In this document: in pieces, positions 1 through 64,000 of the stretch
Position numbering within the stretch: the stretch's first letter is position 1
Layout: every line of letters starts with the position of its first letter
Assembly (NCBI RefSeq): GCF_051903065.1
Contig: NZ_CP178439.1
Length of the DNA stretch: 64,000 nt
Reading direction: 5' to 3' (one strand)
Source of the DNA: Escherichia coli
GTDB lineage: Bacteria > Pseudomonadota > Gammaproteobacteria > Enterobacterales > Enterobacteriaceae
Program-made: the position numbers and the translations under genes
The notes under the pieces: model-generated
Seen by the model: the letters and a program-made list of their open reading frames with translations, nothing else
Database searches by the model: none
Told to the model about the DNA's origin: nothing

Positions 1-759
1 GCGGCATTGATGTTCGGCTCATTTGCTATCGGAGAGGGTGACGAGTTCTCTGATATCGAATTCGCAGTGTTCATCCAGGATGACCATTTTGAAAATTTCG
101 ATCAGCGCTCGTGGCTTAATGCCGTAAGTCCGGTTGCTGCTTACTTTCCGGACGACTTCGGCCACCACACCGCACTTTTTGAAAACGGCATTCGCGGTGA
201 ATTCCATTTCATGCGAAAATCGGACATACCGGTCATTTCCACTTGGCAAGGCTATGGGTGGTTTCCCTCGCTTGAGGCGGCTGTTTTGTTGGACCGATCA
301 GGAGAGTTGTCAAGGTACGCAAGCGCTCTCGTGGGCGGTCCCCCGATACGTGAAGGCGCGCCGCTGGTGGAAGGGCTTGTGTTGAACCTCATCAGCCTGA
401 TGCTCTTTGGGGCCAATCTTTTAAATCGGGGAGAGTACGCTCGCGCCTGGGCTTTGCTCAGCAAAGCACATGAAAACCTACTCAAGCTGGTTCGACTCCA
501 CGAAGGGGCAACAGACCACTGGCCGACACCTTCACGCGCGCTCGAAAAGGATATCTCGGAGGACTCGTATAATCGCTATCTGGCATGCACAAGCAGTGCA
601 GAACCAAGAGCACTATGTGCAGCCTATCATCAAACGTGGACGTGGAGTCTCGAATTGTTCAAGAGCGTGACAGAACCTCTGAATATCGAGCTTCCGAGAA
701 CTGTAATTGCGCAGGCAAAAAGGTTGCTCAATGAGTCTGCGACGCCGCACAACAAGTAA
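1..759 (+). CDS. lnu(F): Lincosamide nucleotidyltransferase, Lnu(F)-like; 5' end lies outside the window
   Basis: ORF 7..759 open to the window edge; nucleotidyltransferase motif FGSFAIGEGDEFSDIEF; recognised as Lnu(F)-like from memory; followed by attC-like and 3'-CS-like sequence. Confidence 0.6.
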   Translation, partial: AALMFGSFAIGEGDEFSDIEFAVFIQDDHFENFDQRSWLNAVSPVAAYFPDDFGHHTALFENGIRGEFHFMRKSDIPVISTWQGYGWFPSLEAAVLLDRSGELSRYASALVGGPPIREGAPLVEGLVLNLISLMLFGANLLNRGEYARAWALLSKAHENLLKLVRLHEGATDHWPTPSRALEKDISEDSYNRYLACTSSAEPRALCAAYHQTWTWSLELFKSVTEPLNIELPRTVIAQAKRLLNESATPHNK

Positions 760-848
760 ATCCAGCGGACGCATAAAAACGCGCCGCTGATTTTGACGTT
801 AGATGCACTAAGCACATAATTGCTCACAGCCAAACTATCAGGTCAAGT
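760..848 (+). other. Cassette attC remnant plus first bases of class 1 integron 3'-conserved segment, cut by IS26
   Basis: Sequence gttagatgcactaagcacataattgctcacagccaaactatcaggtcaagt matches the start of the 3'-CS as I recall it; abuts the IS26 end at 849. Confidence 0.45.
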
Positions 849-1668
849 GGCACTGTTGCAAATAGTCGGTGGTGATAAACTTATCATCCCCTTTTGCTGA
901 TGGAGCTGCACATGAACCCATTCAAAGGCCGGCATTTTCAGCGTGACATCATTCTGTGGGCCGTACGCTGGTACTGCAAATACGGCATCAGTTACCGTGA
1001 GCTGCAGGAGATGCTGGCTGAACGCGGAGTGAATGTCGATCACTCCACGATTTACCGCTGGGTTCAGCGTTATGCGCCTGAAATGGAAAAACGGCTGCGC
1101 TGGTACTGGCGTAACCCTTCCGATCTTTGCCCGTGGCACATGGATGAAACCTACGTGAAGGTCAATGGCCGCTGGGCGTATCTGTACCGGGCCGTCGACA
1201 GCCGGGGCCGCACTGTCGATTTTTATCTCTCCTCCCGTCGTAACAGCAAAGCTGCATACCGGTTTCTGGGTAAAATCCTCAACAACGTGAAGAAGTGGCA
1301 GATCCCGCGATTCATCAACACGGATAAAGCGCCCGCCTATGGTCGCGCGCTTGCTCTGCTCAAACGCGAAGGCCGGTGCCCGTCTGACGTTGAACACCGA
1401 CAGATTAAGTACCGGAACAACGTGATTGAATGCGATCATGGCAAACTGAAACGGATAATCGGCGCCACGCTGGGATTTAAATCCATGAAGACGGCTTACG
1501 CCACCATCAAAGGTATTGAGGTGATGCGTGCACTACGCAAAGGCCAGGCCTCAGCATTTTATTATGGTGATCCCCTGGGCGAAATGCGCCTGGTAAGCAG
1601 AGTTTTTGAAATGTAAGGCCTTTGAATAAGACAAAAGGCTGCCTCATCGCTAACTTTGCAACAGTGCC
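849..1668 (+). mobile_element. tnpA: IS26 copy 1 (820 bp), transposase CDS 912..1616, Gly at residue 184 (KRIIGATLG)
   Basis: Terminal inverted repeats GGCACTGTTGCAAA at 849 and TTTGCAACAGTGCC ending 1668; 234-aa Tnp26 ORF; flanks ggtcaagt / catttatg do not match. Confidence 0.95.
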
Positions 1669-1928
1669 CATTTATGAATGTTCCTGTTATGGCTTATGTT
1701 CAAGAAAGCATTGCCCCTGAAATGATGGGCAAGGTGTTTTCCCTTTTGATGACCGCCATGACTCTTTCTATGCCGATAGGCTTACTTGTTGCAGGTCCGG
1801 TTGTTGAGGTTATAGGTGTTAATACATGGTTTTTCTGGTCTGGTGTTGCGTTGATAGTAAACGCTGTTCTCTGCCGCATTCTGACACGACGCTATGACAA
1901 AGTAACAATGAAACCGCAAGTGGACTGA
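1669..1928 (+). pseudogene. mef(B): C-terminal fragment of an MFS macrolide-efflux protein, Mef(B)-like, 5'-truncated by IS26
   Basis: Hydrophobic C-terminal 86 codons in frame directly after the IS26 end; sul3 nearby fits the known sul3/mef(B) association. Confidence 0.5.
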
Positions 1929-2073
1929 AAAAAGGACCGGGTTGATGATAATTTGTAGTGGTGAGCTTCTGGGAGTACAAAACAAAGTGCTCAAAATTGT
2001 CGGGCTCATGGCGTTTAACGGTATTAATTTCGCTTATAATAATCTTTCTATAATAGCCTAAAGGAGAATATCT

Positions 2074-2937
2074 ATGATACCTAATAGCGAAAATAAAAGA
2101 GTATGGTTTATTACCGGAGCAAGCAAGGGGCTTGGCTATGCTTTTACATGCGCCGCCTTGAAAGCCGGGGATAAAGTTGTTGCAGTTGCAAGGACTATCG
2201 ATAATTTGGCGAAGCTAGAAGAAACATATCAAGAGAGCTTACTGCCATTAAACCTCGATGTTACAGATAGGGAGGCTGTTTTTTCTACGGTTGAAACAGC
2301 AGTTAAACATTTCGGTAGGCTTGATATTGTTGTTAATAATGCGGGTATCATGACTATGGGTATGATTGAAGAACTAAACGAATCCGATGCTCGGAAACTA
2401 ATGGACACAAACTTTTTTGGAGCTCTTTGGGTTTGTCAGGCAGTGATGCCCTATTTGAGGTCGCAGCGTTCTGGACATATCATACAGATTACAAGCATTG
2501 GCGCTATTATCTCGGGTCCGATGTCTGGTATTTACAGTGCAAGTAAATTTGCGCTGGAAGGAATGAGTGAAGCCTTAGCAAAAGAAGCGGAACATTTCGG
2601 AGTGAAACTCACTATGGTGGAACCAGGAGGATATTGGACAGATTTATACACTTCGATGAGTTACAGCAATCCATTAGATTCATACGGTACACTGCGCGAT
2701 GAGCTGGCGAAACAGTATTCCGAAGATTCGGTCGATAGTGATCCTTCCTTGGCAGCGGAAGCCCTTATGAAATTAGTAGCCAGCAATAATCCGCCTTTGA
2801 GGCTTATCCTTGGCAGCATGGTATACGATTTGGCGATGGATACCTTAAAAGCACGGATGGCTACCTGGGAAGAATGGGAAGCTGTTAGCCGTGCATCAGA
2901 AAAGGCTATTCCTGCACCGGAGAGATATGGAGTATAA
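2074..2937 (+). CDS. Short-chain dehydrogenase/reductase (SDR) family oxidoreductase
   Basis: TGASKGLG cofactor motif, NNAG, and YSASK catalytic motif in a 287-aa ORF. Confidence 0.75.
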   Translation: MIPNSENKRVWFITGASKGLGYAFTCAALKAGDKVVAVARTIDNLAKLEETYQESLLPLNLDVTDREAVFSTVETAVKHFGRLDIVVNNAGIMTMGMIEELNESDARKLMDTNFFGALWVCQAVMPYLRSQRSGHIIQITSIGAIISGPMSGIYSASKFALEGMSEALAKEAEHFGVKLTMVEPGGYWTDLYTSMSYSNPLDSYGTLRDELAKQYSEDSVDSDPSLAAEALMKLVASNNPPLRLILGSMVYDLAMDTLKARMATWEEWEAVSRASEKAIPAPERYGV

Positions 2938-2974
2938 TACCAAACATGGTTTTTGAGGCAAGGACGAAACTATC

Positions 2975-3220
2975 ATGAAAATTGAAATTATGGAATATAA
3001 CCCGGATTGGACAAAGAATTTTGAAGAAGAGAAAATAAAATTGCTCCATTTTTTCGGTTCTCATGCCGTAGCCATTGAACATATCGGAAGCACGGCGATA
3101 CCCAATCAACGGGCGAAACCGGTTATAGATATATTTATTGGCGTTTCGCCTTTTGCTGAACTACCTTTTATCAGCGCATTTTTAATGCAAAGGAGTATCA
3201 CCACACTCCGACAGATATGA
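2975..3220 (+). pseudogene. GrpB/UPF0157-like nucleotidyltransferase, N-terminal fragment
   Basis: 81-aa ORF with EHIGSTAIP...KPVIDI motif; about half the expected family length. Confidence 0.35.
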
Positions 3221-3688
3221 CAGGCAGATATTTGTTTGCAAAATATACAAATGAAGTTTGGACCCATAATCTTCTTGCTTTGGTGTAGGTATAATACCCA
3301 AAAACGAAGTTTATGCGGAACAGGATAACACCTCGAAATCGGAGTTTATATGGCTTCGTGGGGGAGTTATGTGTTTGAGCTTTGTCGCATTAACGCGAAT
3401 CAGGGGTTGACGGCAGAAATAGACTGGAATTACACTTCTTGGAGTCGGCGTTGCCGGAAAATTCTGATTGGATTAGTTGTTCGGGGTGCGAAAACAGTCG
3501 TAGTTCGGGGAAAAAACCGAATTTTGACCCAAAACCGCGAAAAACTCGAAATGACAGTTCCTATCAGTTTTCATAATGAATTAAAACAAAAAAATTAGGC
3601 TGCAAAGATAGGGAAAATGTGTCAATTTGCGTAAGTGATAATTAGTCAATTAAGATAAATGCTACTTTTGTAATCAAAGCAAAATGAT

Positions 3689-4480
3689 ATGAGCAAGATT
3701 TTTGGAATCGTAAATATAACCACCGATAGTTTTTCCGATGGAGGACTTTATTTAGATACAGATAAGGCAATTGAGCATGCTCTGCATTTGGTTGAAGATG
3801 GAGCAGATGTGATTGATTTGGGAGCCGCTTCCAGTAATCCTGATACAACTGAAGTGGGCGTTGTGGAAGAAATCAAAAGACTCAAACCTGTCATTAAGGC
3901 TTTAAAAGAAAAAGGCATTTCTATTTCTGTTGATACATTTAAACCTGAGGTTCAGAGTTTTTGCATAGAACAAAAGGTTGATTTTATTAATGATATTCAA
4001 GGTTTTCCTTATCCTGAGATTTATTCAGGCTTGGCAAAGTCAGATTGCAAACTTGTGTTGATGCACTCCGTTCAGCGAATTGGTGCAGCTACTAAAGTTG
4101 AAACGAATCCGGAAGAGGTTTTTACTTCCATGATGGAATTTTTTAAAGAAAGAATTGCTGCTTTAGTTGAGGCTGGTGTAAAGCGTGAACGAATTATTCT
4201 TGATCCGGGTATGGGCTTCTTTTTAGGCTCTAATCCAGAAACATCTATTCTTGTTTTGAAGCGTTTCCCTGAAATTCAAGAAGCTTTTAATTTGCAAGTA
4301 ATGATTGCAGTGTCACGGAAATCATTCTTAGGTAAAATAACTGGAACCGATGTGAAATCTCGTTTAGCACCAACTCTTGCAGCAGAAATGTATGCATACA
4401 AAAAAGGTGCAGATTATCTCCGCACCCATGATGTTAAGTCTTTATCAGATGCCTTGAAAATATCCAAAGCCCTAGGTTAG
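3689..4480 (+). CDS. sul3: Dihydropteroate synthase Sul3 (sulfonamide resistance)
   Basis: 263-aa ORF starting MSKIFGIVNITTDSFSDGG, recognised as Sul3; DHPS fold motifs. Confidence 0.9.
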   Translation: MSKIFGIVNITTDSFSDGGLYLDTDKAIEHALHLVEDGADVIDLGAASSNPDTTEVGVVEEIKRLKPVIKALKEKGISISVDTFKPEVQSFCIEQKVDFINDIQGFPYPEIYSGLAKSDCKLVLMHSVQRIGAATKVETNPEEVFTSMMEFFKERIAALVEAGVKRERIILDPGMGFFLGSNPETSILVLKRFPEIQEAFNLQVMIAVSRKSFLGKITGTDVKSRLAPTLAAEMYAYKKGADYLRTHDVKSLSDALKISKALG

Positions 4481-4701
4481 TTTTATTTTTTTAGCTTTCT
4501 AAATGAATATGCTATACTTGCTCTGAAGTTGTGTTGGCGTACTTGACTTAGGTCTGGATCTTTCGAACTGTTACTAAGAGGGTAATCATAGCCAAACATA
4601 AACTGGAAATGTCCTAATTCTAAACCTGTTCCAATACCTACACTATGGTGATGCTGCCAACTTACTGATTTAGTGTATGATGGTGTTTTTGAGGTGCTCC
4701 A

Positions 4702-4977
4702 GTGGCTTCTGTTTCTATCAGCTGTCCCTCCTGTTCAGCTACTGACGGGGTGGTGCGTAACGGCAAAAGCACCGCCGGACATCAGCGCTATCTCTGCTCT
4801 CACTGCCGTAAAACATGGCAACTGCAGTTCACTTACACCGCTTCTCAACCCGGTACGCACCAGAAAATCATTGATATGGCCATGAATGGCGTTGGATGCC
4901 GGGCAACCGCCCGCATTATGGGCGTTGGCCTCAACACGATTTTCCGCCATTTAAAAAACTCAGGCCGCAGTCGGTAA
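4702..4977 (+). CDS. insA: IS1 InsA
   Basis: 91-aa [43 protein letters not shown], zinc-finger InsA. Confidence 0.85.
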
Positions 4978-5399
4978 CCTCGCGCATACAGCCGGGCAGT
5001 GACGTCATCGTCTGCGCGGAAATGGACGAACAGTGGGGATACGTCGGGGCTAAATCGCGCCAGCGCTGGCTGTTTTACGCGTATGACAGGCTCCGGAAGA
5101 CGGTTGTTGCGCACGTATTCGGTGAACGCACTATGGCGACGCTGGGGCGTCTTATGAGCCTGCTGTCACCCTTTGACGTGGTGATATGGATGACGGATGG
5201 CTGGCCGCTGTATGAATCCCGCCTGAAGGGAAAGCTGCACGTAATCAGCAAGCGATATACGCAGCGAATTGAGCGGCATAACCTGAATCTGAGGCAGCAC
5301 CTGGCACGGCTGGGACGGAAGTCGCTGTCGTTCTCAAAATCGGTGGAGCTGCATGACAAAGTCATCGGGCATTATCTGAACATAAAACACTATCAATAA
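4896..5399 (+). CDS. insB: IS1 InsB reading frame (expressed as InsAB' by -1 frameshift)
   Basis: Overlapping downstream ORF inside IS1. Confidence 0.75.
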
Positions 5400-5442
5400 G
5401 TTGGAGTCATTACCGGAGAATTGTATCATTAACAGTCTAGTT

Positions 5443-6108
5443 CTAACGACTACCACTTTTAAGTATGTATTGAGCCAGTTTTATATTCAGGCACACCATA
5501 TTGCACTCTAGCTCTTTCATCATTCTTGAAGAACTCTTAATTAAGTATTCTTCAAGTGGGCCAGCATATGCCCCTGATGTCACGATCGTTAGTTGCGTAA
5601 GAGGATGAGTCAAACTCTCAATGCCCTTCAGGATGTCATTCTGGACAGCAGCAATATAAACAGGCGAAGCCGCAATCAAATATTCATCATTCGGGCTGGA
5701 CTGCATTAACTGGCTTATAGTTGCGCAACGGTTATGCTTACCTAGTGATTTTGTGATGGCTTTCCACCAGAGATCATGCCTGAATGGTACTTGATGAAAT
5801 GTCGCCTCGTAAGAGGGCACCCGATCTCGACTATTTAAAAACCCCATCCCGGCAGAGATTATCCACAACTCCAGATTTCTGGTTGAGTTTAAAATTTCCT
5901 TTGCCGTAGACCAGTGATTACCTGAATACAAGGACAATGCCGGTACCGCCTGATTACTTCTGGCGTCGTCTACAATGTTACTCCAGGCATATGCTGCGTC
6001 GTCCGGGGTTTGTTTTGGATCTATGTCCAATGTCGGCCAGACGTGGCCCTGATGATTCTTGCCCTTTGTACAGGAAGTGATTAAGTGTACTGAGCGTTCA
6101 GAGAACAT
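5443..6108 (-). CDS. Hypothetical protein (221 aa)
   Basis: Six-frame ORF in AT-rich backbone; no family recognised. Confidence 0.5.
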   Translation of the reverse strand: MFSERSVHLITSCTKGKNHQGHVWPTLDIDPKQTPDDAAYAWSNIVDDARSNQAVPALSLYSGNHWSTAKEILNSTRNLELWIISAGMGFLNSRDRVPSYEATFHQVPFRHDLWWKAITKSLGKHNRCATISQLMQSSPNDEYLIAASPVYIAAVQNDILKGIESLTHPLTQLTIVTSGAYAGPLEEYLIKSSSRMMKELECNMVCLNIKLAQYILKSGSR

Positions 6109-6165
6109 TATCTTCCTTACATACCCATAGAACAGCTTTCTAAGAACGGTGGGCTCGCCTGAAAA

Positions 6166-6546
6166 TTACAAATCAGCCCCTTTCACGGCATCATTTTGAT
6201 TCTTCGCGTCTGCCCCCAGTAAGATGACCGGTTTTCTGCATGACAGTGTTATTCCTAACAAACGCAACACAAAACCACGCCAGCCAGAGCAAATTTTTTC
6301 ATTTGCTGCGTAAAGCCTATTGTTTTCTCTTTTAAGCTTCGCCCACTCGTTACAGAGGGTAACATCATCAAGCGCTGTTATATGCTTCGCCTCACCTTCG
6401 ACGATAACGGTATGGATACCGTATGCTGTAAATCTCATACTATTTTCCAGAACCCAGTTGCGGTATTCGTCGAGTCCACCTTCGGAACCGGTAGCTCTGC
6501 GCCACATTTCAATTTGCTTGTGTGATGGGTCAAGTGTACTTGTCAT
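6166..6546 (-). CDS. Hypothetical protein (126 aa)
   Basis: ORF upstream of and co-oriented with 5443..6108; divergent from the 7189 operon. Confidence 0.5.
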   Translation of the reverse strand: MTSTLDPSHKQIEMWRRATGSEGGLDEYRNWVLENSMRFTAYGIHTVIVEGEAKHITALDDVTLCNEWAKLKRENNRLYAANEKICSGWRGFVLRLLGITLSCRKPVILLGADAKNQNDAVKGADL

Positions 6547-6814
6547 TGAAGCCTCGTCTCAGCGATAACGCTTGAAATAGCCCGCTTTGGTCATCATGAA
6601 ATTAGCCATCTGACTGGCGATTTGATTGTATCTTACTCATAGTGCCCTACCTATAGGTTAAAAAGGGGCATTTTCGCTTTATAGCGTGTTCAGCAGCATC
6701 AATCCTCCCAAGAAAGGCTGGCTTATTAAGCCGGTCCATCATTTTCTGTATATCTCTCATCAATTTTTATATCCGCCCTGGAGTGCACCGTTCAAGCACA
6801 CCGATTAGGCAGAT

Positions 6815-6875
6815 AGTCACTAGTTAACTCTTTACTAGTGACTAAATTCCATTGATATACGTGACAACGTCACGT
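6815..6875. promoter_or_regulatory. Two perfect palindromes (AGTCACTAGT-N9-ACTAGTGACT and ACGTGAC-AAC-GTCACGT) in the divergent intergenic region
   Basis: Read directly at 6815..6843 and 6859..6875; a third palindrome AGTAAAG-C-CTTTACT lies at 7084..7098. Confidence 0.35.
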
Positions 6876-7188
6876 CATGAAAGCTTATAAATGCCTATTT
6901 TTCATACAATGGGATTTAATTAGGAGTAAATCCCATAGGCTTACATAAGGATGACAATTAAAAGCGTTAAATATCAACCAGATAGAATGATTACCCCCAA
7001 TTAATGGGCTCATCACATTATTTCACTGGCTGGGGTTATTGCTGGCATATCTGAAAGTGCTAATATGTTAGTCATTAGTAATTAGTAAAGCCTTTACTAA
7101 ACGCGTTTCTACGTAAATTCTATAGGTTTTATAGTGTCCTACCTTTGCTCAAATCAAAATGTTCTGACATACCAAAATGGAGTGTAAA

Positions 7189-8007
7189 ATGACTCAAAAC
7201 CAGGGTTCTGAGCCAGTACCGGCGAGCCGGACAGGGCAGCTCATCAGCGCCCGGGATATGGCCATGCAGAAATTCGAAGAAGGGATGCGGTTAATCTCGG
7301 AAGCGTCGGAACTGTGCGGTCTCTCTCTCTTCACCAGCAGAATTATGCAGCCCAACGCATTTGGTCTTCCGTCGTCACTGGATCGCACCATCGAGGAGGG
7401 GCGTAAGGAAATTGACCGTAAAACGTGGAAAAGGCTCTTTGAAGAAACAGGTATGGACCGGTACTGGAACCATAAGCAAAAAGAAGCCTTTAACGAATCC
7501 CTTCGTACGGATCCGCCCGTCGCTTCCCTGGAGATTGTTAAGGGAACATTACAGCATGCACTGGCTAACAGACGAGACACCCTTGCAGAAGGTTTCGTTG
7601 ATGTTCTCAACAAGCTTGACCGAAGTTTCAAAAGCAATGCCAGGCAATATACAATGCCAAAAAAGCTTGTTCTTCGGGGGATTTTTCCTGGTGTGAACGT
7701 GCTGAGGTACAACGGTTTCTCGCAGGACAATCACTTTTGTTTACGCGACTTTGAGAATATTGTATGCATCTGTTCTGATACTCCAACACCTGCAACCGGC
7801 GGTGGGCTGAGTATGGTCGACAGGCTGACGGCCATGAGAAATACAGAATTCACAGGCGAGGTCAGTGATGAGAATGGCTGGCGGTGTCGCCTGTTTGAGA
7901 ATGGAAACGTTCATATTTGCATCGACAGTATCTCGCTTCTGAATGCTCTGAACGATCTTATCAGCATATATTTTGCAAACCAGCTTCCGGCCGCAGGAAA
8001 AAAATGA
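7189..8007 (+). CDS. Hypothetical protein (about 272 aa)
   Basis: ORF 7177..8007; ATG at 7189 has GGAG 6 nt upstream; stop overlaps next start (ATGA at 8004..8007). Confidence 0.55.
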   Translation: MTQNQGSEPVPASRTGQLISARDMAMQKFEEGMRLISEASELCGLSLFTSRIMQPNAFGLPSSLDRTIEEGRKEIDRKTWKRLFEETGMDRYWNHKQKEAFNESLRTDPPVASLEIVKGTLQHALANRRDTLAEGFVDVLNKLDRSFKSNARQYTMPKKLVLRGIFPGVNVLRYNGFSQDNHFCLRDFENIVCICSDTPTPATGGGLSMVDRLTAMRNTEFTGEVSDENGWRCRLFENGNVHICIDSISLLNALNDLISIYFANQLPAAGKK

Positions 8008-9209
8008 TGATTGAAAATGATAAAGAAAAAAGCCTGAACGATGCTACCCCGCCAGAGGTGCAGAATGACATCCGCAGCGAATCCACTGAAAAATCAAAGG
8101 AAATGGGTCGTTCAAGGTACTCATCTATCGCGATGATCGATTACTTCAATGCAATCGAACGTCTGTGCAAAGAGAAAGAAATTAACCCGGAAAATATCGA
8201 TCTGAGCTTCAAAGTTCACTGGCTCAGAAACGCTGTTGGCGGCTCGTTTGCAAGGTCACAGGAGATGTTCGCGGAGTACCAGAAGTATGTTAAAGAGGTT
8301 CCTGAAGAGGCCCGTTACCTGGATATACCCGATGAGGTAAAGGTTGCACTCGGCGATATTATCTCGTACATCACCTGGCACTACCGTAGAAGCTATACCG
8401 CAATACAGAATGATAGTGTTAAAAAAGCTGAAGCACGTAGCATGCAGCTGGAGGAGGAGGTAACGCAGCTGTTACAGCGGCTTGAGCAAAGCGCTACCGA
8501 TATGGATGAGCTGAAACTTGAGAATCAGGCACTACAGGGTCGATTAGAGATCCGGGACAGTACCGTCAAGGAGTTAGAAACAAGGCTGAATGTTGCCGAA
8601 GCAGAACTCGAAACCTGCCATCACCAGTTAGATAGCACACGGCATGAATTGAGCCTCGCACAGCAGTCAAATGACTCACTCTCCCAGCAACTGGCTGAAC
8701 GTAAAACAGAGATCGCTGGTCACCTTGAATATCAAAAAAAGCTGAACGAAGAGATCAACACGCAGCGTTCTGATAACGCCGGTCTTTCCAGACAATGCGA
8801 CCAGTTAAGTCAGACTGTGTCAGATACAAAGGCAGAGAGGGACAGGTTTGAACAGGAATTGATTGCTGCACAGAACCTTTGTACTGAGCTGAAAAGTGCA
8901 CTGTCCGGGAAAGAGGGTGACCTGGTGGCGGTGAATGCCGAGCTTACTGAACTCCATAAACTAAACGAGTCGCTGAGCGCCGACCTGAATAAAGTAACTT
9001 TGGTCAGCCAGGGCTATGAAGCGGAAGTGGCTGAACAAAGCAATGAACTCAAAACGCTCCAGGCCAAAGTAATGAAGCTGGAAGCTACCCTGGAGGCGGA
9101 GAAAACAATCTCAGAATCCCTAAAAGGCACCATTGATACATTAACTGGTGCAATGGCAGGGGGAGGTACTGGAAAGTCAAAACAGCCGCGTAGCAGAAAA
9201 ACATCATGA
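8004..9209 (+). CDS. Coiled-coil protein (401 aa), KfrA-like architecture
   Basis: Globular N-terminus then ~300 aa of heptad-like E/Q/L-rich sequence; translationally coupled to upstream gene. Confidence 0.55.
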   Translation: MMIENDKEKSLNDATPPEVQNDIRSESTEKSKEMGRSRYSSIAMIDYFNAIERLCKEKEINPENIDLSFKVHWLRNAVGGSFARSQEMFAEYQKYVKEVPEEARYLDIPDEVKVALGDIISYITWHYRRSYTAIQNDSVKKAEARSMQLEEEVTQLLQRLEQSATDMDELKLENQALQGRLEIRDSTVKELETRLNVAEAELETCHHQLDSTRHELSLAQQSNDSLSQQLAERKTEIAGHLEYQKKLNEEINTQRSDNAGLSRQCDQLSQTVSDTKAERDRFEQELIAAQNLCTELKSALSGKEGDLVAVNAELTELHKLNESLSADLNKVTLVSQGYEAEVAEQSNELKTLQAKVMKLEATLEAEKTISESLKGTIDTLTGAMAGGGTGKSKQPRSRKTS

Positions 9210-9272
9210 TAAATGAAGCCAGGTTGATACACTTCTCTGCATCCCCTGGCACATAAGAACTTCTGCGGACAT

Positions 9273-9476
9273 TCAGCCCGTCCGCAGGAGTTTTCGTCCT
9301 TCAGTCAACAAATGCACTACCTTTTTTGAGTCTCCACTTTCCAGAGCAGAAAACACGTTACCGATTCTACCAACAGCTTGTATCTGAGTGATAACCCCAG
9401 TCTTGTAATCATCTAGGATCCCTGACAGGAAAGCGTTCAGTTTTGTCTGTTCGCTTAGCGAAAGCATGTAGGACAT
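9273..9476 (-). CDS. Small hypothetical protein (67 aa)
   Basis: ORF immediately downstream of 9489..10808 on the same strand. Confidence 0.3.
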   Translation of the reverse strand: MSYMLSLSEQTKLNAFLSGILDDYKTGVITQIQAVGRIGNVFSALESGDSKKVVHLLTEGRKLLRTG

Positions 9477-9488
9477 TTTTTCTCCATT

Positions 9489-10808
9489 TTAAGCAGGTGT
9501 GTCAGTTGAAAGAGGTTTGCGTGATTCTGGAAAATGAGGCAGCACCATAGTTTCAGATGCTGTGGTCGCATCCCAGTGCCACCATCCATAAGGCCCATAT
9601 TCACGGTTGTAATAATCTTTTTTGAGTTGCTTTCGGGCCAGATAAGCAGGAGTGGCCATACCAAATACTTCCATCGGGAACGGCTTATCGCTTTTTGTGT
9701 CGAGCAGGTAGAAGTCAGGGAACACCTCACTAATACTCGCATCATAACGCATGGGCTTAACGTACTGCCGGTGCTCTGCATCCAGCTTTTCTGCAACAAC
9801 CGCCTCATAGGAGGAGTCCAGAGGTATCCAGTTCTCGCTAACGTGCATCAGCACAATTTGATGAGCTCTTACAGAAGGGCCTCTGCCGGTTACCGCAGCT
9901 GGTGACGTCAACGCAAAGACAACTATTTTCGCCCCGGATTTCCATGCTGCGTACTCCGATGAAAATCGTTTCTTTACGCTATCCCAATGGACTTCTGAAT
10001 TGAAAAAAATCAGCGGTAGCCCCCCAAAATTCCGCAGGGGTAAAAATTTAAGTGGCTTCTCATGCTTTTCAGCATCGTAGCGAGGTAAAACTGACAGGAG
10101 CATGAGACGTTTATCACTCATCGCCTGTGATGAAAGACGCTGAATTTGCGACTGAGCGACAGGTTGTTTCGGGTCAGGTACACCAATGAATAAATGGTCA
10201 CCTATGCAGGCTCTGCCGGTACGAATTTGTTTAGCGGTTTCAAGCAGACGATACCGTACCAGTGAATCGTTACGTTTCCCTGCCATTTTCGGGTACCAGA
10301 CATTCAGACCAGACTCTGTCCACAAAAGACTAAGCAAGCCCAGGAGGGTCATTGAGGCCTGACCTCCTTCTGGTCGCTGAACATGGGGCAGGGGAGGCAC
10401 TTCTGATTTTTCAGGAGGATCTTTCTCTGTCATACCGATACCGAGCCTTACAGCCATATCACCTTCGGTTGTAATCCGGACCACACCACTCGCATATCCT
10501 TTCAGGCCGGTATGCCGGGCATCAAGGGAGAAGAATACACAGGAAGGATCATGCTCAATGCCCGTGTTAGCGGCTTTGACGAGAATAAAGGCATCACCGT
10601 TCGGTAAAGCACGAACATAAAGTCGCTTTTCTCCTTTTCCACGACATCCGCAGGTGATGACTGATTTTTGACCTGAGGTGTGGTGTGCCTTTTTAAGAGC
10701 CGACTGCCACCCTTTAGCAAACTCATCCTGCGTTTGAAAGTCAGGTGAATACCTTTTGACGTTTGGATCGTCGTCGTAAGCAATCATCACTGCGAATTTT
10801 TGGCTCAT
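9489..10808 (-). CDS. Hypothetical protein (439 aa), conserved-plasmid-protein appearance
   Basis: Long ORF with AGGAGA RBS 6 nt upstream; co-oriented downstream of the Dcm-like gene. Confidence 0.6.
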   Translation of the reverse strand: MSQKFAVMIAYDDDPNVKRYSPDFQTQDEFAKGWQSALKKAHHTSGQKSVITCGCRGKGEKRLYVRALPNGDAFILVKAANTGIEHDPSCVFFSLDARHTGLKGYASGVVRITTEGDMAVRLGIGMTEKDPPEKSEVPPLPHVQRPEGGQASMTLLGLLSLLWTESGLNVWYPKMAGKRNDSLVRYRLLETAKQIRTGRACIGDHLFIGVPDPKQPVAQSQIQRLSSQAMSDKRLMLLSVLPRYDAEKHEKPLKFLPLRNFGGLPLIFFNSEVHWDSVKKRFSSEYAAWKSGAKIVVFALTSPAAVTGRGPSVRAHQIVLMHVSENWIPLDSSYEAVVAEKLDAEHRQYVKPMRYDASISEVFPDFYLLDTKSDKPFPMEVFGMATPAYLARKQLKKDYYNREYGPYGWWHWDATTASETMVLPHFPESRKPLSTDTPA

Positions 10809-10830
10809 AGTAGTCTCCTAAACAGGAAGT

Positions 10831-10998
10831 TTAATATCCCAACCAGAGCAACACTTCCTGAGCGTCATACTGTTCCTTTACGCCCATGTCGCTAAAGAAT
10901 TCTTCGAAATCTGTTTCGGGAACGCAATGCCTGGACAGTTCTTGTAATGCTCGTTCTTTAGATACCGTCTCACCTTCAGCTGATTCGAAATACGTCAT
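10831..10998 (-). CDS. Small acidic protein (55 aa, MTYFESAEGETVSKERALQELSRHCVPETDFEEFFSDMGVKEQYDAQEVLLWLGY)
   Basis: Hand-translated ORF below the 60-aa track cutoff, between the Dcm-like gene and the 439-aa gene; GAGG upstream. Confidence 0.35.
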   Translation of the reverse strand: MTYFESAEGETVSKERALQELSRHCVPETDFEEFFSDMGVKEQYDAQEVLLWLGY

Positions 10999-11058
10999 GG
11001 TTGACCTCTGACATTATTACAACAATCTTAAGCATTTAAATTGATGAAGGAGCTCAGG

Positions 11059-12528
11059 TCAGCTGACTTCGTCGTAAAACTGCCGCAAGCGCTGGGAGGC
11101 TGCAAATTCAATTCGTGACTTCAGCAGTTTGGCGACGGCCGCAAAGACATCAACGACCACGGAGTTCCCAAACTGTCTGTAAGCCTGTGTATTGGACACA
11201 GGGATACGGAAAACACTTTCCCCGGGTTTATCGAAGCCCATTAGCCTGCTGCATTCACGTGGCGTTAGCATGCGTGGCCGACGGTCCATGTTGTATGTGT
11301 TATGGAAATCAGTTTCTCCCAGTTCATGAGACCAGCCCCGATCAATAAGAATTTCAGATCCGTCTTTCATATAGCGGCTTGAGAGGGTTCTGGTGACACT
11401 ATTAACATTGGAAGGATCTACTAGTCCAAAACCAAAACCATTGCCTTTTGCCGCATGTTTCTTTGCATAGTTGTATAAGTACTCCCAGAGTTTAGGGGAG
11501 AGGATGTATTTACTATCTACGCTCGGATCCAGTAAATCTGAGAGAGAAGGGCGCTTGTCCGGATAAAAGTCTTTAATGTCTCTCAGAGTAAAACCGTCTT
11601 TCAGACGTAGGTCGCGGCGAAAACCAATAAGGACGATACGTTCACGGTGCTGGGGTCGGAAATGACGGCCATCGATGACTTTAGGATCATCCGCGCCCGT
11701 GCTTTCGCTGTTTGCGACGTCGTAGCCAAGCTCATCGAGCGTTTTCATGATGATGTTAAAGGTATTACCCTTATCGTGACTCTTCAGATTTTTTACGTTT
11801 TCCAGAACAAAAATTGCAGGTTGTTTTGCCCGGATGATCCTGGCCACATCAAAGAAGAGCGTACCCTGAGTGTCGCACTCGAAACCGTGTTTGCGACCCA
11901 TAGAGTTCTTTTTACTGACACCGGCGATGCTGAATGGCTGGCATGGAAATCCCGCAAGAAGAACATCATGATCCGGGATAGAGGCATCGATAAATTTGTA
12001 TGCCTCGTCATCAGTAACCTCGGGCCGGTTGCTAAGAGTGATGTCACGGATGTCTGAATTGAAGCGGTGCTCGTTCTCATCGCAATACCAGTTCGCCCGG
12101 TAAGTACGGCTGGAATAAGTATTCCATTCGCTCGTGAAAAGACATTTACCACCGATGGCATCAAATCCGCTTCGCAGTCCACCTATCCCTGCAAACAGAT
12201 CGATAAAGCTAAAGTGCCTGTCCTCATAATCAGCAGGTCGTGAAGGTATTAAAGTCTGTAGATAGCGTCCATCTGCGATACTCAGCTCACAATGCTCAGG
12301 TATGCATGTAACCTGACGTTTAAGGGATGCACGGGACCAATTACTGCCATTTTCATCATTTAATACCTGAGCCAGATATTTCAGGTCATAAATGGTCGAA
12401 GCTGTTAACAAAGTTTTGTGGATCAGAGATGGTGTTTTATCCACATCATTCAGGTCTGTCTCAAGATCATGAGTGTAACGTTTCATCCAAACTCTCTCAG
12501 GAATAATATCTTTGAGATAGATTAACAC
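11059..12528 (-). CDS. dcm: DNA cytosine-5 methyltransferase, Dcm-like
   Basis: Motif [16 protein letters not shown], motif [13 protein letters not shown] motif, QFGNSV; near-collinear with E. coli Dcm / M.EcoRII as recalled; no vsr downstream. Confidence 0.85.
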
Positions 12529-12697
12529 GCTTAATTTGGATTATTTTTTGGTTCAGGTTCTAAATTTATTGTGATTATTCTGCCTTTAAGTTGCAAAAAG
12601 ATTGGTTTTAAGCCCGCCCATGAAATAATGACTTGTTAAAATACTGCCTGTAAATAGGCTTGTGGATACATGTCTGTACTCAACAAATCAAGGTGAA

Positions 12698-13216
12698 ATG
12701 ATGTTTTTTTTAACAAAGTTACTTTTGCCCATCATGATTGTTGTATTCCCAGTGGCGTCCTGGGGGAACTCAACAACTTTTGAGGCAAAGGTGGTTAAGA
12801 TTGTTGACGGTGACACCATAACTGCGTTGGATGCTCAAAACACAACCATCAAAATACGGATGTATGGTATAGACGCTCCTGAATCTAAACAGGCTTTTGG
12901 CCAAAAAGCAAAACAGGCCTTAACCACAGCTATAGCAACTAAAATCGTTACCGTGATAGACCATGGTACGGATATCTATGGCCGTATGTTAGGTACCATC
13001 TGGTTAGATGGATATGATATCAATGCCTCTATGGTGGACAGTGGATATGCGTGGGTTTATCGGTTCGAAGATAACGCCATTGTCCCTGGCTATATCAAAT
13101 ATGAATCCGCAGCACAAAAGGAGGCAAAAGGGTTATGGGCAGACACCAACCCTGTCCCACCATGGCAGTGGAGACAGGCAAACGAAAAGCCCAGAAAGGT
13201 GAAAGAGAAGAAATAA
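12698..13216 (+). CDS. nuc: Secreted thermonuclease (SNase/Nuc family)
   Basis: N-terminal signal-like hydrophobic segment, GIDAPE motif typical of staphylococcal-nuclease fold. Confidence 0.7.
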   Translation: MMFFLTKLLLPIMIVVFPVASWGNSTTFEAKVVKIVDGDTITALDAQNTTIKIRMYGIDAPESKQAFGQKAKQALTTAIATKIVTVIDHGTDIYGRMLGTIWLDGYDINASMVDSGYAWVYRFEDNAIVPGYIKYESAAQKEAKGLWADTNPVPPWQWRQANEKPRKVKEKK

Positions 13217-13218
13217 CC

Positions 13219-14115
13219 ATGATGAAAGAGCCTCATCCGTTACTTCAGTTGGTACTAAACGATTCCGGTCGTCTAACCATGCCTGTTTATTATAGAGATC
13301 AACAGTATTGCCCGACTTGCCTTACAAAGGTGTTGAAGAGTGAGGATGGAAGTTTGGCGCACCTCGGGGAAATAAATCAAAATACATGTAGACCTTCTAT
13401 TTCAGTAGTTGTGACAAAAGCAATTATTGAAATGTTATGTGACGGGGAAAAAATATATGTAAATCCAATACGACACCGAGGCCGGGTGCTGGCACCCTCA
13501 GTAATTTTTTCTCCCGACACTCACACTTTCAAACCGTTTATAAATACAGACTATCAGCCTGTGGGAGCAAACTGGAAAAGTGAAAAGGGATATAAACTCG
13601 GTCTGTTTTATCTCAAAGATCGAGCCAACTCTATCAATAAAGAGGAATTTGATTTCATTGCCGTTATAGACCCTGAGGCAATGCAGAAAGAATTTATTTC
13701 GGCCTGGTCTGAGGTTGATGAAAAAAATCCATTGGAAACGCTGAAGCAGATCTTACGATCTAAAAACAACTCTTCTTTATGGGTAAAATGGCCTGGCAAA
13801 ATTGAGCATGCGCAAAAAGGAAATTACAACGAAAATTACTGGTTCGATTATCAATCTGATAATCAGGAAGTGAACTGTACGGTCTCTGTTGTAGGTATCG
13901 AAGGTAACAGTTCCGGTGAGACAATTTATAGATTGCAAACTTTGCTAAAGCGTAAGCTCAATGAATATCAACTGGTTCGGTCTTTAGGGACTATTATGCT
14001 TCTTGATAATACCGGGAATATGATTCCATCAAACCATCCTTATTTTGAAGTCATCTCAAAAGCATGTATAAATGGAGTGCGTGACTTTGTTCGTCAAAAC
14101 CCGTGGGTAGTCTGA
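13219..14115 (+). CDS. Hypothetical protein (298 aa)
   Basis: ATG 2 nt after nuc stop; ORF 13135..14115 frame. Confidence 0.5.
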   Translation: MMKEPHPLLQLVLNDSGRLTMPVYYRDQQYCPTCLTKVLKSEDGSLAHLGEINQNTCRPSISVVVTKAIIEMLCDGEKIYVNPIRHRGRVLAPSVIFSPDTHTFKPFINTDYQPVGANWKSEKGYKLGLFYLKDRANSINKEEFDFIAVIDPEAMQKEFISAWSEVDEKNPLETLKQILRSKNNSSLWVKWPGKIEHAQKGNYNENYWFDYQSDNQEVNCTVSVVGIEGNSSGETIYRLQTLLKRKLNEYQLVRSLGTIMLLDNTGNMIPSNHPYFEVISKACINGVRDFVRQNPWVV

Positions 14116-14162
14116 CGGTCAACTATAAAGCATAATATAATTAGTAATAACAAGGAACAGAC

Positions 14163-14570
14163 ATGAATGAAAACTCAGTAATCTTAATAAGTTTATTTTG
14201 GTTTTTTTTGGGATCGAGTGTTGTAGCTGGTTTTATGGATGCATCATTATATTGCTGGATTTTTGCAGCCATAAGCGCATTGTTTCTTCTTTCGGTGATA
14301 CAAACACCAAAGGAGTTAACGGTATCTATTAGTCATATGACAAGCAAAACGCTGATCTCAAAGACAGATGATGGATACACATTTAGCATTTCACCTTACG
14401 GAGACGGGTACCGCTTATCAGTCTCGCCTGAAAATCGTCACAATGGTACCCAAAGCTTTGACGGCTGGTTCCCACGTTTTTTTTCCGAACCACAGTATGC
14501 CAAATCATCTTTAACTAAATTTCTCGGTGAGTCCTTAGTATGGGAAGAAGATTCAAGTAATGCTCTATGA
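14163..14570 (+). CDS. Hypothetical membrane protein (135 aa)
   Basis: ORF with two N-terminal hydrophobic segments. Confidence 0.45.
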   Translation: MNENSVILISLFWFFLGSSVVAGFMDASLYCWIFAAISALFLLSVIQTPKELTVSISHMTSKTLISKTDDGYTFSISPYGDGYRLSVSPENRHNGTQSFDGWFPRFFSEPQYAKSSLTKFLGESLVWEEDSSNAL

Positions 14571-14615
14571 GATTACTTATTATAAATTTTTCTATTAATC
14601 TCCATGGAGTGATAT

Positions 14616-14870
14616 ATGAATTTGGCCTATTTTTTATTTTTGTCTATAACTGTTATGCTTACGAGCTTTATTATTAAATCACTTGTCGTATTGGTAAAGT
14701 TCAAATTACTTCGTGATGAACGTCTCGAATATACCAGCAATAAAAATATTGATGAGATGTACGATTTAATGAATGCGAAGGAAGAAATCCTCATAAGGCA
14801 TCATAAGCAGATGTTGGCATTGCATCTTTCACTATTAATATTCGTTCTATTTATTGCTTACATTTACTAA
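14616..14870 (+). CDS. Small membrane protein (84 aa)
   Basis: ORF with N- and C-terminal hydrophobic helices. Confidence 0.4.
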   Translation: MNLAYFLFLSITVMLTSFIIKSLVVLVKFKLLRDERLEYTSNKNIDEMYDLMNAKEEILIRHHKQMLALHLSLLIFVLFIAYIY

Positions 14871-14907
14871 AAATAATTTTATTCAACATTTCAACAAAGG
14901 GTTTTCA

Positions 14908-15195
14908 ATGGAAAGCTTCGAAACTGAACAAATGATTCAATATGCTTTCTACATAAATATCGTAATAACGACTGGTTTGGCATGGTTTTGCTTGCGGTCA
15001 GGATTGCATTACAATTTTTTCAGAAAAGCAGAGAGTGCCAGAACAAAAGGGCTGAGTAGTACCTCTACTGAACACGGTCCAGCAATAGTGAGACTAAAGA
15101 AGCTACAAGCATTAGTAGATTTTATTAGTAACTGTGCTTTTCTAATCCTTTCAATTGGCACAGCTTATATTTTGTATGTTTGGAGCCACAGTTAA
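14908..15195 (+). CDS. Small membrane protein (95 aa)
   Basis: ORF 14854..15195, internal ATG at 14908 with purine-rich upstream. Confidence 0.4.
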   Translation: MESFETEQMIQYAFYINIVITTGLAWFCLRSGLHYNFFRKAESARTKGLSSTSTEHGPAIVRLKKLQALVDFISNCAFLILSIGTAYILYVWSHS

Positions 15196-15231
15196 CTCAT
15201 ACGAGGTAACTTCGGCAGGTAACAACTTCTA

Positions 15232-15462
15232 ATGCAGGACTTTAATAACTCTAAGGGATTCTACATGAAAAAAGACGATCTAATTACGCGTTGTAAATTA
15301 CTTAAAGGCGAACGCGATGAGTCTATCTTTACCATATTAATTGGGATAGTAGTAAAGCTGGGGCTGGTAGGCCTGGCATTCTATCTGTTGCTTGGTTCCA
15401 CGATTGATTGGTCAAGCTGGAAAACTTATGCCGCCATGTTGATCTTGGGAGCATTTCTCTAA
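15232..15462 (+). CDS. Small membrane protein (76 aa)
   Basis: ORF with C-terminal hydrophobic helix. Confidence 0.4.
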   Translation: MQDFNNSKGFYMKKDDLITRCKLLKGERDESIFTILIGIVVKLGLVGLAFYLLLGSTIDWSSWKTYAAMLILGAFL

Positions 15463-15574
15463 AATCTTGAACCTTTTTTCACTCATTACAAGCCATGACC
15501 TAGTGCGTAGATCATACGATCTTTAAACCTTATGTCATTGATTTATAAGTACATATAACAAAGATTATGTTAAA

Positions 15575-15594
15575 TACTGTATGTATGTACAGCA
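15575..15594. promoter_or_regulatory. LexA (SOS) box-like site TACTGTATGTATGTACAGCA
   Basis: CTGT-N8-ACAG consensus read directly, about 200 bp upstream of gene 15799. Confidence 0.5.
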
Positions 15595-15798
15595 TCAACA
15601 GTTGCCCCCCTCATATTGAGGTAATTGCTACATTCATACCACTATTCTTCTTATAGTATCGACATCCTGAATTATTGCACCCTACTGCTTTGTCTTTAGC
15701 TGTTCCGAATTAAAATTCATTGCTCAATTTGGATCACATGACGATCAGCGTATTCCTTTGCTTTATCAAAGTTAAGTTTTTAAAACATAAGATATGTA

Positions 15799-16260
15799 AT
15801 GACAAATTCTCAATCTGATTTTCCTTTGAACGATCAAAATTTTCAGGCAGATTTGCTGAAAATCAAAAAGGTTTTCGCCGACCTTATAACGCAGGCATCA
15901 GATGGTAAGATACCCATAAGGTCTTCTCATGTACACGGCTTACACCATTTCGAGGAGCTCTACATCCGGGCAAGAGCAGGCATGTGTTCGGTCCTGGGAT
16001 ATCCGGTCATGGTTGTTTCAACTATCTCAGTTAAAGAGCCCGGCACAGGCATTTTTAGAGCGCTTCTTGCAGAATTGAAATGTATTGCAGATGAACAAAA
16101 TTACATTTTGAAAATTGAAAATGTACTGCCTCCCCTATTCCGCAAATACCTTATTCAAGAAGGTTTTGTTTTCCCAGGTGAACCTTGGATGTGTGGTTCC
16201 GGCTATTGGTTTAAGAACCCACAAGTACTTCATGAAAATATTGAGTTATTATCTGTTTAA
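15799..16260 (+). CDS. Hypothetical protein (153 aa)
   Basis: ORF downstream of the LexA-like box. Confidence 0.5.
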   Translation: MTNSQSDFPLNDQNFQADLLKIKKVFADLITQASDGKIPIRSSHVHGLHHFEELYIRARAGMCSVLGYPVMVVSTISVKEPGTGIFRALLAELKCIADEQNYILKIENVLPPLFRKYLIQEGFVFPGEPWMCGSGYWFKNPQVLHENIELLSV

Positions 16261-16289
16261 GTCGATCTAACAATTTCACTGGAGCTAAC

Positions 16290-16697
16290 ATGTCCCCGGA
16301 ATTGGTATCAGACATTGCAAGAGTGGCGCATGAAAAGCTACTTTCAATTTTAACGGAGTGCGGCATAGAGAAGACGGCAGGCACTTGCCTTTTTGCAAGC
16401 TATCTTGTGTGTTATTTAGCAAAAACTAAAGGTCTAGATGCTGTTGTCCGTGGGGGTAACGGTGCAGATGATGGCGGTATATTTATAGAGTGTGGTGGCT
16501 TTGGCCATTATTGGTGTGAGTTGAATTTCGAAGAAGTGCAATATTATATTGACATCACTTCCGAACAGTTTGGGTTTCATCCATACATAGTGAAACTCGC
16601 CAACGATATAACAGGATGGCCTCGATATATTCCTGGTGATCAGGAAACGGTCGATAGTCATTTAGAACAATTATTACGCGACGGCTATACAGAATAG
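16290..16697 (+). CDS. Hypothetical protein (135 aa)
   Basis: ORF 29 nt after the previous gene, probably co-transcribed. Confidence 0.5.
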   Translation: MSPELVSDIARVAHEKLLSILTECGIEKTAGTCLFASYLVCYLAKTKGLDAVVRGGNGADDGGIFIECGGFGHYWCELNFEEVQYYIDITSEQFGFHPYIVKLANDITGWPRYIPGDQETVDSHLEQLLRDGYTE

Positions 16698-16747
16698 GCT
16701 GCGTATACCCTATCGCAGCCTTTCAGGCTCTTAACCCTTGTGACCTG

Positions 16748-17275
16748 TTAACGGAACCACTCAGGATGACGCTGCCGATCAACTTTGATAACCTGCGAAT
16801 TAAATTCAACGACATCCGCTGGAGTAAGCATTAATTCATCAGGATTTACAATAAATGGTCTTAAAACCACTTCGCCACCGTCTTCTTTTGCACCGTAGAT
16901 ATTAATAAGAAAGTGCAGTCGTTGATTTCCTTCAGCATTGCGTTGCCATTCTCTAAAAGTCAAAGTTTGTTTAATATAGTTTGTTAAAAGAAATGCGAAT
17001 TCAGATTCTTCCGTTTGTGAGATACCGATTTTGTTAGACATTTTTTTTAGTATCTTTCCGAGCATGGACACACAGGCATCTAGACTTAACGATGTTGAAA
17101 TTTTGGTCGTATTAAAATCCTCCTGCGAAAGTGAAATCATCCATGTATTATCTTTATGATAGTCGGTAATATAAATAAAATGAGATGTAAAAGGCGTTGA
17201 GTGATTGAACTCTCCTAAGTTCCATCCATACTGACTCACTGTATTTGAGCTAAGTTCTTTGTCGGTAATGTTCAT
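16748..17275 (-). CDS. Hypothetical protein (175 aa)
   Basis: ORF, AT-rich. Confidence 0.5.
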   Translation of the reverse strand: MNITDKELSSNTVSQYGWNLGEFNHSTPFTSHFIYITDYHKDNTWMISLSQEDFNTTKISTSLSLDACVSMLGKILKKMSNKIGISQTEESEFAFLLTNYIKQTLTFREWQRNAEGNQRLHFLINIYGAKEDGGEVVLRPFIVNPDELMLTPADVVEFNSQVIKVDRQRHPEWFR

Positions 17276-17441
17276 AATTCATACCTTTCGATAAAGTCTG
17301 TAATGATAATTAGCTATCTCAAAGGACCAGAACAACTCTTGAAATAACCACACTCGAAGAATTTATCATATTGAACACCCCTACCTAATAACCTTGCCGA
17401 CTTAATAAATCACAATAGCCCTCCCCTGACATTTTAAAATG

Positions 17442-17828
17442 CTACTTGAATTTTTGATAGCTTATGGTTGTTTTATGTTCTTTGTGATACGCATATGTCA
17501 TCTTCTCTTTCCAGTACCAATCTTGTAGATCCTGCAAGTCTAGCCCATTTTTCTCACGTATGCTTTCGTGTAATTCGCTAAGCGCGAGTTTATCATTAGG
17601 TTTATAAATGGCTAATTTTTCTTCAAATAAATCCAGCCAACGTTTCCCCATCTTACGACGCAAAACAAACACCATCGTGATAAATGTAATGAAATGCACA
17701 GCAATTAGTTCCAACTTATGCGATTGCTGACCAGATAAAATTACTATTGTAACAACAGGGATGGCCGTATATAAAGCAATCAAAGCGACCATAAGTTGGT
17801 ATGGTTTTTCCCGTATTACCATGTTCAT
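17442..17828 (-). CDS. Hypothetical membrane protein (128 aa)
   Basis: ORF with two predicted TM helices. Confidence 0.45.
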   Translation of the reverse strand: MNMVIREKPYQLMVALIALYTAIPVVTIVILSGQQSHKLELIAVHFITFITMVFVLRRKMGKRWLDLFEEKLAIYKPNDKLALSELHESIREKNGLDLQDLQDWYWKEKMTYAYHKEHKTTISYQKFK

Positions 17829-17878
17829 GGGTAAACCAGAGGACGCTACTGCTTGCCAAAATCTTAAAGGGGAGCCCG

Positions 17879-18779
17879 CAGAATTCGGAAAAAATCGTAC
17901 GCTAAGGTTTTCCGGGCATCCGTAAGGGCCGAAACTTCCCGTCTTCCAGTCTGCGGCTCTGCCGCCAGACGTAATCGCCGGTTAGGTTGATGTGCTCCCA
18001 GCCCAGCGGCGACAGGAATTGCAGCAGCTCGCCGTCCACCGGCTTGCCGGCCTCGACCAACCCCTGGGTGGCGCGTTCCAGGTACACCGTGTTCCACAGC
18101 ACGATAGCCGCCGTCACCAGGTTGAGGCCGCTGGCCCGGTAGCGCTGCTGCTCGAAGCTCCGATCCCTGATTTCCCCAAGGCGGTTGAAGAACACCGCCC
18201 TGGCCAGCGAGTTGCGCGCCTCACCTTTGTTCAGGCCGGCATGCACGCGGCGGCGCAGTTCAACACTTTGCAGCCAGTCCAGGATGAACAGCGTGCGCTC
18301 GATCCGGCCCAGCTCGCGCAGGGCCACGGCCAGTCCGTTCTGGCGCGGGTAGCTGCCGAGCTTGCGCAGCATCAGCGAGGCGGTGACGGTGCCCTGCTTG
18401 ATCGAGCTGGCCAGGCGCAGGATGTCGTCCCAGTGGGCACGCACGTGCTTGATGTTCAGGGTGCCGCCGATCAGCGGGCGCAACGTCGGGTAGGCTTGCA
18501 CGCCCTGCGGCACGTACAGCTTGGTTTCGCCGAGGTCGCGGATGCGCGGCGCGAAGCGGAAGCCTAGCAGGTGCATCAGGGCAAAGACGTGATCGGTGAA
18601 GCCGGCCGTGTCGGTGTAGTGCTCCTCGATCCGCAGGTCGGACTCGTGGTACAGCAGGCCGTCGAGCACATAGGTGGAATCGCGGACGCCGACATTCACC
18701 ACGCGGGTGCTGAACGGCGCGTACTGGTCGGAGATATGGGTATAGAACAGCCGTCCCGGCTCGCTACCGTACTTCGGGT
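17879..18779 (-). mobile_element. tnpA: Tn1721/Tn501-type transposon end: 38-bp IR (17879..17916) plus 3' part of tnpA (pseudogene), truncated by IS26
   Basis: IR GGGGAGCCCGCAGAATTCGGAAAAAATCGTACGCTAAG; Tn3-family TnpA C-terminus ([12 protein letters not shown]...[32 protein letters not shown]) ends at the IS26 junction. Confidence 0.85.
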
Positions 18780-19599
18780 GGCACTGTTGCAAATAGTCGG
18801 TGGTGATAAACTTATCATCCCCTTTTGCTGATGGAGCTGCACATGAACCCATTCAAAGGCCGGCATTTTCAGCGTGACATCATTCTGTGGGCCGTACGCT
18901 GGTACTGCAAATACGGCATCAGTTACCGTGAGCTGCAGGAGATGCTGGCTGAACGCGGAGTGAATGTCGATCACTCCACGATTTACCGCTGGGTTCAGCG
19001 TTATGCGCCTGAAATGGAAAAACGGCTGCGCTGGTACTGGCGTAACCCTTCCGATCTTTGCCCGTGGCACATGGATGAAACCTACGTGAAGGTCAATGGC
19101 CGCTGGGCGTATCTGTACCGGGCCGTCGACAGCCGGGGCCGCACTGTCGATTTTTATCTCTCCTCCCGTCGTAACAGCAAAGCTGCATACCGGTTTCTGG
19201 GTAAAATCCTCAACAACGTGAAGAAGTGGCAGATCCCGCGATTCATCAACACGGATAAAGCGCCCGCCTATGGTCGCGCGCTTGCTCTGCTCAAACGCGA
19301 AGGCCGGTGCCCGTCTGACGTTGAACACCGACAGATTAAGTACCGGAACAACGTGATTGAATGCGATCATGGCAAACTGAAACGGATAATCAACGCCACG
19401 CTGGGATTTAAATCCATGAAGACGGCTTACGCCACCATCAAAGGTATTGAGGTGATGCGTGCACTACGCAAAGGCCAGGCCTCAGCATTTTATTATGGTG
19501 ATCCCCTGGGCGAAATGCGCCTGGTAAGCAGAGTTTTTGAAATGTAAGGCCTTTGAATAAGACAAAAGGCTGCCTCATCGCTAACTTTGCAACAGTGCC
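18780..19599 (+). mobile_element. tnpA: IS26 copy 2, transposase CDS 18843..19547, Asn at residue 184 (KRIINATLG)
   Basis: Both 14-bp IRs present; GGC to AAC codon change relative to copy 1; flanks do not match. Confidence 0.95.
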
Positions 19600-19953
19600 G
19601 ACAAGAGTACGCCGCAGCTCGATCTTTTGGCTCGTGTCGAACGAGAGCTACCGGTGCGGCTCGACCAAGAGCGCACCGATATGGTTGTTTGCCATGGTGA
19701 TCCCTGCATGCCGAACTTCATGGTGGACCCTAAAACTCTTCAATGCACGGGTCTGATCGACCTTGGGCGGCTCGGAACAGCAGATCGCTATGCCGATTTG
19801 GCACTCATGATTGCTAACGCCGAAGAGAACTGGGCAGCGCCAGATGAAGCAGAGCGCGCCTTCGCTGTCCTATTCAATGTATTGGGGATCGAAGCCCCCG
19901 ACCGCGAACGCCTTGCCTTCTATCTGCGATTGGACCCTCTGACTTGGGGTTGA
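19600..19953 (+). pseudogene. strA: aph(3'')-Ib (strA) 3' fragment, 5'-truncated by IS26
   Basis: C-terminal 117 codons of StrA in frame from the IS26 boundary. Confidence 0.85.
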
Positions 19954-20789
19954 TGTTCATGCCGCCTGTTTTTCCTGCTCATTGGCACGTTTCGCAACCT
20001 GTTCTCATTGCGGACACCTTTTCCAGCCTCGTTTGGAAAGTTTCATTGCCAGACGGGACTCCTGCAATCGTCAAGGGATTGAAACCTATAGAAGACATTG
20101 CTGATGAACTGCGCGGGGCCGACTATCTGGTATGGCGCAATGGGAGGGGAGCAGTCCGGTTGCTCGGTCGTGAGAACAATCTGATGTTGCTCGAATATGC
20201 CGGGGAGCGAATGCTCTCTCACATCGTTGCCGAGCACGGCGACTACCAGGCGACCGAAATTGCAGCGGAACTAATGGCGAAGCTGTATGCCGCATCTGAG
20301 GAACCCCTGCCTTCTGCCCTTCTCCCGATCCGGGATCGCTTTGCAGCTTTGTTTCAGCGGGCGCGCGATGATCAAAACGCAGGTTGTCAAACTGACTACG
20401 TCCACGCGGCGATTATAGCCGATCAAATGATGAGCAATGCCTCGGAACTGCGTGGGCTACATGGCGATCTGCATCATGAAAACATCATGTTCTCCAGTCG
20501 CGGCTGGCTGGTGATAGATCCCGTCGGTCTGGTCGGTGAAGTGGGCTTTGGCGCCGCCAATATGTTCTACGATCCGGCTGACAGAGACGACCTTTGTCTC
20601 GATCCTAGACGCATTGCACAGATGGCGGACGCATTCTCTCGTGCGCTGGACGTCGATCCGCGTCGCCTGCTCGACCAGGCGTACGCTTATGGGTGCCTTT
20701 CCGCAGCTTGGAACGCGGATGGAGAAGAGGAGCAACGCGATCTAGCTATCGCGGCCGCGATCAAGCAGGTGCGACAGACGTCATACTAG
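19953..20789 (+). CDS. strB: Aminoglycoside 6-phosphotransferase APH(6)-Id (streptomycin resistance)
   Basis: 278-aa protein MFMPPVFPAHWHVSQ...; start overlaps strA stop as in the strAB operon. Confidence 0.9.
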   Translation: MFMPPVFPAHWHVSQPVLIADTFSSLVWKVSLPDGTPAIVKGLKPIEDIADELRGADYLVWRNGRGAVRLLGRENNLMLLEYAGERMLSHIVAEHGDYQATEIAAELMAKLYAASEEPLPSALLPIRDRFAALFQRARDDQNAGCQTDYVHAAIIADQMMSNASELRGLHGDLHHENIMFSSRGWLVIDPVGLVGEVGFGAANMFYDPADRDDLCLDPRRIAQMADAFSRALDVDPRRLLDQAYAYGCLSAAWNADGEEEQRDLAIAAAIKQVRQTSY

Positions 20790-21368
20790 ATATCAAGCGA
20801 CTTCTCCTATCCCCTGGGAACACATCAATCTCACCGGAGAATATCGCTGGCCAAAGCCTTAGCGTAGGATTCCGCCCCTTCCCGCAAACGACCCCTGGAA
20901 GCCCCGTAGCGACGCGGAGAGGGGCGAGACAAGCCAAGGGCGCAGGCTCGATGCGCAGCACGACATAGCCGGTTCTCGCAAGGACGAGAATTTCCCTGCG
21001 GTGCCCCTCAAGTGTCAATGAAAGTTTCCAACGCGAGCCATTCGCGAGAGCCTTGAGTCCACGCTAGATCTATCTCATCTGCGCAAGGCAGAACGTGAAG
21101 ACGGCCGCCCTGGACCTCGCCCGCGAGCGCCAGGCGCACGAGGCCGGCGCGCGGACCCGCGCCACGGCCCACGAGCGGACGCCGCAGCAGGAGCGCCAGA
21201 AGGCCGCCAGAGAGGCCGAGCGCGGCCGTGAGGCTTGGACGCTAGGGCAGGGCATGAAAAAGCCCGTAGCGGGCTGCTACGGGCGTCTGACGCGGTGGAA
21301 AGGGGGAGGGGATGTTGTCTACATGGCTCTGCTGTAGTGAGTGGGTTGCGCTCCGGCAGCGGTCCTGA

Positions 21369-22019
21369 TCAATCGTCACCCTTTCTCGGTCCTTCAACGT
21401 TCCTGACAACGAGCCTCCTTTTCGCCAATCCATCGACAATCACCGCGAGTCCCTGCTCGAACGCTGCGTCCGGATCGGCTTCGTCGAAGGCGTCTATCGC
21501 GGCCCGCAACAGCGGCGAGAGCGGAGCCTGTTCAACGGTGCCGCCGCGCTCGCCGGCATCGCTGTCGCCGGCCTGCTCCTCAAGCACGGCCCCAACAGTG
21601 AAGTAGCTGATTGTCATCAGCGCATTGACGGCGTCCCCGGCCGAAAAACCCGCCTCGCAGAGGAAGCGAAGCTGCGCGTCGGCCGTTTCCATCTGCGGTG
21701 CGCCCGGTCGCGTGCCGGCATGGATGCGCGCGCCATCGCGGTAGGCGAGCAGCGCCTGCCTGAAGCTGCGGGCATTCCCGATCAGAAATGAGCGCCAGTC
21801 GTCGTCGGCTCTCGGCACCGAATGCGTATGATTCTCCGCCAGCATGGCTTCGGCCAGTGCGTCGAGCAGCGCCCGCTTGTTCCTGAAGTGCCAGTAAAGC
21901 GCCGGCTGCTGAACCCCCAACCGTTCCGCCAGTTTGCGTGTCGTCAGACCGTCTACGCCGACCTCGTTCAACAGGTCCAGGGCGGCACGGATCACTGTAT
22001 TCGGCTGCAACTTTGTCAT
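21369..22019 (-). CDS. tetR(A): Tetracycline repressor TetR(A)
   Basis: 216-aa protein MTKLQPNTVIRAALDLLNEVG..., divergent from tetA. Confidence 0.9.
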   Translation of the reverse strand: MTKLQPNTVIRAALDLLNEVGVDGLTTRKLAERLGVQQPALYWHFRNKRALLDALAEAMLAENHTHSVPRADDDWRSFLIGNARSFRQALLAYRDGARIHAGTRPGAPQMETADAQLRFLCEAGFSAGDAVNALMTISYFTVGAVLEEQAGDSDAGERGGTVEQAPLSPLLRAAIDAFDEADPDAAFEQGLAVIVDGLAKRRLVVRNVEGPRKGDD

Positions 22020-22025
22020 GCTTGA

Positions 22026-22076
22026 CACTTTATCACTGATAAACATAATATGTCCACCAACTTATCAGTGATAAAG
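22026..22076. promoter_or_regulatory. tet operator palindromes in the tetR-tetA intergenic region
   Basis: ACTTTATCACTGATAAAC and CAACTTATCAGTGATAAAG palindromes read directly. Confidence 0.7.
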
Positions 22077-22124
22077 AATCCGCGCGTTCAATCGGACCAG
22101 CGGAGGCTGGTCCGGAGGCCAGAC

Positions 22125-23324
22125 GTGAAACCCAACAGACCCCTGATCGTAATTCTGAGCACTGTCGCGCTCGACGCTGTCGGCATCGGCCTGATTATGC
22201 CGGTGCTGCCGGGCCTCCTGCGCGATCTGGTTCACTCGAACGACGTCACCGCCCACTATGGCATTCTGCTGGCGCTGTATGCGTTGATGCAATTTGCCTG
22301 CGCACCTGTGCTGGGCGCGCTGTCGGATCGTTTCGGGCGGCGGCCGGTCTTGCTCGTCTCGCTGGCCGGCGCTGCTGTCGACTACGCCATCATGGCGACG
22401 ACGCCTTTCCTTTGGGTTCTCTATATCGGGCGGATCGTGGCCGGCATCACCGGGGCGACTGGGGCGGTAGCCGGCGCTTATATTGCCGATATCACTGATG
22501 GCGATGAGCGCGCGCGGCACTTCGGCTTCATGAGCGCCTGTTTCGGGTTCGGGATGGTCGCGGGACCTGTGCTCGGTGGGCTGATGGGCGGTTTCTCCCC
22601 CCACGCTCCGTTCTTCGCCGCGGCAGCCTTGAACGGCCTCAATTTCCTGACGGGCTGTTTCCTTTTGCCGGAGTCGCACAAAGGCGAACGCCGGCCGTTA
22701 CGCCGGGAGGCTCTCAACCCGCTCGCTTCGTTCCGGTGGGCCCGGGGCATGACCGTCGTCGCCGCCCTGATGGCGGTCTTCTTCATCATGCAACTTGTCG
22801 GACAGGTGCCGGCCGCGCTTTGGGTCATTTTCGGCGAGGATCGCTTTCACTGGGACGCGACCACGATCGGCATTTCGCTTGCCGCATTTGGCATTCTGCA
22901 TTCACTCGCCCAGGCAATGATCACCGGCCCTGTAGCCGCCCGGCTCGGCGAAAGGCGGGCACTCATGCTCGGAATGATTGCCGACGGCACAGGCTACATC
23001 CTGCTTGCCTTCGCGACACGGGGATGGATGGCGTTCCCGATCATGGTCCTGCTTGCTTCGGGTGGCATCGGAATGCCGGCGCTGCAAGCAATGTTGTCCA
23101 GGCAGGTGGATGAGGAACGTCAGGGGCAGCTGCAAGGCTCACTGGCGGCGCTCACCAGCCTGACCTCGATCGTCGGACCCCTCCTCTTCACGGCGATCTA
23201 TGCGGCTTCTATAACAACGTGGAACGGGTGGGCATGGATTGCAGGCGCTGCCCTCTACTTGCTCTGCCTGCCGGCGCTGCGTCGCGGGCTTTGGAGCGGC
23301 GCAGGGCAACGAGCCGATCGCTGA
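22125..23324 (+). CDS. tet(A): Tetracycline efflux MFS transporter TetA(A), GTG start
   Basis: 399-aa protein MKPNRPLIVILSTVALDAVGIGLIMPVLPGLLRDL... within ORF 22050..23324. Confidence 0.9.
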   Translation: MKPNRPLIVILSTVALDAVGIGLIMPVLPGLLRDLVHSNDVTAHYGILLALYALMQFACAPVLGALSDRFGRRPVLLVSLAGAAVDYAIMATTPFLWVLYIGRIVAGITGATGAVAGAYIADITDGDERARHFGFMSACFGFGMVAGPVLGGLMGGFSPHAPFFAAAALNGLNFLTGCFLLPESHKGERRPLRREALNPLASFRWARGMTVVAALMAVFFIMQLVGQVPAALWVIFGEDRFHWDATTIGISLAAFGILHSLAQAMITGPVAARLGERRALMLGMIADGTGYILLAFATRGWMAFPIMVLLASGGIGMPALQAMLSRQVDEERQGQLQGSLAALTSLTSIVGPLLFTAIYAASITTWNGWAWIAGAALYLLCLPALRRGLWSGAGQRADR

Positions 23325-23355
23325 TCGTGGAAACGATAGGCCTATGCCATGCGGG

Positions 23356-24240
23356 TCAAGGCGACTTCCGGCAAGCTATACGCGCCCTAGGAGTGCGGTT
23401 GGAACGTTGGCCCAGCCAGATACTCCCGATCACGAGCAGGACGCCGATGATTTGAAGCGCACTCAGCGTCTGATCCAAGAACAACCATCCTAGCAACACG
23501 GCGGTCCCCGGGCTGAGAAAGCCCAGTAAGGAAACAACTGTAGGTTCGAGTCGCGAGATCCCCCGGAACCAAAGGAAGTAGGTTAAACCCGCTCCGATCA
23601 GGCCGAGCCACGCCAGGCCGAGAACATTGGTTCCTGTAGGCATCGGGATTGGCGGATCAAACACTAAAGCTACTGGAACGAGCAGAAGTCCTCCGGCCGC
23701 CAGTTGCCAGGCGGTAAAGGTGAGCAGAGGCACGGGAGGTTGCCACTTGCGGGTCAGCACGGTTCCGAACGCCATGGAAACCGCCCCCGCCAGGCCCGCT
23801 GCGACGCCGACAGGATCTAGCGCTGCGTTTGGTGTCAACACCAACAGCGCCACGCCCGCAGTTCCGCAAATAGCCCCCAGGACCGCCATCAATCGTATCG
23901 GGCTACCTAGCAGAGCGGCAGAGATGAACACGACCATCAGCGGCTGCACAGCGCCTACCGTCGCCGCGACCCCGCCCGGCAGGCGGTAGACCGAAATAAA
24001 CAACAAGCTCCAGAATAGCGAAATATTAAGTGCGCCGAGGATGAAGATGCGCATCCACCAGATTCCCGTTGGAATCTGTCGGACGATCATCACGAGCAAT
24101 AAACCCGCCGGCAACGCCCGCAGCATCGCGACCGTCATCGGTGAGAAGTTCGGCAGGTATTGGGTGGTGACAATGTAGGTGCTGCCCCAAATGGCAGGTG
24201 CTATCGCTGTGAACAATAAATCGGGCGTGCGTAATGACAT
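23356..24240 (-). CDS. pecM: EamA/DMT family transporter PecM-like (Tn1721 tet module)
   Basis: 294-aa 10-TM protein convergent with tetA, as in Tn1721. Confidence 0.8.
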   Translation of the reverse strand: MSLRTPDLLFTAIAPAIWGSTYIVTTQYLPNFSPMTVAMLRALPAGLLLVMIVRQIPTGIWWMRIFILGALNISLFWSLLFISVYRLPGGVAATVGAVQPLMVVFISAALLGSPIRLMAVLGAICGTAGVALLVLTPNAALDPVGVAAGLAGAVSMAFGTVLTRKWQPPVPLLTFTAWQLAAGGLLLVPVALVFDPPIPMPTGTNVLGLAWLGLIGAGLTYFLWFRGISRLEPTVVSLLGFLSPGTAVLLGWLFLDQTLSALQIIGVLLVIGSIWLGQRSNRTPRARIACRKSP

Positions 24241-24704
24241 GCGATTACAAGACCTCCGCTACGGCGATGGGTTTTTGAGAGTTGCAGGCGCCGCGATGAC
24301 CGCACCCTGACTTGGACTGGCCCTGCCTCGCACCAATCCACCTGCGGCTATGGCCGCGATCATGCGAGGCCCGAAAATTACACGACCTGTACACGTCCGC
24401 CGAACCCGGAACGCAACAGAGCTTCGTGGGCATCCCGATCCGGGTCGTAGCAGCAGTCCTGGACCAAACGCACGTCGTAGTCCGCATCACTAGCCCAGGC
24501 GACGCTTGAAAGAACAACGCCGGTGGTGCTTATCCCGGCCATGACAAGCGTGCTTACGCCGCGCGTCCGAAGGTCGGCGTCGAGCGCCGTGCCATAAAAG
24601 ACGCTGGCTCGCGGACATGCATAGAAAAGGTCGCCCCGTTCGATCGCAAGCCCTTCGACGGGCAGACCGGTGCGAAATCGTCCGCTCGGGAGATACGGTG
24701 AGAT

Positions 24705-25589
24705 TTGGCGATTCGTCGCCGGCGGCGCATGTTCATACTCTTCGCCGAGCGAAAAGTTGGGGAACAGCACGGGCCGGCCGCGCAAGGCGTGCTGGCAGCC
24801 GTGCAGACCCTGCGTGAGATGAACGCCGACAACCTGCGCAAGGTGCCGGCCGATGCACCCACGGCCTTCATCAAGCCGCGCTGGAAGCCGCTGGTGATCA
24901 CCCCGGAAGGCCTCGACCGGAAATTCTACGAAATCTGCGCCCTGTCCGAGCTGAAGAACGCCCTGCGCTCCGGCGACATCTGGGTCAAGGGCTCGCGGCA
25001 GTTCCGCGACTTCGACGACTACCTGCTGCCGGCCGAGAAGTTCGCCGCACTCAAGCGCGAGCAGGCCCTGCCCCTGGCGATCAACCCGAACAGCGACCAG
25101 TACCTGGAAGAGCGTTTGCAGCTGCTGGACGAGCAGTTGGCCACCGTCACCCGCCTGGCCAAGGACAACGAGCTGCCCGATGCCATCCTCACCGAGTCAG
25201 GGCTGAAAATCACCCCGCTGGATGCGGCGGTGCCGGATCGGGCGCAGGCGCTGATCGACCAAACCAGCCAGTTACTGCCGCGCATCAAGATCACCGAACT
25301 GCTGATGGACGTGGACGACTGGACGGGCTTCAGCCGCCACTTCACCCACTTGAAGGACGGGGCCGAGGCCAAAGACAGGACGTTGCTGCTGTCCGCAATC
25401 CTCGGTGATGCGATCAACCTCGGGCTGACCAAGATGGCCGAGTCGAGCCCCGGCCTGACCTACGCCAAGCTGTCCTGGCTGCAAGCCTGGCACATCCGCG
25501 ACGAAACCTATTCGGCGGCCTTGGCCGAGCTGGTCAACCACCAGTATCGCCACGCCTTTGCCGCCCACTGGGGCGACGGCACGACCTCA
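24705..25589 (+). pseudogene. tnpA: Tn3-family (Tn1721-type) tnpA internal fragment, 3'-truncated by IS26
   Basis: 348-aa ORF with Tn3-family TnpA central-region similarity, ends at the IS26 boundary 25590. Confidence 0.7.
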
Positions 25590-26409
25590 GGCACTGTTGC
25601 AAAGTTAGCGATGAGGCAGCCTTTTGTCTTATTCAAAGGCCTTACATTTCAAAAACTCTGCTTACCAGGCGCATTTCGCCCAGGGGATCACCATAATAAA
25701 ATGCTGAGGCCTGGCCTTTGCGTAGTGCACGCATCACCTCAATACCTTTGATGGTGGCGTAAGCCGTCTTCATGGATTTAAATCCCAGCGTGGCGTTGAT
25801 TATCCGTTTCAGTTTGCCATGATCGCATTCAATCACGTTGTTCCGGTACTTAATCTGTCGGTGTTCAACGTCAGACGGGCACCGGCCTTCGCGTTTGAGC
25901 AGAGCAAGCGCGCGACCATAGGCGGGCGCTTTATCCGTGTTGATGAATCGCGGGATCTGCCACTTCTTCACGTTGTTGAGGATTTTACCCAGAAACCGGT
26001 ATGCAGCTTTGCTGTTACGACGGGAGGAGAGATAAAAATCGACAGTGCGGCCCCGGCTGTCGACGGCCCGGTACAGATACGCCCAGCGGCCATTGACCTT
26101 CACGTAGGTTTCATCCATGTGCCACGGGCAAAGATCGGAAGGGTTACGCCAGTACCAGCGCAGCCGTTTTTCCATTTCAGGCGCATAACGCTGAACCCAG
26201 CGGTAAATCGTGGAGTGATCGACATTCACTCCGCGTTCAGCCAGCATCTCCTGCAGCTCACGGTAACTGATGCCGTATTTGCAGTACCAGCGTACGGCCC
26301 ACAGAATGATGTCACGCTGAAAATGCCGGCCTTTGAATGGGTTCATGTGCAGCTCCATCAGCAAAAGGGGATGATAAGTTTATCACCACCGACTATTTGC
26401 AACAGTGCC
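25590..26409 (-). mobile_element. tnpA: IS26 copy 3, transposase CDS 25642..26346, Asn at residue 184
   Basis: IRs at both ends; inverted relative to copy 2. Confidence 0.95.
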
Positions 26410-26566
26410 CTTCATCATTATGAATATGAAAAAGCCGAATGCGGCGACTACCACATTTATCCCCGGGGCTATGGACGCAGCAACTTTGCAGGGCGCAATC
26501 GAAAAAGCTCGCGGGGCCTAAAGTTACTTTCACTTTTGATGAGTACGGCCATGCCGGTCATGGCCG

Positions 26567-27826
26567 CTACGCTTTTACAACGAGTAATTCATCCCAGCGG
26601 GTCGTATATCTCGGTGATAGCATGGCCTGTTTCATACGAAAATCCTGTTGAATGCCTTCCCCCAGCAAAAACAGAGCTCCGCGCTTTTCTTTATTGAACC
26701 GGTCCATAACTTTCATCAGTGCCTGACTGCCAGGCCTGGCCGGGCGCTCATCAAACAGGCTGAGTTGCTCTGTGCCGTCAGTCATAGCGGAGAGCATTAC
26801 CCCAGCTTTCGCATACGCTATCCCGGGTTTGTAAATGCGGTTCAGGATGGTCATGGCTGCATCAACCAGATCGCGGGTGTCCTGTGTAGCGGTAAGCGGC
26901 TCGATACCACAATTGCTGTAGCGGTTTTCACCTTGCGCATAATTGCTGCTCTGAATGAAGACTGTGATTTGACGGGTCCACGAGCCATCCTTGCGCAGCT
27001 GCTCTGCCGCCCGGGCGGTAAAAAATGAAACTGCCTCATGTAGCTTGCCTATCTCATTAAGGCGCTGACCAAAACTTCTGGAAACGATAATCTGTTGCCG
27101 GACAGGAGGGGATTCATGCAGCCGGAAACATGGTTCGCCATGCAGTTCCCGCCAGGTACGCTCGATTTCAACGCCAAAGCTTTTACGTAAAAAGCGAACG
27201 TCGCTATTATAAAAATCACCGGCAGTGATGATCCCGAAAGCCGACAGGCGTTCACTGATCTTTTGACCAATACCCCATATTTCTCTGGTACTGATAAGGC
27301 CCAGGAGCTTCCTGATCCTGGCCTGATCAGTCAAAACTACAACCCCGCCTGTAGCTGCCCATCGTTTGCTCGCATAGGTGCATAATTTAGCCAGGGTTTT
27401 GGTGCTTGAACACCCCACACCACAGGTAAGGGACAGATTATGAAGAAGTGTACTTCTGATCAACCGGCCGTAATCTTCATAATCTATTATCTTGTTCATG
27501 TTTTTCAATAACATGAAATTTTCATCTATGCTATATCGACTCGATTGAGGCGCGAAGCTTTCCAGCGTTTCATGGAAGCGATTTGAGTAGTCTTCATACA
27601 AAGTAAAGTTAGAGCTCCGGACTTCGATCTGGTGTTGCTGAATCAAATCCCTGCACTTAAAAATTGGGGTCCCACGCTTAATACCAACGCTTTTAGCCAG
27701 TTTATTCATTGCAATGACGGACGAATCGTTATTGCTGGCTATGATGAGCGGCTTTTTTGCCAGCTTGGGATCCATCGCACACTCAAATGCCGCATAGGCC
27801 CCGTTAATATCAACGTGCATGTACAT
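26567..27826 (-). CDS. umuC: Y-family translesion DNA polymerase subunit, UmuC/MucB/ImpB-like
   Basis: 419-aa protein, MYMHVDINGAYAAFE N-terminus typical of UmuC; overlaps the upstream umuD-like gene. Confidence 0.8.
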   Translation of the reverse strand: MYMHVDINGAYAAFECAMDPKLAKKPLIIASNNDSSVIAMNKLAKSVGIKRGTPIFKCRDLIQQHQIEVRSSNFTLYEDYSNRFHETLESFAPQSSRYSIDENFMLLKNMNKIIDYEDYGRLIRSTLLHNLSLTCGVGCSSTKTLAKLCTYASKRWAATGGVVVLTDQARIRKLLGLISTREIWGIGQKISERLSAFGIITAGDFYNSDVRFLRKSFGVEIERTWRELHGEPCFRLHESPPVRQQIIVSRSFGQRLNEIGKLHEAVSFFTARAAEQLRKDGSWTRQITVFIQSSNYAQGENRYSNCGIEPLTATQDTRDLVDAAMTILNRIYKPGIAYAKAGVMLSAMTDGTEQLSLFDERPARPGSQALMKVMDRFNKEKRGALFLLGEGIQQDFRMKQAMLSPRYTTRWDELLVVKA

Positions 27827-28244
27827 GGCTAAACTGATTCAGTGCAAAGGTGACGACGCCCCATATCTCAAGGGATTCGGGATTTACACGTATCGGCTTA
27901 TAGGCTGGATTAGAAGGCATCAAAAGCAGCTCAGGATACGTGTGTAAGATCTTTACCGTGAACTCTCCATCCACCAGCGCAACGACGATAGAGCCGTGTC
28001 GTGCCGTTAAAGACCGATCCACAACCAGAATAGCGCCATCATTGATACCGGCATTGATCATACTGAGGCCCGCCGCCCTGACAAAGAAGGTTGAGGGGCG
28101 GTTACGGACTACATATTCATGCAAATTTAATTCATTATCTTCATGCCCGGCGCACGGACTCATCACTCCACAGCTCAGTAAATCACTGAAAAAAGGTGCC
28201 ATTTCGTAAGGCTTGTTGCTAATGTGCTCAAGGATAACAGACAT
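27810..28244 (-). CDS. umuD: UmuD/MucA/ImpA-like S24 peptidase (LexA-like self-cleaving)
   Basis: 144-aa protein with S24 LexA-like fold motifs (GLSMINAGINDGAILVVDRS). Confidence 0.8.
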   Translation of the reverse strand: MSVILEHISNKPYEMAPFFSDLLSCGVMSPCAGHEDNELNLHEYVVRNRPSTFFVRAAGLSMINAGINDGAILVVDRSLTARHGSIVVALVDGEFTVKILHTYPELLLMPSNPAYKPIRVNPESLEIWGVVTFALNQFSHVHAR

Positions 28245-28263
28245 AGCTACACTCGAATTCTCA

Positions 28264-28283
28264 TACTGTATGTATAAACAGTA
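28264..28283. promoter_or_regulatory. LexA box TACTGTATGTATAAACAGTA upstream of umuD-like gene
   Basis: Perfect CTGT-N8-ACAG, 20 bp upstream of the start codon. Confidence 0.75.
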
Positions 28284-28437
28284 TTGCGAGTTACAGAGAA
28301 AAGATCAAATCTCTCCGGTAACGCTATCGAGCCTGACGAAAAATTAAGCTTTGTCACAAACACCAAAAACCATCTTTTACCGATAATGGCGAGCTGGCCT
28401 ACGAAGAAGGTATACAAGCTAGGATGAAAGGATTCTG

Positions 28438-29055
28438 ATGCCCCTCCCACCAAATTTTTTATCTCCTGAAGACCAGGCTGAGTACGATGCTTATATGTCA
28501 AGATTCAGCGAGATAAATCACTATTATGATTATCACACTGTCCCCGTGATTGACTGGTTCTTTAAACAAGCAACCGAGGCGTTGCATCACGAACTATGGA
28601 TACCGGCCTGTACGAGCTTCCTGAACGGGATTGAAACATCACTCATGGTTACGTTGAAGTCGCTGATGCTGAAACCAACAGTTAACGATCAGCATGCAGC
28701 TCCTGAGCTGGTGGACTTGGAGGGTATCTCCGTAATGAGTAATGCCTTACTGAGAAAGGCCAAGCAGGAAGGGGTGCCGGTAGAATTACTTTCATTTCCA
28801 GCCGAGCAGGATATGTTGGTTAAGGTAGCAGCCGGGAGAACACCTGAAGCAGAAATTGTCAGGCTGAGAAACAACCTATGCCATGGCAACATTCTGGAGT
28901 TTATCATGTCTGTTGATATCGGTACTTCAGGACCCATACGTATTTTTACGCCTGAATGCTGTCGTGAACTGGCGCATGAACTTTCGTCCATTTCCAGGAA
29001 TTGGGTGGTAGGTTTGCACAAGTACTGGGTCGACAACAATCTGATTTCCCCCTGA
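28438..29055 (+). CDS. Hypothetical protein (205 aa)
   Basis: ORF; no family recognised. Confidence 0.5.
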   Translation: MPLPPNFLSPEDQAEYDAYMSRFSEINHYYDYHTVPVIDWFFKQATEALHHELWIPACTSFLNGIETSLMVTLKSLMLKPTVNDQHAAPELVDLEGISVMSNALLRKAKQEGVPVELLSFPAEQDMLVKVAAGRTPEAEIVRLRNNLCHGNILEFIMSVDIGTSGPIRIFTPECCRELAHELSSISRNWVVGLHKYWVDNNLISP

Positions 29056-29204
29056 AGCTCCTTGAACCTTGCTTTCAGAAGCCAGGTGTATGAAACCCTA
29101 TTGGATAATATTTAAAGCCAAAATATGGGGATCTCGTATTCGGTGACAGGCATGGTATAAATGATGTGTCTGAGCAACCATCATTGATAATCATGGAGTG
29201 AGTC

Positions 29205-29561
29205 ATGAAATTAAAATACCTTCTGTTATGTGCAACTCTGTCTGTCGCCTTTACCTCCTCTGCGGTCCTTGCATCTGAAAACGGGAAAAAACCGATCCCG
29301 GGCAAATCAGATGTGATGGTTGCCGATATTTGTTTAAAACCTGAAATCCAAAGTGAAACCGATTATAAAAAAACGAAAGAACTGGTAAGGACTGAGTTTG
29401 AAGAAAACTTGCCTGTTGGATCTAAAATCAAAGAAAAAGACTTGAATGCCGTAATTGAAGCATTTGCTACTCGTAAAAGGGACACGCCGGAGCGAGCGGA
29501 CCATTGCCAAGAAAACGTACGTGAAAGATACTGGGAAATGAACCCGGTGAAAGATAAATAA
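29205..29561 (+). CDS. Secreted hypothetical protein (118 aa) with signal peptide
   Basis: N-terminal MKLKYLLLCATLSVAFTSSAVLA signal sequence. Confidence 0.5.
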   Translation: MKLKYLLLCATLSVAFTSSAVLASENGKKPIPGKSDVMVADICLKPEIQSETDYKKTKELVRTEFEENLPVGSKIKEKDLNAVIEAFATRKRDTPERADHCQENVRERYWEMNPVKDK

Positions 29562-29586
29562 AATACATTCACGTTGTATAATATAG

Positions 29587-29612
29587 AGGCTTCAATTCTG
29601 AAGCCTTTTTTA
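29587..29612 (+). terminator. Rho-independent terminator
   Basis: AGGCTTCA-ATTC-TGAAGCCT hairpin followed by TTTTTT. Confidence 0.5.
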
Positions 29613-29810
29613 TTTTCAGATTATTTTGATTCTGACAATAATGAAATAAAATTGAGCATTATCGCTTAACACTGGATAAGAAAAAGAGCCATCTTTTATA
29701 TTGGACAGGTTTGAATTTAAGGAATTTTGGATTCACAGTTTTCTGCGTTATTAGACGGCAAGGGCAATCTGGTATGATTCACCTAACACACGAATCTGGA
29801 AGGAAAAGTA

Positions 29811-29955
29811 TATGGGTGACCTGGTCAGCAAAAATAGCATTGACCGTTTAGAGCGATTTCATTCTTTGCTGGCGGGTCAGTACTGGACGTCCACTGACAG
29901 CATCCCTGAAGAGGGTATTGTGGCAGGGGATACACTGCTCATTACGTCTTTGCGT
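29811..29955 (+). pseudogene. N-terminal 48 codons of an unknown gene, cut by IS26
   Basis: ATG with GGAAGGA upstream; reading frame runs into the IS26 left end. Confidence 0.3.
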
Positions 29956-30775
29956 GGCACTGTTGCAAATAGTCGGTGGTGATAAACTTATCATCCCCTT
30001 TTGCTGATGGAGCTGCACATGAACCCATTCAAAGGCCGGCATTTTCAGCGTGACATCATTCTGTGGGCCGTACGCTGGTACTGCAAATACGGCATCAGTT
30101 ACCGTGAGCTGCAGGAGATGCTGGCTGAACGCGGAGTGAATGTCGATCACTCCACGATTTACCGCTGGGTTCAGCGTTATGCGCCTGAAATGGAAAAACG
30201 GCTGCGCTGGTACTGGCGTAACCCTTCCGATCTTTGCCCGTGGCACATGGATGAAACCTACGTGAAGGTCAATGGCCGCTGGGCGTATCTGTACCGGGCC
30301 GTCGACAGCCGGGGCCGCACTGTCGATTTTTATCTCTCCTCCCGTCGTAACAGCAAAGCTGCATACCGGTTTCTGGGTAAAATCCTCAACAACGTGAAGA
30401 AGTGGCAGATCCCGCGATTCATCAACACGGATAAAGCGCCCGCCTATGGTCGCGCGCTTGCTCTGCTCAAACGCGAAGGCCGGTGCCCGTCTGACGTTGA
30501 ACACCGACAGATTAAGTACCGGAACAACGTGATTGAATGCGATCATGGCAAACTGAAACGGATAATCAACGCCACGCTGGGATTTAAATCCATGAAGACG
30601 GCTTACGCCACCATCAAAGGTATTGAGGTGATGCGTGCACTACGCAAAGGCCAGGCCTCAGCATTTTATTATGGTGATCCCCTGGGCGAAATGCGCCTGG
30701 TAAGCAGAGTTTTTGAAATGTAAGGCCTTTGAATAAGACAAAAGGCTGCCTCATCGCTAACTTTGCAACAGTGCC
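29956..30775 (+). mobile_element. tnpA: IS26 copy 4, transposase CDS 30019..30723, Asn at residue 184
   Basis: Both IRs present; flanks ctttgcgt / cactgatc do not match. Confidence 0.95.
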
Positions 30776-31220
30776 CACTGATCCGCATGCCCGTTCCATA
30801 CAGAAGCTGGGCGAACAAACGATGCTCGCCTTCCAGAAAACCGAGGATGCGAACCACTTCATCCGGGGTCAGCACCACCGGCAAGCGCCGCGACGGCCGA
30901 GGTCTTCCGATCTCCTGAAGCCAGGGCAGATCCGTGCACAGCACCTTGCCGTAGAAGAACAGCAAGGCCGCCAATGCCTGACGATGCGTGGAGACCGAAA
31001 CCTTGCGCTCGTTCGCCAGCCAGGACAGAAATGCCTCGACTTCGCTGCTGCCCAAGGTTGCCGGGTGACGCACACCGTGGAAACGGATGAAGGCACGAAC
31101 CCAGTGGACATAAGCCTGTTCGGTTCGTAAACTGTAATGCAAGTAGCGTATGCGCTCACGCAACTGGTCCAGAACCTTGACCGAACGCAGCGGTGGTAAC
31201 GGCGCAGTGGCGGTTTTCAT
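30776..31220 (-). pseudogene. intI1: Class 1 integron integrase intI1, N-terminal 148 codons, truncated by IS26
   Basis: [49 protein letters not shown]... ends at the IS26 boundary. Confidence 0.85.
31105..31133 (+). promoter_or_regulatory. Integron cassette promoter Pc, hybrid type (-35 TGGACA, 17-bp spacer, -10 TAAACT); P2 lacks the GGG insertion
   Basis: Hexamers read at 31105..31110 and 31128..31133 inside intI1. Confidence 0.6.
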
Positions 31221-41810: not shown

Positions 41811-41906
41811 ATGATTAACCTGTTAATCATCGTTCTCAGGGCTGTGGTCGCCGTTGCAAACGCGCTGATTGCAGTTCTGGAACTGATCCGTCAGTTCATC
41901 GACTGA
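41811..41906 (+). CDS. Candidate type I toxin, DinQ/TisB-like 31-aa hydrophobic peptide (MINLLIIVLRAVVAVANALIAVLELIRQFID)
   Basis: Hand-translated ORF; LELIR motif shared with DinQ as recalled; SD within a CTCCAG-N7-CTGGAG hairpin; terminator-like hairpin at 41928..41954. Confidence 0.45.
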   Translation: MINLLIIVLRAVVAVANALIAVLELIRQFID

Positions 41907-41972
41907 TGACTGCGGAAACGTAACTAAGGGCAGGAAGTGCACCGCTTCCTGCCCTTTAACAAAGGAGGATTT

Positions 41973-42152
41973 ATGGATTTTATGAGCATTTTGGGGCGCT
42001 GTTTACTTCTTCCTTTCCCTGTTGCGATGTTTGTCGGTTGCCTGTTTCCAGGCATTGATGATCGTTTTACTGGAATGTTCATGAGTTTTATTGTCGGTTG
42101 TCTATCGTGGTATATCACCAAGCCAAAACCGCAAAAGGCTGAGGTCGCGTAA
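41973..42152 (+). CDS. Small membrane protein (59 aa)
   Basis: Strong RBS AAGGAGG 6 nt upstream of ATG; two hydrophobic helices. Confidence 0.4.
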   Translation: MDFMSILGRCLLLPFPVAMFVGCLFPGIDDRFTGMFMSFIVGCLSWYITKPKPQKAEVA

Positions 42153-42538
42153 GCGGCCTTTTTTACGTCTCTCGTTTAATTCCTCGCCATTCTGTCCAGA
42201 AATAGTATTGCGGCTAATCAAGCCAATTCCTACGTCTTTTCGCTGTTGCACGATCTAAAAGAAAATATGGGAAAATTTCATGAAAGTATGGTACTAAAGG
42301 GTCTTTAATTCCTTTATCTTGTTCCTTCAACTGCACAGTATCTCGTAAAAACCAACAAGCCGGTTGTTTAAAAAACGCTCTTAGCGTAGGATGTTTTCCA
42401 TTTTCCAAGTGGAACCCAAGTACGATGCCCGCGAAAAAGACAGCCCTCTTATGAAGAGGGCTGTTATCTGATATAGGCTTGTTATGGTCTCACTCTTGAT
42501 TAATCAGGTGTATGTGCAACCTTGGTGCACACAATCGA

Positions 42539-44440
42539 TTATGCAGCTTGATGATCTGAAGTGTTACCGGAAGTATCTTCGGTTCGTTTTTTGTTTGTGA
42601 TGGATTCACTTTTATCTCGCAAGGCTGAGTCTATGACGTTAAACACCTTTTCCCACCGAGAAATCCAACCGCATATAGGTTGAACACGACATTTTTCCAG
42701 GAAGAAATTTAATAAGTTAGTTTTTTTATTATCTTGCACTTTGAATGGTTCAATTACATCATCGGCATCAACAGATTTTCCTCCGATAAACCACGACGGA
42801 TGGGTTTCCATTGCGTCAGAAATGAAATCGTCAGGGAAGAGGCCTTCAATAGCAAAACCACTTCTTACAGAAATATAGTCTTTATTTGACTCAAATCTAA
42901 TTTGTTTTTTACCAAAGTAGCTTTGTAATCTGGTTCTTTCTTTGACCCCAGCTTCATCACCGTCAAAAACAGATATTACGGGGACATCTTTAGAAATAAA
43001 CTCGTAGCACCCTTTCAAGAATCCCCCAAGTTGACTGACTCCACCAAACTCATCAACTTTAGCACTCCTCAGAAAAGGCCATCTGTTCTTAAACTCATCA
43101 TCTTCAGATGTCAATTTCAATATTGATTCTATATATTGTTTGTCGGTGATACCTTCAACGAAAACTGCACTACTTGATATGTTAAAGAAATCAGAAAATC
43201 TGACCCCAAGATTTTCTCTTATGCTTGCAACTGCATTAAATCTTTTTTCATGCTTTTTATCTTTTGTAACACCGGCGTCATCTTTATATAACTCAATGAT
43301 CTTACTTGGCTCATCACTGACAAATGATAAGGAATGAGTTGTAATAAGAACATAAGCAACATCCATCAGTGATTTGAAAATGTGATTACATGACCGGCCT
43401 AATGAGGGATGCAAGAAAGACTCAGGCTCCTCAACCATCCAAATCGTTTTCTTACCTAGAGTAAGTTTTCTCTCTGAAATAGATTTAAATGAAGAAAATA
43501 AAGATAAGCATTGTAGCCCCATACCTTTACTCGATATCACATTCTCAATAGTATCTTTTATTGAAACCTCAAAGCGACCAAATAACTCATCAAGAGATGG
43601 CGGAGCTTTAATAATAAAGCTACAGTCATCTATACCGCTTAGAATCATTTCATTTGTTATCTTTTCAGATACTTCCAACAGTTTATCATGAATCACTTGA
43701 ACCGATGTTTTCATGGCTGAAGCTACTTCACTCCTAACATATGGAACTAATAGATTATGATATATATCATCAATACTTTTTGACGATGGTATATACACAC
43801 ACTCAAAACTAGAAAGTATTTTTTCTATGAACCTTCTTTCAACAGATGTATACATGGAGGAAGTTACTTCAGGTTTCCTCTTGTAACCTTTAAAGACAGT
43901 GTAAAAGTAATTGTTTTTATTAGATATTGTCAGATGTACGGTCACTTCGTTTTGAGGTGACTTTAACCTGGAGTCATCAATCATGTTAAACAGCTGCAAA
44001 TATCTATCTCTCAAACTTAGCTTTCTGCCTCTTGATTGAGTTGGTTTTGATTCTTGTTGTTTAGAGCTGCCATCATCAAATGAAATAGAATTACTAGGCT
44101 CTTCTTGCTCCCCTAAAACACCAAGTTCAATAATCGAGTCATCATCGTCATCATCATCGTCTTGGCTCAAATCCTCAGAGACATCATCTAGCTCACTTTC
44201 AGAAAAAGTAAATCTTACAGCAAAACTAGTTTGTCCTTGCTTAACACCATGTGGCTTATCTTTTTCATAGTCATATAAGTCAGGATTAAATTTTCCTTCA
44301 AAAAAAACCCTCATAGCTTTTAATAGGTTTGTTTTACCACTGTTGTTTTGCCCAACAATGGTTAATCCATTAAAGTTATCAGAGGATATCTCCCCTGAAA
44401 TAGACCTATACTGAGAAACTTTAAATGATACTATTTCCAT
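42539..44440 (-). CDS. OLD-family ABC-type ATPase fused to a TOPRIM nuclease domain (633 aa)
   Basis: Walker A GQNNSGKT, Walker B IWMVEEPESFLHP, H-loop ITTHS, then TOPRIM-like VFVEGITDKQ and FDGDEAG; eight-Asp run; AT-rich. Confidence 0.7.
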   Translation of the reverse strand: MEIVSFKVSQYRSISGEISSDNFNGLTIVGQNNSGKTNLLKAMRVFFEGKFNPDLYDYEKDKPHGVKQGQTSFAVRFTFSESELDDVSEDLSQDDDDDDDDSIIELGVLGEQEEPSNSISFDDGSSKQQESKPTQSRGRKLSLRDRYLQLFNMIDDSRLKSPQNEVTVHLTISNKNNYFYTVFKGYKRKPEVTSSMYTSVERRFIEKILSSFECVYIPSSKSIDDIYHNLLVPYVRSEVASAMKTSVQVIHDKLLEVSEKITNEMILSGIDDCSFIIKAPPSLDELFGRFEVSIKDTIENVISSKGMGLQCLSLFSSFKSISERKLTLGKKTIWMVEEPESFLHPSLGRSCNHIFKSLMDVAYVLITTHSLSFVSDEPSKIIELYKDDAGVTKDKKHEKRFNAVASIRENLGVRFSDFFNISSSAVFVEGITDKQYIESILKLTSEDDEFKNRWPFLRSAKVDEFGGVSQLGGFLKGCYEFISKDVPVISVFDGDEAGVKERTRLQSYFGKKQIRFESNKDYISVRSGFAIEGLFPDDFISDAMETHPSWFIGGKSVDADDVIEPFKVQDNKKTNLLNFFLEKCRVQPICGWISRWEKVFNVIDSALRDKSESITNKKRTEDTSGNTSDHQAA

Positions 44441-44545
44441 TTTTCTTCCTACGATAGAATATTGCTCGGATTATCGACATTTTTTCCCAAGGCTTTAACT
44501 GTCTTTCGCTACTTGGATAAATGGCTCTTCCTCCACTGTTCTGCT

Positions 44546-45055
44546 TTATTTTCGCCAGAAAGCCCACCATGCATGTTGTTTGTCCTGAAGTGCTGCTTTA
44601 TCCTGAAGCAATTCAGCACTCACTGCCCCCTGAAGCACAGAAACGGCGTTTCTCGCGGCATTGCGACAGGAATCAATAACCTCTGGTTCGTTGGGCTTTC
44701 TGAGCAGGATAAATTGCGATACTTTGGACTGAGTATCAAAAGCATAGATTCGCAATTCAGGGGAGGATGTCAGGCTTACAATATTATGCAACCGCATATA
44801 ATTGGTGTAGTCCTTGCTACTTGGATCACATGATTCATAAAGATATTTCTGCATTAGCGTTTGCGATGAAGAAAGAAAATCTATATAGCGGTCAGTTTTT
44901 TTATCTATATCCCGCAGTCGCTGAGCTATTGCATCTTTTCTTATTTCGTGGCAGTGTGTTAATTTCAGTGTAATCCAGCCACCAACAATGGTGATTAATG
45001 CACCCAGCCCAATTTTAACGGCATTATCAGCCACATCTACCCACTCAGTTGCCAT
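44546..45055 (-). CDS. Hypothetical protein with N-terminal TM helix (169 aa)
   Basis: ORF 105 bp upstream of and co-oriented with the OLD-like gene. Confidence 0.45.
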   Translation of the reverse strand: MATEWVDVADNAVKIGLGALITIVGGWITLKLTHCHEIRKDAIAQRLRDIDKKTDRYIDFLSSSQTLMQKYLYESCDPSSKDYTNYMRLHNIVSLTSSPELRIYAFDTQSKVSQFILLRKPNEPEVIDSCRNAARNAVSVLQGAVSAELLQDKAALQDKQHAWWAFWRK

Positions 45056-45182
45056 CTGTTACGTGTTCTTCCTGTGATGATCATGGTCGCTAGTATAATT
45101 CTCCGGCTGACTGGACATACAGCATTTTCTGTCCAAGATTAATAACCTCGAACTGCAACACAATGCCGCAGATGATGCAAAG

Positions 45183-46031
45183 GGGGAGCCCGCAGAATTC
45201 GGAAAAAATCGTACGCTAAGGTTTTCCGGGCATCCGTAAGGGCCGAAACTTCCCGTCTTCCAGTCTGCGGCTCTGCCGCCAGACGTAATCGCCGGTTAGG
45301 TTGATGTGCTCCCAGCCCAGCGGCGACAGGAATTGCAGCAGCTCGCCGTCCACCGGCTTGCCGGCCTCGACCAACCCCTGGGTGGCGCGTTCCAGGTACA
45401 CCGTGTTCCACAGCACGATAGCCGCCGTCACCAGGTTGAGGCCGCTGGCCCGGTAGCGCTGCTGCTCGAAGCTCCGATCCCTGATTTCCCCAAGGCGGTT
45501 GAAGAACACCGCCCTGGCCAGCGAGTTGCGCGCCTCACCTTTGTTCAGGCCGGCATGCACGCGGCGGCGCAGTTCAACACTTTGCAGCCAGTCCAGGATG
45601 AACAGCGTGCGCTCGATCCGGCCCAGCTCGCGCAGGGCCACGGCCAGTCCGTTCTGGCGCGGGTAGCTGCCGAGCTTGCGCAGCATCAGCGAGGCGGTGA
45701 CGGTGCCCTGCTTGATCGAGCTGGCCAGGCGCAGGATGTCGTCCCAGTGGGCACGCACGTGCTTGATGTTCAGGGTGCCGCCGATCAGCGGGCGCAACGT
45801 CGGGTAGGCTTGCACGCCCTGCGGCACGTACAGCTTGGTTTCGCCGAGGTCGCGGATGCGCGGCGCGAAGCGGAAGCCTAGCAGGTGCATCAGGGCAAAG
45901 ACGTGATCGGTGAAGCCGGCCGTGTCGGTGTAGTGCTCCTCGATCCGCAGGTCGGACTCGTGGTACAGCAGGCCGTCGAGCACATAGGTGGAATCGCGGA
46001 CGCCGACATTCACCACGCGGGTGCTGAACGG
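45183..46031 (-). mobile_element. tnpA: Second Tn1721-type transposon end: 38-bp IR (45183..45220) plus tnpA 3' fragment, truncated by IS26 52 bp further 3' in tnpA than the copy at 17879..18779
   Basis: Identical IR and TnpA C-terminus; retained tnpA is 52 bp shorter than in the first copy. Confidence 0.85.
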
Positions 46032-46851
46032 GGCACTGTTGCAAATAGTCGGTGGTGATAAACTTATCATCCCCTTTTGCTGATGGAGCTGCACATGAAC
46101 CCATTCAAAGGCCGGCATTTTCAGCGTGACATCATTCTGTGGGCCGTACGCTGGTACTGCAAATACGGCATCAGTTACCGTGAGCTGCAGGAGATGCTGG
46201 CTGAACGCGGAGTGAATGTCGATCACTCCACGATTTACCGCTGGGTTCAGCGTTATGCGCCTGAAATGGAAAAACGGCTGCGCTGGTACTGGCGTAACCC
46301 TTCCGATCTTTGCCCGTGGCACATGGATGAAACCTACGTGAAGGTCAATGGCCGCTGGGCGTATCTGTACCGGGCCGTCGACAGCCGGGGCCGCACTGTC
46401 GATTTTTATCTCTCCTCCCGTCGTAACAGCAAAGCTGCATACCGGTTTCTGGGTAAAATCCTCAACAACGTGAAGAAGTGGCAGATCCCGCGATTCATCA
46501 ACACGGATAAAGCGCCCGCCTATGGTCGCGCGCTTGCTCTGCTCAAACGCGAAGGCCGGTGCCCGTCTGACGTTGAACACCGACAGATTAAGTACCGGAA
46601 CAACGTGATTGAATGCGATCATGGCAAACTGAAACGGATAATCGGCGCCACGCTGGGATTTAAATCCATGAAGACGGCTTACGCCACCATCAAAGGTATT
46701 GAGGTGATGCGTGCACTACGCAAAGGCCAGGCCTCAGCATTTTATTATGGTGATCCCCTGGGCGAAATGCGCCTGGTAAGCAGAGTTTTTGAAATGTAAG
46801 GCCTTTGAATAAGACAAAAGGCTGCCTCATCGCTAACTTTGCAACAGTGCC
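46032..46851 (+). mobile_element. tnpA: IS26 copy 8, transposase CDS 46095..46799, Gly at residue 184
   Basis: Both IRs present; flanks do not match. Confidence 0.95.
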
Positions 46852-47050
46852 GCGCGACGAGCAGCAGCACCAGGAGCAGAAGCACGTCGAGAAAAAGCAA
46901 CAGCAGATCGAGCAGCGCCCACGGCGGGCCGCTCGCATCGGATAAGTCGAAAAATCCGGCTAAAGTGGCCGAGCTGCACATCAGGCCGCGCGGTTTTCCT
47001 CCCTGATCGCCGGCGCGGTTTCTTCCTCCCTGAACCGCATGCAGACTTGC

Positions 47051-47080
47051 CGCCTCGGACACCCCGAGGCGGTTTTTTTT
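47051..47080 (+). terminator. Rho-independent terminator
   Basis: GCCTCGG-ACACC-CCGAGGC hairpin followed by GGTTTTTTTT. Confidence 0.5.
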
Positions 47081-47092
47081 CGCCTCGCTCGA

Positions 47093-47306
47093 GCATCGCC
47101 GCATCCGACGATGCCGAGACGACCAGGCCGCGCACGTCGAGCTGCAGCATCGCCATTGCCGACGATGGCACCAGGTCGCCGGCGGTGGCCACCGACCTCG
47201 AGCTCGCATCGCCACATCCGACGATGCGCGCCGGCGTCGACCATCGCCAGGTCTGACGATGGCGGCCGCCCTGCCCTGGATCTCGCATCGCCATTTCTGG
47301 CGATGA
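47093..47306. repeat. Five imperfect 22-bp palindromic repeats (CATCGCC-N6-GACGATG type); candidate res/accessory recombination or iteron-like sites
   Basis: Copies at 47093, 47147, 47206, 47241, 47285 with spacings 54/59/35/44 bp, upstream of the resolvase gene. Confidence 0.5.
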
Positions 47307-47430
47307 GATCCACGGAGCGGCCATTTAGACCCGCCAATAACGACCCGGCCAAGATAAATCGCATGACGGCCTTTTTGGCCGGGGGTAGCATGACCGGACA
47401 CTTTGCGTATGCCCAAAGGAGCCCGCAAGT

Positions 47431-48168
47431 ATGCGCAGGACGAAGCCAGTAGCCGCGCCGATGGTGGCGCGGGTCTATCTGCGCGTCAGCACCGACGCGC
47501 AGGACTTGGAACGCCAAGAGGCGATCACTACGGCCGCGAAGGCCGCCGGCTACTACGTCGCCGGCATCTACCGTGAGAAGGCATCCGGCGCACGCGCCGA
47601 CCGGCCTGAGCTGCTGCGCATGATCGGCGACCTACAGCCCGGCGAGGTGGTCATTGCCGAGAAGATCGACCGCATCAGCCGCCTACCTTTGCCCGAGGCC
47701 GAGCGCCTGGTGGCCTCGATACAGGCCAAAGGCGCACGCCTGGCCGTCCCTGGCGTGGTCGATCTATCCGACCTGGCGGCCGAGGCCCAGGGCGTCGCCA
47801 AGATCGTGCTGGAAGCCGTGCAGATCATGCTTTTTCGCCTGGCCTTGCAGATGGCCCGCGACGACTACGAGGACAGGCGCGAACGCCAGCGCCAAGGCAT
47901 TGAGTTGGCCCGCCAGGCCGGGCGGTACAAGGGCCGCCGTGCTGATCCGAAGCGCCGCGCCCAAGTTGTCGCGCTGCGCAAGTCCGGCTACAGCATCAAC
48001 AAGACCGCCGAGCTGGCCGGGTACAGTGCGGCCCAGGTGAAACGGATATGGGCCGAGGTCAGCCAGGCCGAAGCGAAGCAGCACGGCGCGTTCGTGGAGG
48101 ACGCATTGACGGAAGCCGATGCCCTGGCCGCTGTCGGCCAGGATGAGCGCCAGGAGGAAAGGGCATGA
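47431..48168 (+). CDS. Serine recombinase/resolvase
   Basis: N-terminal catalytic motif VYLRVSTDAQDLERQ and C-terminal HTH; GC-rich. Confidence 0.8.
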   Translation: MRRTKPVAAPMVARVYLRVSTDAQDLERQEAITTAAKAAGYYVAGIYREKASGARADRPELLRMIGDLQPGEVVIAEKIDRISRLPLPEAERLVASIQAKGARLAVPGVVDLSDLAAEAQGVAKIVLEAVQIMLFRLALQMARDDYEDRRERQRQGIELARQAGRYKGRRADPKRRAQVVALRKSGYSINKTAELAGYSAAQVKRIWAEVSQAEAKQHGAFVEDALTEADALAAVGQDERQEERA

Positions 48169-48482
48169 AGAAGCCGAACCAAGACGACGAGCCGTTTTTC
48201 ATCACCGAGGAGATTGCGGCCGAAATGATCGCCGGCGGCTATGAGTTCGAGCTGCCGCCCATTCCTTGCACCATCCGCCTACGCGACGTGCTGGAGCGCA
48301 TGACCGATGCTGAGCTAGCATTGCAGCCGGGCGAGATCGCCGACCAGGAGCGTGAACGCTGCCGGCGCAAGCCGTGTTCAACCTCATGATCTGGTCATGG
48401 TATTTTTCATGGCACTGAGCCTGATAGTTCTTGCAAATTGTTGTCACTAAAGGGTTTTGTGTGCTTGTTTACAATCGAGTGG

Positions 48483-50100
48483 GAGTGACGGGCACTGGCT
48501 GGCAATGTCTAGCAACGGCAGGCATTTCGGCTGAGGGTAAAAGAACTTTCCGCTAAGCGATAGACTGTATGTAAACACAGTATTGCAAGGACGCGGAACA
48601 TGCCTCATGTGGCGGCCAGGACGGCCAGCCGGGATCGGGATACTGGTCGTTACCAGAGCCACCGACCCGAGCAAACCCTTCTCTATCAGATCGTTGACGA
48701 GTATTACCCGGCATTCGCTGCGCTTATGGCAGAGCAGGGAAAGGAATTGCCGGGCTATGTGCAACGGGAATTTGAAGAATTTCTCCAATGCGGGCGGCTG
48801 GAGCATGGCTTTCTACGGGTTCGCTGCGAGTCTTGCCACGCCGAGCACCTGGTCGCTTTCAGCTGTAAGCGTCGCGGTTTCTGCCCGAGCTGTGGGGCGC
48901 GGCGGATGGCCGAAAGTGCCGCCTTGCTGGTTGATGAAGTACTGCCTGAACAACCCATGCGTCAGTGGGTGTTGAGCTTCCCGTTTCAGCTGCGTTTCCT
49001 GTTTGCCAGCCGGCCCGAGATCATGGGGTGGGTGCTGGGCATCGTTTACCGCGTCATTGCCACGCACCTGGTCAAGAAAGCGGGCCATACCCACCAAGTG
49101 GCCAAGACGGGCGCGGTCACCCTGATCCAGCGTTTTGGATCGGCGCTCAATCTGAATGTTCACTTCCACATGCTGTTTCTCGACGGTGTGTATGTCGAGC
49201 AATCCCACGGCTCAGCGCGTTTCCGCTGGGTCAAGGCGCCGACCAGCCCAGAGCTCACCCAGCTGACGCACACCATCGCCCACCGGGTGGGTCGCTATCT
49301 GGAACGGCAAGGCCTGCTGGAACGGGATGTCGAAAACAGCTATCTGGCCTCGGATGCGGTGGATGACGACCCGATGACACCCCTGCTGGGGCACTCGATC
49401 ACTTACCGTATCGCTGTCGGTTCACAGGCGGGGCGAAAGGTGTTCACTTTGCAAACTCTGCCGACCAGTGGTGATCCGTTCGGTGACGGGATTGGCAAGG
49501 TAGCCGGGTCCAGCCTGCACGCCGGCGTGGCGGCCAGGGCCGATGAACGCAAGAAGCTCGAACGGCTGTGCCGGTACATCAGCCGCCCGGCGGTATCCGA
49601 GAAGCGGCTGTCGTTAACACGAGGCGGCAACGTGCGCTACCAGCTCAAGACGCCGTACCGGGACGGCACCACGCACGTCATTTTCGAACCATTGGATTTC
49701 ATTGCAAGGCTGGCCGCCCTGGTACCGAAGCCCAGAGTCAACCTAACCCGCTTCCACGGGGTGTTCGCACCCAACAGTCGGCACCGGGCGTTGGTCACGC
49801 CGGCAAAACGGGGCAGGGGCAACAAGGTCAGGGTGGCTGATGAACCGGCAACACCAGCACAACGGCGAGCGTCGATGACATGGGCGCAACGGCTCAAGCG
49901 TGTTTTCAATATCGACATCGAGACCTGCAGCGGCTGCGGCGGCGCCATGAAAGTCATCGCCTGCATTGAAGACCCTATAGTGATCAAGCAGATCCTTGAT
50001 CACCTGAAGCACAAAGCCGAAACCAGCGGGACCAGGGCGTTACCCGAAAGCCGGGCGCCACCGGCTGAGCTGCTCCTGGGTCTGTTTGACTGACGAGCCT
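48483..50100 (+). mobile_element. ISCR2 (IS91-like rolling-circle element), transposase CDS 48600..50093; element boundaries approximate
   Basis: 497-aa IS91-family transposase; a second partial copy of the first ~300 bp at 52767..53072 defines the 5' boundary. Confidence 0.75.
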
Positions 50101-50123
50101 GAAGGCCAACGATACCAATCAAA

Positions 50124-51008
50124 ATGCTGCGTTCACAGCGCCGCGGCAGGGATCCGCCGTGCTGGTTGTCGGAAAAGGAGCCGCTAGTGGGAAAGAGGAG
50201 GGTAAATTTTCAGCGTTGCTGGCTCCCCGTCAGCCGGATTGGGTTGCATCGCAGGGGTGTCGAAAGAGTCAACTGCGGTCCAAAGCTGTTGGACTTGGGT
50301 GAAAAGGGCGTTTATTCTTCCTATACGTGCCGCGTTCCAGGCGGCGACTATGAGGGCTATGTCGATGCCCATGTGCGCCGGCTGGAGGCGCTACGCCGGG
50401 CCGGTATCGTCGAGCGGATCGACGCCGACCAATGGCGCATCCCCAATGATCTGGTCAGCCGTGCCGCCGCCCATGACGCCGGCCGAGACAGTCAGGCCAG
50501 CGTTCGCGTCCTTTCCCCGGTCGATCTGAACAAACAGATCGGATCGGACGGCGCGACCTGGCTGGACCGGCGGCTGATCCACGGCGAGACGGCCGACCTT
50601 GCGCCAACCGGCTTCGGGCAACAAGTCCGCGAAGCCATGGACCAGCGCCGCGAGCACCATATCGAACAGGGCGACGCCACCCGCAGCCGGGACAGCCGCG
50701 TCTTCTACCGGCGCAACCTTCTCGCCATCCTGCGGGAGCGCGAGGTAGCCGGCGTCGGATCGGATATGGCTTTGAGTAAGGGCCTGCCGTTCCGCGCCGC
50801 CACGGACGGCGAGAGCGTCAGCGGCAAGTTTACCGGAACCGTGCATCTATCGAGCGGCAAGTTCGCCGTGGTCGAGAAATCCCATGAGTTCACCCTTGTC
50901 CCGTGGCGGCCGATCATCGACCGCCAACTCGGCCGCGAGGTTATGGGCATCGTGCAGGGCGGGTCGGTGTCGTGGCAGTTAGGGCGGCAGAGGGGGCTGG
51001 AACGCTGA
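50124..51008 (+). pseudogene. Relaxase-like (VirD2-like) fragment commonly found between ISCR2 and floR
   Basis: ORF in the position described for the virD2 relic of floR loci; identity not verified. Confidence 0.35.
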
Positions 51009-51088
51009 GTGCGCCCATGCCGCATTGCGAAGCAAAAGATAATCGGATAAAATGTAGCAATTCATATTCGTAAGCGTGGAGTAATCAG

Positions 51089-51148
51089 ATGGGAAATTCC
51101 AAGTCAGCAGACAAGTAAGCCGCAACAACCAGTATTGTTGTTGCGGCG
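51089..51148 (+). promoter_or_regulatory. floR leader: 9-codon peptide MGNSKSADK plus GCCGCAACAACC...GTTGTTGCGGCG hairpin
   Basis: Read directly; parallels the cmlA leader at 32605..32669. Confidence 0.5.
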
Positions 51149-51224
51149 CTCTGTAAGGCTAGTCTCATCTGATTGCTGACGAGCAGACGTCGCCCGGTAT
51201 TCCTTAATCGAGGGTTGATTCGTC

Positions 51225-52439
51225 ATGACCACCACACGCCCCGCGTGGGCCTATACGCTGCCGGCAGCACTGCTGCTGATGGCTCCTTTCGACATCCTCG
51301 CTTCACTGGCGATGGATATTTATCTCCCTGTCGTTCCAGCGATGCCCGGCATCCTGAACACGACGCCCGCTATGATCCAACTCACGTTGAGCCTCTATAT
51401 GGTGATGCTCGGCGTGGGCCAGGTGATTTTTGGTCCGCTCTCAGACAGAATCGGGCGACGGCCAATTCTACTTGCGGGCGCAACGGCTTTCGTCATTGCG
51501 TCTCTGGGAGCAGCTTGGTCTTCAACTGCACCGGCCTTTGTCGCTTTCCGTCTACTTCAAGCAGTGGGCGCGTCGGCCATGCTGGTGGCGACGTTCGCGA
51601 CGGTTCGCGACGTTTATGCCAACCGTCCTGAGGGTGTCGTCATCTACGGCCTTTTCAGTTCGATGCTGGCGTTCGTGCCTGCGCTCGGCCCTATCGCCGG
51701 AACATTGATCGGCGAGTTCTTGGGATGGCAGGCGATATTCATTACTTTGGCTATACTGGCGATGCTCGCACTCCTAAATGCGGGTTTCAGGTGGCACGAA
51801 ACCCGCCCTCTGGATCAAGTCAAGACGCGCCGATCTGTCTTGCCGATCTTCGCGAGTCCGGCTTTTTGGGTTTACACTGTCGGCTTTAGCGCCGGTATGG
51901 GCACCTACTTCGTCTTCTTCTCGACGGCTCCCCGTGTGCTCATAGGCCAAGCGGAATATTCCGAGATCGGATTCAGCTTTGCCTTCGCCACTGTCGCGCT
52001 TGTAATGATCGTGACAACCCGTTTCGCGAAGTCCTTTGTCGCCAGATGGGGCATCGCAGGATGCGTGGCGCGTGGGATGGCGTTGCTTGTTTGCGGAGCG
52101 GTCCTGTTGGGGATCGGCGAACTTTACGGCTCGCCGTCATTCCTCACCTTCATCCTACCGATGTGGGTTGTCGCGGTCGGTATTGTCTTCACGGTGTCCG
52201 TTACCGCGAACGGCGCTTTGGCAGAGTTCGACGACATCGCGGGATCAGCGGTCGCGTTCTACTTCTGCGTTCAAAGCCTGATAGTCAGCATTGTCGGGAC
52301 ATTGGCGGTGGCACTTTTAAACCGTGACACAGCGTGGCCCGTGATCTGTTACGCCACGGCGATGGCGGTACTGGTTTCGTTGGGGCTGGTGCTCCTTCGG
52401 CTCCGTGGGGCTGCCACCGAGAAGTCGCCAGTCGTCTAA
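51225..52439 (+). CDS. floR: Florfenicol/chloramphenicol efflux MFS transporter FloR
   Basis: 404-aa protein MTTTRPAWAYTLPAALLLMAPFDILASLAMDIYLPVVPAMPGILNTTPAMIQ... Confidence 0.9.
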   Translation: MTTTRPAWAYTLPAALLLMAPFDILASLAMDIYLPVVPAMPGILNTTPAMIQLTLSLYMVMLGVGQVIFGPLSDRIGRRPILLAGATAFVIASLGAAWSSTAPAFVAFRLLQAVGASAMLVATFATVRDVYANRPEGVVIYGLFSSMLAFVPALGPIAGTLIGEFLGWQAIFITLAILAMLALLNAGFRWHETRPLDQVKTRRSVLPIFASPAFWVYTVGFSAGMGTYFVFFSTAPRVLIGQAEYSEIGFSFAFATVALVMIVTTRFAKSFVARWGIAGCVARGMALLVCGAVLLGIGELYGSPSFLTFILPMWVVAVGIVFTVSVTANGALAEFDDIAGSAVAFYFCVQSLIVSIVGTLAVALLNRDTAWPVICYATAMAVLVSLGLVLLRLRGAATEKSPVV

Positions 52440-52466
52440 CCGACGACTGGTAGCAGGCCCGCTCCG

Positions 52467-52772
52467 ATGCGGCGCACTAACCATCGAAACCTCGTGAATG
52501 TCGGTATCCTGTCTGGCAGGATACCGCTCATTTCCCTTGTTCAGTTCATCGCCGTCGCCGAGCATCTGAATTTTCGGCATGCGGCCAAGGCACTTGGTAT
52601 CAGCCAGTCGAGCGTCAGCGCGCGTGTGAAAGCGCTGGAGGATAACCTTGGTGTCCTGCTATTTGAGCGCCATGCGCGGGGCGTTCGGCTAACAGACGCA
52701 GGCAGGCACTTCATGGAGCGTGTCACGGCGGGTGTCGATCAACTCGATCACGCAGTGAAGACCGCGGAGTGA
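52467..52772 (+). pseudogene. LysR-family regulator, N-terminal HTH fragment, truncated by partial ISCR2
   Basis: FIAVAEHLNFRHAAKALGISQSSVSARVKALE HTH; ends where ISCR2 homology begins. Confidence 0.6.
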
Positions 52773-53072
52773 CGGGCACTGGCTGGCAATGTCTAGCAAC
52801 GGCAGGCATTTCGGCTGAGGGTAAAAGAACTTTCCGCTAAGCGATAGACTGTATGTAAACACAGTATTGCAAGGACGCGGAACATGCCTCATGTGGCGGC
52901 CAGGACGGCCAGCCGGGATCGGGATACTGGTCGTTACCAGAGCCACCGACCCGAGCAAACCCTTCTCTATCAGATCGTTGACGAGTATTACCCGGCATTC
53001 GCTGCGCTTATGGCAGAGCAGGGAAAGGAATTGCCGGGCTATGTGCAACGGGAATTTGAAGAATTTCTCCAA
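52767..53072 (+). mobile_element. Partial ISCR2 (5' ~300 bp only)
   Basis: Matches 48483..48790; diverges after GAATTTCTCCAA. Confidence 0.8.
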
Positions 53073-53317
53073 AGCCCGCGACGCAGCGCCGGCAGGCAGA
53101 GCAAGTAGAGGGCAGCGCCTGCAATCCATGCCCACCCGTTCCACGTTGTTATAGAAGCCGCATAGATCGCCGTGAAGAGGAGGGGTCCGACGATCGAGGT
53201 CAGGCTGGTGAGCGCCGCCAGTGAGCCTTGCAGCTGCCCCTGACGTTCCTCATCCACCTGCCTGGACAACATTGCTTGCAGCGCCGGCATTCCGATGCCA
53301 CCCGAAGCAAGCAGGAC
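53073..53317 (-). pseudogene. tet(A): tet(A) internal 3' fragment fused to partial ISCR2 and cut by IS26
   Basis: Reverse complement matches tetA positions ~23047..23294 of this window. Confidence 0.8.
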
Positions 53318-54137
53318 GGCACTGTTGCAAATAGTCGGTGGTGATAAACTTATCATCCCCTTTTGCTGATGGAGCTGCACATGAACCCATTCAAAGGCCG
53401 GCATTTTCAGCGTGACATCATTCTGTGGGCCGTACGCTGGTACTGCAAATACGGCATCAGTTACCGTGAGCTGCAGGAGATGCTGGCTGAACGCGGAGTG
53501 AATGTCGATCACTCCACGATTTACCGCTGGGTTCAGCGTTATGCGCCTGAAATGGAAAAACGGCTGCGCTGGTACTGGCGTAACCCTTCCGATCTTTGCC
53601 CGTGGCACATGGATGAAACCTACGTGAAGGTCAATGGCCGCTGGGCGTATCTGTACCGGGCCGTCGACAGCCGGGGCCGCACTGTCGATTTTTATCTCTC
53701 CTCCCGTCGTAACAGCAAAGCTGCATACCGGTTTCTGGGTAAAATCCTCAACAACGTGAAGAAGTGGCAGATCCCGCGATTCATCAACACGGATAAAGCG
53801 CCCGCCTATGGTCGCGCGCTTGCTCTGCTCAAACGCGAAGGCCGGTGCCCGTCTGACGTTGAACACCGACAGATTAAGTACCGGAACAACGTGATTGAAT
53901 GCGATCATGGCAAACTGAAACGGATAATCAACGCCACGCTGGGATTTAAATCCATGAAGACGGCTTACGCCACCATCAAAGGTATTGAGGTGATGCGTGC
54001 ACTACGCAAAGGCCAGGCCTCAGCATTTTATTATGGTGATCCCCTGGGCGAAATGCGCCTGGTAAGCAGAGTTTTTGAAATGTAAGGCCTTTGAATAAGA
54101 CAAAAGGCTGCCTCATCGCTAACTTTGCAACAGTGCC
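53318..54137 (+). mobile_element. tnpA: IS26 copy 9, transposase CDS 53381..54085, Asn at residue 184
   Basis: Both IRs present; flanks do not match. Confidence 0.95.
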
Positions 54138-54843
54138 TGATGAAGCCGGGTGTGCCGGTGATCCCAAGCGCTTCGCCCAGCTGCATGTTGCCGGAGATCA
54201 CGTTTTCATATCGGTTTTTTTCCCTGTCAGAAAACGTGCTGTTAAACCCTGACTTATCCACCACAGTATTAAAGTCGCTGAGTTCGAATTTGCGTTGAGA
54301 GGTCATGAAGGTATGAGCCACAGCCATCAGGTTGTTGTGGTATTTACGATAGGCTTCAGCACCGAAATTCTGATAGACGTGCAGACCCGTAGCGGCCCCC
54401 ATGGCAGATACAGGTTTTGAACCGGCAAAAATCGGGAATTCTTTAAAGAAGAATTTTACATCTTTGCTCTGATTCATTACCGATTCAACAACAGGTGTAA
54501 CCCGCATGCAGTAAATACACTGATAGTCGAAGAACTCGATTACCGCGACGTCGGCGTCATCCGGGCCGATGTTTGGCGTCTCCTTGGTATCCAGCAGAGC
54601 TGGCGCATATGGAATTATTCGTTCCACTGAGGCACTTACGTTCTGATTTTCCAGCGCCTTACCTGCTTCCACTAAATAATGGGGATTTTTTACCAGGTAA
54701 GTAGCGGCAATTTTGCCAATTTCTTCCTCACTGAGCACCTTCGGTTTAAAATAAGTTGCCGCGATTAACGCCGAGGCAGCGGTAGCAATTACCGCAGAAA
54801 TTAAAATCGTGGCCATCGGTTTTAAATAAAATTCTTTAGACAT
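54138..54843 (-). pseudogene. Thioredoxin-fold DsbA/DsbC-like protein, 3'-truncated by IS26
   Basis: CIYC active-site motif, N-terminal TM/signal; reading frame runs into IS26. Confidence 0.55.
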
Positions 54844-54949
54844 AGCTACCTTTATGCTTTTCAGCCTGTTAGTTATTAACCTGCGATGGATTATACTGGC
54901 CCGGTAAATCGGAATTATTCGTGAAACAATGCTTTTTGGAGATTAAAGG

Positions 54950-55561
54950 ATGATTAGGCAGGGCTTTATACTCACAACCGCAATGCTTTTGAGTGGTTGT
55001 GGATATCATTTCGCAAACCAGGTAGATGCGTACGATCTAATGCCTCGTCCTGTTACAAATAAAAGGTTTCAGATAGTCCCTCCGGACGAAAGTATTCAGT
55101 CCAGAATGTTTTCAGGCCGTTTTGCTGATGGATTAGCAAAAAAAGGAGTCATTATTTCCACTCACCAGCCAGATTATGTGCTCAGGTTCCGAATGAGCAG
55201 CTCACAGGAGAACATGCAGTATAGCGAGCAGCTTCTTACTGGGGTGACAGGCTACGTTGTAGATAAAAAGACAACGAGAACTGACAAGCATGGCGAATCG
55301 CATACTGACTATGACTACAGGCCGGTCGATGGGGTAATAGGCACTGAGACGATGTCGCAGATGCACTATATGCGACAGCTGGATGTCGAGGTATACCCGT
55401 CAGCGAAAGGAGCAAAGCAGGTTCTGAAAGTGAGTATGCAAAGCAATGCACCTGTGCCGTCAGACAGCATTGCTTATTCAGCAATGATCGACGCCTTTAC
55501 TGATAAATTTGATGCGCCGCTGCGTTCCGGAAATTATGTTGCAGTGATCCCCTGGAACTGA
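54950..55561 (+). CDS. Lipoprotein (203 aa)
   Basis: Lipobox LLSGC at the signal-peptide end. Confidence 0.5.
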   Translation: MIRQGFILTTAMLLSGCGYHFANQVDAYDLMPRPVTNKRFQIVPPDESIQSRMFSGRFADGLAKKGVIISTHQPDYVLRFRMSSSQENMQYSEQLLTGVTGYVVDKKTTRTDKHGESHTDYDYRPVDGVIGTETMSQMHYMRQLDVEVYPSAKGAKQVLKVSMQSNAPVPSDSIAYSAMIDAFTDKFDAPLRSGNYVAVIPWN

Positions 55562-55620
55562 AAGCAGACGGCGGGAAGAGAATGTTCAAAAGTGACTTTT
55601 GGACACGCACATAAACGTGG

Positions 55621-56043
55621 CTATCGCCCTCCCCCATTAAAATCATAAAGTCGGTAAAGATCGCCCATCGTGATGGAATTGGGCTTATTAATGATTAGAT
55701 ACTGTAACTGTTCTTTATGTTGAGTACTGGCGGCTGCATTCATAAGCACTTCCAGGTAGAACTTGTAGCCTATGCTTCGCTCTGAATACATATACTGGAA
55801 CTGCATCAGTAAAATGCCTGACATAACATACAACAGCAGCAGACTGAGTAACACAGTGCTATCAGGCTGTTCCAGTGCCATACTGACATACCCTGAACCC
55901 AGAATGCACAGAAGCCAACCCGTCATTAGAGCAGGCACCCTACGACTCAGACGTTCATAACAACGTTTTATTACGGGATCCCGGAGATACTTTTTGTCAG
56001 GTATCCCCGTTGCCCTGATGACGAAGTTACTGAGTATCGACAT
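55621..56043 (-). CDS. Membrane protein (140 aa)
   Basis: ORF with two TM helices. Confidence 0.45.
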   Translation of the reverse strand: MSILSNFVIRATGIPDKKYLRDPVIKRCYERLSRRVPALMTGWLLCILGSGYVSMALEQPDSTVLLSLLLLYVMSGILLMQFQYMYSERSIGYKFYLEVLMNAAASTQHKEQLQYLIINKPNSITMGDLYRLYDFNGGGR

Positions 56044-56076
56044 CTTTTTTCCTTCTGGACGCTCTCAGTCAATAAA

Positions 56077-56469
56077 TCAGGCCAGGCGCTCATTGAAAGC
56101 TACCACGAGCTGCGAATCGGGATTTTTTACCAGTTCGGGCCGGATAACTTTTAGTTGCCTCGTTGGGGCGAGCTCATCTGTAGGCCTGATGGTGGTATTA
56201 CCCGGCCCCTTGCGGGTACTGTCGGTGTTTACCTTGAGCTTTTTATTTCCCAGGTAGCTTTCCATCTTTTTAGAGATGGTGTCACCTGTGGTCGCAACAC
56301 CAGAGAGTTCCTTTAGTTGTTCACCTTGATCCATTTGTACCGATGACATCAGAAATACGATTCCTGGATCGTTTTCCGTTCCACAGGCTCCGTACTGACA
56401 TTGTGCAGCGAAAACGGGCTGTACACCTACAGCAACCAGCATTAACGTACTCAGTAAAGTAGATTTCAT
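56077..56469 (-). CDS. Secreted protein (about 130 aa)
   Basis: Signal peptide MKSTLLSTLMLVAVGVQPVFAAQ. Confidence 0.4.
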   Translation of the reverse strand: MKSTLLSTLMLVAVGVQPVFAAQCQYGACGTENDPGIVFLMSSVQMDQGEQLKELSGVATTGDTISKKMESYLGNKKLKVNTDSTRKGPGNTTIRPTDELAPTRQLKVIRPELVKNPDSQLVVAFNERLA

Positions 56470-56493
56470 ACACACCTCTTACAGTCGGAAAAG

Positions 56494-57243
56494 TTACTTT
56501 TGCGCAGCGCCCATTTGGGTCACCAGGTTTTCCGGGCTCAGCCACCCCGTAAATAACTGCGGTTTGCCGCTTAGTGTCACCATGGTAGGAGTACCTTGCA
56601 GCGGGATTGTTGAGGCCACCTGGAAATGCGATTTGATAATGTTTAAGCAAGCCTCATCAGGACGTCCTTCCGGGATAGTTGAAACCGGATTCATCGCTGC
56701 ATCCAGAGCTTCGTTTGGCTTTGCTGAACACCAGATTTTGGCCATGTTCCCGGCTACTACCGAGTTCAGTCCTGCACGTGGGAATGCAAGAAACTTAATC
56801 GAAATACCGGCATCAAGATAAGACTTCAGATCATGATGCAGTTTTTGGCAGTATCCACAGGTTATATCGGTAAAGATAGCAAGCCGGTATTTTTCGTTTG
56901 GTGATTTGTAGTCGATGGATTTTGTTTTGGATGCGAATTCCCGGACGCCCATTAAAATGGCCTGCTCAGTGGTGTTTACCACATCTTTACCTTTCACGTG
57001 GAATAAGCTTCCGGTAAAAATGTAATCTCCGTCTTTGCTCACGTAACTTACCCCCTCCCTGGAAATCACCGTAAAAATATCTTTTACTGGCGAGGGTTCG
57101 ACGTGCTCGATTGAAAGCCCAATGGCTTTGAGCTTATCCCGGGCTGCATCTGGCAGTACCATTGTATTAACCGGCTCGGCATTCATCGTGAAGGCGGTAC
57201 TTAATGAAAGAAGTAATACCGATGCCTTAATAATTTTTTTCAT
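56494..57243 (-). CDS. dsbC: Thiol:disulfide interchange protein DsbC-like (conjugation-associated)
   Basis: Signal peptide, CGYC active site, DsbC-like length (249 aa). Confidence 0.7.
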   Translation of the reverse strand: MKKIIKASVLLLSLSTAFTMNAEPVNTMVLPDAARDKLKAIGLSIEHVEPSPVKDIFTVISREGVSYVSKDGDYIFTGSLFHVKGKDVVNTTEQAILMGVREFASKTKSIDYKSPNEKYRLAIFTDITCGYCQKLHHDLKSYLDAGISIKFLAFPRAGLNSVVAGNMAKIWCSAKPNEALDAAMNPVSTIPEGRPDEACLNIIKSHFQVASTIPLQGTPTMVTLSGKPQLFTGWLSPENLVTQMGAAQK

Positions 57244-57390
57244 TTATGCTCCTTGAATCGAGCACTAATATTATCACGCCCAAAAATTCCAGAATTTTGC
57301 TTAAACGCTTAAATCAACGGGTAAAGCCGAAAGAAAGTCGATAGATATATGGGAGAATAGATAAAACGTAGATTCAGTGGAGAAATCGTT

Positions 57391-57930
57391 GTGTTTACAC
57401 CACCAGCAGATGATGTGAAACCTATTCCCGTTCCTGATGAGATTTACACTCAGTGCATTACGGATGCCGCCCGCTTCTTCGGAATTGATGCCGAACTGGT
57501 TTTTACGTTGTTTGACAATGAAGGCGGTAAGGTTGGTACTTTCAGCAGGAATACTAACGGCACTTATGATATTGGCCCGATGCAGATCAACTCATCCAAT
57601 CTGCCTGAAATAAAAAAGCATTTCCCGACTGTAACGTGGCGGGTTCTGGCTTACGATGCTTGCGCTAGTTTCTGGGTTGGAACATGGTGGCTCTACAGAA
57701 AAATTGTTGATCGCAAGGGCAATGTGTTTGAAGGGATTGCAGATTACAACAGCAAAACCCCAAAGGTACGTGCAAAGTACATATTTAACTTCATGGTAAA
57801 GTACAATCGCCGGATCCAGCAGCGTAACGGGATGGGTGAGCTTTATCAATGGACCCAACAACCTCCTCGATACAATGGCCATATAGCTAAAAATGTCCCG
57901 GAGCAAAACCCGACTCCTGTTGTTAAATAA
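57391..57930 (+). CDS. Lytic transglycosylase (SLT domain) associated with transfer apparatus
   Basis: YDIGPMQIN SLT motif in a 179-aa protein. Confidence 0.65.
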   Translation: MFTPPADDVKPIPVPDEIYTQCITDAARFFGIDAELVFTLFDNEGGKVGTFSRNTNGTYDIGPMQINSSNLPEIKKHFPTVTWRVLAYDACASFWVGTWWLYRKIVDRKGNVFEGIADYNSKTPKVRAKYIFNFMVKYNRRIQQRNGMGELYQWTQQPPRYNGHIAKNVPEQNPTPVVK

Positions 57931-58012
57931 ATTCAACCTGATATTACAGAAGATCATCGAGTAGCTTGGGTACCCCCCCGCAAAAAATTCGCATAGACTC
58001 AGGGGTAATAAA

Positions 58013-58579
58013 TTGTCTTTTTCTGCAAGAAATATATTTAAGATTCTCTCTTCTTTCTTGATGCAGAAAAGCCCTCTTCATGAAGAAGTATGTGTTCCTG
58101 AAGAAACAACAGCTGGTTTATGGGGCCCTCTCCCTGATTCGCATGTCGTGCTTTTCTTAGATTTCGATGGGGTTTGTCACAGGTGCAAAAATGAAACCTT
58201 TGAGCGAATGCCATTGGTGGAAAAATTACTGGATAAATGCCCTTCCATGGTGATTGTCATCTCCAGTTCGTGGCGTGAATGTGCCAGTATAACTTACCTG
58301 AAATCTCTTTTCCGGCTACCTTATAGAGACAAAGTCATAGGTGCTACCGATTCGGTATATTTAAAACCTAATCAGTCAGGTGTGCGGGCTGCTGAGTGTG
58401 AGGACTTTGTATTTTCACATCGAGTTAAAGCATTTATCTGCCTTGATGACGACGAATCATTATTCCCGGTCGGTTATCCACATTTGCAAAAAACCAATTA
58501 TTACACCGGCCTCACCGAATCTGATCTTGCAGCTCTTAACACCAGGTATCATCTGCTTATGAAACGTTGGGCTTCCTGA
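58013..58579 (+). CDS. HAD-superfamily-like hydrolase (188 aa)
   Basis: FLDFDGV motif I-like sequence; assignment tentative. Confidence 0.4.
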   Translation: MSFSARNIFKILSSFLMQKSPLHEEVCVPEETTAGLWGPLPDSHVVLFLDFDGVCHRCKNETFERMPLVEKLLDKCPSMVIVISSSWRECASITYLKSLFRLPYRDKVIGATDSVYLKPNQSGVRAAECEDFVFSHRVKAFICLDDDESLFPVGYPHLQKTNYYTGLTESDLAALNTRYHLLMKRWAS

Positions 58580-58686
58580 ATTAAAGTAACTTTTACGGAG
58601 AGCATGCCCGCATTATCAGTTCTATGCTTCTCCATTTCTGCCCCGGGTCAAAGCATTGCACAGTTGGAAGAAAACATGCCGGTCTC

Positions 58687-59976
58687 TTAAGCTTGCTGCT
58701 CAGTTTGGTTCCGGTGCTGAAAAACCTGCCAACGGTGCTTTAGGAATTCAGTATTGATGGGTTTACGCAGCGGCTTAATAAACTCTCCTTGATATGCCGC
58801 TAAATCATGATCTACCGCCAAAGCTTCAGCGAGAATGTTAACCTCCAACGTCACCGGATGAATGGCAATCATGTTTGCGTCGAAAAGATCGTGTATATCA
58901 TGGCGTAAGAGCAACCCATTTGTATAATGGTCTACTCCTCCGTTACGATGCTCCATCAGATGAGCAGCCTCAGTGCGCTGGCGCAGTCTAGAGCCTGTAA
59001 TCACACATTGGTCATAACAGTTGTTGCGGACGGCTTCTGCAAATGAGGCCTGATCTGGTCGTGTCTCGACAGTTGTCTTACTACCCTTACGCTTACCCGG
59101 TACAGTAGTTTCATCAGGAATATTCGGCTGAAGCTCCTTTTCTTCTATACCATCAGTCTTCATAGCGACCATAATCGCGGCCGGTGGAGATTTAGGCTGA
59201 TCTTCCTGCGATCTTTCGCGGCCACCAACTGGATACCCTAGAAAACCCTCAATGATCTCTAGTGGAGGTAATGTAGCGTTTGAACGTGCATAAATAGCGA
59301 ACTCTGCGGCACGTCCGCCGGGAATATATCTACGTACCAGTATTGGAAGAGAGGCTTCTTCATCTGGTTCCTCTTTTTCCGACAGGATTATTCGTTCGGT
59401 GAGACGGGCTGAATTTTTTTTCATTTCACTCAACAGTCTATTGCGTTCTTTTACCTTTCGGTCATTATCCTCCAACATCTTACGATGACTAACCTTAGCC
59501 AGATGGTCTTCCAGTTCCTGTATATATTCGGGATCGATAGTGTCAATTAGACCGAACGCCATCAACCGCTCCCCCCTTGTTTTACAAGATTCTAGCCGAA
59601 CGCGAATGTACTCCTTACGCTTGGCCATCAAATGTTCTTTTTGTTTTTTTTCTCGAATTACACGGAGCTGAGTATTGTAATTAGAATAAACGGTTTCGCT
59701 ATTCTGCTCTGTCTCTAGAGCAAATTTTTGTAGGTGTTCACGTAGTTTTTTACGGGTATTTTTGGGGGCATGCATTACGGTACGCTCAATGTATGAGCCT
59801 GTGCAGCGTAAAGAAAGTACAGTTTCAGCATGGGAATAACCAGCATTGAGACGATAGCGGGCAATTTTAAGCAAATTATTAAAGTGTGCACCATTACATA
59901 TACCTAGTTCTTCCAAGACACGACGTTCTCTATCATTAATAGATGGATGGTTAATATCTTTTACTTTGTTTGCCAT
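58687..59976 (-). CDS. HNH endonuclease domain protein with charged, probably coiled-coil N-terminal region (429 aa)
   Basis: C-terminal AAHLMEHRNGGVDHYTNGLLLRHDIHDLFD HNH-like motif. Confidence 0.55.
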   Translation of the reverse strand: MANKVKDINHPSINDRERRVLEELGICNGAHFNNLLKIARYRLNAGYSHAETVLSLRCTGSYIERTVMHAPKNTRKKLREHLQKFALETEQNSETVYSNYNTQLRVIREKKQKEHLMAKRKEYIRVRLESCKTRGERLMAFGLIDTIDPEYIQELEDHLAKVSHRKMLEDNDRKVKERNRLLSEMKKNSARLTERIILSEKEEPDEEASLPILVRRYIPGGRAAEFAIYARSNATLPPLEIIEGFLGYPVGGRERSQEDQPKSPPAAIMVAMKTDGIEEKELQPNIPDETTVPGKRKGSKTTVETRPDQASFAEAVRNNCYDQCVITGSRLRQRTEAAHLMEHRNGGVDHYTNGLLLRHDIHDLFDANMIAIHPVTLEVNILAEALAVDHDLAAYQGEFIKPLRKPINTEFLKHRWQVFQHRNQTEQQA

Positions 59977-60065
59977 GTCCTGTGTCTCAGTGCCTATTCA
60001 GCCGGAACATCTACTACATAAAGAACGAGATTGTACAGAAATCAGCTAAGTTTATGAATAAAAAA

Positions 60066-60090
60066 GGCCGCAAATTTATACTTTGCGGCC
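60066..60090 (-). terminator. Rho-independent terminator downstream of the TraG-like gene
   Basis: GGCCGCAAA-TTTATAC-TTTGCGGCC hairpin with a U-run on the minus strand. Confidence 0.5.
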
Positions 60091-60156
60091 TTCACTGTTT
60101 AACACCATATTTTAGTAAATACGTTTAATTTTCATTAGGTTATATTTGAAACTCAC

Positions 60157-63100
60157 CTACCTTTTATTTTCATTAAGCCACTGATCCGCTTTATCGACAC
60201 GTGACTGGTAAGGCTCATTTGTGTTGCTCAGCTCTGACTTCATGTACTGAATGAATTCATCTGCTTTCTGAGGCCCAAAGCGTGGGTCATCCGTCAATTG
60301 CTGCCGGATAGCCCTTTCAGAGTTCTGCGCTGCATTCGCATAAGTCGAAACGCCGTCGCTGCTAATACTCTGATACCGGTCACTTACAGCTGCGACGCCA
60401 TCAGACATCTGCATGTGATTAAGGACTTTACCCTGGAGAGAATCAGGCATATTTGCAGGGTTAGAGGCATCATTTGCTATCGATGTCTGGGTTTGAAGGA
60501 TGCCCGCTCCCGTAAGCATCTCATTTACCGGTTTCGCCCCAACGCTGGTTAGCGTATCCGAAACAAATTGCTGGCCCCCGAGTAGCGCACCAGAAATCGC
60601 GCCCCGCTCAGTGTTGGCCTCTATCTTTTCCCCAACCAAGCGATCTGTGACGGTCTGAGTGCGGTTACCAACGAGACCACCGCCCGACCCACCCTCTCCT
60701 AGGTTTGCCCGTACGACTGACTCAAGTGAACCATCAGCTCTGTTATGAGTGTTGAAACTGCTATGGATGCTCTGAACGTCATTCATACTCCAGTTAACGT
60801 TATAGTTACCCAGTTCATTAAGGATCTTCTGGGTATCCGCTTTGAGCTGCTCTCTTTCGGCACCGGTAGCCATGGTGCTGGCACCATAGGTAAAGACAGC
60901 TTGCTGTGCCAATTCAGCTCGCTTATCGTCCCGGCTTAAGTTCGGGTTGTTGGCAACACGACTAAAGTAGTTATCAGTGTTATTAGATAAGCCACGAACT
61001 TGACCGCTCTGATACATACTGTTCAAAGCAGTGGCTCGTTGATCCATTCCATCACCAACCACCCGACCTCCGGTAGCCTTTTCCAGATCGTTAAATGTGC
61101 CTTCTGCATTTCTGACATCCTGACCTGAATTGACGACTTTCTCTACACCCTGATTATTCAGTACAGGGCCATTCGTTTTGAGAGAATTGAGCACATTCCT
61201 TTCTTCATCAGAATAAGTGCGGCCCACGTTGTTGTTATGTATTCCCTGAATATCGCCTTTGCCCGCGTTATCAAGGTTATACGGAGTAAAGCCAGCTTCA
61301 CTTTTTCCAGGGACACGCTGAGTCGCGTCCTGAGCGTTGGAGGAAAGACCGAGTTTAGCCTGCGAATCAACACTTCCACCCAGTTCCCCTACGCGTGACG
61401 CACTCATCACGCCAGACGTATTTACGCTGTCAGGAGTTCTATCCTGTGCCTGAGTGATAGTATTAATTCCTGACCCTTCGCCTGAAATTCTGTCGAGCTG
61501 ATTGGTGATAGGTAGCAGCTGCTGTGCATTACCACCGAAGTCGGAAACCAGACTTTTAAGCAGGCTGGAGGTTTCACGGAGATCCTGTTTATTACTTTCG
61601 GCCGTCTCTCCCCGGGCGGTATCAATCGCAATTTTTTGCTCACTGAAATCTCGTGTTGCAGCCACAAGCGCGTCAGTACGTTGAAGCTGCGAACCAAGCT
61701 GATTACTGGCCTTGAAGGTATCGTTATAGGAGTTGAATTTCTCCATAAACGCATTCTCATCCAGCCCATTCTTACGAGCAAAATTCCTTACATCATCATC
61801 ACTGAAGTTTTTGTTGCGAATAGAATCGGAGAACCTGTCCAGGTTAATGCTTTGTTTAGAATCAAGGCTCATTCCACTATTGGAGCTGGCGTTAGTCGAT
61901 ACCGATGTAGAAATGTTTTGCGCCATCGTCTGTGTCGCCTGGTTCATTTTCGACGATGCTTCTTTAAACGCATTAGTATTGGATATCTGATCGCTGCTTA
62001 CCTGAGACGCCGCTTTACTGAACTGGTCAGTCAAAGCAGAATCCTGGCTAAGCTGATTCGTGATTGCTTTTGAAAGGTCATTTGAAAGCGAGTCACTGCC
62101 TGTATTGGTCTTAGATGCGCCGCTACTCAATTGCCCTGCTACAGCTGCTTTCAGCCCGGCTCCGTTGCCAGTTCCAGCACCTCCATTAAGCCCAGCGTTT
62201 AGAATAACATTTGAAGCAATGCTGGCCATCTGAGACGCACTCACCCCATGTTTCGTTGCAATACCTTCTGCTACAGAGGCACCAATCTTATCCGAGATCT
62301 GCTTCATTGTTTGCAGGTTGGTTGAGAACTGCTGGCTCGACTGTCCTGACCTTCCAATTTCACTCATCTGACTGTAACCAGCCTGGAATGAATTACTTGC
62401 CGCACTCATAACTGATGAGGTTACAGCTGATCCTTGCCCCTGGCTGTTAGCGATACTTGAACCAGCATTCCACATTCCAAGACGGAAATTACTTGAATCA
62501 ACTGCGCCGCCATCGCTGTATCCCTGACCGGTACTGGTCAAGGCGGTTCGTGTCACGTCACCAAATGAAGATTTACCGCTGTTAGGGCCATCCCATACTT
62601 TGGGCGTTACATGACCAGTATCCACCGGCGCATCGGGGGTCACTCCCTTAACCGCATTCATCATCGGGTGAATCGACTGTGTCATCAGGAATAATGTGAG
62701 TACCGGAATCAGAGCATAAAGCGCGGAAGCAACAGACAGGTATGAACTGTATGTTTCCGCAAGCCCTGGGAGCCCCATCCACGTGACGGCATTATTCTGG
62801 CTGTTGAGGGTGCTCCAGGTATCCAGATCGGCCGTCGCGACTTTCTTCACATACGCGTTGACCATTACTGCCGTAAGCGGCCACATATTCACGAAGAGAA
62901 TAAGTTGCAAATATTTCGCCGCAGCGGCAACACCATTACCACCTAACGCCAGCAGCATAAGCAAAGCAAATGGAGCAACCATGTAAGCAAACATCTCAAG
63001 GAATGCGATTGCTGCTCCAGACAGTTGTAACCACAACTGGCCCTGTGAAGCCATTGTGTTGGTTCGCTTCAGAGAAGCCTCAAACAACTGCATATCGGAA

Positions 63101-63981
63101 GCCAGACCGAGTGGGGTCTTATATTTGCTTGCGCCATTTCTGAGCTCATTCATTATGAACAGGTTCAGGGTGGCGTCATACGAACCAATAGCCTTACCGT
63201 ACATACCATTTGCTGACGCCATAACATCAGTAAAACTTGCGCCGGTAGGTGCACCATTTGCTTCGTCTGGAGTAAGGATGCCGTTTGTCTGTCCTATAAG
63301 GGAAATAGTCTGGCGAGCTTCAGCTGTACTGGTAACCTGTTTCACAGTTGACCAGACCTCATCACACGTACCAGATTTTGAACCGTTAGCGCCAACAATA
63401 CTGGCAGAGGCATTCTTCAGTGCGCCTTTCATCGCCTGATTAATCCGGTCCATGCTATCTGCCAGATTAGCTGAGAAAATATCGTTAAAAATAGTTTCTT
63501 TACCGGCAATATTTGCGCTTGAGTTTTGGGTAGCCTTCAGGCAGTTGTATGCAAGAGACTGAACGGTAGCACATACGTTCATTGGCCCTAGCCCGCTGGC
63601 CGGTTCAGGAAATGCAGAACAGTAGCCCTGGCTATCGCCGCCCCATTGCAAAAACTTCACGAATCGGATCATCGGACCGAGGGTGATGTCATCGTCCAGA
63701 GTTGTTGCAGACAGGTCCACCGGAGAAAGCGGATCAAACGCAGTTTTATAATCCTTCAGCAAACCCTGGCTTAAGTTAGTGGTGACGGTGGCCATCGCAG
63801 CAATAAAAATTGGAATTCCGTCGACGTTTCTGACCTCTCCCGACTTTACAGATTCAATAGTTACATCCACTCGAACCATTGCCATCATGAAAAGGATCAA
63901 CCCCAAAAACCAGGAGAAAAACGGTAATTCATTTTTGGTCGGAGCCTGAAGCCATAGCCACGTTTTATAGAATAGGCTCAC
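60157..63981 (-). CDS. traG: TraG/TrhG-like mating-pair stabilisation protein (1274 aa)
   Basis: Multi-TM N-terminal TraG_N-like region then long S/T/N/Q-rich periplasmic region; size and context match conjugative-plasmid TraG/TrhG. Confidence 0.65.
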   Translation of the reverse strand: MSLFYKTWLWLQAPTKNELPFFSWFLGLILFMMAMVRVDVTIESVKSGEVRNVDGIPIFIAAMATVTTNLSQGLLKDYKTAFDPLSPVDLSATTLDDDITLGPMIRFVKFLQWGGDSQGYCSAFPEPASGLGPMNVCATVQSLAYNCLKATQNSSANIAGKETIFNDIFSANLADSMDRINQAMKGALKNASASIVGANGSKSGTCDEVWSTVKQVTSTAEARQTISLIGQTNGILTPDEANGAPTGASFTDVMASANGMYGKAIGSYDATLNLFIMNELRNGASKYKTPLGLASDMQLFEASLKRTNTMASQGQLWLQLSGAAIAFLEMFAYMVAPFALLMLLALGGNGVAAAAKYLQLILFVNMWPLTAVMVNAYVKKVATADLDTWSTLNSQNNAVTWMGLPGLAETYSSYLSVASALYALIPVLTLFLMTQSIHPMMNAVKGVTPDAPVDTGHVTPKVWDGPNSGKSSFGDVTRTALTSTGQGYSDGGAVDSSNFRLGMWNAGSSIANSQGQGSAVTSSVMSAASNSFQAGYSQMSEIGRSGQSSQQFSTNLQTMKQISDKIGASVAEGIATKHGVSASQMASIASNVILNAGLNGGAGTGNGAGLKAAVAGQLSSGASKTNTGSDSLSNDLSKAITNQLSQDSALTDQFSKAASQVSSDQISNTNAFKEASSKMNQATQTMAQNISTSVSTNASSNSGMSLDSKQSINLDRFSDSIRNKNFSDDDVRNFARKNGLDENAFMEKFNSYNDTFKASNQLGSQLQRTDALVAATRDFSEQKIAIDTARGETAESNKQDLRETSSLLKSLVSDFGGNAQQLLPITNQLDRISGEGSGINTITQAQDRTPDSVNTSGVMSASRVGELGGSVDSQAKLGLSSNAQDATQRVPGKSEAGFTPYNLDNAGKGDIQGIHNNNVGRTYSDEERNVLNSLKTNGPVLNNQGVEKVVNSGQDVRNAEGTFNDLEKATGGRVVGDGMDQRATALNSMYQSGQVRGLSNNTDNYFSRVANNPNLSRDDKRAELAQQAVFTYGASTMATGAEREQLKADTQKILNELGNYNVNWSMNDVQSIHSSFNTHNRADGSLESVVRANLGEGGSGGGLVGNRTQTVTDRLVGEKIEANTERGAISGALLGGQQFVSDTLTSVGAKPVNEMLTGAGILQTQTSIANDASNPANMPDSLQGKVLNHMQMSDGVAAVSDRYQSISSDGVSTYANAAQNSERAIRQQLTDDPRFGPQKADEFIQYMKSELSNTNEPYQSRVDKADQWLNENKR

Positions 63982-64000
63982 ACCTGCTACAACGGCGGCC

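Follow-up and report, generated by a model that had tools for sequence, protein, structure and literature searches.

An intact umuDC-type (pol V-like) operon of the IncHI2 plasmid backbone, predicted to be under SOS control, beside an IS26-mediated inversion

In the 64,000-nt stretch of Escherichia coli DNA analyzed here (the window), the segment 26567-28283 very probably represents a umuDC operon belonging to the backbone of a conjugative IncHI2 multiresistance plasmid and encoding a pol V-type translesion polymerase under the control of the host SOS response. The evidence comes from the two protein sequences, from a LexA operator conserved between IncHI2 lineages, and from the mapping of the surrounding backbone, in which a neighboring IS26 copy has inverted a large segment and left the operon whole.

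The umuD-like and umuC-like genes

The original prediction placed a UmuD/MucA-like and UmuC/MucB-like pair with overlapping genes at 26567-28283 and named no strand. Its coordinates hold once they are read on the minus strand, where the open reading frame list gives both genes, with the accessory gene first:

27810..28244, minus strand: umuD-like gene, 144 aa, predicted autoproteolytic accessory subunit of a pol V-type polymerase (ORF, profiles, alignment)
26567..27826, minus strand: umuC-like gene, 419 aa, predicted Y-family catalytic subunit (ORF, profiles, multiple alignment)
27810..27826, minus strand: umuD/umuC overlap, 17 nt, ATGTACATGCACGTTGA (sequence reading)

The umuD-like protein, which is identical to WP_000111290.1 of reference plasmids, matches Pfam PF00717 (S24; E=2e-24, 86 bits against a cut-off of 23.3) and NCBIfam NF007621 (UmuD; 129.8 bits against a cut-off of 110). 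Alignment to the E. coli UmuD/UmuD' structures 8gmt/1umu places its putative cleavage site, Cys25-Gly26, and its Ser61/Lys98 dyad in register with C24-G25, S60, and K97 of E. coli UmuD.

The umuC-like protein is identical to WP_042634445.1 and carries the Pfam domains IMS and IMS_C, followed at its C-terminus by DUF4113 (PF13438, residues 368-417, E=1.8e-17), which has been described as a RecA-binding (RecA-NT-like) motif (PMC6511836). It scores 464.7 bits on NCBIfam NF002955 (cut-off 431), with residues 1-418 aligned to model positions 1-422, and the DinB/pol IV models all fall far under their cut-offs. Its catalytic residues are Asp6 (VDING) and Asp101/Glu102 (SIDENF), its steric gate is Tyr11 (GAYAA), and a beta-clamp motif, QLSLF, is located at 354-358. 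In a multiple alignment with E. coli UmuC, IncN MucB, an IncI ImpB-type protein, and an IncL/M homologue, D6, Y11, D101/E102, QLxLF, and a C-terminal LSPxYTT block are shared with the aligned UmuC-type proteins. Residue 10, beside the steric gate, is Ala here, whereas it is Phe in E. coli UmuC and Met in MucB. In E. coli UmuC, the F10L substitution alone markedly increased fidelity and decreased mutagenesis (PMC3401427); given this effect and the presence of Ala10, the error rate of this enzyme is not readable from homology.

Neither open reading frame contains an internal stop codon. The whole operon is byte-identical to umuD/umuC in hundreds of IncHI2 plasmids, which argues that it carries no frameshifts; a check for frameshifts on alignment, set beforehand, likewise found none, as the curated models aligned over their full length and the copies were 100% identical. 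These results support the pair as a true pol V-type UmuD/UmuC operon with both genes at full length, and they agree with the original description of it as intact, with no damage caused by IS26. Comparison of the IncHI2 and IncHI1 pairs gave a pN of 0.10 and a pS of 0.69-0.77 (pN/pS about 0.13-0.15); proportions are given in place of dS because synonymous sites are saturated, the Jukes-Cantor dS of umuC not being computable at a pS of 0.765. Judged by these proportions, the umuDC module common to IncHI1 and IncHI2 is under strong purifying selection.

Annotated IncHI2 and IncHI1 records show the 17-nt overlap with the same geometry. On reading the sequence, no strong Shine-Dalgarno (SD) was found before umuD or before umuC; because none at all is visible at the umuC start within the overlap, umuC translation is probably coupled to that of umuD through the 17 shared nucleotides.

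Operator, candidate promoter, and 3′ hairpin

Three regulatory or structural elements were located at the two ends of the operon:

28264..28283, no strand assigned: putative LexA operator (SOS box), the 20-mer TACTGTATGTATAAACAGTA (motif search, shuffles, conservation)
28280..28308, minus strand: candidate sigma-70 promoter, with -35 TTGATC at 28308..28303, a 17-nt spacer, and -10 AATACT at 28285..28280 (from the sequence)
26546..26566, minus strand: perfect 8-bp GC-rich hairpin, CGGCCATG-ACCGG-CATGGCCG (sequence, RNA fold)

The LexA box had been called perfect and placed 20 bp upstream of umuD. This is accurate for the core, CTGT-N8-ACAG at 28266..28281, and for its TA flanks, but the full 20-mer matches the palindromic consensus TACTGTATATATATACAGTA at 18 of 20 positions, with two mismatches. 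The gap to the umuD ATG is 19 nt, or 20 if counted base to base, and the end of the box at 28283 was given exactly. Sites with at most three mismatches to the 20-mer consensus occur twice in the window and in none of 100 dinucleotide-preserving shuffles of it. The operator is identical in a second IncHI2 lineage, and IncHI1 plasmids have a palindromic CTGG/CCAG variant at the same place. A second LexA box is present in the window at 15575..15594. Some plasmids, pEC_ABCX4-1 among them, have a group II intron at the umuDC operator.

A consensus promoter scan upstream of umuD returned no match at threshold, and the promoter is therefore proposed from comparative evidence only. The candidate agrees with the consensus at 8 of 12 positions, under the threshold of the scanner, and its -10 overlaps the operator. 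The corresponding elements of E. coli umuDC, TTGATC-17-TACTGT, align in register with it, and the stretch from TTGATC to an RBS-like GAGTG block is the sole intergenic part conserved between IncHI2 and IncHI1. This arrangement suggests that the operon is under LexA (SOS) control through a putative operator of near-consensus quality.

The hairpin begins right after the umuC stop codon, in the gap where umuC and the dsbA-family gene converge, and has been retained; its predicted fold has an energy of -18.1 kcal/mol (z = -2.6). Since no U-tract follows it on the umuC strand, a terminator scan did not report it there as an intrinsic terminator. No Rfam matches were found between 25500 and 30000 on either strand at E up to 1.

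IS26, the dsbA-family gene, and the plasmid setting

The neighborhood of the operon includes two IS26 copies, the two parts of a dsbA-family gene, and a divergent gene upstream of umuD:

25590..26409, minus strand: IS26 copy "a", 820 bp, terminal repeats found, adjoining the operon (IS mapping)
26410..26521, plus strand: 3′ remnant of a dsbA-family gene, 112 nt, cut by IS26 (mapping to pSTM6-275)
53318..54137, plus strand: IS26 copy "b", inverted relative to "a" and its inversion partner (IS mapping)
54138..54843, minus strand: 5′ part of the dsbA-family gene (backbone mapping)
28438..29055, plus strand: divergent hypothetical gene, 205 aa (ORF list, synteny)

Between IS26 copy "a" and the umuC stop codon lie 157 nt (26410..26566), the same distance as originally reported. 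The first 8 nt of the dsbA-family 3′ remnant, CTTCATCA at 26410..26417, recur as their reverse complement, TGATGAAG, at 54138..54145, and this inverted 8-bp target duplication identifies the event as an IS26-mediated inversion. Judged by these flanks, IS26 "a" is one end of an inverted segment of about 27 kb (26410..53317): two IS26 copies in inverse orientation have the same 8-bp target on the same side and interrupt a single gene. Bringing positions 26410 and 54138 together perfectly restores the dsbA-family gene from its two halves, along with the rest of the transfer-region backbone; the IncHI2 transfer-region backbone runs on to 62144. The structure fits either of two routes: a one-step intramolecular replicative transposition, or an insertion after which inverted copies recombined. 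The inversion broke the convergent dsbA-family gene in two, while the operon, the operator, and the 3′ hairpin all stayed whole; the operon thus survived a rearrangement of the kind that deleted umuDC in other plasmids. Both the cut in the dsbA-family gene and the large inversion are additional to the original prediction, which was silent on them. The exact IS26/dsbA'/umuC junction was not found among the 5,000 PLSDB matches listed and is probably absent from that collection; the sole match among them with at least 80% coverage has another structure, in which IS26 truncates umuC. Analysis of these IS26 copies helps to reconstruct the resistance region of the plasmid.

Identical matching records type the plasmid as IncHI2A. 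Direct identification yielded the resistance genes sul3, tet(A), aph(3')-Ia, and floR, and IS26 is present in eight complete copies, consistent with the earlier description of a plasmid with many resistance genes. The 3.5-kb segment containing the operon (3,540 bp) is 100% identical in many IncHI2A records (952 database matches, 518 of them at 99% or more), and the flanking transfer-region backbone is likewise 100% identical over 8,007 bp. As mapped, umuDC is part of the IncHI2 plasmid backbone. It is already known there: PGAP names the identical IncHI2 copies umuD/umuC, and mucA/B or umuC is a landmark in IncHI papers, where it appears as a constant marker of the IncHI2/IncHI1 backbone (PMC4855149, PMC9599605, PMC7366339). 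The pol V of IncH plasmids (IncHI1 and IncHI2) occurs at 80% identity or more in over 1,100 plasmid records. Damaged alleles exist elsewhere, such as an 18-aa stub truncated by IS26 in pF1140-1 and a 166-aa remnant in NZ_MW509820. The divergent 205-aa gene is syntenic with umuDC in both IncHI2 and IncHI1 (54% amino acid identity); nothing was found that ties it to the function of the operon, and neither its product nor that of a 118-aa ORF had matches in Pfam, NCBIfam, PADLOC, PHROGs, or PDB sequences.

Predicted function and comparison with known pol V systems

A mechanism can be outlined from E. coli UmuDC, pKM101 MucAB, and related systems. In an undamaged cell, host LexA would bind the operator overlapping the -10 of TTGATC-17-AATACT and repress transcription. 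DNA damage, including that caused by quinolones, would lead to RecA-ssDNA filaments, self-cleavage of LexA, and transcription of the operon, with umuC translated by coupling through the 17-nt overlap. RecA* would then stimulate self-cleavage of the UmuD-like dimer at Cys25-Gly26 by means of the Ser61/Lys98 dyad. The resulting UmuD'2-UmuC would take up RecA-ATP via the C-terminal DUF4113, bind the beta clamp via QLSLF, and copy across lesions with low fidelity. The cell would be expected to tolerate damage, which the literature calls "UV protection," and to acquire SOS-dependent base substitutions in its chromosome as well as the plasmid. By homology, the operon may therefore raise mutation rates under antibiotic-induced SOS, as originally proposed. 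Against this explanation, identity is below 50% to every characterized orthologue examined, and a literature search for functional tests of IncH-clade umuDC/mucAB returned annotation-level mentions only.

Other readings of the locus differ in how much of this explanation they would overturn. If the two genes were decaying remnants, either pseudogenes or reading frames with a wrong start or frame, next to a palindrome that resembles a LexA box by chance, little of it would stand; no point in favor of this was found, and its probability is negligible. Both proteins are full-length on curated models above cut-off and free of stops, which refutes a pseudogene or frameshift; they are also 100% identical to hundreds of annotated copies with a pN/pS of 0.13-0.15, the box is seen in no shuffle and is conserved across lineages, and the truly damaged alleles of pF1140-1 and NZ_MW509820 look different. 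It is slightly easier to imagine, and still very improbable, that umuDC is cargo of an IS26 composite transposon, the 3.5 kb between 25590..26409 and 29956..30775, and not resident backbone. The segment is indeed bracketed by two inverted IS26 copies, and IS26-flanked umuD-umuC units have been described in some plasmids (PMC12240926). However, the reverse-complement partner of the CTTCATCA beside IS26 "a" lies at 54138, adjoining IS26 "b"; the IS26 at 29956 is flanked by CTTTGCGT and CACTGATC instead. The perfect rejoining of the dsbA-family halves and backbone across 26410 and 54138 is also at odds with a transposon. Moreover, pSTM6-275 has an IS26 at the backbone position of the one at 29956, and there umuDC forms one unbroken stretch with dsbA and traG; the neighbors of umuDC are the same in IncHI1. 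The composite transposon is rejected on the flanking 8-mers and the backbone mapping together.

A reading with more weight, though we consider it less likely than a mutagenic operon, is that the operon is intact and wired to the SOS response, yet phenotypically almost silent in its native plasmid, adding little or nothing to the mutation rate of hosts that have chromosomal umuDC. Silence could result from low expression, from extra repression encoded by the plasmid, or from a relatively faithful or weak enzyme, and selection would then maintain damage tolerance of plasmid or host or a non-mutagenic role. There is precedent in the R391 element, whose rumAB is a potent mutator when subcloned and poorly mutagenic from the native element, where extra element-encoded repression keeps pol V almost non-mutagenic (PMC8460599). 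Plasmid umu homologues are very widespread, and their role has been described as one that "remains unclear" (PMC11541004). The weak RBS, the sub-consensus promoter, and Ala10, located beside the steric gate where one E. coli substitution strongly altered fidelity, point in the same direction, as does the operator, since a strong operator predicts tight repression. On the other hand, the strong purifying selection across IncHI1 and IncHI2 implies that the umuDC proteins do something useful, the catalytic, clamp-binding, and RecA-binding motifs are all kept, and no candidate for an extra repressor was found. A silent operon parts from the preferred reading, that of an SOS-controlled translesion polymerase, only in the size of the phenotype.

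The practical point is generic, and the presence of the operon would not surprise a specialist: the IncHI2 plasmids responsible for spreading mcr-1, ESBL, and further resistance genes also bear an intact, SOS-wired, predicted error-prone polymerase. A more far-reaching possibility, which we regard as rather unlikely, is that the IncH pol V is a biochemically distinct branch in which Ala10 alters fidelity or ribonucleotide selectivity, that its SOS activity measurably speeds chromosomal resistance, and that it belongs to a wider plasmid SOS regulon including the box at 15575. If true, resistance arising in the chromosome, for example to quinolones or colistin, would emerge faster in hosts of the global mcr/ESBL plasmids.

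Among known pol V systems, identity to E. coli UmuDC, IncN MucAB, the IncI ImpAB type, and the IncL/M homologue ranges from 43.7 to 47.8% for UmuC and from 36.6 to 48.3% for UmuD. The original label of UmuDC/MucAB-like is correct at the level of the family, and the operon, as judged by alignment, belongs to a separate IncH clade. E. coli umuDC (47.8% for UmuC, 39.9% for UmuD) shares the gene order, the Cys-Gly site, the Ser/Lys dyad, D6/Y11/D101/E102, QLxLF, and DUF4113, along with a LexA box some 19 nt upstream of the ATG, a TTGATC further upstream, and an operator that differs at 2 of 20 positions. In E. coli K-12, umuC is also followed by a convergent disulfide-bond gene, dsbB there and a dsbA-family gene here. 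However, the genes overlap by 1 nt in K-12 and by 17 nt here, residue 10 is Phe there and Ala here, and the IncH operon is plasmid-borne.

The mucAB of IncN plasmids (pKM101/R46; pol RI) is likewise plasmid-borne, with overlapping genes and a LexA box near the ATG. It differs in the Ala-Gly site of MucA and Met10 of MucB (Cys-Gly and Ala10 here), in its replicon family, and in its neighboring genes. Since identity is only 45.3% to MucB and 48.3% to MucA, no closer than to chromosomal UmuDC, IncN mucAB is not the same orthologue, and the label "mucAB" in IncHI papers is a homology nickname only. The impCAB-type operons of IncI/K/B plasmids and the umuDC of IncL/M (pOXA-48-like) plasmids are also plasmid pol V homologues with LexA boxes, and the IncL box, TACTGTATGTATAAACAGTT, is nearly the same 20-mer as the IncHI2 operator. 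UmuC identity is 43.7% to each, and UmuD identity is 36.6% to the IncI ImpA type and 47.6% to IncL/M; the IncI type has a third, DinI-like gene upstream, whereas the IncHI2 operon has none.

The true sister is umuDC of IncHI1 plasmids (the "mucAB" of R27/pHCM1), with proteins of the same lengths, 144 and 419 aa, and amino acid identities of 81.2 and 83.8%. Its operator differs, being the symmetric variant TACTGGTTAAATATCCAGTA (CTGG...CCAG); if this behaves like the weaker E. coli boxes, LexA control there may be looser. In pHCM1, the order hypothetical gene-umuD-umuC-dsbA-family gene is the same, and the promoter block is conserved.

The umuDC-like operon and its products

Two overlapping genes on the minus strand bear out the original prediction of a UmuD-like and UmuC-like pair:

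28244 to 27810, minus strand: umuD-like ORF, 144 aa (ORF call)
27826 to 26567, minus strand: umuC-like ORF, 419 aa (ORF call)
26546..26566: perfect 8-bp hairpin directly 3′ of the umuC stop

The genes share 17 nt (ATGTACATGCACGTTGA) and neither contains an internal stop; careful alignment revealed no frameshifts, which had been named as refuting evidence, and the operon is intact. The UmuD-like protein scored 129.8 bits against NF007621, the NCBI curated model of the pol V autoproteolytic subunit (cut-off 110), and matched Pfam S24. Its Cys25-Gly26 cleavage site, Ser61, and Lys98 align in register with the solved E. coli UmuD/UmuD′ chains. The UmuC-like protein scored 464.7 bits against the UmuC subfamily model NF002955 (cut-off 431), aligned end to end (residues 1-418 on model 1-422), and contains the IMS, IMS_C, and DUF4113 domains; every pol IV model scored far under its cut-off on this protein. 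Multiple alignment with E. coli UmuC, IncN MucB, an IncI ImpB-type protein, an IncL/M homologue, and the IncHI1 copy identified Asp6, the steric-gate Tyr11, Asp101/Glu102, the beta-clamp motif QLSLF (354-358), and a conserved C-terminal block, with Ala at position 10, next to the steric gate. The original observation is confirmed, and its reading was right.

Beyond these features, the mechanism follows by analogy with the E. coli and pKM101 systems. The operon would be repressed by host LexA and released by DNA damage or by antibiotics that give rise to RecA filaments. The UmuD-like dimer would self-cleave at Cys25-Gly26, and the UmuD′2C complex, binding RecA-ATP through the DUF4113 motif (a RecA-binding motif; PMC6511836) and the clamp through QLSLF, would perform error-prone lesion bypass. 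The operon very probably encodes a functional, SOS-controlled pol V-type enzyme. We are much less sure of the size of any mutator effect, since rumAB is almost silent when carried by R391 itself, the element it comes from (PMC8460599), a recent survey called the role of plasmid umu operons unclear (PMC11541004), the ribosome-binding sites of both genes are weak, and residue 10 is Ala. In E. coli UmuC, a single F10L change sharply increased fidelity (PMC3401427). No functional study of an IncH-clade umuDC was found in the literature searched.

LexA operator and predicted promoter

28264..28283: full LexA 20-mer, TACTGTATGTATAAACAGTA
28266..28281: its core, CTGT-N8-ACAG (motif scan)
28308..28303 (-35) and 28285..28280 (-10), minus strand: predicted promoter, TTGATC-17-AATACT

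The 20-mer ends exactly at the predicted coordinate, with 19 bases between it and the umuD ATG. It carries 2 mismatches to the palindromic consensus and 2 to the E. coli K-12 umuDC operator, so its description as a perfect LexA box holds for the core and TA flanks but not for the 20-mer. Sites with ≤3 mismatches to the 20-mer consensus numbered 2 in the window vs. 0 in 100 dinucleotide-preserving shuffles; a chance origin is excluded. Between IncHI2 and IncHI1 plasmids, intergenic conservation is confined to ~85 nt adjoining umuD, a block that opens with a TTGATC hexamer, includes the box, and closes with GAGTG a short way ahead of the ATG. The conservation of this block, together with the same register in E. 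coli umuDC (TTGATC-17-TACTGT), supports the predicted promoter, in which the operator would cover the -10. A consensus promoter scan placed it under threshold.

Some sister IncHI2 plasmids carry a 1,909-bp group II intron (ltrA, 5′ GTGCG) antisense to umuDC, inserted between bases 19 and 20 of the 20-mer (2172/2173 in the retrieved locus of pEC_ABCX4-1, corresponding to 28282|28283); hits H5 and H6 of the IncHI2 record search also have it at the operator. Splitting the putative -10 and parting the -35 from the operon, it amounts to a natural allele with a disrupted promoter. The intron is absent from the window.

Other LexA-type boxes occur in the window. One near-consensus box, TACTGTATGTATGTACAGCA (15575-15594, 3 mismatches), belongs to the conserved IncHI2 backbone; it sits in an AT-rich gap, 204 nt ahead of two hypothetical genes (15799-16260 and 16290-16697) without a Pfam or PADLOC match, one of which drew a faint PHROG hit. 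Possibly this box marks another SOS-controlled unit in IncHI2 plasmids. A CTGT-N8-ACAG site, CTGTTTTTTTGTACAG (31231-31250), closely precedes a class 1 integrase gene truncated by IS26 (30669-31220, minus strand) and corresponds to the LexA box known from the intI1 promoter. Two further boxes are identical to each other, GACTGTATGTAAACACAGTA. One (48563-48582) stops 17 nt short of the ATG of an ISCR2-type transposase ORF of 497 aa (48600-50093); the other (52847-52866) adjoins floR, within a repeat of that ORF's upstream sequence. A 2025 preprint (10.1101/2025.11.21.689736) describes ISCR transposases as SOS-controlled.

IS26 rearrangement beside the operon

25590..26409: IS26 "a," 820 bp, both terminal repeats present

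As predicted, this element ends 157 nt from the umuC stop and the operon escaped harm: the stop, the 3′ hairpin, and all upstream sequence are unaffected by the rearrangement. The gene hit instead belongs to the dsbA family, with its last 112 nt at 26410..26521 and the remainder at 54138..54843. This thioredoxin-fold backbone gene, beside the transfer region, is presumably inactive.

Positions 1..8007 of pSTM6-275, an IncHI2 reference with uninterrupted backbone (traG side through most of the dsbA-family gene), correspond to 62144..54138, inverted, and 8000..12366 to 26410..30776. The 8 bp common to both blocks, CTTCATCA, lie immediately right of IS26 "a" (26410..26417), and their reverse complement immediately right of the oppositely oriented IS26 "b" (54138..54145). 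This inverted repeat beside oppositely oriented copies, with the reference mapping, is what an IS26-mediated inversion of 26410..53317 characteristically leaves behind. A single intramolecular replicative transposition with the dsbA-family gene as target could have produced it, and so, equally, could an ordinary insertion and then recombination between the inverted copies; both routes lead to the same final structure. The IS26 "a"/dsbA-family/umuC junction was not found in PLSDB among the matches listed.

The 3.5 kb bracketed by the nearest IS26 copies was considered as a composite transposon, and rejected. The second copy (29956..30775) occupies its backbone position in pSTM6-275 and its flanks differ from those of IS26 "a," so the segment is trapped backbone. 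Over 849-54137 there are 8 complete 820-bp copies and one 301-bp fragment (39111-39411); their flanks, compared as target duplications, yielded no matching pair except the inverted 26410/54138, a pattern that points to a long succession of IS26 events in the resistance region. In the IncHI2 plasmid pF1140-1, IS26 has deleted umuD together with umuC except for an 18-aa "DUF4113" stub (2658-2714 of its locus), which shows that the plasmid can be maintained without the operon. Published work takes umuC as the boundary of the IncHI2 multiresistance region (PMC9599605).

Distribution and relatives

The 3.5-kb segment matched 952 records, 518 at ≥99%, and is 100% identical in many large conjugative plasmids of E. 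coli, Salmonella, Enterobacter, and Klebsiella; inspected records were typed IncHI2A, and PGAP already names the genes umuD and umuC. The operon is an already known, well-annotated, and ubiquitous IncHI2 backbone module. In the R478-like IncHI2 lineage, UmuD is identical, UmuC has 6 substitutions, and the operator is the same.

In the IncHI1 plasmid pHCM1, the gene order is unchanged (divergent hypothetical gene, umuD, umuC, convergent dsbA-family gene), and umuD and umuC each have the same length as here, with 81 and 84% amino acid identity. Between the two groups, pS is 0.69-0.77 (synonymous sites saturated), pN ~0.10, and pN/pS 0.13-0.15, demonstrating strong purifying selection on the operon. 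The pHCM1 operator (~2540-2560 of its locus) is a symmetric variant, TACTGGTTAAATATCCAGTA, with CTGG...CCAG replacing CTGT...ACAG; both half-sites being altered together suggests a still functional LexA site of different strength. The divergent 205-aa hypothetical gene (28438-29055) is syntenic in IncHI1 and IncHI2 (54% identity), and had no match in Pfam, NCBIfam, PADLOC, PHROG, or PDB sequences.

Plasmid homologues outside the IncH clade, as sampled by tblastn, were all <50% identical. IncHI2 UmuC shares 47.8% identity with E. coli UmuC, 45.3% with IncN MucB, and 43.7% with each of the IncI and IncL/M proteins. Given these identities, the name "mucAB" applied to these genes in IncHI papers (PMC4855149; PMC7366339) is best read as a homology nickname, not orthology.

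Follow-up and report, generated by a model that had tools for sequence, protein, structure and literature searches.

Within the window analysed here, a 64,000-nt stretch of Escherichia coli DNA (contig NZ_CP178439.1), two open reading frames lie 105 bp apart on the minus strand. The first (42539..44440) encodes a 633-aa protein predicted to be a class 1 OLD-family ATPase-TOPRIM nuclease and is referred to below as OLD; the second, upstream of it (44546..45055), encodes a 169-aa protein predicted to be anchored in the membrane at its N-terminus. Recomputation reproduced the coordinates, shared orientation and spacing given in an earlier sequence-only reading of this DNA, and every motif quoted there from the 633-aa protein was found at its expected place. 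The setting is AT-rich, as had been described, with a GC content of 0.35–0.40 over 42–45 kb that is lower than on both flanks (0.43–0.52 at 39–42 kb and 0.54–0.67 at 45–50 kb). The placement of the locus between a type I toxin-like locus and a transposon end also held. On one side are dqlB (41811-41906, plus strand), a DinQ-like type I toxin gene for a 31-aa hydrophobic peptide, and the AgrB antisense RNA (41399-41486; Rfam, 68.8 bits); on the other is a 38-bp terminal inverted repeat (45183-45220), beyond which lie a truncated transposase gene and then IS26. A 3.9-kb segment (41301..45183) that includes the AgrB RNA, dqlB, a 59-aa ORF, OLD and the 169-aa gene shares 99.3% identity with IncX1 plasmids; the transposon end interrupts it at 45183.

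A terminator-like hairpin, with an 11-bp stem followed by a T-run, lies 75 bp past the OLD stop codon (42440..42464, minus strand). This is just within the boundary of the DNA shared with a 5.8-kb Klebsiella plasmid (42434-44536), which carries a 94% identical OLD copy and has in common with the window the ORF, 96 bp upstream and 105 bp downstream, terminator included. The 96-bp upstream region (44441..44536, minus strand), kept at ~91.5% identity in the Klebsiella plasmid, would supply OLD with its own promoter and ribosome-binding site; we infer the promoter activity, because a promoter scan of the 105-bp gap between the 169-aa gene and OLD reached nothing above threshold. A weak promoter candidate (TTAAAG-17-GATAAT) can be seen by eye in the same gap, and no weight is placed on it. 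Since a scan of the gap showed no terminator-like site between the 169-aa gene and OLD, the two genes may form an operon in the 3.9-kb segment.

Relationship between the 169-aa gene and OLD

The 169-aa protein had been read as a small membrane partner of the nuclease, which would make the locus a two-gene system with the membrane protein as sensor, anchor or regulator of OLD. The co-orientation of the genes, their close spacing and the lack of a terminator-like site between them are consistent with such an arrangement, as is the fact that the pair stays together on IncX1 and IncHI2 plasmids. However, all paired copies fall within one segment of about 98–100% identity (98.0–99.3% to three IncX1 plasmids and 100% to other IncHI2 plasmids), so that the linkage reflects common descent and not selection. 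OLD copies at 94%, 72%, 62% and 43% identity, and every distant homologue sampled, were without the 169-aa gene. The 169-aa family, for its part, was present on 633 plasmid records versus about 180 for OLD, with about 460 of them bearing diverged copies without OLD. Settings of the 169-aa gene without OLD include IncFII plasmids, where the gene sits alone beside IncFII repA, Klebsiella plasmids and P2-like prophages. The claim of a partner was therefore abandoned: a two-gene system is quite improbable, and the 169-aa gene is independent mobile-element cargo, not a conserved partner. Lying upstream of OLD in this segment, it may be co-transcribed but would not be needed.

The 169-aa protein has a single N-terminal hydrophobic segment (about aa 12–31) and belongs to a family confined to Enterobacterales. 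Searches against Pfam, NCBIfam, PADLOC and PHROGs gave no match, and a profile search with the family returned no informative distant relative. The database label 'peptidase M14' was rejected as lacking support. Exposing this gene as unrelated cargo keeps a false two-gene system out of defence catalogues.

Domain structure of the 633-aa protein

In the ATPase half, the Walker A motif or P-loop GQNNSGKT (aa 30–37; 44330..44353, minus strand) aligns with the P-loops of Ts OLD, a class 1 enzyme from Thermus scotoductus, and of GajA from Gabija; its lysine, K36, is invariant (42/42 aligned homologues). The Walker B and D-loop segment, IWMVEEPESFLHP (aa 333–345; 43406..43444, minus strand), contains the invariant residues E337, E338 and H344. 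Here Glu replaces Asp and is followed seven residues on by His, aligning with E276/H283 of Ts OLD and D299/H306 of P2 Old. The H-loop ITTHS (aa 366–370; 43331..43345, minus strand) contains the invariant H369, equivalent to H310 of Ts OLD and H332 of P2 Old. The acidic pair of Walker B and the two histidines are the motif variants that mark the OLD family. At only 30–73% identity, none of the 42 aligned homologues departs from the residues of Walker A, Walker B, the H-loop and TOPRIM, and these motifs are therefore not chance matches.

Several comparisons agree with the earlier assignment of the protein as a predicted OLD-family ATPase-TOPRIM nuclease. It matched Pfam AAA_15 (E 5.3e-18) and, with partial coverage only, the PADLOC Old model (E 6.7e-19). 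When a profile of the family was compared with PDB, the best solved-structure match was Ts OLD (6p74, E 8.7e-18), then GajA (3e-13), then the heads of Rad50 and SMC proteins; the family profile was required, as a single-sequence search against PDB gave nothing useful. Alignment to P2 Old with hhalign had a probability of 98.6%, and the best Foldseek matches of the predicted structure were GajA, retron Eco8 OLD and Ts OLD. In the predicted model, long helices at aa 194–267 would lie between the ATPase strands, where Ts OLD has its dimerisation domain.

A predicted C-terminal OLD-type TOPRIM nuclease domain spans aa about 422–633 (42542..43177, minus strand). Its catalytic candidates, all encoded on the minus strand, are E429/G430/D433 (43142-43156) in the motif VFVEGITDKQ (aa 426–435), D493/D495 (42956-42964) in the motif FDGDEAG (aa 492–498), E532 (42845-42847) and K573 (42722-42724). 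E429, D433, D493/D495 and E532 are invariant in the family, and K573 is kept in 41/42. Among the putative metal A ligands (E429, D493 and D495), E429 falls on the VEG motif in the alignments to Ts OLD, GajA and P2 Old, and the DxD pair on the DGDEAG of YbjD; the putative metal B ligands are D433, at Glu+4, and E532. The third metal-B ligand is Ser or Thr in Ts OLD, Bp OLD and retron Eco2; its position, residue 530, holds Ala in the 633-aa protein and Ala, Pro or Ser in the family at large. K573 is placed by the model in the first C-terminal helix; the catalytic basic residue is Lys in Bp OLD, P2 Old and Eco2, and Arg in Ts OLD. As judged by alignment, the conserved residues correspond to the catalytic sets described for Ts OLD, Bp OLD, P2 Old and Eco2, and on the same grounds the two-metal acidic site of the domain would be complete.

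Divergence of the TOPRIM domain is strong enough to keep searches by sequence alone below threshold. Pfam TOPRIM models gave only sub-threshold matches, whether the full protein or its C-terminal domain was searched (OLD-like_TOPRIM, E 0.28; Toprim_2; Toprim). The best match of a C-terminal profile among PDB sequences was a small TOPRIM protein (E 0.41), and Foldseek with the C-terminal domain alone was weak (E 2.8e-3). The best matches of this domain are OLD-type TOPRIM domains, in keeping with the C-terminal TOPRIM fold of the OLD family. The 633-aa protein has C-terminal helices (aa 570–626) and aligns with the C-terminal region of the class 2 Bp OLD over more residues than with Ts OLD; the compact TOPRIM of Ts OLD, which lacks the helical additions of class 2, is a trait of its structure that stands outside the context-based definition of class 1. 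Standard domain models do not label the subfamily as a nuclease, and its database name is "AAA family ATPase".

The protein also contains a disordered acidic insert (aa 80–141; 44018..44203, minus strand) with a net charge of −16 and a pLDDT below 50 at aa 102–134. The eight-Asp run that had earlier been singled out is real (aa 94–101; 44138-44161; codons GAC GAT GAT GAT GAC GAT GAT GAC) but is no isolated oddity, as it belongs to this clade-specific insert, which measures 60–69 aa with a net charge of −12 to −19 in nine Enterobacterales-clade homologues, versus a 4–10-aa loop in the 33 others. The poly-Asp tract is slippage-prone and length-polymorphic (D8 versus D10 alleles), and the insert terminates in a short basic patch. 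It is the one feature of the 633-aa protein still without explanation. A speculative and rather doubtful idea is that it acts as a built-in nucleic-acid mimic, either auto-inhibiting the ATPase-TOPRIM or baiting a phage DNA-binding or anti-defence protein. If true, this would put trigger sensing inside a single-gene OLD system, a principle undescribed for any OLD class.

Distribution and proposed function

The OLD gene was found in 89 of 5,426 complete E. coli genomes, and 99 of its 106 places were plasmid-borne; one copy had been inactivated by IS1. The gene is carried by conjugative resistance plasmids of clinical importance (IncHI2 and IncX1) and, in the reference strain E. coli ATCC 25922, by the plasmid pATCC25922_3. 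On IncX1 plasmids the gene occupies a maintenance/accessory region with resolvase, partition and type I toxin-antitoxin genes nearby. Solitary homologues were present between the N and cI genes of a lambdoid prophage in Edwardsiella and in chromosomal islets of Serratia and Prodigiosinella, while the Vibrio member, P0057, is a single-gene superintegron cassette seen at three array positions. Homologues in Pseudomonas, Raineyella and Hymenobacter have unrelated neighbours, and across ten homologue contexts no neighbour recurred; homologues occupy prophage accessory slots and adjoin toxin-antitoxin loci. At the sequence level the 633-aa gene defines a small, diverged and uncharacterised OLD subfamily, of which 1.84 billion proteins yielded about 45 full-length representatives.

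A phage genome collection contained no full-length match to either protein (two weak partial Vibrio phage matches for OLD, none for the 169-aa protein). Literature searches found no prior report for the protein accessions, nor for IncHI2 or IncX1 combined with OLD; the accessions were absent from those supplementary files of the Cran1 paper that were available, and a preprint on defence in mobile integrons does not mention OLD.

This sporadic, mobile-element-borne distribution is a defence-like ecology. The literature consulted shows anti-phage activity for just three class 1 proteins, P2 Old, Vc OLD (from Vibrio cholerae) and YbjD, the phenotypes of the last being independent of its TOPRIM domain. 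We consider a standalone class 1 OLD enzyme with anti-phage function a fairly likely identity for the 633-aa protein, its gene being a self-contained unit with its own 96-bp upstream region and terminator. The sequence-only proposal of a defence candidate appears reasonable in our assessment, the protein fitting class 1 OLD, and the gene, which is intact, probably serves anti-phage defence.

By analogy with P2 Old, Vc OLD, Ts OLD and GajA, the 633-aa protein would form a dimer or larger oligomer and keep its TOPRIM nuclease under the control of ATP binding and hydrolysis. On a signal of phage infection the nuclease would be freed to cut nucleic acid, halting phage replication or killing the infected cell before progeny are released (abortive infection), and so protecting the plasmid-bearing population. 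The substrate could be DNA, nicked or degraded as by Vc OLD, Ts OLD and GajA; alternatively, the enzyme could cleave structured RNA or tRNA in the manner of P2 Old, AriB and retron Eco2.

The near-complete restriction of E. coli copies to plasmids, together with the maintenance-type neighbours on IncX1, might instead point to a plasmid-centred role, with the nuclease acting against competing plasmids or incoming DNA, or keeping its plasmid stable by being toxic when the plasmid is lost; plasmid DNA is the stated target of TOPRIM nucleases such as Wadjet JetD. Against this, homologues both close and distant occur in prophages, in an integron array and in chromosomal islets, settings in which selection by competition between plasmids is not obvious, and the phenotypes of characterised class 1 OLD proteins have so far all been anti-phage. 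We regard such a role as unlikely. Not all OLD proteins serve defence, as Cran1, an OLD-family protein, acts in the archaeal cell cycle, and a comparable housekeeping role in DNA or chromatin metabolism could be linked to the subfamily's weak affinity to Pfam DUF2813 (YbjD-type). The sporadic distribution tied to mobile elements, the lack of a conserved neighbourhood, the tiny size of the subfamily and the copy knocked out by IS1 all argue against it, making this role very improbable.

Should the favoured anti-phage enzyme in fact restrict phages or DNA entering the cell, it would give Enterobacteriaceae a trait, carried on plasmids, that could influence both phage therapy and competition between plasmids. 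In that case it would also be an easily tested model, its natural host strain being widely available. Among the branches of this major defence family, the class 1 OLD nucleases have been explored least.

Comparison with characterised OLD systems

By published definition, class 1 OLD genes are standalone, lie in variable neighbourhoods and encode ATPase and TOPRIM in one polypeptide, with no helicase, reverse transcriptase or ncRNA. The 633-aa gene was assigned to class 1 on the basis of its solitary homologues and of a neighbourhood free of helicase, reverse transcriptase and split TOPRIM genes. As the sequence-only reading had noted, neither a UvrD-like helicase gene nor a separate AriB gene is adjacent, and none is present in the window or in the plasmid annotation. 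That reading had left the choice between a class 1 OLD and a fused PARIS-like variant, and the genomic context fits the former. A fusion of the class 4 AriA ATPase with the AriB TOPRIM nuclease might be suggested by the PADLOC AriA model, which matches aa 1–374 (E 6e-18); however, the C-terminal domain matches neither an AriB/DUF4435 model nor such a structure, its best match being an OLD-type TOPRIM, and there is no separate TOPRIM gene. We hold a fused PARIS to be extremely improbable.

The class 3 systems retron Eco2 RT-Toprim and retron Eco8 OLD differ in context, as the locus has neither a reverse transcriptase gene nor a retron ncRNA. No retron RNA was matched in an Rfam search, and the NCBIfam retron Eco8 effector model scored 29 bits against a cutoff of 250. 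Where Eco2 has a reverse transcriptase, the 633-aa protein has a fused ATPase. A retron identity was accordingly rejected, neither reverse transcriptase nor ncRNA being present.

GajA of the class 2 system Gabija shares the two-domain architecture and gave a strong full-length Foldseek match (E 6.7e-16), but GajA profiles score below the Old profile, and no GajB (UvrD-like) gene stands beside the 633-aa gene or any sampled homologue. With no helicase gene adjacent, a Gabija identity was also rejected. On one IncX1 plasmid a DEAD/DEAH helicase gene lies 1.3 kb off, past dqlB; it is missing from the other IncX1 copies and from the window.

Among class 1 proteins, Vc OLD is likewise a bacterial enzyme encoded by a standalone gene, in its case on a mobile defence element. 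This DNA nickase blocks phages alone, requires its Walker A, Walker B and TOPRIM DxD motifs for doing so, and is countered by Oad1 of phage ICP1. Compared by published motifs only (K48, D313 and D468/D470), it appears to be another clade, because the motif numbering differs and its Walker B residue is Asp. The subfamily's own Vibrio member, P0057, is an integron cassette outside the DarTG element.

P2 Old, known for RecBCD dependence and cleavage of tRNA-Thr, is also a single polypeptide with an ABC ATPase and TOPRIM, encoded by a standalone gene on a mobile element, and PADLOC Old is the best-scoring named profile for the 633-aa protein. The hhalign alignment spans the signature motif, Walker B, D-loop His and H-loop His up to the TOPRIM glutamate, and the candidate for the catalytic basic residue is a lysine in the 633-aa protein (K573) and in P2 Old (K550) alike. 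By contrast, the alignment ends after the first TOPRIM motif, the remaining C-terminal sequence not being recognisably similar; P2 Old has Asp at the Walker B residue where the 633-aa protein has Glu, and it is without the 62-aa acidic insert. With Ts OLD, its best solved-structure match by sequence, the 633-aa protein has in common Glu instead of Asp in Walker B, histidines in the D-loop (at +7) and the H-loop, and the sequential order of its putative metal A and metal B residues.

The locus and the catalytic halves of the protein

The OLD-family gene (42539..44440, minus strand; 633 aa) and the co-oriented 169-aa ORF (44546..45055, minus strand), separated by 105 bp, were both recovered as ORFs. 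All of the motifs quoted in the sequence-only reading were verified in the larger protein, namely Walker A GQNNSGKT (aa 30-37), the Walker B/D-loop stretch IWMVEEPESFLHP (aa 333-345), the H-loop ITTHS (aa 366-370), the TOPRIM motifs VFVEGITDKQ (aa 426-435) and FDGDEAG (aa 492-498), and a run of eight Asp residues (aa 94-101; 44138-44161, minus strand). The locus is AT-rich and lies between a toxin locus and a transposon end, as had been described, with a GC content of 0.35-0.40; the flank at higher coordinates has 0.54-0.67 and the one at lower coordinates 0.43-0.52.

For the ATPase half, Pfam returned AAA_15 only (5.3e-18), and PADLOC gave partial matches with Old best (6.7e-19), followed by AriA and GajA. 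A search of 5.8 billion proteins identified full-length homologues of ~555-600 aa in Proteobacteria, Bacteroidota, Actinomycetota and other groups, and some sources label these OLD-family or ATP-dependent nucleases. Across a family alignment of 42 sequences (30-73% identity to the query), K36, E337/E338, H344 and H369 were invariant. The same unusual set, a Glu at the Walker B position, a D-loop His at +7 and the H-loop His, belongs to the published motifs of Thermus scotoductus (Ts) OLD and P2 Old. Searched against solved structures, the family profile matched Ts OLD (6p74; 8.7e-18) and GajA (3e-13), and hhalign aligned it with P2 Old at 98.6% probability from the signature motif through the TOPRIM glutamate.

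The TOPRIM domain was the weak point of the OLD assignment, since no sequence model passed threshold there, either in Pfam or when the C-terminal profile was compared with PDB sequences. Comparison at the level of predicted structure, a check proposed with the original reading, resolves the assignment. The full-length AlphaFold model (mean pLDDT 84.1) best matched GajA, retron Eco8 OLD and Ts OLD in Foldseek (E 1e-14 to 1e-16), while the TOPRIM domain alone ranked Bp OLD first, weakly (E 2.8e-3). In the model and alignment the invariant residues lie where a TOPRIM domain should have them: E429-G430 follows strand 1 with D433 four residues further, D493-x-D495 follows strand 3 with E532 later, and K573, kept in 41 of the 42 sequences, sits in the first C-terminal helix. 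By alignment, these residues appear to correspond to the metal A (E429, D493, D495), metal B (D433, E532) and basic-residue (K573) sets published for Ts OLD, Bp OLD, P2 Old and Eco2. The sole departure is the Ser/Thr metal-B ligand position, which is Ala here and A, P or S across the family. Taken together, the profile and Foldseek matches uphold placement in the OLD family.

The Asp run falls within a 62-aa insert (aa 80-141) that is disordered in the model (pLDDT <50 at aa 102-134). The insert measures 60-69 aa in nine homologues of the Enterobacterales clade (identity as low as 43%), where it carries a net charge of -12 to -19 and closes with a short basic patch; the 33 other homologues have a 4-10-aa loop in its place. 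Because the sequence of the insert drifts as its acidity stays, selection on composition is suggested. Among otherwise near-identical plasmids the tract varies from 8 to 10 residues (8 in the window and two IncX1 plasmids; 10 in an E. coli IncX1/X3 plasmid and a 5.8-kb Klebsiella plasmid), and this variation in a GAC/GAT tract is consistent with in-frame repeat slippage.

Class assignment and the neighbouring 169-aa gene

By published definition, OLD classes are distinguished by gene context. The window contains no UvrD-like helicase, reverse transcriptase, retron RNA or separate TOPRIM gene, in agreement with the earlier view that neither a helicase nor an AriB gene is adjacent, and no neighbour gene recurs in ten homologue contexts. 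The closest homologue, from Edwardsiella piscicida (4784-6709 of its locus; 72% identity), is solitary in the interval between the N antiterminator and cI repressor genes of a lambdoid prophage, a slot filled by rexAB in phage lambda. Serratia and Prodigiosinella copies form solitary chromosomal islets, one of them adjoining hicAB. In Vibrio the gene forms a superintegron cassette of its own between ~123-bp repeats (~5965-7817 of locus L025) and occupies three array positions in three genomes, and in Pseudomonas, Raineyella and Hymenobacter unrelated genes lie beside it. Given the lack of helicase, reverse transcriptase, retron RNA and split TOPRIM gene, together with solitary homologues that share no neighbour, the protein is class 1, one of the two options that had been raised. 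The other, a fused PARIS-like variant, was rejected: the AriA match spans the same stretch as generic AAA_15, and the C-terminal domain gives no AriB or DUF4435 signal.

The 169-aa protein, which had been read as a small membrane partner, has a single N-terminal hydrophobic segment and no match in Pfam, NCBIfam, PADLOC or PHROGs. On IncHI2 plasmids it is annotated "peptidase M14", a label left unsupported by the lack of any domain match, and the OLD gene "AAA family ATPase". The family was found in Enterobacterales only. Plasmid records with the 169-aa family number 633, versus 199 with the OLD gene (182 of them at >=90% identity), and therefore ~460 plasmids hold a diverged 169-aa homologue without OLD. 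Members of the family stand alone near IncFII repA, with a ParE-like gene; in the vicinity of Abi_2 and FRG genes on Klebsiella plasmids; and, in P2-like Serratia prophages, beside hicAB at the site that tin/old holds in P2, with the portal gene on one side and gpA on the other. Conversely, the 5.8-kb Klebsiella plasmid carries a 94%-identical OLD without the 169-aa gene. It shares with the window only 42434-44536, that is, the ORF with 96 bp upstream and 105 bp downstream, the latter including a strong terminator-like hairpin (42464-42440).

All pairs of the two genes lie within one 3.9-kb segment (41301-45183), 98.0-99.3% identical to IncX1 plasmids that include pATCC25922_3 of E. coli ATCC 25922 and S. 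Heidelberg pCFSAN002069_02. The pairing thus goes back to the shared ancestry of a single DNA segment rather than to a conserved system, and the partnership falls away. Co-transcription within this segment is possible, as no terminator separates the two genes in the window. The 169-aa family is an orphan family whose members turn up repeatedly as lone genes at accessory sites of mobile elements (loci L009-L019), and it may in its own right be a single-gene exclusion or defence factor that has gone unrecognised.

Flanking elements and plasmid carriage

The OLD gene adjoins a DinQ-like type I toxin-antitoxin locus with all its parts: AgrB antisense RNA (41399-41486, minus strand; Rfam 68.8 bits), dqlB (41811-41906, plus strand; 31-aa DqlB toxin) and a hydrophobic ORF of 59 aa (41973-42152, plus strand), after which comes a terminator-like hairpin. 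On the other side, a 38-bp transposon terminal inverted repeat (45183-45220), presumably of Tn1721 type, leads into a truncated transposase gene and then IS26. This junction is present in two direct copies of 99.8% identity (17866-19600 and 45179-46852), each consisting of the 38-bp repeat, ~850 bp of truncated transposase gene and IS26. The copies enclose ~27 kb of resistance region and both adjoin AT-rich, backbone-like DNA; direct repeats of this kind could give rise to deletions or amplifications. The 64 kb carries at least eight scattered IS26 transposase ORFs (240 aa, TTG start) as well as IS4321, ISVsa3, floR and a ramA-family regulator, as is typical of mosaic resistance regions built by IS26.

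Many IncHI2 multidrug-resistance plasmids of 230-315 kb, from E. coli, Salmonella and Enterobacter, match the 3.5 kb surrounding the locus at 100% identity. Among 5,426 complete E. coli genomes, 89 carry the OLD gene, and 99 of its 106 places are plasmid-borne. One E. coli copy, on a plasmid of IncHI2 size, is split by IS1A (NZ_JBXSFF010000002.1, 131770-134448), a natural knockout that can be compared with intact siblings. A literature search returned no paper naming the accessions or connecting IncX1/IncHI2 plasmids to OLD nucleases. In pCFSAN002069_02 (8174-10705 of locus L020), an 843-aa DEAD/DEAH helicase gene lies ~1.3 kb from OLD, past dqlB; it was not found in the window or the other IncX1 copies examined, which have HEPN-domain genes or a GNAT/methyltransferase cluster in its place.

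A diverged subfamily and its characterised relatives

An exhaustive search of 1.84 billion representative proteins gave only ~45 end-to-end profile matches at E <1e-100. OLD-like proteins of ~560 aa formed a second tier, matching the first 450 profile positions only. Among nine proteins scanned from both tiers, this one included, P2-type Old was the best PADLOC model in six, AriA was slightly ahead in two and the two were level in one; the Old model was covered only to about position 450 of 578. Automated defence finders would probably miss this gene.

The ATPase-TOPRIM architecture, itself not surprising, is thus found with intact catalytic sets in an autonomous gene, and the gene represents a class 1 OLD subfamily that is diverged and carried by mobile elements. 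Its standing as a defence candidate is retained. Class 1 OLDs have received little study, and the present example occurs in a standard reference strain as well as on plasmids of clinical relevance. By analogy with characterised relatives, infection would trigger ATP-gated, two-metal cleavage of nucleic acid, and the outcome would be a block to phage replication or abortive infection. The target is DNA for Vc OLD, Ts OLD, GajA and Eco8, whereas it is tRNA or RNA for P2 Old, AriB and Eco2. P2 Old is the closest relative in sequence, Eco2 and Bp OLD are the closest in structure, and as to the likely substrate the two comparisons point in different directions.

Follow-up and report, generated by a model that had tools for sequence, protein, structure and literature searches.

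The stretch between IS26 and ISCR2 at 46852-48481 of the window (the 64 kb of Escherichia coli DNA analysed here) raises a simple question: what is a serine resolvase gene doing behind a set of palindromes, and from which element, or elements, did the two come? A gene stub cut by IS26, a terminator and the palindromes precede the gene for a 245-aa serine resolvase, which is followed by an overlapping 74-codon ORF. Such stretches are customarily annotated as 'recombinase family protein plus hypothetical proteins'. A preliminary description of this DNA had picked out five irregularly spaced CATCGCC-N6-GACGATG palindromes upstream of the resolvase gene, the IS26-truncated fragment ended by a terminator, and the small ORF overlapping the resolvase stop as ATGA, and all of these are present (Table 1). 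It had also proposed that the palindromes were a resolution (res) or accessory site array, or the iterons of a captured small replicon, and these interpretations have not survived comparison with homologous loci.

Table 1. Features of the IS26-to-ISCR2 unit, in window coordinates; a slash marks the centre of subsite I
Feature	Position	Strand	Basis or remark
IS26 right terminal inverted repeat TTTGCAACAGTGCC	46838..46851	+	left boundary of unit; read from sequence
IncP-1β traC (DNA primase) 3' end, 31 codons plus stop, IS26-truncated	46852..46945	+	sequence comparison
Intrinsic terminator of traC	47049..47080	+	10-pair GC-rich stem, then T8 run
IncP-1β inverted repeat copy 1, CATCGCC GCATCC GACGATG	47094..47113	.	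orthologous copy in pBP136, pDCA-1 and L037
IncP-1β inverted repeat copy 2	47148..47167	.	reads CAGCATCG when the left flank is included, as cited in the Upf31 paper
IncP-1β inverted repeat copy 3	47207..47226	.	inside a 59-bp block that L037-type (IncP-1β1) plasmids have and pBP136 lacks
IncP-1β inverted repeat copy 4	47242..47261	.	motif match and alignment
IncP-1β inverted repeat copy 5	47286..47305	.	perfect arms; extended stem GGATCTCGCATCGCC...GGCGATGAGATCC
Predicted res subsite III, 27 bp, GGCCATTTAGA...AATAACGACC, IncP-1β type	47319..47345	+	conserved block at about -91 to -65
Predicted res subsite II, 34 bp, GGCCAAGATAA-N13-CTTTTTGGCC, IncP-1β type	47347..47380	+	conserved block at -63 to -30
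TAGCAT (conserved TAnnnT), candidate -10 box of resolvase promoter	47386..47391	+	between sites II and I; conserved columns
Predicted res subsite I (crossover), 30-bp imperfect palindrome CGGACACTTTGCGTA/TGCCCAAAGGAGCCC	47395..47424	+	GTA/TRC core in 31/31
Recombinant junction GTAT	47407..47410	.	IncP-1β parent through C47406, GIsul2 parent from G47411; three-way alignment, sliding identity
resG, small serine resolvase of GIsul2, 245 aa	47431..48168	+	Pfam, catalytic residues, sequence identity
orf225, 74 aa	48165..48389	+	start overlaps resG stop (ATGA)
AT-rich GIsul2 spacer, orf225 to ISCR2	48390..48481	+	L018 homologue 89% similar, up to 48488
ISCR2 (ISVsa3) left end and transposase gene (48600-50093)	48482..50093	+	right boundary of unit

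The boundaries of the unit can be drawn precisely. On the left, an IS26 transposase gene is annotated directly upstream in identical plasmid records. The gene stub, with its stop codon at 46943-46945, matches the end of a 418-aa TraC-like ORF of pSREG01 (locus L005) with 100% identity and locus L037, the equivalent region of which is annotated traC in pJP4 and R772, with 97%; a Pfam search of the stub gave no match. An assignment of the stub to trbL of GIsul2 was dropped when pDCA-1, pSREG01 and pBP136 showed traC. The terminator is also found downstream of traC in pBP136 and pDCA-1. On the right, the left end of ISCR2 was placed at 48482, the first position matched by a second ISCR2 copy, that of locus L002; a relative without ISCR2 (L018) is homologous up to 48488. 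The small ORF and ISCR2 are thus separated by the spacer between 48389 and 48482. Minus-strand ORFs of 163, 178 and 227 aa span the palindromes and are treated as artefacts of the GC-rich sequence.

A single source element had been envisaged for the unit, to be found by BLASTN. The search instead returned two, an IncP-1β plasmid for the left part and GIsul2 for the right. Locus L037 matches 46852-47417 at 97.35% (566 bp), while L016 and L017 match 47402-48400 at 99.9% and remain at 99.9-100% out to 49000. When the window was aligned with both parents, 46852-47406 proved to be 97% identical to the IncP-1β traC-parA spacer and 47411-48481 to be 99.9% identical to GIsul2; left of 47407 the window is just 35-60% identical to L017 in 20-nt windows. 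The plasmid pBS64 has the identical left half joined to an IncP-1β right half. These comparisons make it very probable that site-specific recombination at a resolution site brought two known elements together and that 46852-48481 is the composite relic of that event.

The right-hand parent is a known arrangement. The order resG-orf225-ISCR2 has been described as GIsul2 (PMC6737455, from which both gene names are taken), a genomic island credited to Nigro and Hall 2011. A literature search for the name resG mostly returned the unrelated resG of SGI1. Loci in which arsH-arsR stand ahead of these genes share 99.9-100% identity with the segment 47411-48481 and with the ISCR2 next to it; the resolvase gene has arsH-arsR upstream in L017, L018 and Acinetobacter baumannii ATCC 17978. 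Native GIsul2 carries its own res sites III and II and left half of site I, whereas the window has IncP-1β sequence in their place, and the native left flank (arsR and the GIsul2-type sites III and II) is not found upstream of resG here. Furthermore, glmM-sul2 follows ISCR2 in GIsul2, whereas floR follows it here. The unit is therefore best read, by comparison, as a remnant of GIsul2 with a foreign left flank and not as intact GIsul2. As resG-orf225-ISCR2 is the original GIsul2 order, plain linkage suffices to explain the association with ISCR2, though the unit may also have been mobilised with it, as the preliminary description suggested.

A model of res was derived from 31 distinct uninterrupted res regions, belonging to homologues about 70-100% identical and stacked without gaps on the GTA/TRC centre. 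Relative to the centre of site I, conserved blocks occupy -15 to +15, -63 to -30 and about -91 to -65. In the window these blocks occupy the 110-bp interval that separates the repeats from the resolvase gene, and they define the predicted res of resG as 47319-47424, comprising three subsites of 27, 34 and 30 bp. The left half of subsite I is of IncP-1β type and the right half of GIsul2 type. The preliminary description was thus right that a resolvase gene and a multimer-resolution site both occur here, but it placed the site in the palindromes and did not flag the segment that matches the model.

In Tn3 and γδ, res subsites I, II and III are 28, 34 and 25 bp long, the centre-to-centre distances in γδ res are 53 and 34 bp, and the resolvases make a 2-bp staggered cut at the dyad centre of the crossover site. 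The predicted system has the same plan: an N-terminal catalytic domain and a C-terminal helix-turn-helix (HTH), three dimer-binding subsites at fixed spacing, and a central AT. The sequence similarity is only distant, however, and the half-site motif is not the same. The crossover site of Tn3 and γδ is the subsite farthest from the resolvase gene, whereas that predicted here is the nearest, and the centre-to-centre distances are about 46 and 31 bp as against 53 and 34 bp in γδ.

The position of site II agrees with the behaviour of transposons of the Tn402/Tn5053 type. Their insertion hot spot GATAA lies within subsite II at 47353-47357, and in nine contexts the inverted-repeat ends of these elements are 52-59 bp from the centre of site I, inside site II. 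Locus L002 has a Tn402-like element of about 1.0 kb in subsite II, flanked by a GATAA duplication, and in pBS64 and pVFN3 Tn402-like elements have entered site II at the same hot spot. The insertion hot spots of IncP-1 plasmids and a putative ParA resolution site were reportedly treated together by Sota et al. in 2007. Published work on such 'res hunters' has also placed the targets of the Tn402 family in res site II. Between sites II and I, TAGCAT may serve the resolvase promoter as its -10 box; a σ70 consensus promoter scan of 46852-48600 gave no site over threshold.

The switch from one parent to the other occurs within GTAT. This is the dyad centre of site I, where exchange catalysed by a resolvase would be expected to fall. 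The alternative is that the junction arose by illegitimate or short-homology recombination and fell in res by chance. The parents are similar over about 16 bp around the junction (TTTGnGTATnCCCAAA), and the reciprocal product, the GIsul2 left half joined to the IncP-1β right half, is absent from the plasmid collection searched. Uninterrupted identity at the junction is nevertheless only 4 bp, far below the requirement for RecA-dependent recombination. Moreover, those 4 bp are the dyad centre of a conserved 30-bp palindrome beside a serine resolvase gene, at the position where the Tn3 and γδ enzymes cut, and the central AT is common to both parents. A chance junction is accordingly judged unlikely, and catalysis by a resolvase is preferred.

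The resolvase itself has the features of a small serine recombinase. Its product matches PF00239 over residues 15-166 (E 4.2e-21) and, towards the C-terminus, the HTH_7 family PF02796 over residues 172-209 (E 1.6e-5, barely over the gathering score). Residues R18-V19-S20-T21, D57-R58, E60 and D80-R81-I82-S83-R84 are invariant in eight family members, Ser20 being the catalytic serine, and matches in the PDB are to Sin/bin3, γδ, Tn3 and Gin (E 6e-8 to 7e-6). The gene is 100% identical in loci L016 and L017, where it stands beside arsH-arsR, and dN/dS against L018 is 0.155. With the catalytic residues kept and this dN/dS, the resolvase looks intact and under selection. The small orf225 has no match in Pfam or NCBIfam, but homologues follow resolvase genes in L018 (86%), L019 (39%, E 1e-9) and L033; its dN/dS is about 0.32, a value based on only 13 differences.

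ResG is 74-77% identical to ParA of the IncP-1β plasmids. The annotated ParA of pBP136 has an N-terminal extension of about 69 aa that ResG does not have, whereas ResG has a C-terminal tail of about 30 aa. The IncP-1β gene parA is followed by a convergent upf31, resG instead by orf225. The window thus shares subsites III, II and half of I with the ParA/resIncPβ system, but its resolvase gene is not that of an IncP-1β plasmid. This may matter for activity. The half-sites of native GIsul2 are GGCGCA or GAGCTCA, as against GGCCAA in the IncP-1β-type sites II and III of the hybrid, and ResG may therefore work poorly on the hybrid res.

Taken together, the comparisons suggest the following origin. 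The left part (46852 to about 47409) comprises the end of traC, its terminator, the five inverted repeats and, from the predicted res of ParA, subsites III and II and the left half of I. The right part (about 47410 to 48481) comprises the right half of subsite I, resG, orf225 and the spacer abutting ISCR2. By sequence comparison, one exchange between an IncP-1β res and a GIsul2 res produced the hybrid, and IS26 would subsequently have removed the remainder of the IncP-1β plasmid. As for its working, ResG dimers would occupy the three subsites and two res sites would synapse, with strand exchange at 47409/47410, the central AT of site I, resulting in multimer or cointegrate resolution; ResG probably also represses the resG promoter between sites II and I. 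ResG binding, the position of cleavage and the activity of the hybrid res are inferred from comparative sequence evidence.

What, then, are the palindromes? The five copies read CATCGCC-N6-GRCGATG, or nnGCATCGCC-N6-GRCGATGCnn with their flanks, and span 47094-47305 with start-to-start spacings of 54, 59, 35 and 44 bp. There are no others in the 64-kb window, and shuffled sequence would be expected to contain 0.06. The window is colinear with the traC-parA spacer of pBP136 and pDCA-1, and the five-copy spacing is identical in L037. The plasmids pJP4, R772 and those of the pAKD group share 98% identity with L037 and have traC and parA annotated on either side. In pBP136, which is free of accessory genes, clusters of the motif lie at 18-168, 6080-6216, 9271-9468, 25191-25254 and 26990-27144; this last cluster is the one in the traC-parA spacer. 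The IncP-1β clusters away from parA are downstream of trfA, at the end of kfrC, at klcB-korC and between upf30.5 and upf31.0; further clusters occur in loci L004, L006, L008, L037 and L041.

This distribution bears directly on the proposal that the palindromes are res or accessory sites of the adjacent resolvase. They do lie directly upstream of its gene, their arms are under constraint, and in IncP-1β plasmids they are located within the traC-parA hot spot for transposon insertion. Yet at least two copies are present at just 6 of 80 homologous resolvase loci, all on IncP-1-type or related contigs, and none is found upstream of resG in native GIsul2. The array and resG have different parents. 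In pBP136 clusters also lie far from parA, and if they were recombination sites, exchange between them would delete essential backbone. The motif itself, 20 bp with 7-bp arms, is unlike the GGCCAA-type half-sites conserved beside all family members. The comparison largely rules out the palindromes as res, and we consider that role very improbable.

It is less probable still, to the point of being scarcely tenable, that the palindromes are iterons or the origin of a captured small replicon. It is true that they recur at irregular spacing, that IncP-1β plasmids have a sister cluster between trfA and oriV, and that two copies are found downstream of repA in pNECK1. However, they are palindromic and not direct repeats, the window has no rep gene, AT-rich stretch or DnaA box near them, and the region is orthologous to the traC-parA spacer and not to the IncP-1 origin.

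The five palindromes are, on the evidence of motif, location and alignment, the traC-parA copy of an inverted-repeat family of IncP-1β plasmids. The account of this family in bioRxiv 10.1101/2024.02.05.579024 gives the motif as inverted CAGCATCG and credits its first description, for R751, to Thorsted et al. 1998. The same study proposes that Upf31, a Dam-like repressor, binds the IncP-1β inverted repeats as operators, and finds that Upf31 represses a promoter carrying the inverted repeat (bioRxiv 10.1101/2024.02.05.579024). Among the loci retrieved here, which are not phylogenetically independent, upf31 and the inverted repeats co-occur. The window shares with the family the core motif, the traC-parA location and 97% identity to IncP-1β1 plasmids over 46852-47417, but its array is an orphan, detached from the plasmid and from upf31. 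Literature searches on palindromes in the traC-parA spacer returned nothing informative.

Since the arms are better kept than their surroundings (55/56 against 83-88%), the palindromes are functional in the native IncP-1β plasmid. That function need not be as operators for Upf31. They could act as nucleic-acid hairpins in transcription attenuation, in stabilisation of mRNA 3' ends or in the structure of transferred single strands, a reading that suits the clusters at the 3' ends of operons (traC, trfA, kfrC and upf30.5). Arm position 6 varies as C-G, T-G or T-A, and both strands of the region have much more stable predicted folds than shuffled controls (z-scores of -4.8 and -5.1), though such scores are common to any palindrome array and do not separate hairpins from protein binding. 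Against hairpins, a C-A mismatch interrupts four of the five copies when the traC sense strand is read, the near-invariant arm sequence fits recognition by a protein, and Upf31 acts on a promoter bearing the repeat. Hairpin function thus seems rather unlikely. No Upf31 homologue is present in the 64-kb window, nor is there a β-type parA or a further cluster of inverted repeats. With no upf31, the five palindromes are probably functionless passengers here. Some activity may be retained in the present context, and titration of Upf31 by the orphan array is conceivable.

In the collections searched, the hybrid predominates. It is present in about 1,630 plasmid records, compared with 26 that have the native arrangement, and in 434 of 5,426 complete E. 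coli genomes (8%). All its component parts are known elements, and possibly the mapped hybrid junction alone is new. No description of the hybrid was found in the literature searched, which excluded key papers from the Hall laboratory on GIsul2 and ARI-B. That a resolvase once recombined an IncP-1β plasmid with GIsul2 and left the junction at 47407-47410 as a fossil, and that this is also previously unreported, is a joint claim advanced tentatively, as a real possibility rather than an expectation.

For thousands of resistance plasmids, the stretch from IS26 to ISCR2 can now be labelled as ΔtraC(IncP-1β), inverted repeats, hybrid res, resG and orf225. The comparison also yields a three-subsite res for a family of resolvases that is widespread but has received little study, with the crossover located within a 4-bp interval, and the model explains the repeated landing of Tn402/Tn5053 elements about 56 bp upstream of the crossover. 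If the junction is such a fossil, it provides a natural crossover map, at base-pair level, for the ParA(IncP-1β)/ResG family, and related res sites would be portals by which resistance regions linked to ISCR2 pass from one replicon to another. The hybrid may still be proficient for recombination with incoming IncP-1β plasmids. Recombination between a copy of GIsul2 and an IncP-1β plasmid through their res sites, as indicated here, would be a route for the spread of resistance regions that is independent of IS26 or ISCR2.

The unit between IS26, which ends at 46851, and ISCR2 is laid out largely as the preliminary description had it. A gene fragment cut by IS26 and a terminator are followed by five palindromes, CATCGCC-N6-GRCGATG, at 47094, 47148, 47207, 47242 and 47286, spaced irregularly (54, 59, 35 and 44 bp) upstream of a serine resolvase gene. 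These five are the only copies in the 64-kb window, against 0.06 expected from shuffles. The resolvase ORF (47431-48168; 245 aa) encodes a Resolvase N-terminal domain (E 4e-21) and an HTH_7 domain, and its stop codon is overlapped by a small ORF of 74 codons (48165-48389). ISCR2 does lie downstream, but starts at 48482 rather than directly after the small ORF. The BLAST search for a source element, suggested at that stage, returned IncP-1β on the left and GIsul2 on the right. RefSeq records also carry a 46-aa 'hypothetical protein', WP_001044210.1 (46805-46945), which starts within the IS26 end and runs into the traC stub; it is a spurious call produced by the IS26/ΔtraC fusion.

Features of the unit and related loci (unprefixed coordinates are those of the window)
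Feature	Location	Strand or context	Basis
traC stub (IncP-1β), 31 codons	46852-46945	+	ORF read; pBP136 gene order
Terminator	47049-47080	+	10-bp stem and T run
Putative res site III	47319-47345	+	conserved block, 27 bp
Putative res site II	47347-47380	+	conserved block, 34 bp
TAGCAT (conserved TAnnnT)	47386-47391	+	between sites II and I
Putative res site I	47395-47424	+	conserved palindrome, 30 bp
Hybrid junction GTAT	47407-47410		three-way alignment
Palindrome cluster	pBP136 18-168	between traM and kfrC ends	pBP136 scan
Palindrome cluster	pBP136 6080-6216	klcB-korC	pBP136 scan
Palindrome cluster	pBP136 9271-9468	downstream of trfA	pBP136 scan
Palindrome cluster	pBP136 25191-25254	between upf30.5 and upf31.0	pBP136 scan
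Palindrome cluster	pBP136 26990-27144	between traC and parA	pBP136 scan
Tn402-like element	L002 (pVFN3) 8507-9530		bounded by Tn402-type 25-bp inverted repeats

The first lead to the identity of the palindromes came from weak DNA matches directly 3' of traC in the IncP-1 plasmid pDCA-1; part of the region also matches pRSB223 weakly, directly 3' of trfA. In pBP136, an accessory-free IncP-1β plasmid, traC and parA have the order and orientation of the stub and resolvase gene, and the spacer between them is colinear with the window, from terminator through palindromes to a conserved stretch reaching the parA start. This colinearity disposes of the suggestion that the palindromes are iterons of a captured replicon. 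They are not parA-specific, as the same palindromes form five clusters spread over pBP136. The arms are identical at 55 of 56 positions between window and pBP136, compared with 83-88% for the loops and inter-copy DNA; such near-invariance indicates that the arms are under selection in the native plasmids. The palindromes belong to the IncP-1β inverted-repeat family of Thorsted et al. 1998, and Upf31 has been proposed as the binder of all repeats of the family (bioRxiv 10.1101/2024.02.05.579024). The window holds no Upf31 homologue.

IS1071 (end GGGGTCTCCTCG...) has inserted twice independently, each time in an IncP-1β palindrome or at its margin, at copy 5 in pDCA-1 (~6182; window ~47300) and just 5' of copy 1 in pSREG01 (~6240; window ~47091). 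These two cases agree with the old suggestion that the repeats mark a transposon hot spot. CATCGYC-N6-GRCGATG also occurs in Ottowia, Xenophilus and Accumulibacter contigs (L028, L029, L046), ~1.2-1.4 kb upstream of a resolvase gene, and in pNECK1 (8356-8419). The fetched stretches of these four, none of them identified as IncP-1β, contain no Upf31 gene; the family may extend beyond IncP-1β. The window appears to hold another IncP remnant, unrelated to the first, at 20945-21021. This 86-bp stretch is 77% identical to pBP136 9177-9262, located between trfA and the toxin-antitoxin genes annotated there. Within it is GCCCCTCAAGTGTCA, which corresponds to the IncP-1 oriV iteron TGACACTTGAGGGGC read on the opposite strand.

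The palindromes had been likened to a res site; a res is indeed predicted here, but in a different stretch of sequence. By tblastn the resolvase is 87% identical to a pNECK1 homologue, 77% to IncP-1β ParA, ~70% to proteins of Xanthomonas and Pseudomonas plasmids and 56% to those of Acinetobacter plasmids, and a scan of reference genomes added 80 loci (66-100% identity). At least two CATCGYC palindromes occur at only six of these 80, all on IncP-1-type or related contigs, so the palindromes are not a shared trait of the resolvase family. Its upstream sequences share another architecture. A gapless stack of 31 distinct, uninterrupted upstream regions on the core GTA|TRC gave a 30-bp palindrome (-15 to +15; gGCcaAtTT.cGTA|TACCCAaa.tgGCCA), a 34-bp inverted repeat (-63 to -30; GGCcaAtTTA...ttaTTGGCC), a conserved TAnnnT between the two and a third block of ~27 bp (about -91 to -65). 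In the window these fall at 47319-47424, and the sizes of 27, 34 and 30 bp, at fixed spacing, resemble the three subsites of a Tn3-type res. In its current annotation, IncP-1β ParA (pBP136 26012-26863; also L037, L035 and L045) has an N-terminal extension of ~69 aa, which separates the catalytic domain from the conserved res/start region; ResG, the GIsul2 resolvase encoded here, and most of the family lack it. As a Tn402-type inverted-repeat end lies inside the extension in pBS64 and L045, the true parA start may be downstream of the annotated one.

According to published work, Tn402/Tn5053 transposons insert at res sites that have a cognate resolvase, favour the parA-res region of IncP plasmids and land in res site II. 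Their 25-bp terminal repeat (GTGCAGCCGTCTTCTGAAAACGACA and an IRt variant) abuts these res regions at many loci; in nine different contexts its end and the centre of site I are 52-59 bp apart, which places the end inside the predicted site II. In pVFN3-blaOXA-193K the ~1.0-kb element lies at the equivalent of 47353-47357 with a 5-bp GATAA duplication, the rest of the unit being identical, and in pBS64 this GATAA is likewise an insertion point. These insertions lend independent support to the predicted res placement. The gene content of the pVFN3 element is limited to a YafQ-family toxin and a 188-aa TniR/TnpR-like recombinase (WP_003159185.1); in pNECK1 the same recombinase gene lies immediately 5' of the resolvase homologue.

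The two parents meet within this res. In BLAST against all fetched loci, L037, a contig 98% identical to the classical IncP-1β plasmids pJP4, R772 and pAKD series with flanking genes annotated traC and parA, matches 46852-47417 at 97.35% and then ends, while the GIsul2-type loci L016 and L017 match 47402-48400 at 99.9%. L017 and L018 have arsH and arsR 5' of the resolvase gene and orf225, the small ORF, 3' of it, followed in L017 by ISCR2; A. baumannii ATCC 17978 has the same arrangement. GIsul2 is described as int, transfer genes, resG, ISCR2, glmM and sul2, the source of the names resG and orf225 (PMC6737455), with arsBCHR among its cargo (PMC5704250). The order resG-orf225-ISCR2 is that of GIsul2 itself, so plain linkage would account for the association with ISCR2 as well as the suggested co-mobilisation. 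The ISCR2 segment and adjoining genes are 99.9-100% identical between L016, a chromosome contig of the betaproteobacterium Limnobacter humi, and L017, a Bacteroidota scaffold from the flavobacterium Paenimyroides viscosum, of which only L017 has arsH-arsR; this suggests very recent transfer or assembly contamination.

A three-way alignment follows the IncP-1β parent through C47406 and the GIsul2 parent from G47411, which places the exchange within the intervening GTAT. Homologous recombination is disfavoured because 4 bp of shared identity are too few. Serine resolvases such as those of Tn3 and γδ cut site I at its dyad centre with a 2-bp stagger, and the junction lies at exactly this position. 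From these alignments we conclude that the hybrid probably arose by resolvase-catalysed exchange between IncP-1β and GIsul2 res sites. In pBS64 the same left half is joined to an IncP-1β right half; the reciprocal product, a GIsul2 left half with an IncP-1β right half, was not found in plasmid records.

ResG would bind sites I-III and synapse two res copies, exchanging strands at A47409/T47410 to resolve multimers or cointegrates, and on sites II and I would repress its own weak promoter. Cross-recognition between ResG and ParA is plausible, as their recognition helices are nearly the same (SAAQVKRIW and SVSQVKRVW), and the existence of the hybrid implies that at least one of them would have accepted both forms of site I as substrate. 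The dN/dS of resG against L018 (0.155) indicates purifying selection. For orf225, a dN/dS of ~0.32 from 13 differences only, and an EPFFITE motif conserved in homologues that occupy the same gene position, hint at a real gene; it has no family match in Pfam or NCBIfam.

The 1,549-bp segment occurs at ≥99% identity in 2,084 plasmid records, with coverage of 80% or more in 1,630. Most are plasmids of Klebsiella, Escherichia and Salmonella, with the usual order IS26, unit, ISCR2, floR. The junction region (47250-47600) is present in 434 of 5,426 complete E. coli genomes. Plasmid records with the native GIsul2 arrangement are far fewer, 26 compared with ~1,630 that carry the hybrid. Every component comes from a known element, namely the IncP-1β traC stub and inverted repeats, the IncP-1β/GIsul2 res, resG, orf225 and ISCR2, and the mapped hybrid junction, with its accompanying res model, may be the sole point that is new.

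Follow-up and report, generated by a model that had tools for sequence, protein, structure and literature searches.

Organization of the floR locus

In the stretch of Escherichia coli DNA analysed here (64,000 nucleotides of contig NZ_CP178439.1, one strand; hereafter the window), the phenicol efflux gene floR lies in a segment bounded on both sides by IS26. From left to right it comprises:

46032..46851, + strand: IS26 with canonical Tnp26, the left module boundary
46852..48481, + strand: ARI-B-derived spacer with a serine recombinase ORF (47431..48168) and a small ORF (48165..48389)
48482..50093, + strand: intact ISCR2 (ISVsa3), from the terIS-side end to the transposase stop codon
50124..51008, + strand: virD2-like / DUF3363 relaxase C-terminal fragment
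51225..52439, + strand: floR, phenicol efflux gene, with 3 SNPs against pAR060302
52467..52772, + strand: ΔlysR, 101 aa, N-terminal HTH domain only
52766..53072, + strand: ΔISCR2, terIS-side end, 301-307 bp (BLAST against the whole window)
53067..53072, no strand: microhomology CTCCAA, 6 bp (three-way sequence comparison)
53067..53317, - strand: Δtet(A), nt 922-1172 of the 1200-nt gene, i.e., codons 308-390
53318..54137, + strand: IS26-v1 (Tnp26 G184N), the right module boundary

The transposase gene of the intact ISCR2 (48600..50093) encodes a 497-aa member of ISCR clade Ia in the IS91 family, annotated in relatives as the ISVsa3 transposase. Directly oriented, the two bounding IS26 copies enclose a passenger of 6,466 bp (46852..53317), which is the organization of a pseudo-compound transposon or translocatable unit. 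An IRR adjoins the passenger at its ARI-B end and an IRL at its tet(A) end, while the IRR of the right-hand copy adjoins the IncHI2 backbone. The outer 8-bp flanks of the two copies differ (CTGAACGG versus TGATGAAG), with no common duplication between them. The copies also differ as variants, the left one being canonical and the right one carrying G184N, which calls for integration next to a variant copy that was already in place, or else for an exchange among IS26 copies at a later time. Across the window, the G184N substitution stems from AA for GG at nt 613-614 and sets the copies starting at 18780, 25590, 29956 and 53318 (IS26-v1; four of the eight complete copies) apart from those at 849, 33026, 35026 and 46032. 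This variant has been described as the more active one (PMC9019673, citing Pong et al. 2019).

Anatomy of the junction between ISCR2 and tet(A)

The truncated ISCR2 downstream of floR is identical at all 307 positions to 48482..48788 of the intact element (BLAST within the window). It holds the 118 bp upstream of the transposase gene and the first 61-63 of its 497 codons; both oriIS and the catalytic domain are missing. Homology begins precisely at the point where lysR is cut, i.e., at the element boundary, and the last 7 nt of ΔlysR, stop codon included, are supplied by the ISCR2 end. The fragment thus originates from the terIS end of ISCR2, by virtue of its full identity and its start at the boundary, and is not an autonomous ISCR2/ISVsa3, which would have the 497-aa transposase gene and the oriIS end. 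In previous work, the terIS end was placed on the side of three upstream ORFs (PMC6052338). A small ORF at 52884..53108 matches positions 19-71 of the ISCR clade Ia / IS91 family profile. The BLAST match to ISCR2 reported as 310 bp at 99.7% is an extension through one mismatch beyond the true junction.

The tet(A) piece that follows is the reverse complement of 23046..23296, with 251 of 251 positions identical (E=1e-129; BLAST within the window), and is equally identical (251/251) to the tet(A) of pAR060302. By nucleotide identity its origin from tet(A) is plain, even though the first 921 nt at the 5' side of the gene are missing, as are its native last 28 nt. Its length is 245 bp unambiguously and 251 bp at most, the six positions CTCCAA at the fusion point being common to the ISCR2 and tet(A) matches. 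Beyond this point the tet(A) frame continues into ISCR2 and reaches a stop at 53039..53041, with a tail ending in RNSSNSRCT as in the ARI-B-type Tet(A). At the other end, IS26 (GGCACTGTTGCAAA...) directly adjoins the piece, the flank at its joint with IRL being AGCAGGAC.

These comparisons bear out the first-pass annotation of a reverse-strand tet(A) piece of 245 bp set on about 300 bp of ISCR2 and cut by IS26, downstream of floR and a truncated lysR. It had placed the locus at 52767-53317, of which the end is exact and the start one base late, the true start being 52766.

Taken on its sequence, the segment 52766..53317 is an inert junction scar and its Δtet(A) a non-functional pseudogene fragment. 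A functional tet(A) has a complete ORF of 399 codons for an MFS transporter with 12 TMS, a start codon and a tetR-controlled promoter; the fragment has neither start codon nor promoter and would encode only about the last two transmembrane segments, and IS26 stands in place of the 5' 921 nt, the promoter and tetR. The ORF of 289 codons at 53039..53908 is a mechanical read-through antisense to tnp26.

Derivation from an ARI-B-type island

The type 1 IncC plasmid pAR060302 carries a sul2/ARI-B island with floR-tetAR-strAB-sul2 (PMC3155540). The window from 46031 to 53317 is collinear with 22024..29310 of this plasmid over 7,287 bp at 99.945% identity, with 4 mismatches and no gaps; these four SNPs are at window positions 50445, 51702, 51930 and 52323. 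The alignment spans the left IS26 and its inner junction, which is the same in the two, the resolvase, ISCR2, the virD2-like ORF, floR, ΔlysR and the ΔISCR2/tet(A) junction, and it stops exactly where IS26 cuts the tet(A) of the window. The annotated order in pAR060302 is correspondingly IS26, recombinase, ISVsa3, DUF3363/virD2-like ORF, floR, LysR stub, tet(A) and tetR, followed by a transposase fragment, strB, strA and sul2.

In pAR060302 (NC_012692) and in the IncHI2 plasmid pD208, the tet(A) beside ΔISCR2 is full length, and its translation is still 399 aa, as long as that of the Tn1721-type gene. The last nine residues of this fused Tet(A), RNSSNSRCT, come from ISCR2, as against the native SGAGQRADR in the intact copy of the window. 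Both forms of the tail are scored as 100% tet(A) in the AMRFinder-based PLSDB annotation.

A comparison of the ΔISCR2/tet(A) junction of the window with that of ARI-B found no difference. With the junction and the fused tail both being the same, the fragment is very probably a relic of an ARI-B-type floR-tet(A) island, cut out as an IS26-bounded florfenicol-resistance module. The proposal in the first-pass annotation that this is what remains of a floR-tetA resistance island is thus supported by a gapless alignment that includes the identical junction. The likeness to the ARI-B island of pAR060302 (22,024-34,100) extends to order, orientation, junctions, the CTCCAA fusion point and the ISCR2-encoded Tet(A) tail; in contrast, the tet(A) of the window is cut by IS26 after 251 bp with no tetR-strBA-sul2 next to it, and the segment sits in an IncHI2 multiresistance region rather than at the ARI-B site of an IncC backbone. 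As membership in IncC ARI-B entails both that site and sul2, the floR segment of the window is derived from an ARI-B-type island and is not itself an ARI-B island. It also resembles the general context ISCR2-virD2-floR-lysR-ISCR2/ΔISCR2 described for floR (PMC6885840; PMC4947595), with an intact ISCR2 upstream and a truncated one downstream that cuts lysR, differing in that the downstream ISCR2 is down to about 300 bp and is fused to tet(A).

The intact tet(A) module

The window has a second tet(A) module, placed between the IS26 copies at 18780 and 25590:

19600..25589, + strand: module ΔstrA-strB-ΔtnpA(Tn1721)-tetR-tet(A)-pecM-ΔtnpA'
21369..22046, - strand: tetR
22125..23324, + strand: intact tet(A)
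23356..24240, - strand: pecM, EamA/PecM-type transporter
24705..25589: ΔtnpA', Tn3-family transposase fragment, profile positions 384-662, cut by IS26

The tet region of Tn1721 is said, after the 1992 work of Allmeier et al., to run tetR-tetA-pecM-ΔtnpA'-IR. The intact copy likewise has the native 3' end, pecM and a Tn3-family tnpA fragment, and Tn1721-type IR ends occur in the window at 17888 and 45202, whereas the Δtet(A) fragment has none of these features. However, the intact copy is only a remnant in relation to Tn1721 and is joined to strB exactly as in ARI-B: the window from 19600 to 23296 corresponds, without gaps, to 32756..29060 of pAR060302 (3,697 bp, 2 mismatches, 99.946%). It departs from ARI-B exactly at tet(A) nt 1172, which is the ISCR2 fusion point, and from there on keeps the native last 28 bp and pecM. 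The two segments of the window together tile ARI-B from 22024 to 32756 with an overlap of 251 bp. The sole SNP between this tet(A) and that of ARI-B is at window position 22401 (T93 versus A93), outside the overlap.

The collinearity on the tetR side with the right part of ARI-B argues for a single Tn5393/Tn1721 remnant as the ancestor of both tet(A) sequences, of which the pecM-linked one seems to represent the condition prior to the fusion with ISCR2-floR. Going by its gene neighborhood, the intact tet(A) is not in a complete or independent Tn1721. The first-pass annotation had it followed by pecM and tnpA in a Tn1721 context and concluded that two different contexts of tet(A) acquisition are retained on the plasmid. 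The gene order is right, and the Tn1721 context and the distinction between the two copies hold for the 3' side; on the tetR side, where both share the ARI-B remnant, the claim was overstated. The comparison of SNPs between the two tet(A) segments that it had suggested yields 0 differences in 251 bp and hence discriminates nothing.

Further Tn1721-related sequences lie around this module. The Tn3-family tnpA fragments on its two sides, 24705..25589 (profile positions 384-662) and 17902..18779 (680-954), are not contiguous, with about 50 bp missing, and the flanks of the IS26 copies are unmatched; therefore, more than one IS26 event separated them. A direct repeat of 853 bp at 99.9% identity (17866..18717 and 45179..46031) comprises the 3' end of a Tn1721-type tnpA with the terminal inverted repeat, and each of its copies ends at or near an IS26. 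A comparable duplicated ΔTnp1721 of 848 bp is known from related IncHI2 plasmids (PMC9019673).

Alternative explanations of the fragment

One alternative would have the 251 bp copied from the resident intact gene at 22125..23324, and the perfect identity over this length is what such a local duplication would leave. However, on either side of the 251 bp the two copies have different surroundings: at nt 1172 there is ΔISCR2 in one and the native last 28 bp with pecM in the other, and at nt 921/922 there is IS26 in one and the rest of tet(A) in the other. Moreover, the same junctions recur in hundreds of replicons besides this one. Among them is pAR060302, in which the 40 kb examined contain no tet(A) other than the one at the junction, and this one lacks an adjacent pecM. 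Local duplication, which the first-pass annotation had named as the finding that would overturn its reading, is refuted by the conservation of these junctions in unrelated replicons and retains a next to negligible probability; the view that there are two separate IS26-bounded modules stands. A similarly minute probability attaches to an artefact of assembly, i.e., a chimeric join across the repeated IS26 and tet(A). With eight complete IS26 copies, a partial one and other repeats, the window is indeed prone to misassembly, but the ΔlysR-ΔISCR2-ΔtetA-IS26 string recurs at 100% identity in many independently finished plasmids and genomes, and neither junction lies inside a long repeat.

Greater weight, albeit still small, may be given to a single acquisition, wherein the fragment and the intact gene are the two sides of one ARI-B-like island that was split by IS26 and inverted between strA and tet(A), with the 3' end and pecM restored by homologous recombination with a Tn1721-type copy. 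The tiling of ARI-B by the two segments with their 251-bp overlap speaks for it, as do pMTY18780-1 and pTM-G17, in which a single IS26 has Δtet(A) at its IRL and ΔstrA-strB-ΔtnpA-tetR-tetA at its IRR, with the tet segment inverted relative to ARI-B (breakpoints in strA and tet(A)) as an IS26 inversion leaves it. Yet, such an inversion duplicates 8 bp rather than 251 bp and would cut tet(A) at nt 929; ARI-B has neither the native last 28 bp nor pecM, which makes a second donor of the Tn1721 type necessary anyway; PLSDB yielded no match across the reciprocal junction; and outside the overlap one SNP (T93 versus A93) separates the intact tet(A) from that of ARI-B. We judge this account improbable. 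As a source of the 251-bp duplication, the entry of a Tn1721-derived IS26 unit into the tet(A) of ARI-B by homologous recombination was also considered and dropped, no extant intermediate having been found in PLSDB.

A route of formation

The relic of an ARI-B-type island that we favor could have come about in the following way. The ΔISCR2/tet(A) fusion lies inside ISCR2, far from its functional ends and at a microhomology, which points to illegitimate recombination rather than rolling-circle transposition. This event would have joined the terIS end of ISCR2 to tet(A) at the 6-bp microhomology, 28 bp ahead of the tet(A) stop, the ISCR2 copy involved being the one with floR-ΔlysR upstream. Its product would have been the floR-ΔlysR-ΔISCR2-tet(A)-tetR order of ARI-B, with a Tet(A) having nine ISCR2-encoded C-terminal residues; when this occurred relative to the assembly of the remaining ARI-B is something that we infer. 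Later, in an island of this kind, IS26 would have acted at tet(A) nt 921/922. The copy that probably did so is the island's own IS26, which lies left of ISCR2, the reaction being an intramolecular replicative transposition in direct orientation. A circular translocatable unit may thereby have been released, made up of one IS26 and the 6,466-bp segment 46852..53317, whose last 251 bp, the tail of tet(A), would be joined to IRL. Upon integration beside IS26 copies already present in IncHI2, IncF/IncR and further replicons, such a unit would yield the IS26-ISCR2-floR-ΔtetA-IS26 module seen in the window.

This route follows the model of IS26 action that is reportedly established by the work of Harmer and Hall. 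The direct orientation of the bounding copies, the lack of a shared 8-bp duplication and the joints of tet(A) with IRL and of the ARI-B end with IRR are the geometry expected of a translocatable unit. Both intramolecular replicative transposition by IS26 and the deletion of translocatable units have been described in IncHI2 plasmids (PMC9019673). The same scar would result if IS26 had simply inserted in tet(A) and the other side had then been lost. The reciprocal junction, with the IRR of IS26 followed by AGCAGGAC and the 5' part of tet(A), had no spanning match in PLSDB; with this junction, which either the deletion product or a simple insertion would carry, not found there, the translocatable-unit route is not directly documented, and we consider the two about equally probable.

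The IncHI2 setting and an IS26-mediated inversion

To the right of the module, the window from 54138 to 64000 is 100% identical to the IncHI2 backbone of pD208, with TrhH/TraG-type genes, and the closest relatives are IncHI2A plasmids of 230-280 kb. The backbone resumes within a DsbA-family gene:

54138..54145, + strand: TGATGAAG, one copy of an 8-bp IS26 target duplication, in the IncHI2 DsbA-family gene

The partner copy of TGATGAAG lies in reverse complement at 26410..26417, at the IRL of the inverted IS26 at 25590..26409 (- strand), and the pair constitutes the only matching 8-bp IS26 flanks in the window. Both IS26 copies sharing this duplication are v1. Further, 26410..27282 of the window is the reverse complement of pD208 12594..11722, and the window from 54138 onward continues from pD208 12587. 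The matching flanks and the alignment with pD208 together indicate that an IS26 event in the DsbA-family backbone gene left the 27 kb at 26410..53317 inverted. Because of this inversion, Δtet(A)-IS26 adjoins the backbone here, whereas in relatives it adjoins ΔstrA-strB-tetR-tet(A)-pecM. The exact IS26/DsbA-gene junction was not found in PLSDB, where each of the top matches is a composite of two pieces that lie apart. The single-IS26 arrangement Δtet(A)-IS26-ΔtnpA1721', the precursor from which one event would give the 27-kb inversion, also had no spanning match in PLSDB, and a one-step reconstruction of the history of the window is accordingly unsupported.

Several other features mark this multiresistance region. 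About 1.8 kb of the window (27283..29072), which holds most of umuC (26567..27826), umuD (27810..28244) and an ORF of 205 aa, is missing from the otherwise identical backbone stretch of pD208. A partial IS26 (39111..39411; the first 301 bp only) lies between gshB (37471..38934) and a ramA-family regulator gene (39941..40306). Cargo elsewhere, in 1..18779 and 30776..46031, includes sul3 (3689..4480) and a dcm methylase gene (11059..12528), and there are also ΔintI1-dfrA-arr cassettes (30669..32412), aph(3')-Ia (34087..34902) between inverted IS26 copies, and an IS4321-like element of the IS110 family (36049..37053).

Distribution and earlier descriptions

The uninterrupted ΔlysR-ΔISCR2-tetA-tetR arrangement is present in at least 860 PLSDB plasmids, as counted with a query made of the ΔlysR-ΔISCR2-Δtet(A) of the window plus the rest of tet(A) and tetR, at least 80% of which had to be covered in one place. 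Of 5,426 complete E. coli genomes, 574 match a 240-bp query across the ΔISCR2/tet(A) junction at its center. The corresponding 240-bp query for the Δtet(A)/IS26 junction is matched across that junction by at least 80 PLSDB plasmids as well as 44 E. coli genomes, in one of which it is chromosomal. The whole ΔlysR-ΔISCR2-Δtet(A)-IS26 string of 981 bp occurs at 100% identity in 40 listed plasmids from Escherichia, Salmonella, Shigella, Enterobacter and Klebsiella; the 962 records that match this string are not a count of the IS26-cut form, for the full-length form also covers more than 80% of the query.

The IS26-bounded floR module is found between different outer flanks in pTM-G17 (IncFIA/IncR; 99.89% match to window 46032..54137) and in the IncHI2 plasmids pTBMCR401 and pMTY18780-1, while pAR060302 shares only the left junction of the IS26-bounded unit. 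This presence in different replicons with different flanks, including one E. coli chromosome, is the behavior of a translocatable unit. The arrangement has been written as 'IS26-ISCR2-floR-ΔtetA-IS26' for Salmonella Kentucky ST198 and the IncHI2 plasmid pMTY18780-1 (PMC10100706), and an ARI-B-like form in F33 plasmids as 'floR, ΔtetA-tetR, strA, strB, sul2', compared with pAR060302 (PMC6052338). The module of the window is the same as the published one (PMC10100706; AP023198), its exact Δtet(A)/IS26 junction being 100% identical in AP023198 and in many further records; it differs from these relatives in what follows the right IS26, which is ΔstrA-strB-tetR-tet(A)-pecM or Tn2 in them and the DsbA-family backbone gene directly in the window. 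Thus, the structure of the scar is already known, widespread and ordinary.

Implications

With Δtet(A) on the minus strand and the intact tet(A) on the plus strand, some 30 kb away, the two constitute an inverted repeat of 251 bp, and this is the one activity conceivable for the fragment. One might imagine this scar serving as a handle for recombination, with populations alternating between two island architectures and two Tet(A) C-termini; the geometry of the sequence would allow it, although we regard it as highly improbable. Were it so, RecA-dependent recombination between the two tet(A) segments would invert 23297..53066; this would rebuild the ARI-B linkage strB-tetR-tet(A)*-ΔISCR2-ΔlysR-floR and, at the same stroke, put RNSSNSRCT in place of SGAGQRADR as the last 9 residues of Tet(A).

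The value of these observations is practical, with no new biology implied. For annotators, a 251-bp tet(A) match at this location is a pseudogene, and in the 'reference' Tet(A) that is widespread with ARI-B-type islands, the nine C-terminal residues derive from ISCR2. As a lineage marker, the string ΔISCR2/Δtet(A)/IS26 is precise, by which the floR module can be traced across replicons and species and which shows that the floR module of these IncHI2 plasmids came out of an IncC ARI-B-type island.

Follow-up and report, generated by a model that had tools for sequence, protein, structure and literature searches.

Which gene does IS26 interrupt at the edge of the Tra1 transfer region of this plasmid, by what rearrangement, and with what consequences for the encoded protein and for conjugation? 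The stretch of DNA that was analysed, 64 kb in length (hereafter, the window), belongs to an IncHI2 plasmid, as identified by comparison of backbones. The IncHI2 backbone restarts at position 54138, immediately 3′ of an 820-bp IS26, and the 8,863 bp from this point onward match pM160133_p1, an IncHI2 plasmid, with 100% identity. The initial annotation described a thioredoxin-fold gene interrupted by IS26 in the transfer region, and this description holds, with exact coordinates, with Tra1 as the adjoining set of transfer genes and with backbone identity from 54138 (Table 1). The gene split by IS26 is the IncHI2 counterpart of R0135 of plasmid R27, at the Tra1 edge, and is denoted dsbA here.

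The window contains eight full copies of IS26, a common mobile element associated with resistance, with both orientations present. The copy that abuts dsbA with its IRR end (copy 8) is bounded by the terminal repeats GGCACTGTTGCAAA and TTTGCAACAGTGCC and belongs to the G184N variant (IS26-v1), with AAC at codon 184 of Tnp26; its sequence is the same as that of the copies at 18780, 25590 and 29956. The name IS26 for this element matches the annotation in RefSeq records.

Table 1. Features of the interrupted locus, the inverted segment and the neighbouring genes (positions in the 64-kb window).
Feature	Position	Strand	Description
IS26 copy 3 (IS26-v1)	25590-26409	-	Opposite orientation to copy 8, sequence identical
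Second target-site copy, CTTCATCA	26410-26417	+	Reverse complement of the first; IRL side of IS26 copy 3
Inverted IncHI2 backbone block	26410-29955	-	dsbA 3′ end, umuC, umuD, two hypothetical genes
Inverted segment between inverted IS26 copies	26410-53317		About 27 kb; reversed compared with related IncHI2 plasmids
Displaced dsbA 3′ end	26411-26521	+	Codons 234-269 and stop
ISCR2	48600-50093		Just left of IS26 copy 8
floR	51225-52439		Just left of IS26 copy 8
IS26 copy 8	53318-54137	+	820 bp, 14-bp terminal inverted repeats, one 234-aa Tnp26
Foreign tail of chimeric ORF	54031-54137	-	IS26 end; 35 codons and stop
Target-site copy, TGATGAAG	54138-54145	+	8 bp, IRR side of IS26 copy 8
dsbA 5′ part	54138-54843	-	Codons 1-235 and 1 nt; 100% identical to intact WP_000031377.1
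Lipoprotein gene (R27 R0134 position)	54950-55561	+	203 aa, lipobox LLSGC; intact, 100% identical to reference
Small membrane protein gene (R27 R0133 position)	55621-56043	-	140 aa, two hydrophobic helices; intact
Secreted protein gene (R27 R0132 position)	56077-56475	-	About 130 aa, signal peptide MKSTLLSTLMLVAVGVQPVFA; intact
DsbC homologue (R27 R0131 position)	56494-57243	-	249 aa, CGYC, signal peptide; intact

The intact dsbA gene (WP_000031377.1) consists of 810 nt and encodes 269 amino acids. Its reading frame begins at 54843 on the minus strand, and nucleotides 1-706 are left in place at the locus; IS26 separates the final 34 codons from the rest of the gene, the break falling after codon 235 of 269. 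The frame runs on into the element, to form a chimeric ORF of 270 amino acids (54031-54843) in which the last 35 codons come from the antisense strand of IS26 and encode three cysteines among the 35 residues. The 33-mer that spans the junction is TTTGCAACAGTGCCTGATGAAGCCGGGTGTGCC.

The 3′ end of this gene was initially thought to be lost to IS26 and the ISCR2-floR island. It is indeed severed by IS26, and ISCR2 and floR adjoin the element, but it is not deleted: the missing end is displaced and inverted at 26411-26521, where it adjoins IS26 copy 3 together with umuDC and translates into FIIMNMKKPNAATTTFIPGAMDAATLQGAIEKARGA followed by the stop, the same as the native C-terminus. The halves of dsbA thus sit 27.6 kb apart, each beside an IS26-v1 copy. 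The two backbone fragments share 8 bp of the reference sequence L001 (positions 4001-4008), and the block at 26410-29955 is 99.97% identical to L001 from 4008 to 463, in reverse orientation. Both the floR block (53072 to 49548) and the umuDC block (29955 to 26410) are reversed relative to dsbA, and in-silico flipping of 26410-53317 yields the reference order floR, IS26, umuDC, dsbA. The presence of the same 8 bp, TGATGAAG, at the flanks of both IS26 copies points to one IS26 transposition into dsbA accompanied by the 27-kb inversion. Overall, it is very likely that a single IS26 transposition into codon 235/236 of dsbA, with duplication of an 8-bp target and inversion of the intervening segment, produced this arrangement, that the truncated product is most probably inactive, and that any effect on transfer would be at most partial.

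Such a product forms in one of two ways: by inverse intramolecular replicative transposition, in one step, or by simple insertion of IS26 and later homologous recombination between copies of opposite orientation. For IncHI2 plasmids, 8-bp repeats in reverse complement next to inverted IS26 copies have been published as the hallmark of inverse intramolecular replicative transposition (PMC9019673). The window shows the corresponding pattern: an inverted IS26 pair, an inverted segment between the two, and the 8-mer on the inner side of one copy and, as its reverse complement, on the outer side of the other. The one-step route predicts an ancestor in which a single IS26 is flanked by delta-tetA and delta-Tn1721 tnpA; this junction pair is absent from PLSDB, where only single-flank matches (84% coverage) were detected, and either route may have operated.

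A plausible alternative, to which we assign somewhat less than an even chance, is that a simple IS26 insertion hit dsbA and that the 27-kb inversion is secondary, resulting from homologous recombination or from an assembly or isomer artefact, not from one replicative step. Insertion followed by recombination yields formally the same product, such that the two routes are not separable from the sequence, and recombination has ample substrate in the window, where full IS26 copies number eight and occur in either orientation; the absence of the predicted one-step ancestor from PLSDB also speaks for this scenario. However, the simple insertion, in which IS26 is flanked by the two parts of dsbA, is likewise absent from PLSDB and from the RefSeq complete E. 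coli genomes, and the identity of the two flanking IS26 copies, both of the hyperactive v1 type, is compatible with either route. An inversion between 820-bp repeats could, furthermore, reflect how the assembly was resolved, or be one isomer of a pair that coexists in the population, without affecting the interruption of the gene: dsbA is interrupted whichever way the 27-kb segment is oriented. The single transposition into dsbA remains the preferred reading, by whichever of the two routes the segment was inverted.

The initial annotation further placed two ‘DsbC-like’ paralogues at this locus, with a CIYC active site in the left ORF and CGYC in the right one. Both motifs are present, but the two genes are not DsbC-like paralogues: only the right one is a true DsbC homologue. 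The intact left protein matches the DSBA domain (PF01323) with 72.2 bits against the Pfam gathering cut-off of 25.6 bits, over profile positions 2-190 of 191, whereas the truncated ORF scores 64.2 bits over residues 101-235 and profile positions 2-171 of 191; DsbC_N (PF10411) has no match in either form at E <= 0.01. In the AlphaFold2 (AF2) model of the left protein (pLDDT 87.5), an alpha-helical arm takes the place where DsbC would have DsbC_N. The model includes an N-terminal hydrophobic anchor helix (residues 7-31), two helices (39-52 and 54-83) that form a long N-terminal extension ahead of the catalytic domain and align with the N-terminus of BcfH, and a helical insert in the thioredoxin domain (residues 144-225). 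The CIYC site corresponds to residues 109-112, and both C109 and C112 are invariant among 44 homologues. The best PDB sequence match is BcfH (7JVE, E = 1.5e-35, residues 37-268, reaching the C-terminus), and Foldseek ranks BcfH first (E = 5e-19) and ScsC next. The ScsC_N domain (PF18312) gives no profile match in the left protein at E <= 0.01 and is recorded in many homologues that are 36-41% identical. Judging from the profile matches and the predicted fold, the product of the left gene is a thiol-disulfide oxidoreductase of the DsbA family, anchored in the membrane and of the BcfH/ScsC type.

The right-hand gene, the second thioredoxin-fold gene, lies 1.65 kb further right and is intact. It contains both DsbC_N (PF10411, 51.6 bits) and Thioredoxin_2 (PF13098, 59.8 bits), and its PDB matches include 4npb (E = 1e-43) and E. 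coli DsbC (1eej, E = 8e-37). With NF008129, the NCBIfam equivalog model for chromosomal DsbC, it scores 178 bits, under the cut-off of 215 bits, and so appears to represent a plasmid-specific DsbC branch. The three genes located between the two thioredoxin-fold genes are as first described, namely, a lipoprotein with its LLSGC lipobox, a membrane protein with two hydrophobic helices and a secreted protein with a signal peptide; none of the three products has a meaningful Pfam or NCBIfam match, and the counterpart of the first is labelled ‘lipoprotein’ in the R27 record. The neighbouring genes of the cluster are 100% identical in sequence to those of intact IncHI2 backbones.

What remains of the dsbA product appears to be insufficient for a functional enzyme. 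The 5′ part of the gene retains the transmembrane anchor, the N-terminal helical arm, the CIYC site and the GTP loop, and the chimeric ORF would keep all of these, with the arm as an oligomerisation arm, along with the promoter. The segment lost from the modelled fold comprises half of the strand 233-238, the strand 248-251 and the helix 256-266, and holds G252, invariant among the 44 homologues, and I263, nearly invariant. With the beta-beta-alpha half of its thioredoxin fold removed, the chimera is probably inactive; on the strength of the sequence and the model, the 270-aa protein is most probably misfolded as well. A polar effect on the neighbouring genes was considered and rejected: dsbA is the final gene in its direction of transcription, converges on umuC in the original arrangement and is transcribed away from the lipoprotein gene, so that no effect on downstream genes is expected.

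The initial annotation suggested that the truncation may impair disulfide formation in pilus proteins, and conjugation, unless the second gene compensates, a point on which published data lead to differing expectations. With respect to conjugation, at most a partial drop in the assembly of the mating apparatus or in the efficiency of transfer may be expected. Disulfide chemistry may be provided by DsbA and DsbC of the host, by the intact DsbC homologue of the plasmid and by TrhF, the product of a thioredoxin-family gene of R27 that we infer to be present in this plasmid beyond the window.

A costlier outcome, in which the R0135-type DsbA is specifically needed to fold a cysteine-rich component of the IncHI mating apparatus and the plasmid is markedly transfer-deficient, appears rather unlikely. 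Several observations do point in this direction: in the plasmid Rts1, conjugation falls by a factor of more than 100 when orf206, a distant homologue of R0135, is deleted, even if the host is dsbC+ (PMC10838148); R0135 itself is co-induced with the tra genes under transfer-permissive conditions (PMC7366339); and the gene is intact in nearly all records. In PLSDB, dsbA is present in one place at 80% or more of its length in 941 of the 945 records that carry it (about 99.6% of these IncHI2 records), and it is nearly always found together with the DsbC-like gene (945 vs 951 records). Against this possibility, R0135 has no known function and is listed under non-tra genes in the R27 study (PMC10838148, PMC7366339), the identity between Orf206 and R0135 is only about 23%, and enterobacterial hosts supply DsbA and DsbB. 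Moreover, loss of the dsbC of R27 is reported to be masked by host DsbC, with which the plasmid DsbC is redundant for R27 transfer, and to matter only in a dsbC-null host (experiments cited in PMC10838148). The more general proposition is that the IncHI (MOBH/MPF_F) mating apparatus has a folding factor of its own in the R0135-type, BcfH/ScsC-like membrane-anchored DsbA, a protein that is conserved in about 99.6% of IncHI2 plasmids, syntenic in IncHI1 and co-regulated with the tra genes; in our estimate, this is unlikely. The reading preferred here is the one with an inactive product and an effect on transfer that is partial at most.

The weakest alternative, that the 270-aa ORF is a natural, different and complete gene that ends inside IS26 by chance, as its length, nearly equal to the native 269 aa, might hint, is extremely improbable and was rejected on alignment, which identifies the ORF as a truncated copy of the 269-aa protein: the DNA for residues 1-235 is 100% identical to a gene that has 34 further conserved codons in 941 plasmids, the final 35 codons are antisense IS26 sequence, the native 3′ end lies elsewhere in the window and bears the target-site duplication, and the Pfam match ends at profile position 171 of 191.

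The junction between IS26 and dsbA has no contiguous match in PLSDB, searched with 200-bp and 303-bp queries, or among the complete genomes of E. coli in RefSeq. The hits with an apparent ‘100% coverage’ each consist of two separate pieces, with IS26 located 230-440 bp further on, in umuC.

The practical value of these observations is small: this is an ordinary rearrangement caused by IS26 in a multiresistance plasmid of the IncHI2 type, probably inactivating one accessory gene, and adds one more case of a well-known phenomenon to the record. The annotation is corrected, the interrupted gene being a DsbA of the BcfH/ScsC type and not a DsbC paralogue. Since disruptions of the R0135-type dsbA are exceedingly rare among IncHI2 plasmids and its product has no assigned role, this natural interruption could serve to test whether the enzyme contributes to the thermosensitive IncHI conjugation. 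Should the protein prove to be a dedicated folding factor, the plasmid would be a rare natural knockout, and the role of the gene would show itself either in impaired transfer or in rescue by Dsb enzymes of the host or by the DsbC of the plasmid.

Comparison with known systems places both the rearrangement and the genes. The event does not differ in kind from the IS26 inverse intramolecular replicative transposition described in IncHI2 plasmids; only the target, codon 235/236 of dsbA, is new among the collections searched. The closest relative of the locus is that of the IncHI1 plasmid R27, whose R0129-R0135 cluster keeps its synteny in IncHI2, with the same neighbourhood of trhG, a HAD gene, a lytic transglycosylase gene, the DsbC-like gene, two small genes, the lipoprotein gene, dsbA and umuCD. 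The R27 R0135 ‘dsbA’ product (WP_000593841.1), also of 269 aa, shares about 75% amino-acid identity with the plasmid protein and is intact, whereas the dsbA analysed here is split by IS26; in addition, an HNH endonuclease gene separates the HAD gene from trhG in IncHI2. In the IncT plasmid Rts1, which likewise belongs to the MOBH/MPF_F type, the mating-pair-formation genes include one for Orf206, a CXXC protein with a thioredoxin fold, which is reported to be homologous to R0135 and is experimentally shown to be needed for efficient transfer (PMC10838148).

Among proteins of solved structure, the interrupted protein most resembles BcfH of the bcf fimbrial operon of Salmonella Typhimurium (7JVE), with which it shares the long helical arm, the CXXC motif, the G-T-P loop and the C-terminal beta-beta-alpha elements; it is only 29-30% identical to BcfH, has an N-terminal anchor helix and lies beside a conjugation system rather than in a fimbrial operon. 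The DsbA-like catalytic domain combined with an N-terminal oligomerisation arm is shared also with ScsC, the trimeric disulfide isomerase of Proteus mirabilis (4XVW) and Caulobacter (7RGV), and the plasmid gene has no copper-resistance context. Both BcfH and ScsC are described as homotrimers with oxidase and/or isomerase activity (PMC11653150, PMC11634996). The DsbC proteins of E. coli and R27, with their DsbC_N dimerisation domain and CGYC thioredoxin domain, share this architecture with the right-hand gene only.

The window belongs to an IncHI2 plasmid, and sequence comparison shows positions 54138–63000 to be 100% identical to pM160133_p1 (typed as IncHI2A, MOBH, MPF_F); the same genes are present in about 950 related plasmids in PLSDB. 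Position 54138, where the initial annotation placed the start of the affected region, is the exact boundary between IS26 and the backbone, and its end, 57243, is where the right-hand thioredoxin-fold gene has its start codon. To the left of this IS26 lie a tetA fragment, lysR, floR, a DUF3363/virD2-like gene and ISCR2. In plasmids where it is uninterrupted, the left gene has 810 nt and encodes a 269-aa ‘DsbA family protein’ (WP_000031377.1). Here, its reading frame enters IS26 and continues for 35 codons and a stop, yielding a 270-aa ORF (54031–54843). The proposed truncation is borne out by alignment, which identifies the ORF as a shortened copy of a longer conserved protein and rules out that it is a different, complete one. 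The claim that IS26 cuts one of two DsbC-like genes of the transfer region, with loss of the 3′ end, holds for the interruption, but the gene belongs to the DsbA family and its 3′ end is still in the window, inverted, at 26411–26521.

Features of the window and of the modelled DsbA family protein
Feature	Position	Strand	Remarks
Full IS26 copies (8)	849–1668, 18780–19599, 25590–26409, 29956–30775, 33026–33845, 35026–35845, 46032–46851, 53318–54137
Boundary IS26	53318–54137		820 bp, 14-bp terminal repeats, directly left of backbone
Resistance genes besides floR	1–25589 and 30776–35845		lnu(F), sul3, aph(6)-Id, tetR/tet(A), dfrA1-like cassette, arr, aph(3')-Ia
dcm-type cytosine methylase gene	11059–12528
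ISCR2	48600–50093
floR	51225–52439
dsbA 5′ part	54843–54138	minus	nt 1–706 left in window
DsbC homologue	56494–57243		DsbC_N + Thioredoxin_2, CGYC site
DsbA model, hydrophobic anchor helix	residues 7–31
DsbA model, long helical arm	residues 39–83
DsbA model, strand	residues 99–105
DsbA model, CIYC	residues 109–112		at start of helix 110–125
DsbA model, strand	residues 129–135
DsbA model, helical insertion	residues 144–225
DsbA model, G-T-P	residues 230–232		invariant
DsbA model, strands	residues 233–238 and 248–251
DsbA model, last helix	residues 256–266

The right-hand product is a true DsbC homologue, as originally proposed, by its domains, CGYC site and matches to DsbC structures (E = 1e-43 to 8e-37). 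The same assignment fails for the left protein, which matches DSBA (PF01323, 72 bits) and Thioredoxin_4 in a Pfam scan, without a match to DsbC_N, and has Salmonella BcfH as its best solved relative (7JVE; E = 1.5e-35, aligned from residue 37 through to the C-terminus), followed by ScsC proteins. Foldseek groups the AlphaFold2 model of the intact protein (44 homologues as input, pLDDT 87.5) with BcfH (E = 5e-19) and trimeric ScsC, and many homologues carry an ScsC_N domain. Because BcfH and ScsC are trimeric and have isomerase activity (PMC11653150, PMC11634996), the left protein may work somewhat like DsbC, yet outside the DsbC family.

Positions 463–4008 of the IncHI2 reference backbone (L001) correspond to window positions 29955–26410, reversed, at 99.97% identity; besides the dsbA 3′ end, this block carries umuC, umuD and two hypothetical genes, and translation of 26411–26521 gives the native DsbA C-terminus, FIIMNMKKPNAATTTFIPGAMDAATLQGAIEKARGA*. 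Both backbone fragments share 8 bp of reference sequence: TGATGAAG lies at the IRR side of IS26 53318–54137, and its reverse complement at the IRL side of the oppositely oriented IS26 25590–26409. No other 8-bp flank is common to two of the eight full copies. The IS26 copies at 53318–54137 and 25590–26409 are identical, and Tnp26 codon 184 encodes Asn in both, which marks them as IS26-v1 (PMC9019673). Flipping 26410–53317 restores the reference order (floR block, IS26, umuDC, dsbA), so the arrangement results from a single transposition of IS26 into dsbA, with the 27-kb inversion occurring in the same step or afterwards. Inversion in the same step would be inverse intramolecular replicative transposition, the signature of which has been described for IncHI2 plasmids (PMC9019673), although a PLSDB search did not find the predicted one-step ancestor. 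Inversion could also have come later, by homologous recombination between inverted IS26 copies, although the simple-insertion form is likewise absent from PLSDB. In either orientation of the segment dsbA is interrupted; as IS26 rearrangements go, the event is routine, at a site absent from the collections searched.

Mapped onto the AlphaFold2 model, a break after residue 235 costs the protein half of strand 233–238 together with the following strand and the last helix, elements that make up the beta-beta-alpha half of the thioredoxin fold; G252, which is invariant, and I263, which is nearly so, are among the residues lost. The replacement consists of 35 unrelated residues, three of them cysteines. 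Model and conservation make loss of function the most likely outcome. The neighbouring genes should be unaffected, since dsbA is read toward the IS, the lipoprotein gene is transcribed divergently from it, and umuC was originally convergent with it. Identity to the reference is 100% for the lipoprotein, membrane-protein, secreted-protein, DsbC-like, lytic transglycosylase, HAD, HNH and trhG genes. For the lipoprotein ORF (54950–55561, plus strand), annotation in the RefSeq IncHI2 records is limited to a 122-aa 3′ portion, and in the R27 record all 203 aa are annotated as ‘lipoprotein’. Since a lipobox is present in the long form, the start in the IncHI2 records is probably called too far downstream.

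The IS26 copies fall into two sequence types, with Tnp26 codon 184 being AAC (G184N, IS26-v1) in the four that start at 18780, 25590, 29956 and 53318, and GGC in the other four. A 301-bp fragment with the IRL end only (39111–39411) marks a further truncation event within the resistance region. The cargo of this region is unusual in including, at 36049–38934 (minus strand), an IS110-family transposase gene adjoining a 487-aa ORF with a match to glutathione synthase of the eukaryote type (E = 5e-70, below the cut-off). A 633-aa ORF (42539–44440, minus strand) has a single match, weak and N-terminal, to the retron Eco8 effector family (E = 3e-7, far below the cut-off); the gene may be uncharacterised cargo of an ATPase or defence-like kind. 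Several IncHI2 plasmids (e.g. AP026496.1, NZ_CP034785.1 and NZ_OY754378.1) have IS26 in umuC, 230–440 bp further downstream, where it leaves a DUF4113 fragment and does not touch dsbA; the resistance region thus repeatedly ends at the umuC/dsbA boundary.

At least 80% of the IncHI2 dsbA is in one piece in 941 of the 945 PLSDB records with the gene, and this rarity of disruption suggests some selective value. One of the only four exceptions is the IncHI2 plasmid pMCR9-57185 (NZ_OP950837.1; positions 3001–5900 of L005), where a group II intron with ltrA splits dsbA. The DsbC-like gene, the other thioredoxin-fold gene, is truncated in nature as well: IncHI2 plasmid NZ_CP025340.1 retains just 46% of it (191215–191556; hit H220).

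The IncHI1 plasmid R27 (L006) has this cluster too, conserved and syntenic, with the order trhF, trhH, trhG, HAD (R0129), lytic transglycosylase (R0130), DsbC-like gene, two small genes, lipoprotein, DsbA (R0135) and umuCD. From this layout, a TrhF counterpart is expected beyond the window. Between the HAD gene and trhG, IncHI2 carries an HNH endonuclease gene (429 aa, 58687–59976, minus strand) that R27 lacks at that position. Induction of R0130 and R0135 accompanies that of the tra genes, both at the permissive temperature and in an htdA mutant, although the authors count the two as non-tra genes (PMC7366339); R0135 has no known function (PMC10838148). The affected gene is an uncharacterised, well-conserved accessory gene. 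The suggestion that conjugation would be impaired unless another enzyme compensates is reasonable; host DsbA and DsbC and the plasmid DsbC homologue are still present as disulfide enzymes, the expected TrhF counterpart would add another, and a strong transfer defect seems rather unlikely. Deletion of R27 dsbC lowers transfer 10,000-fold, in a dsbC-null host only, and deletion of Rts1 orf206, which is related to R0135 at 23% identity, lowers it more than 100-fold even when host DsbC is present (PMC10838148).
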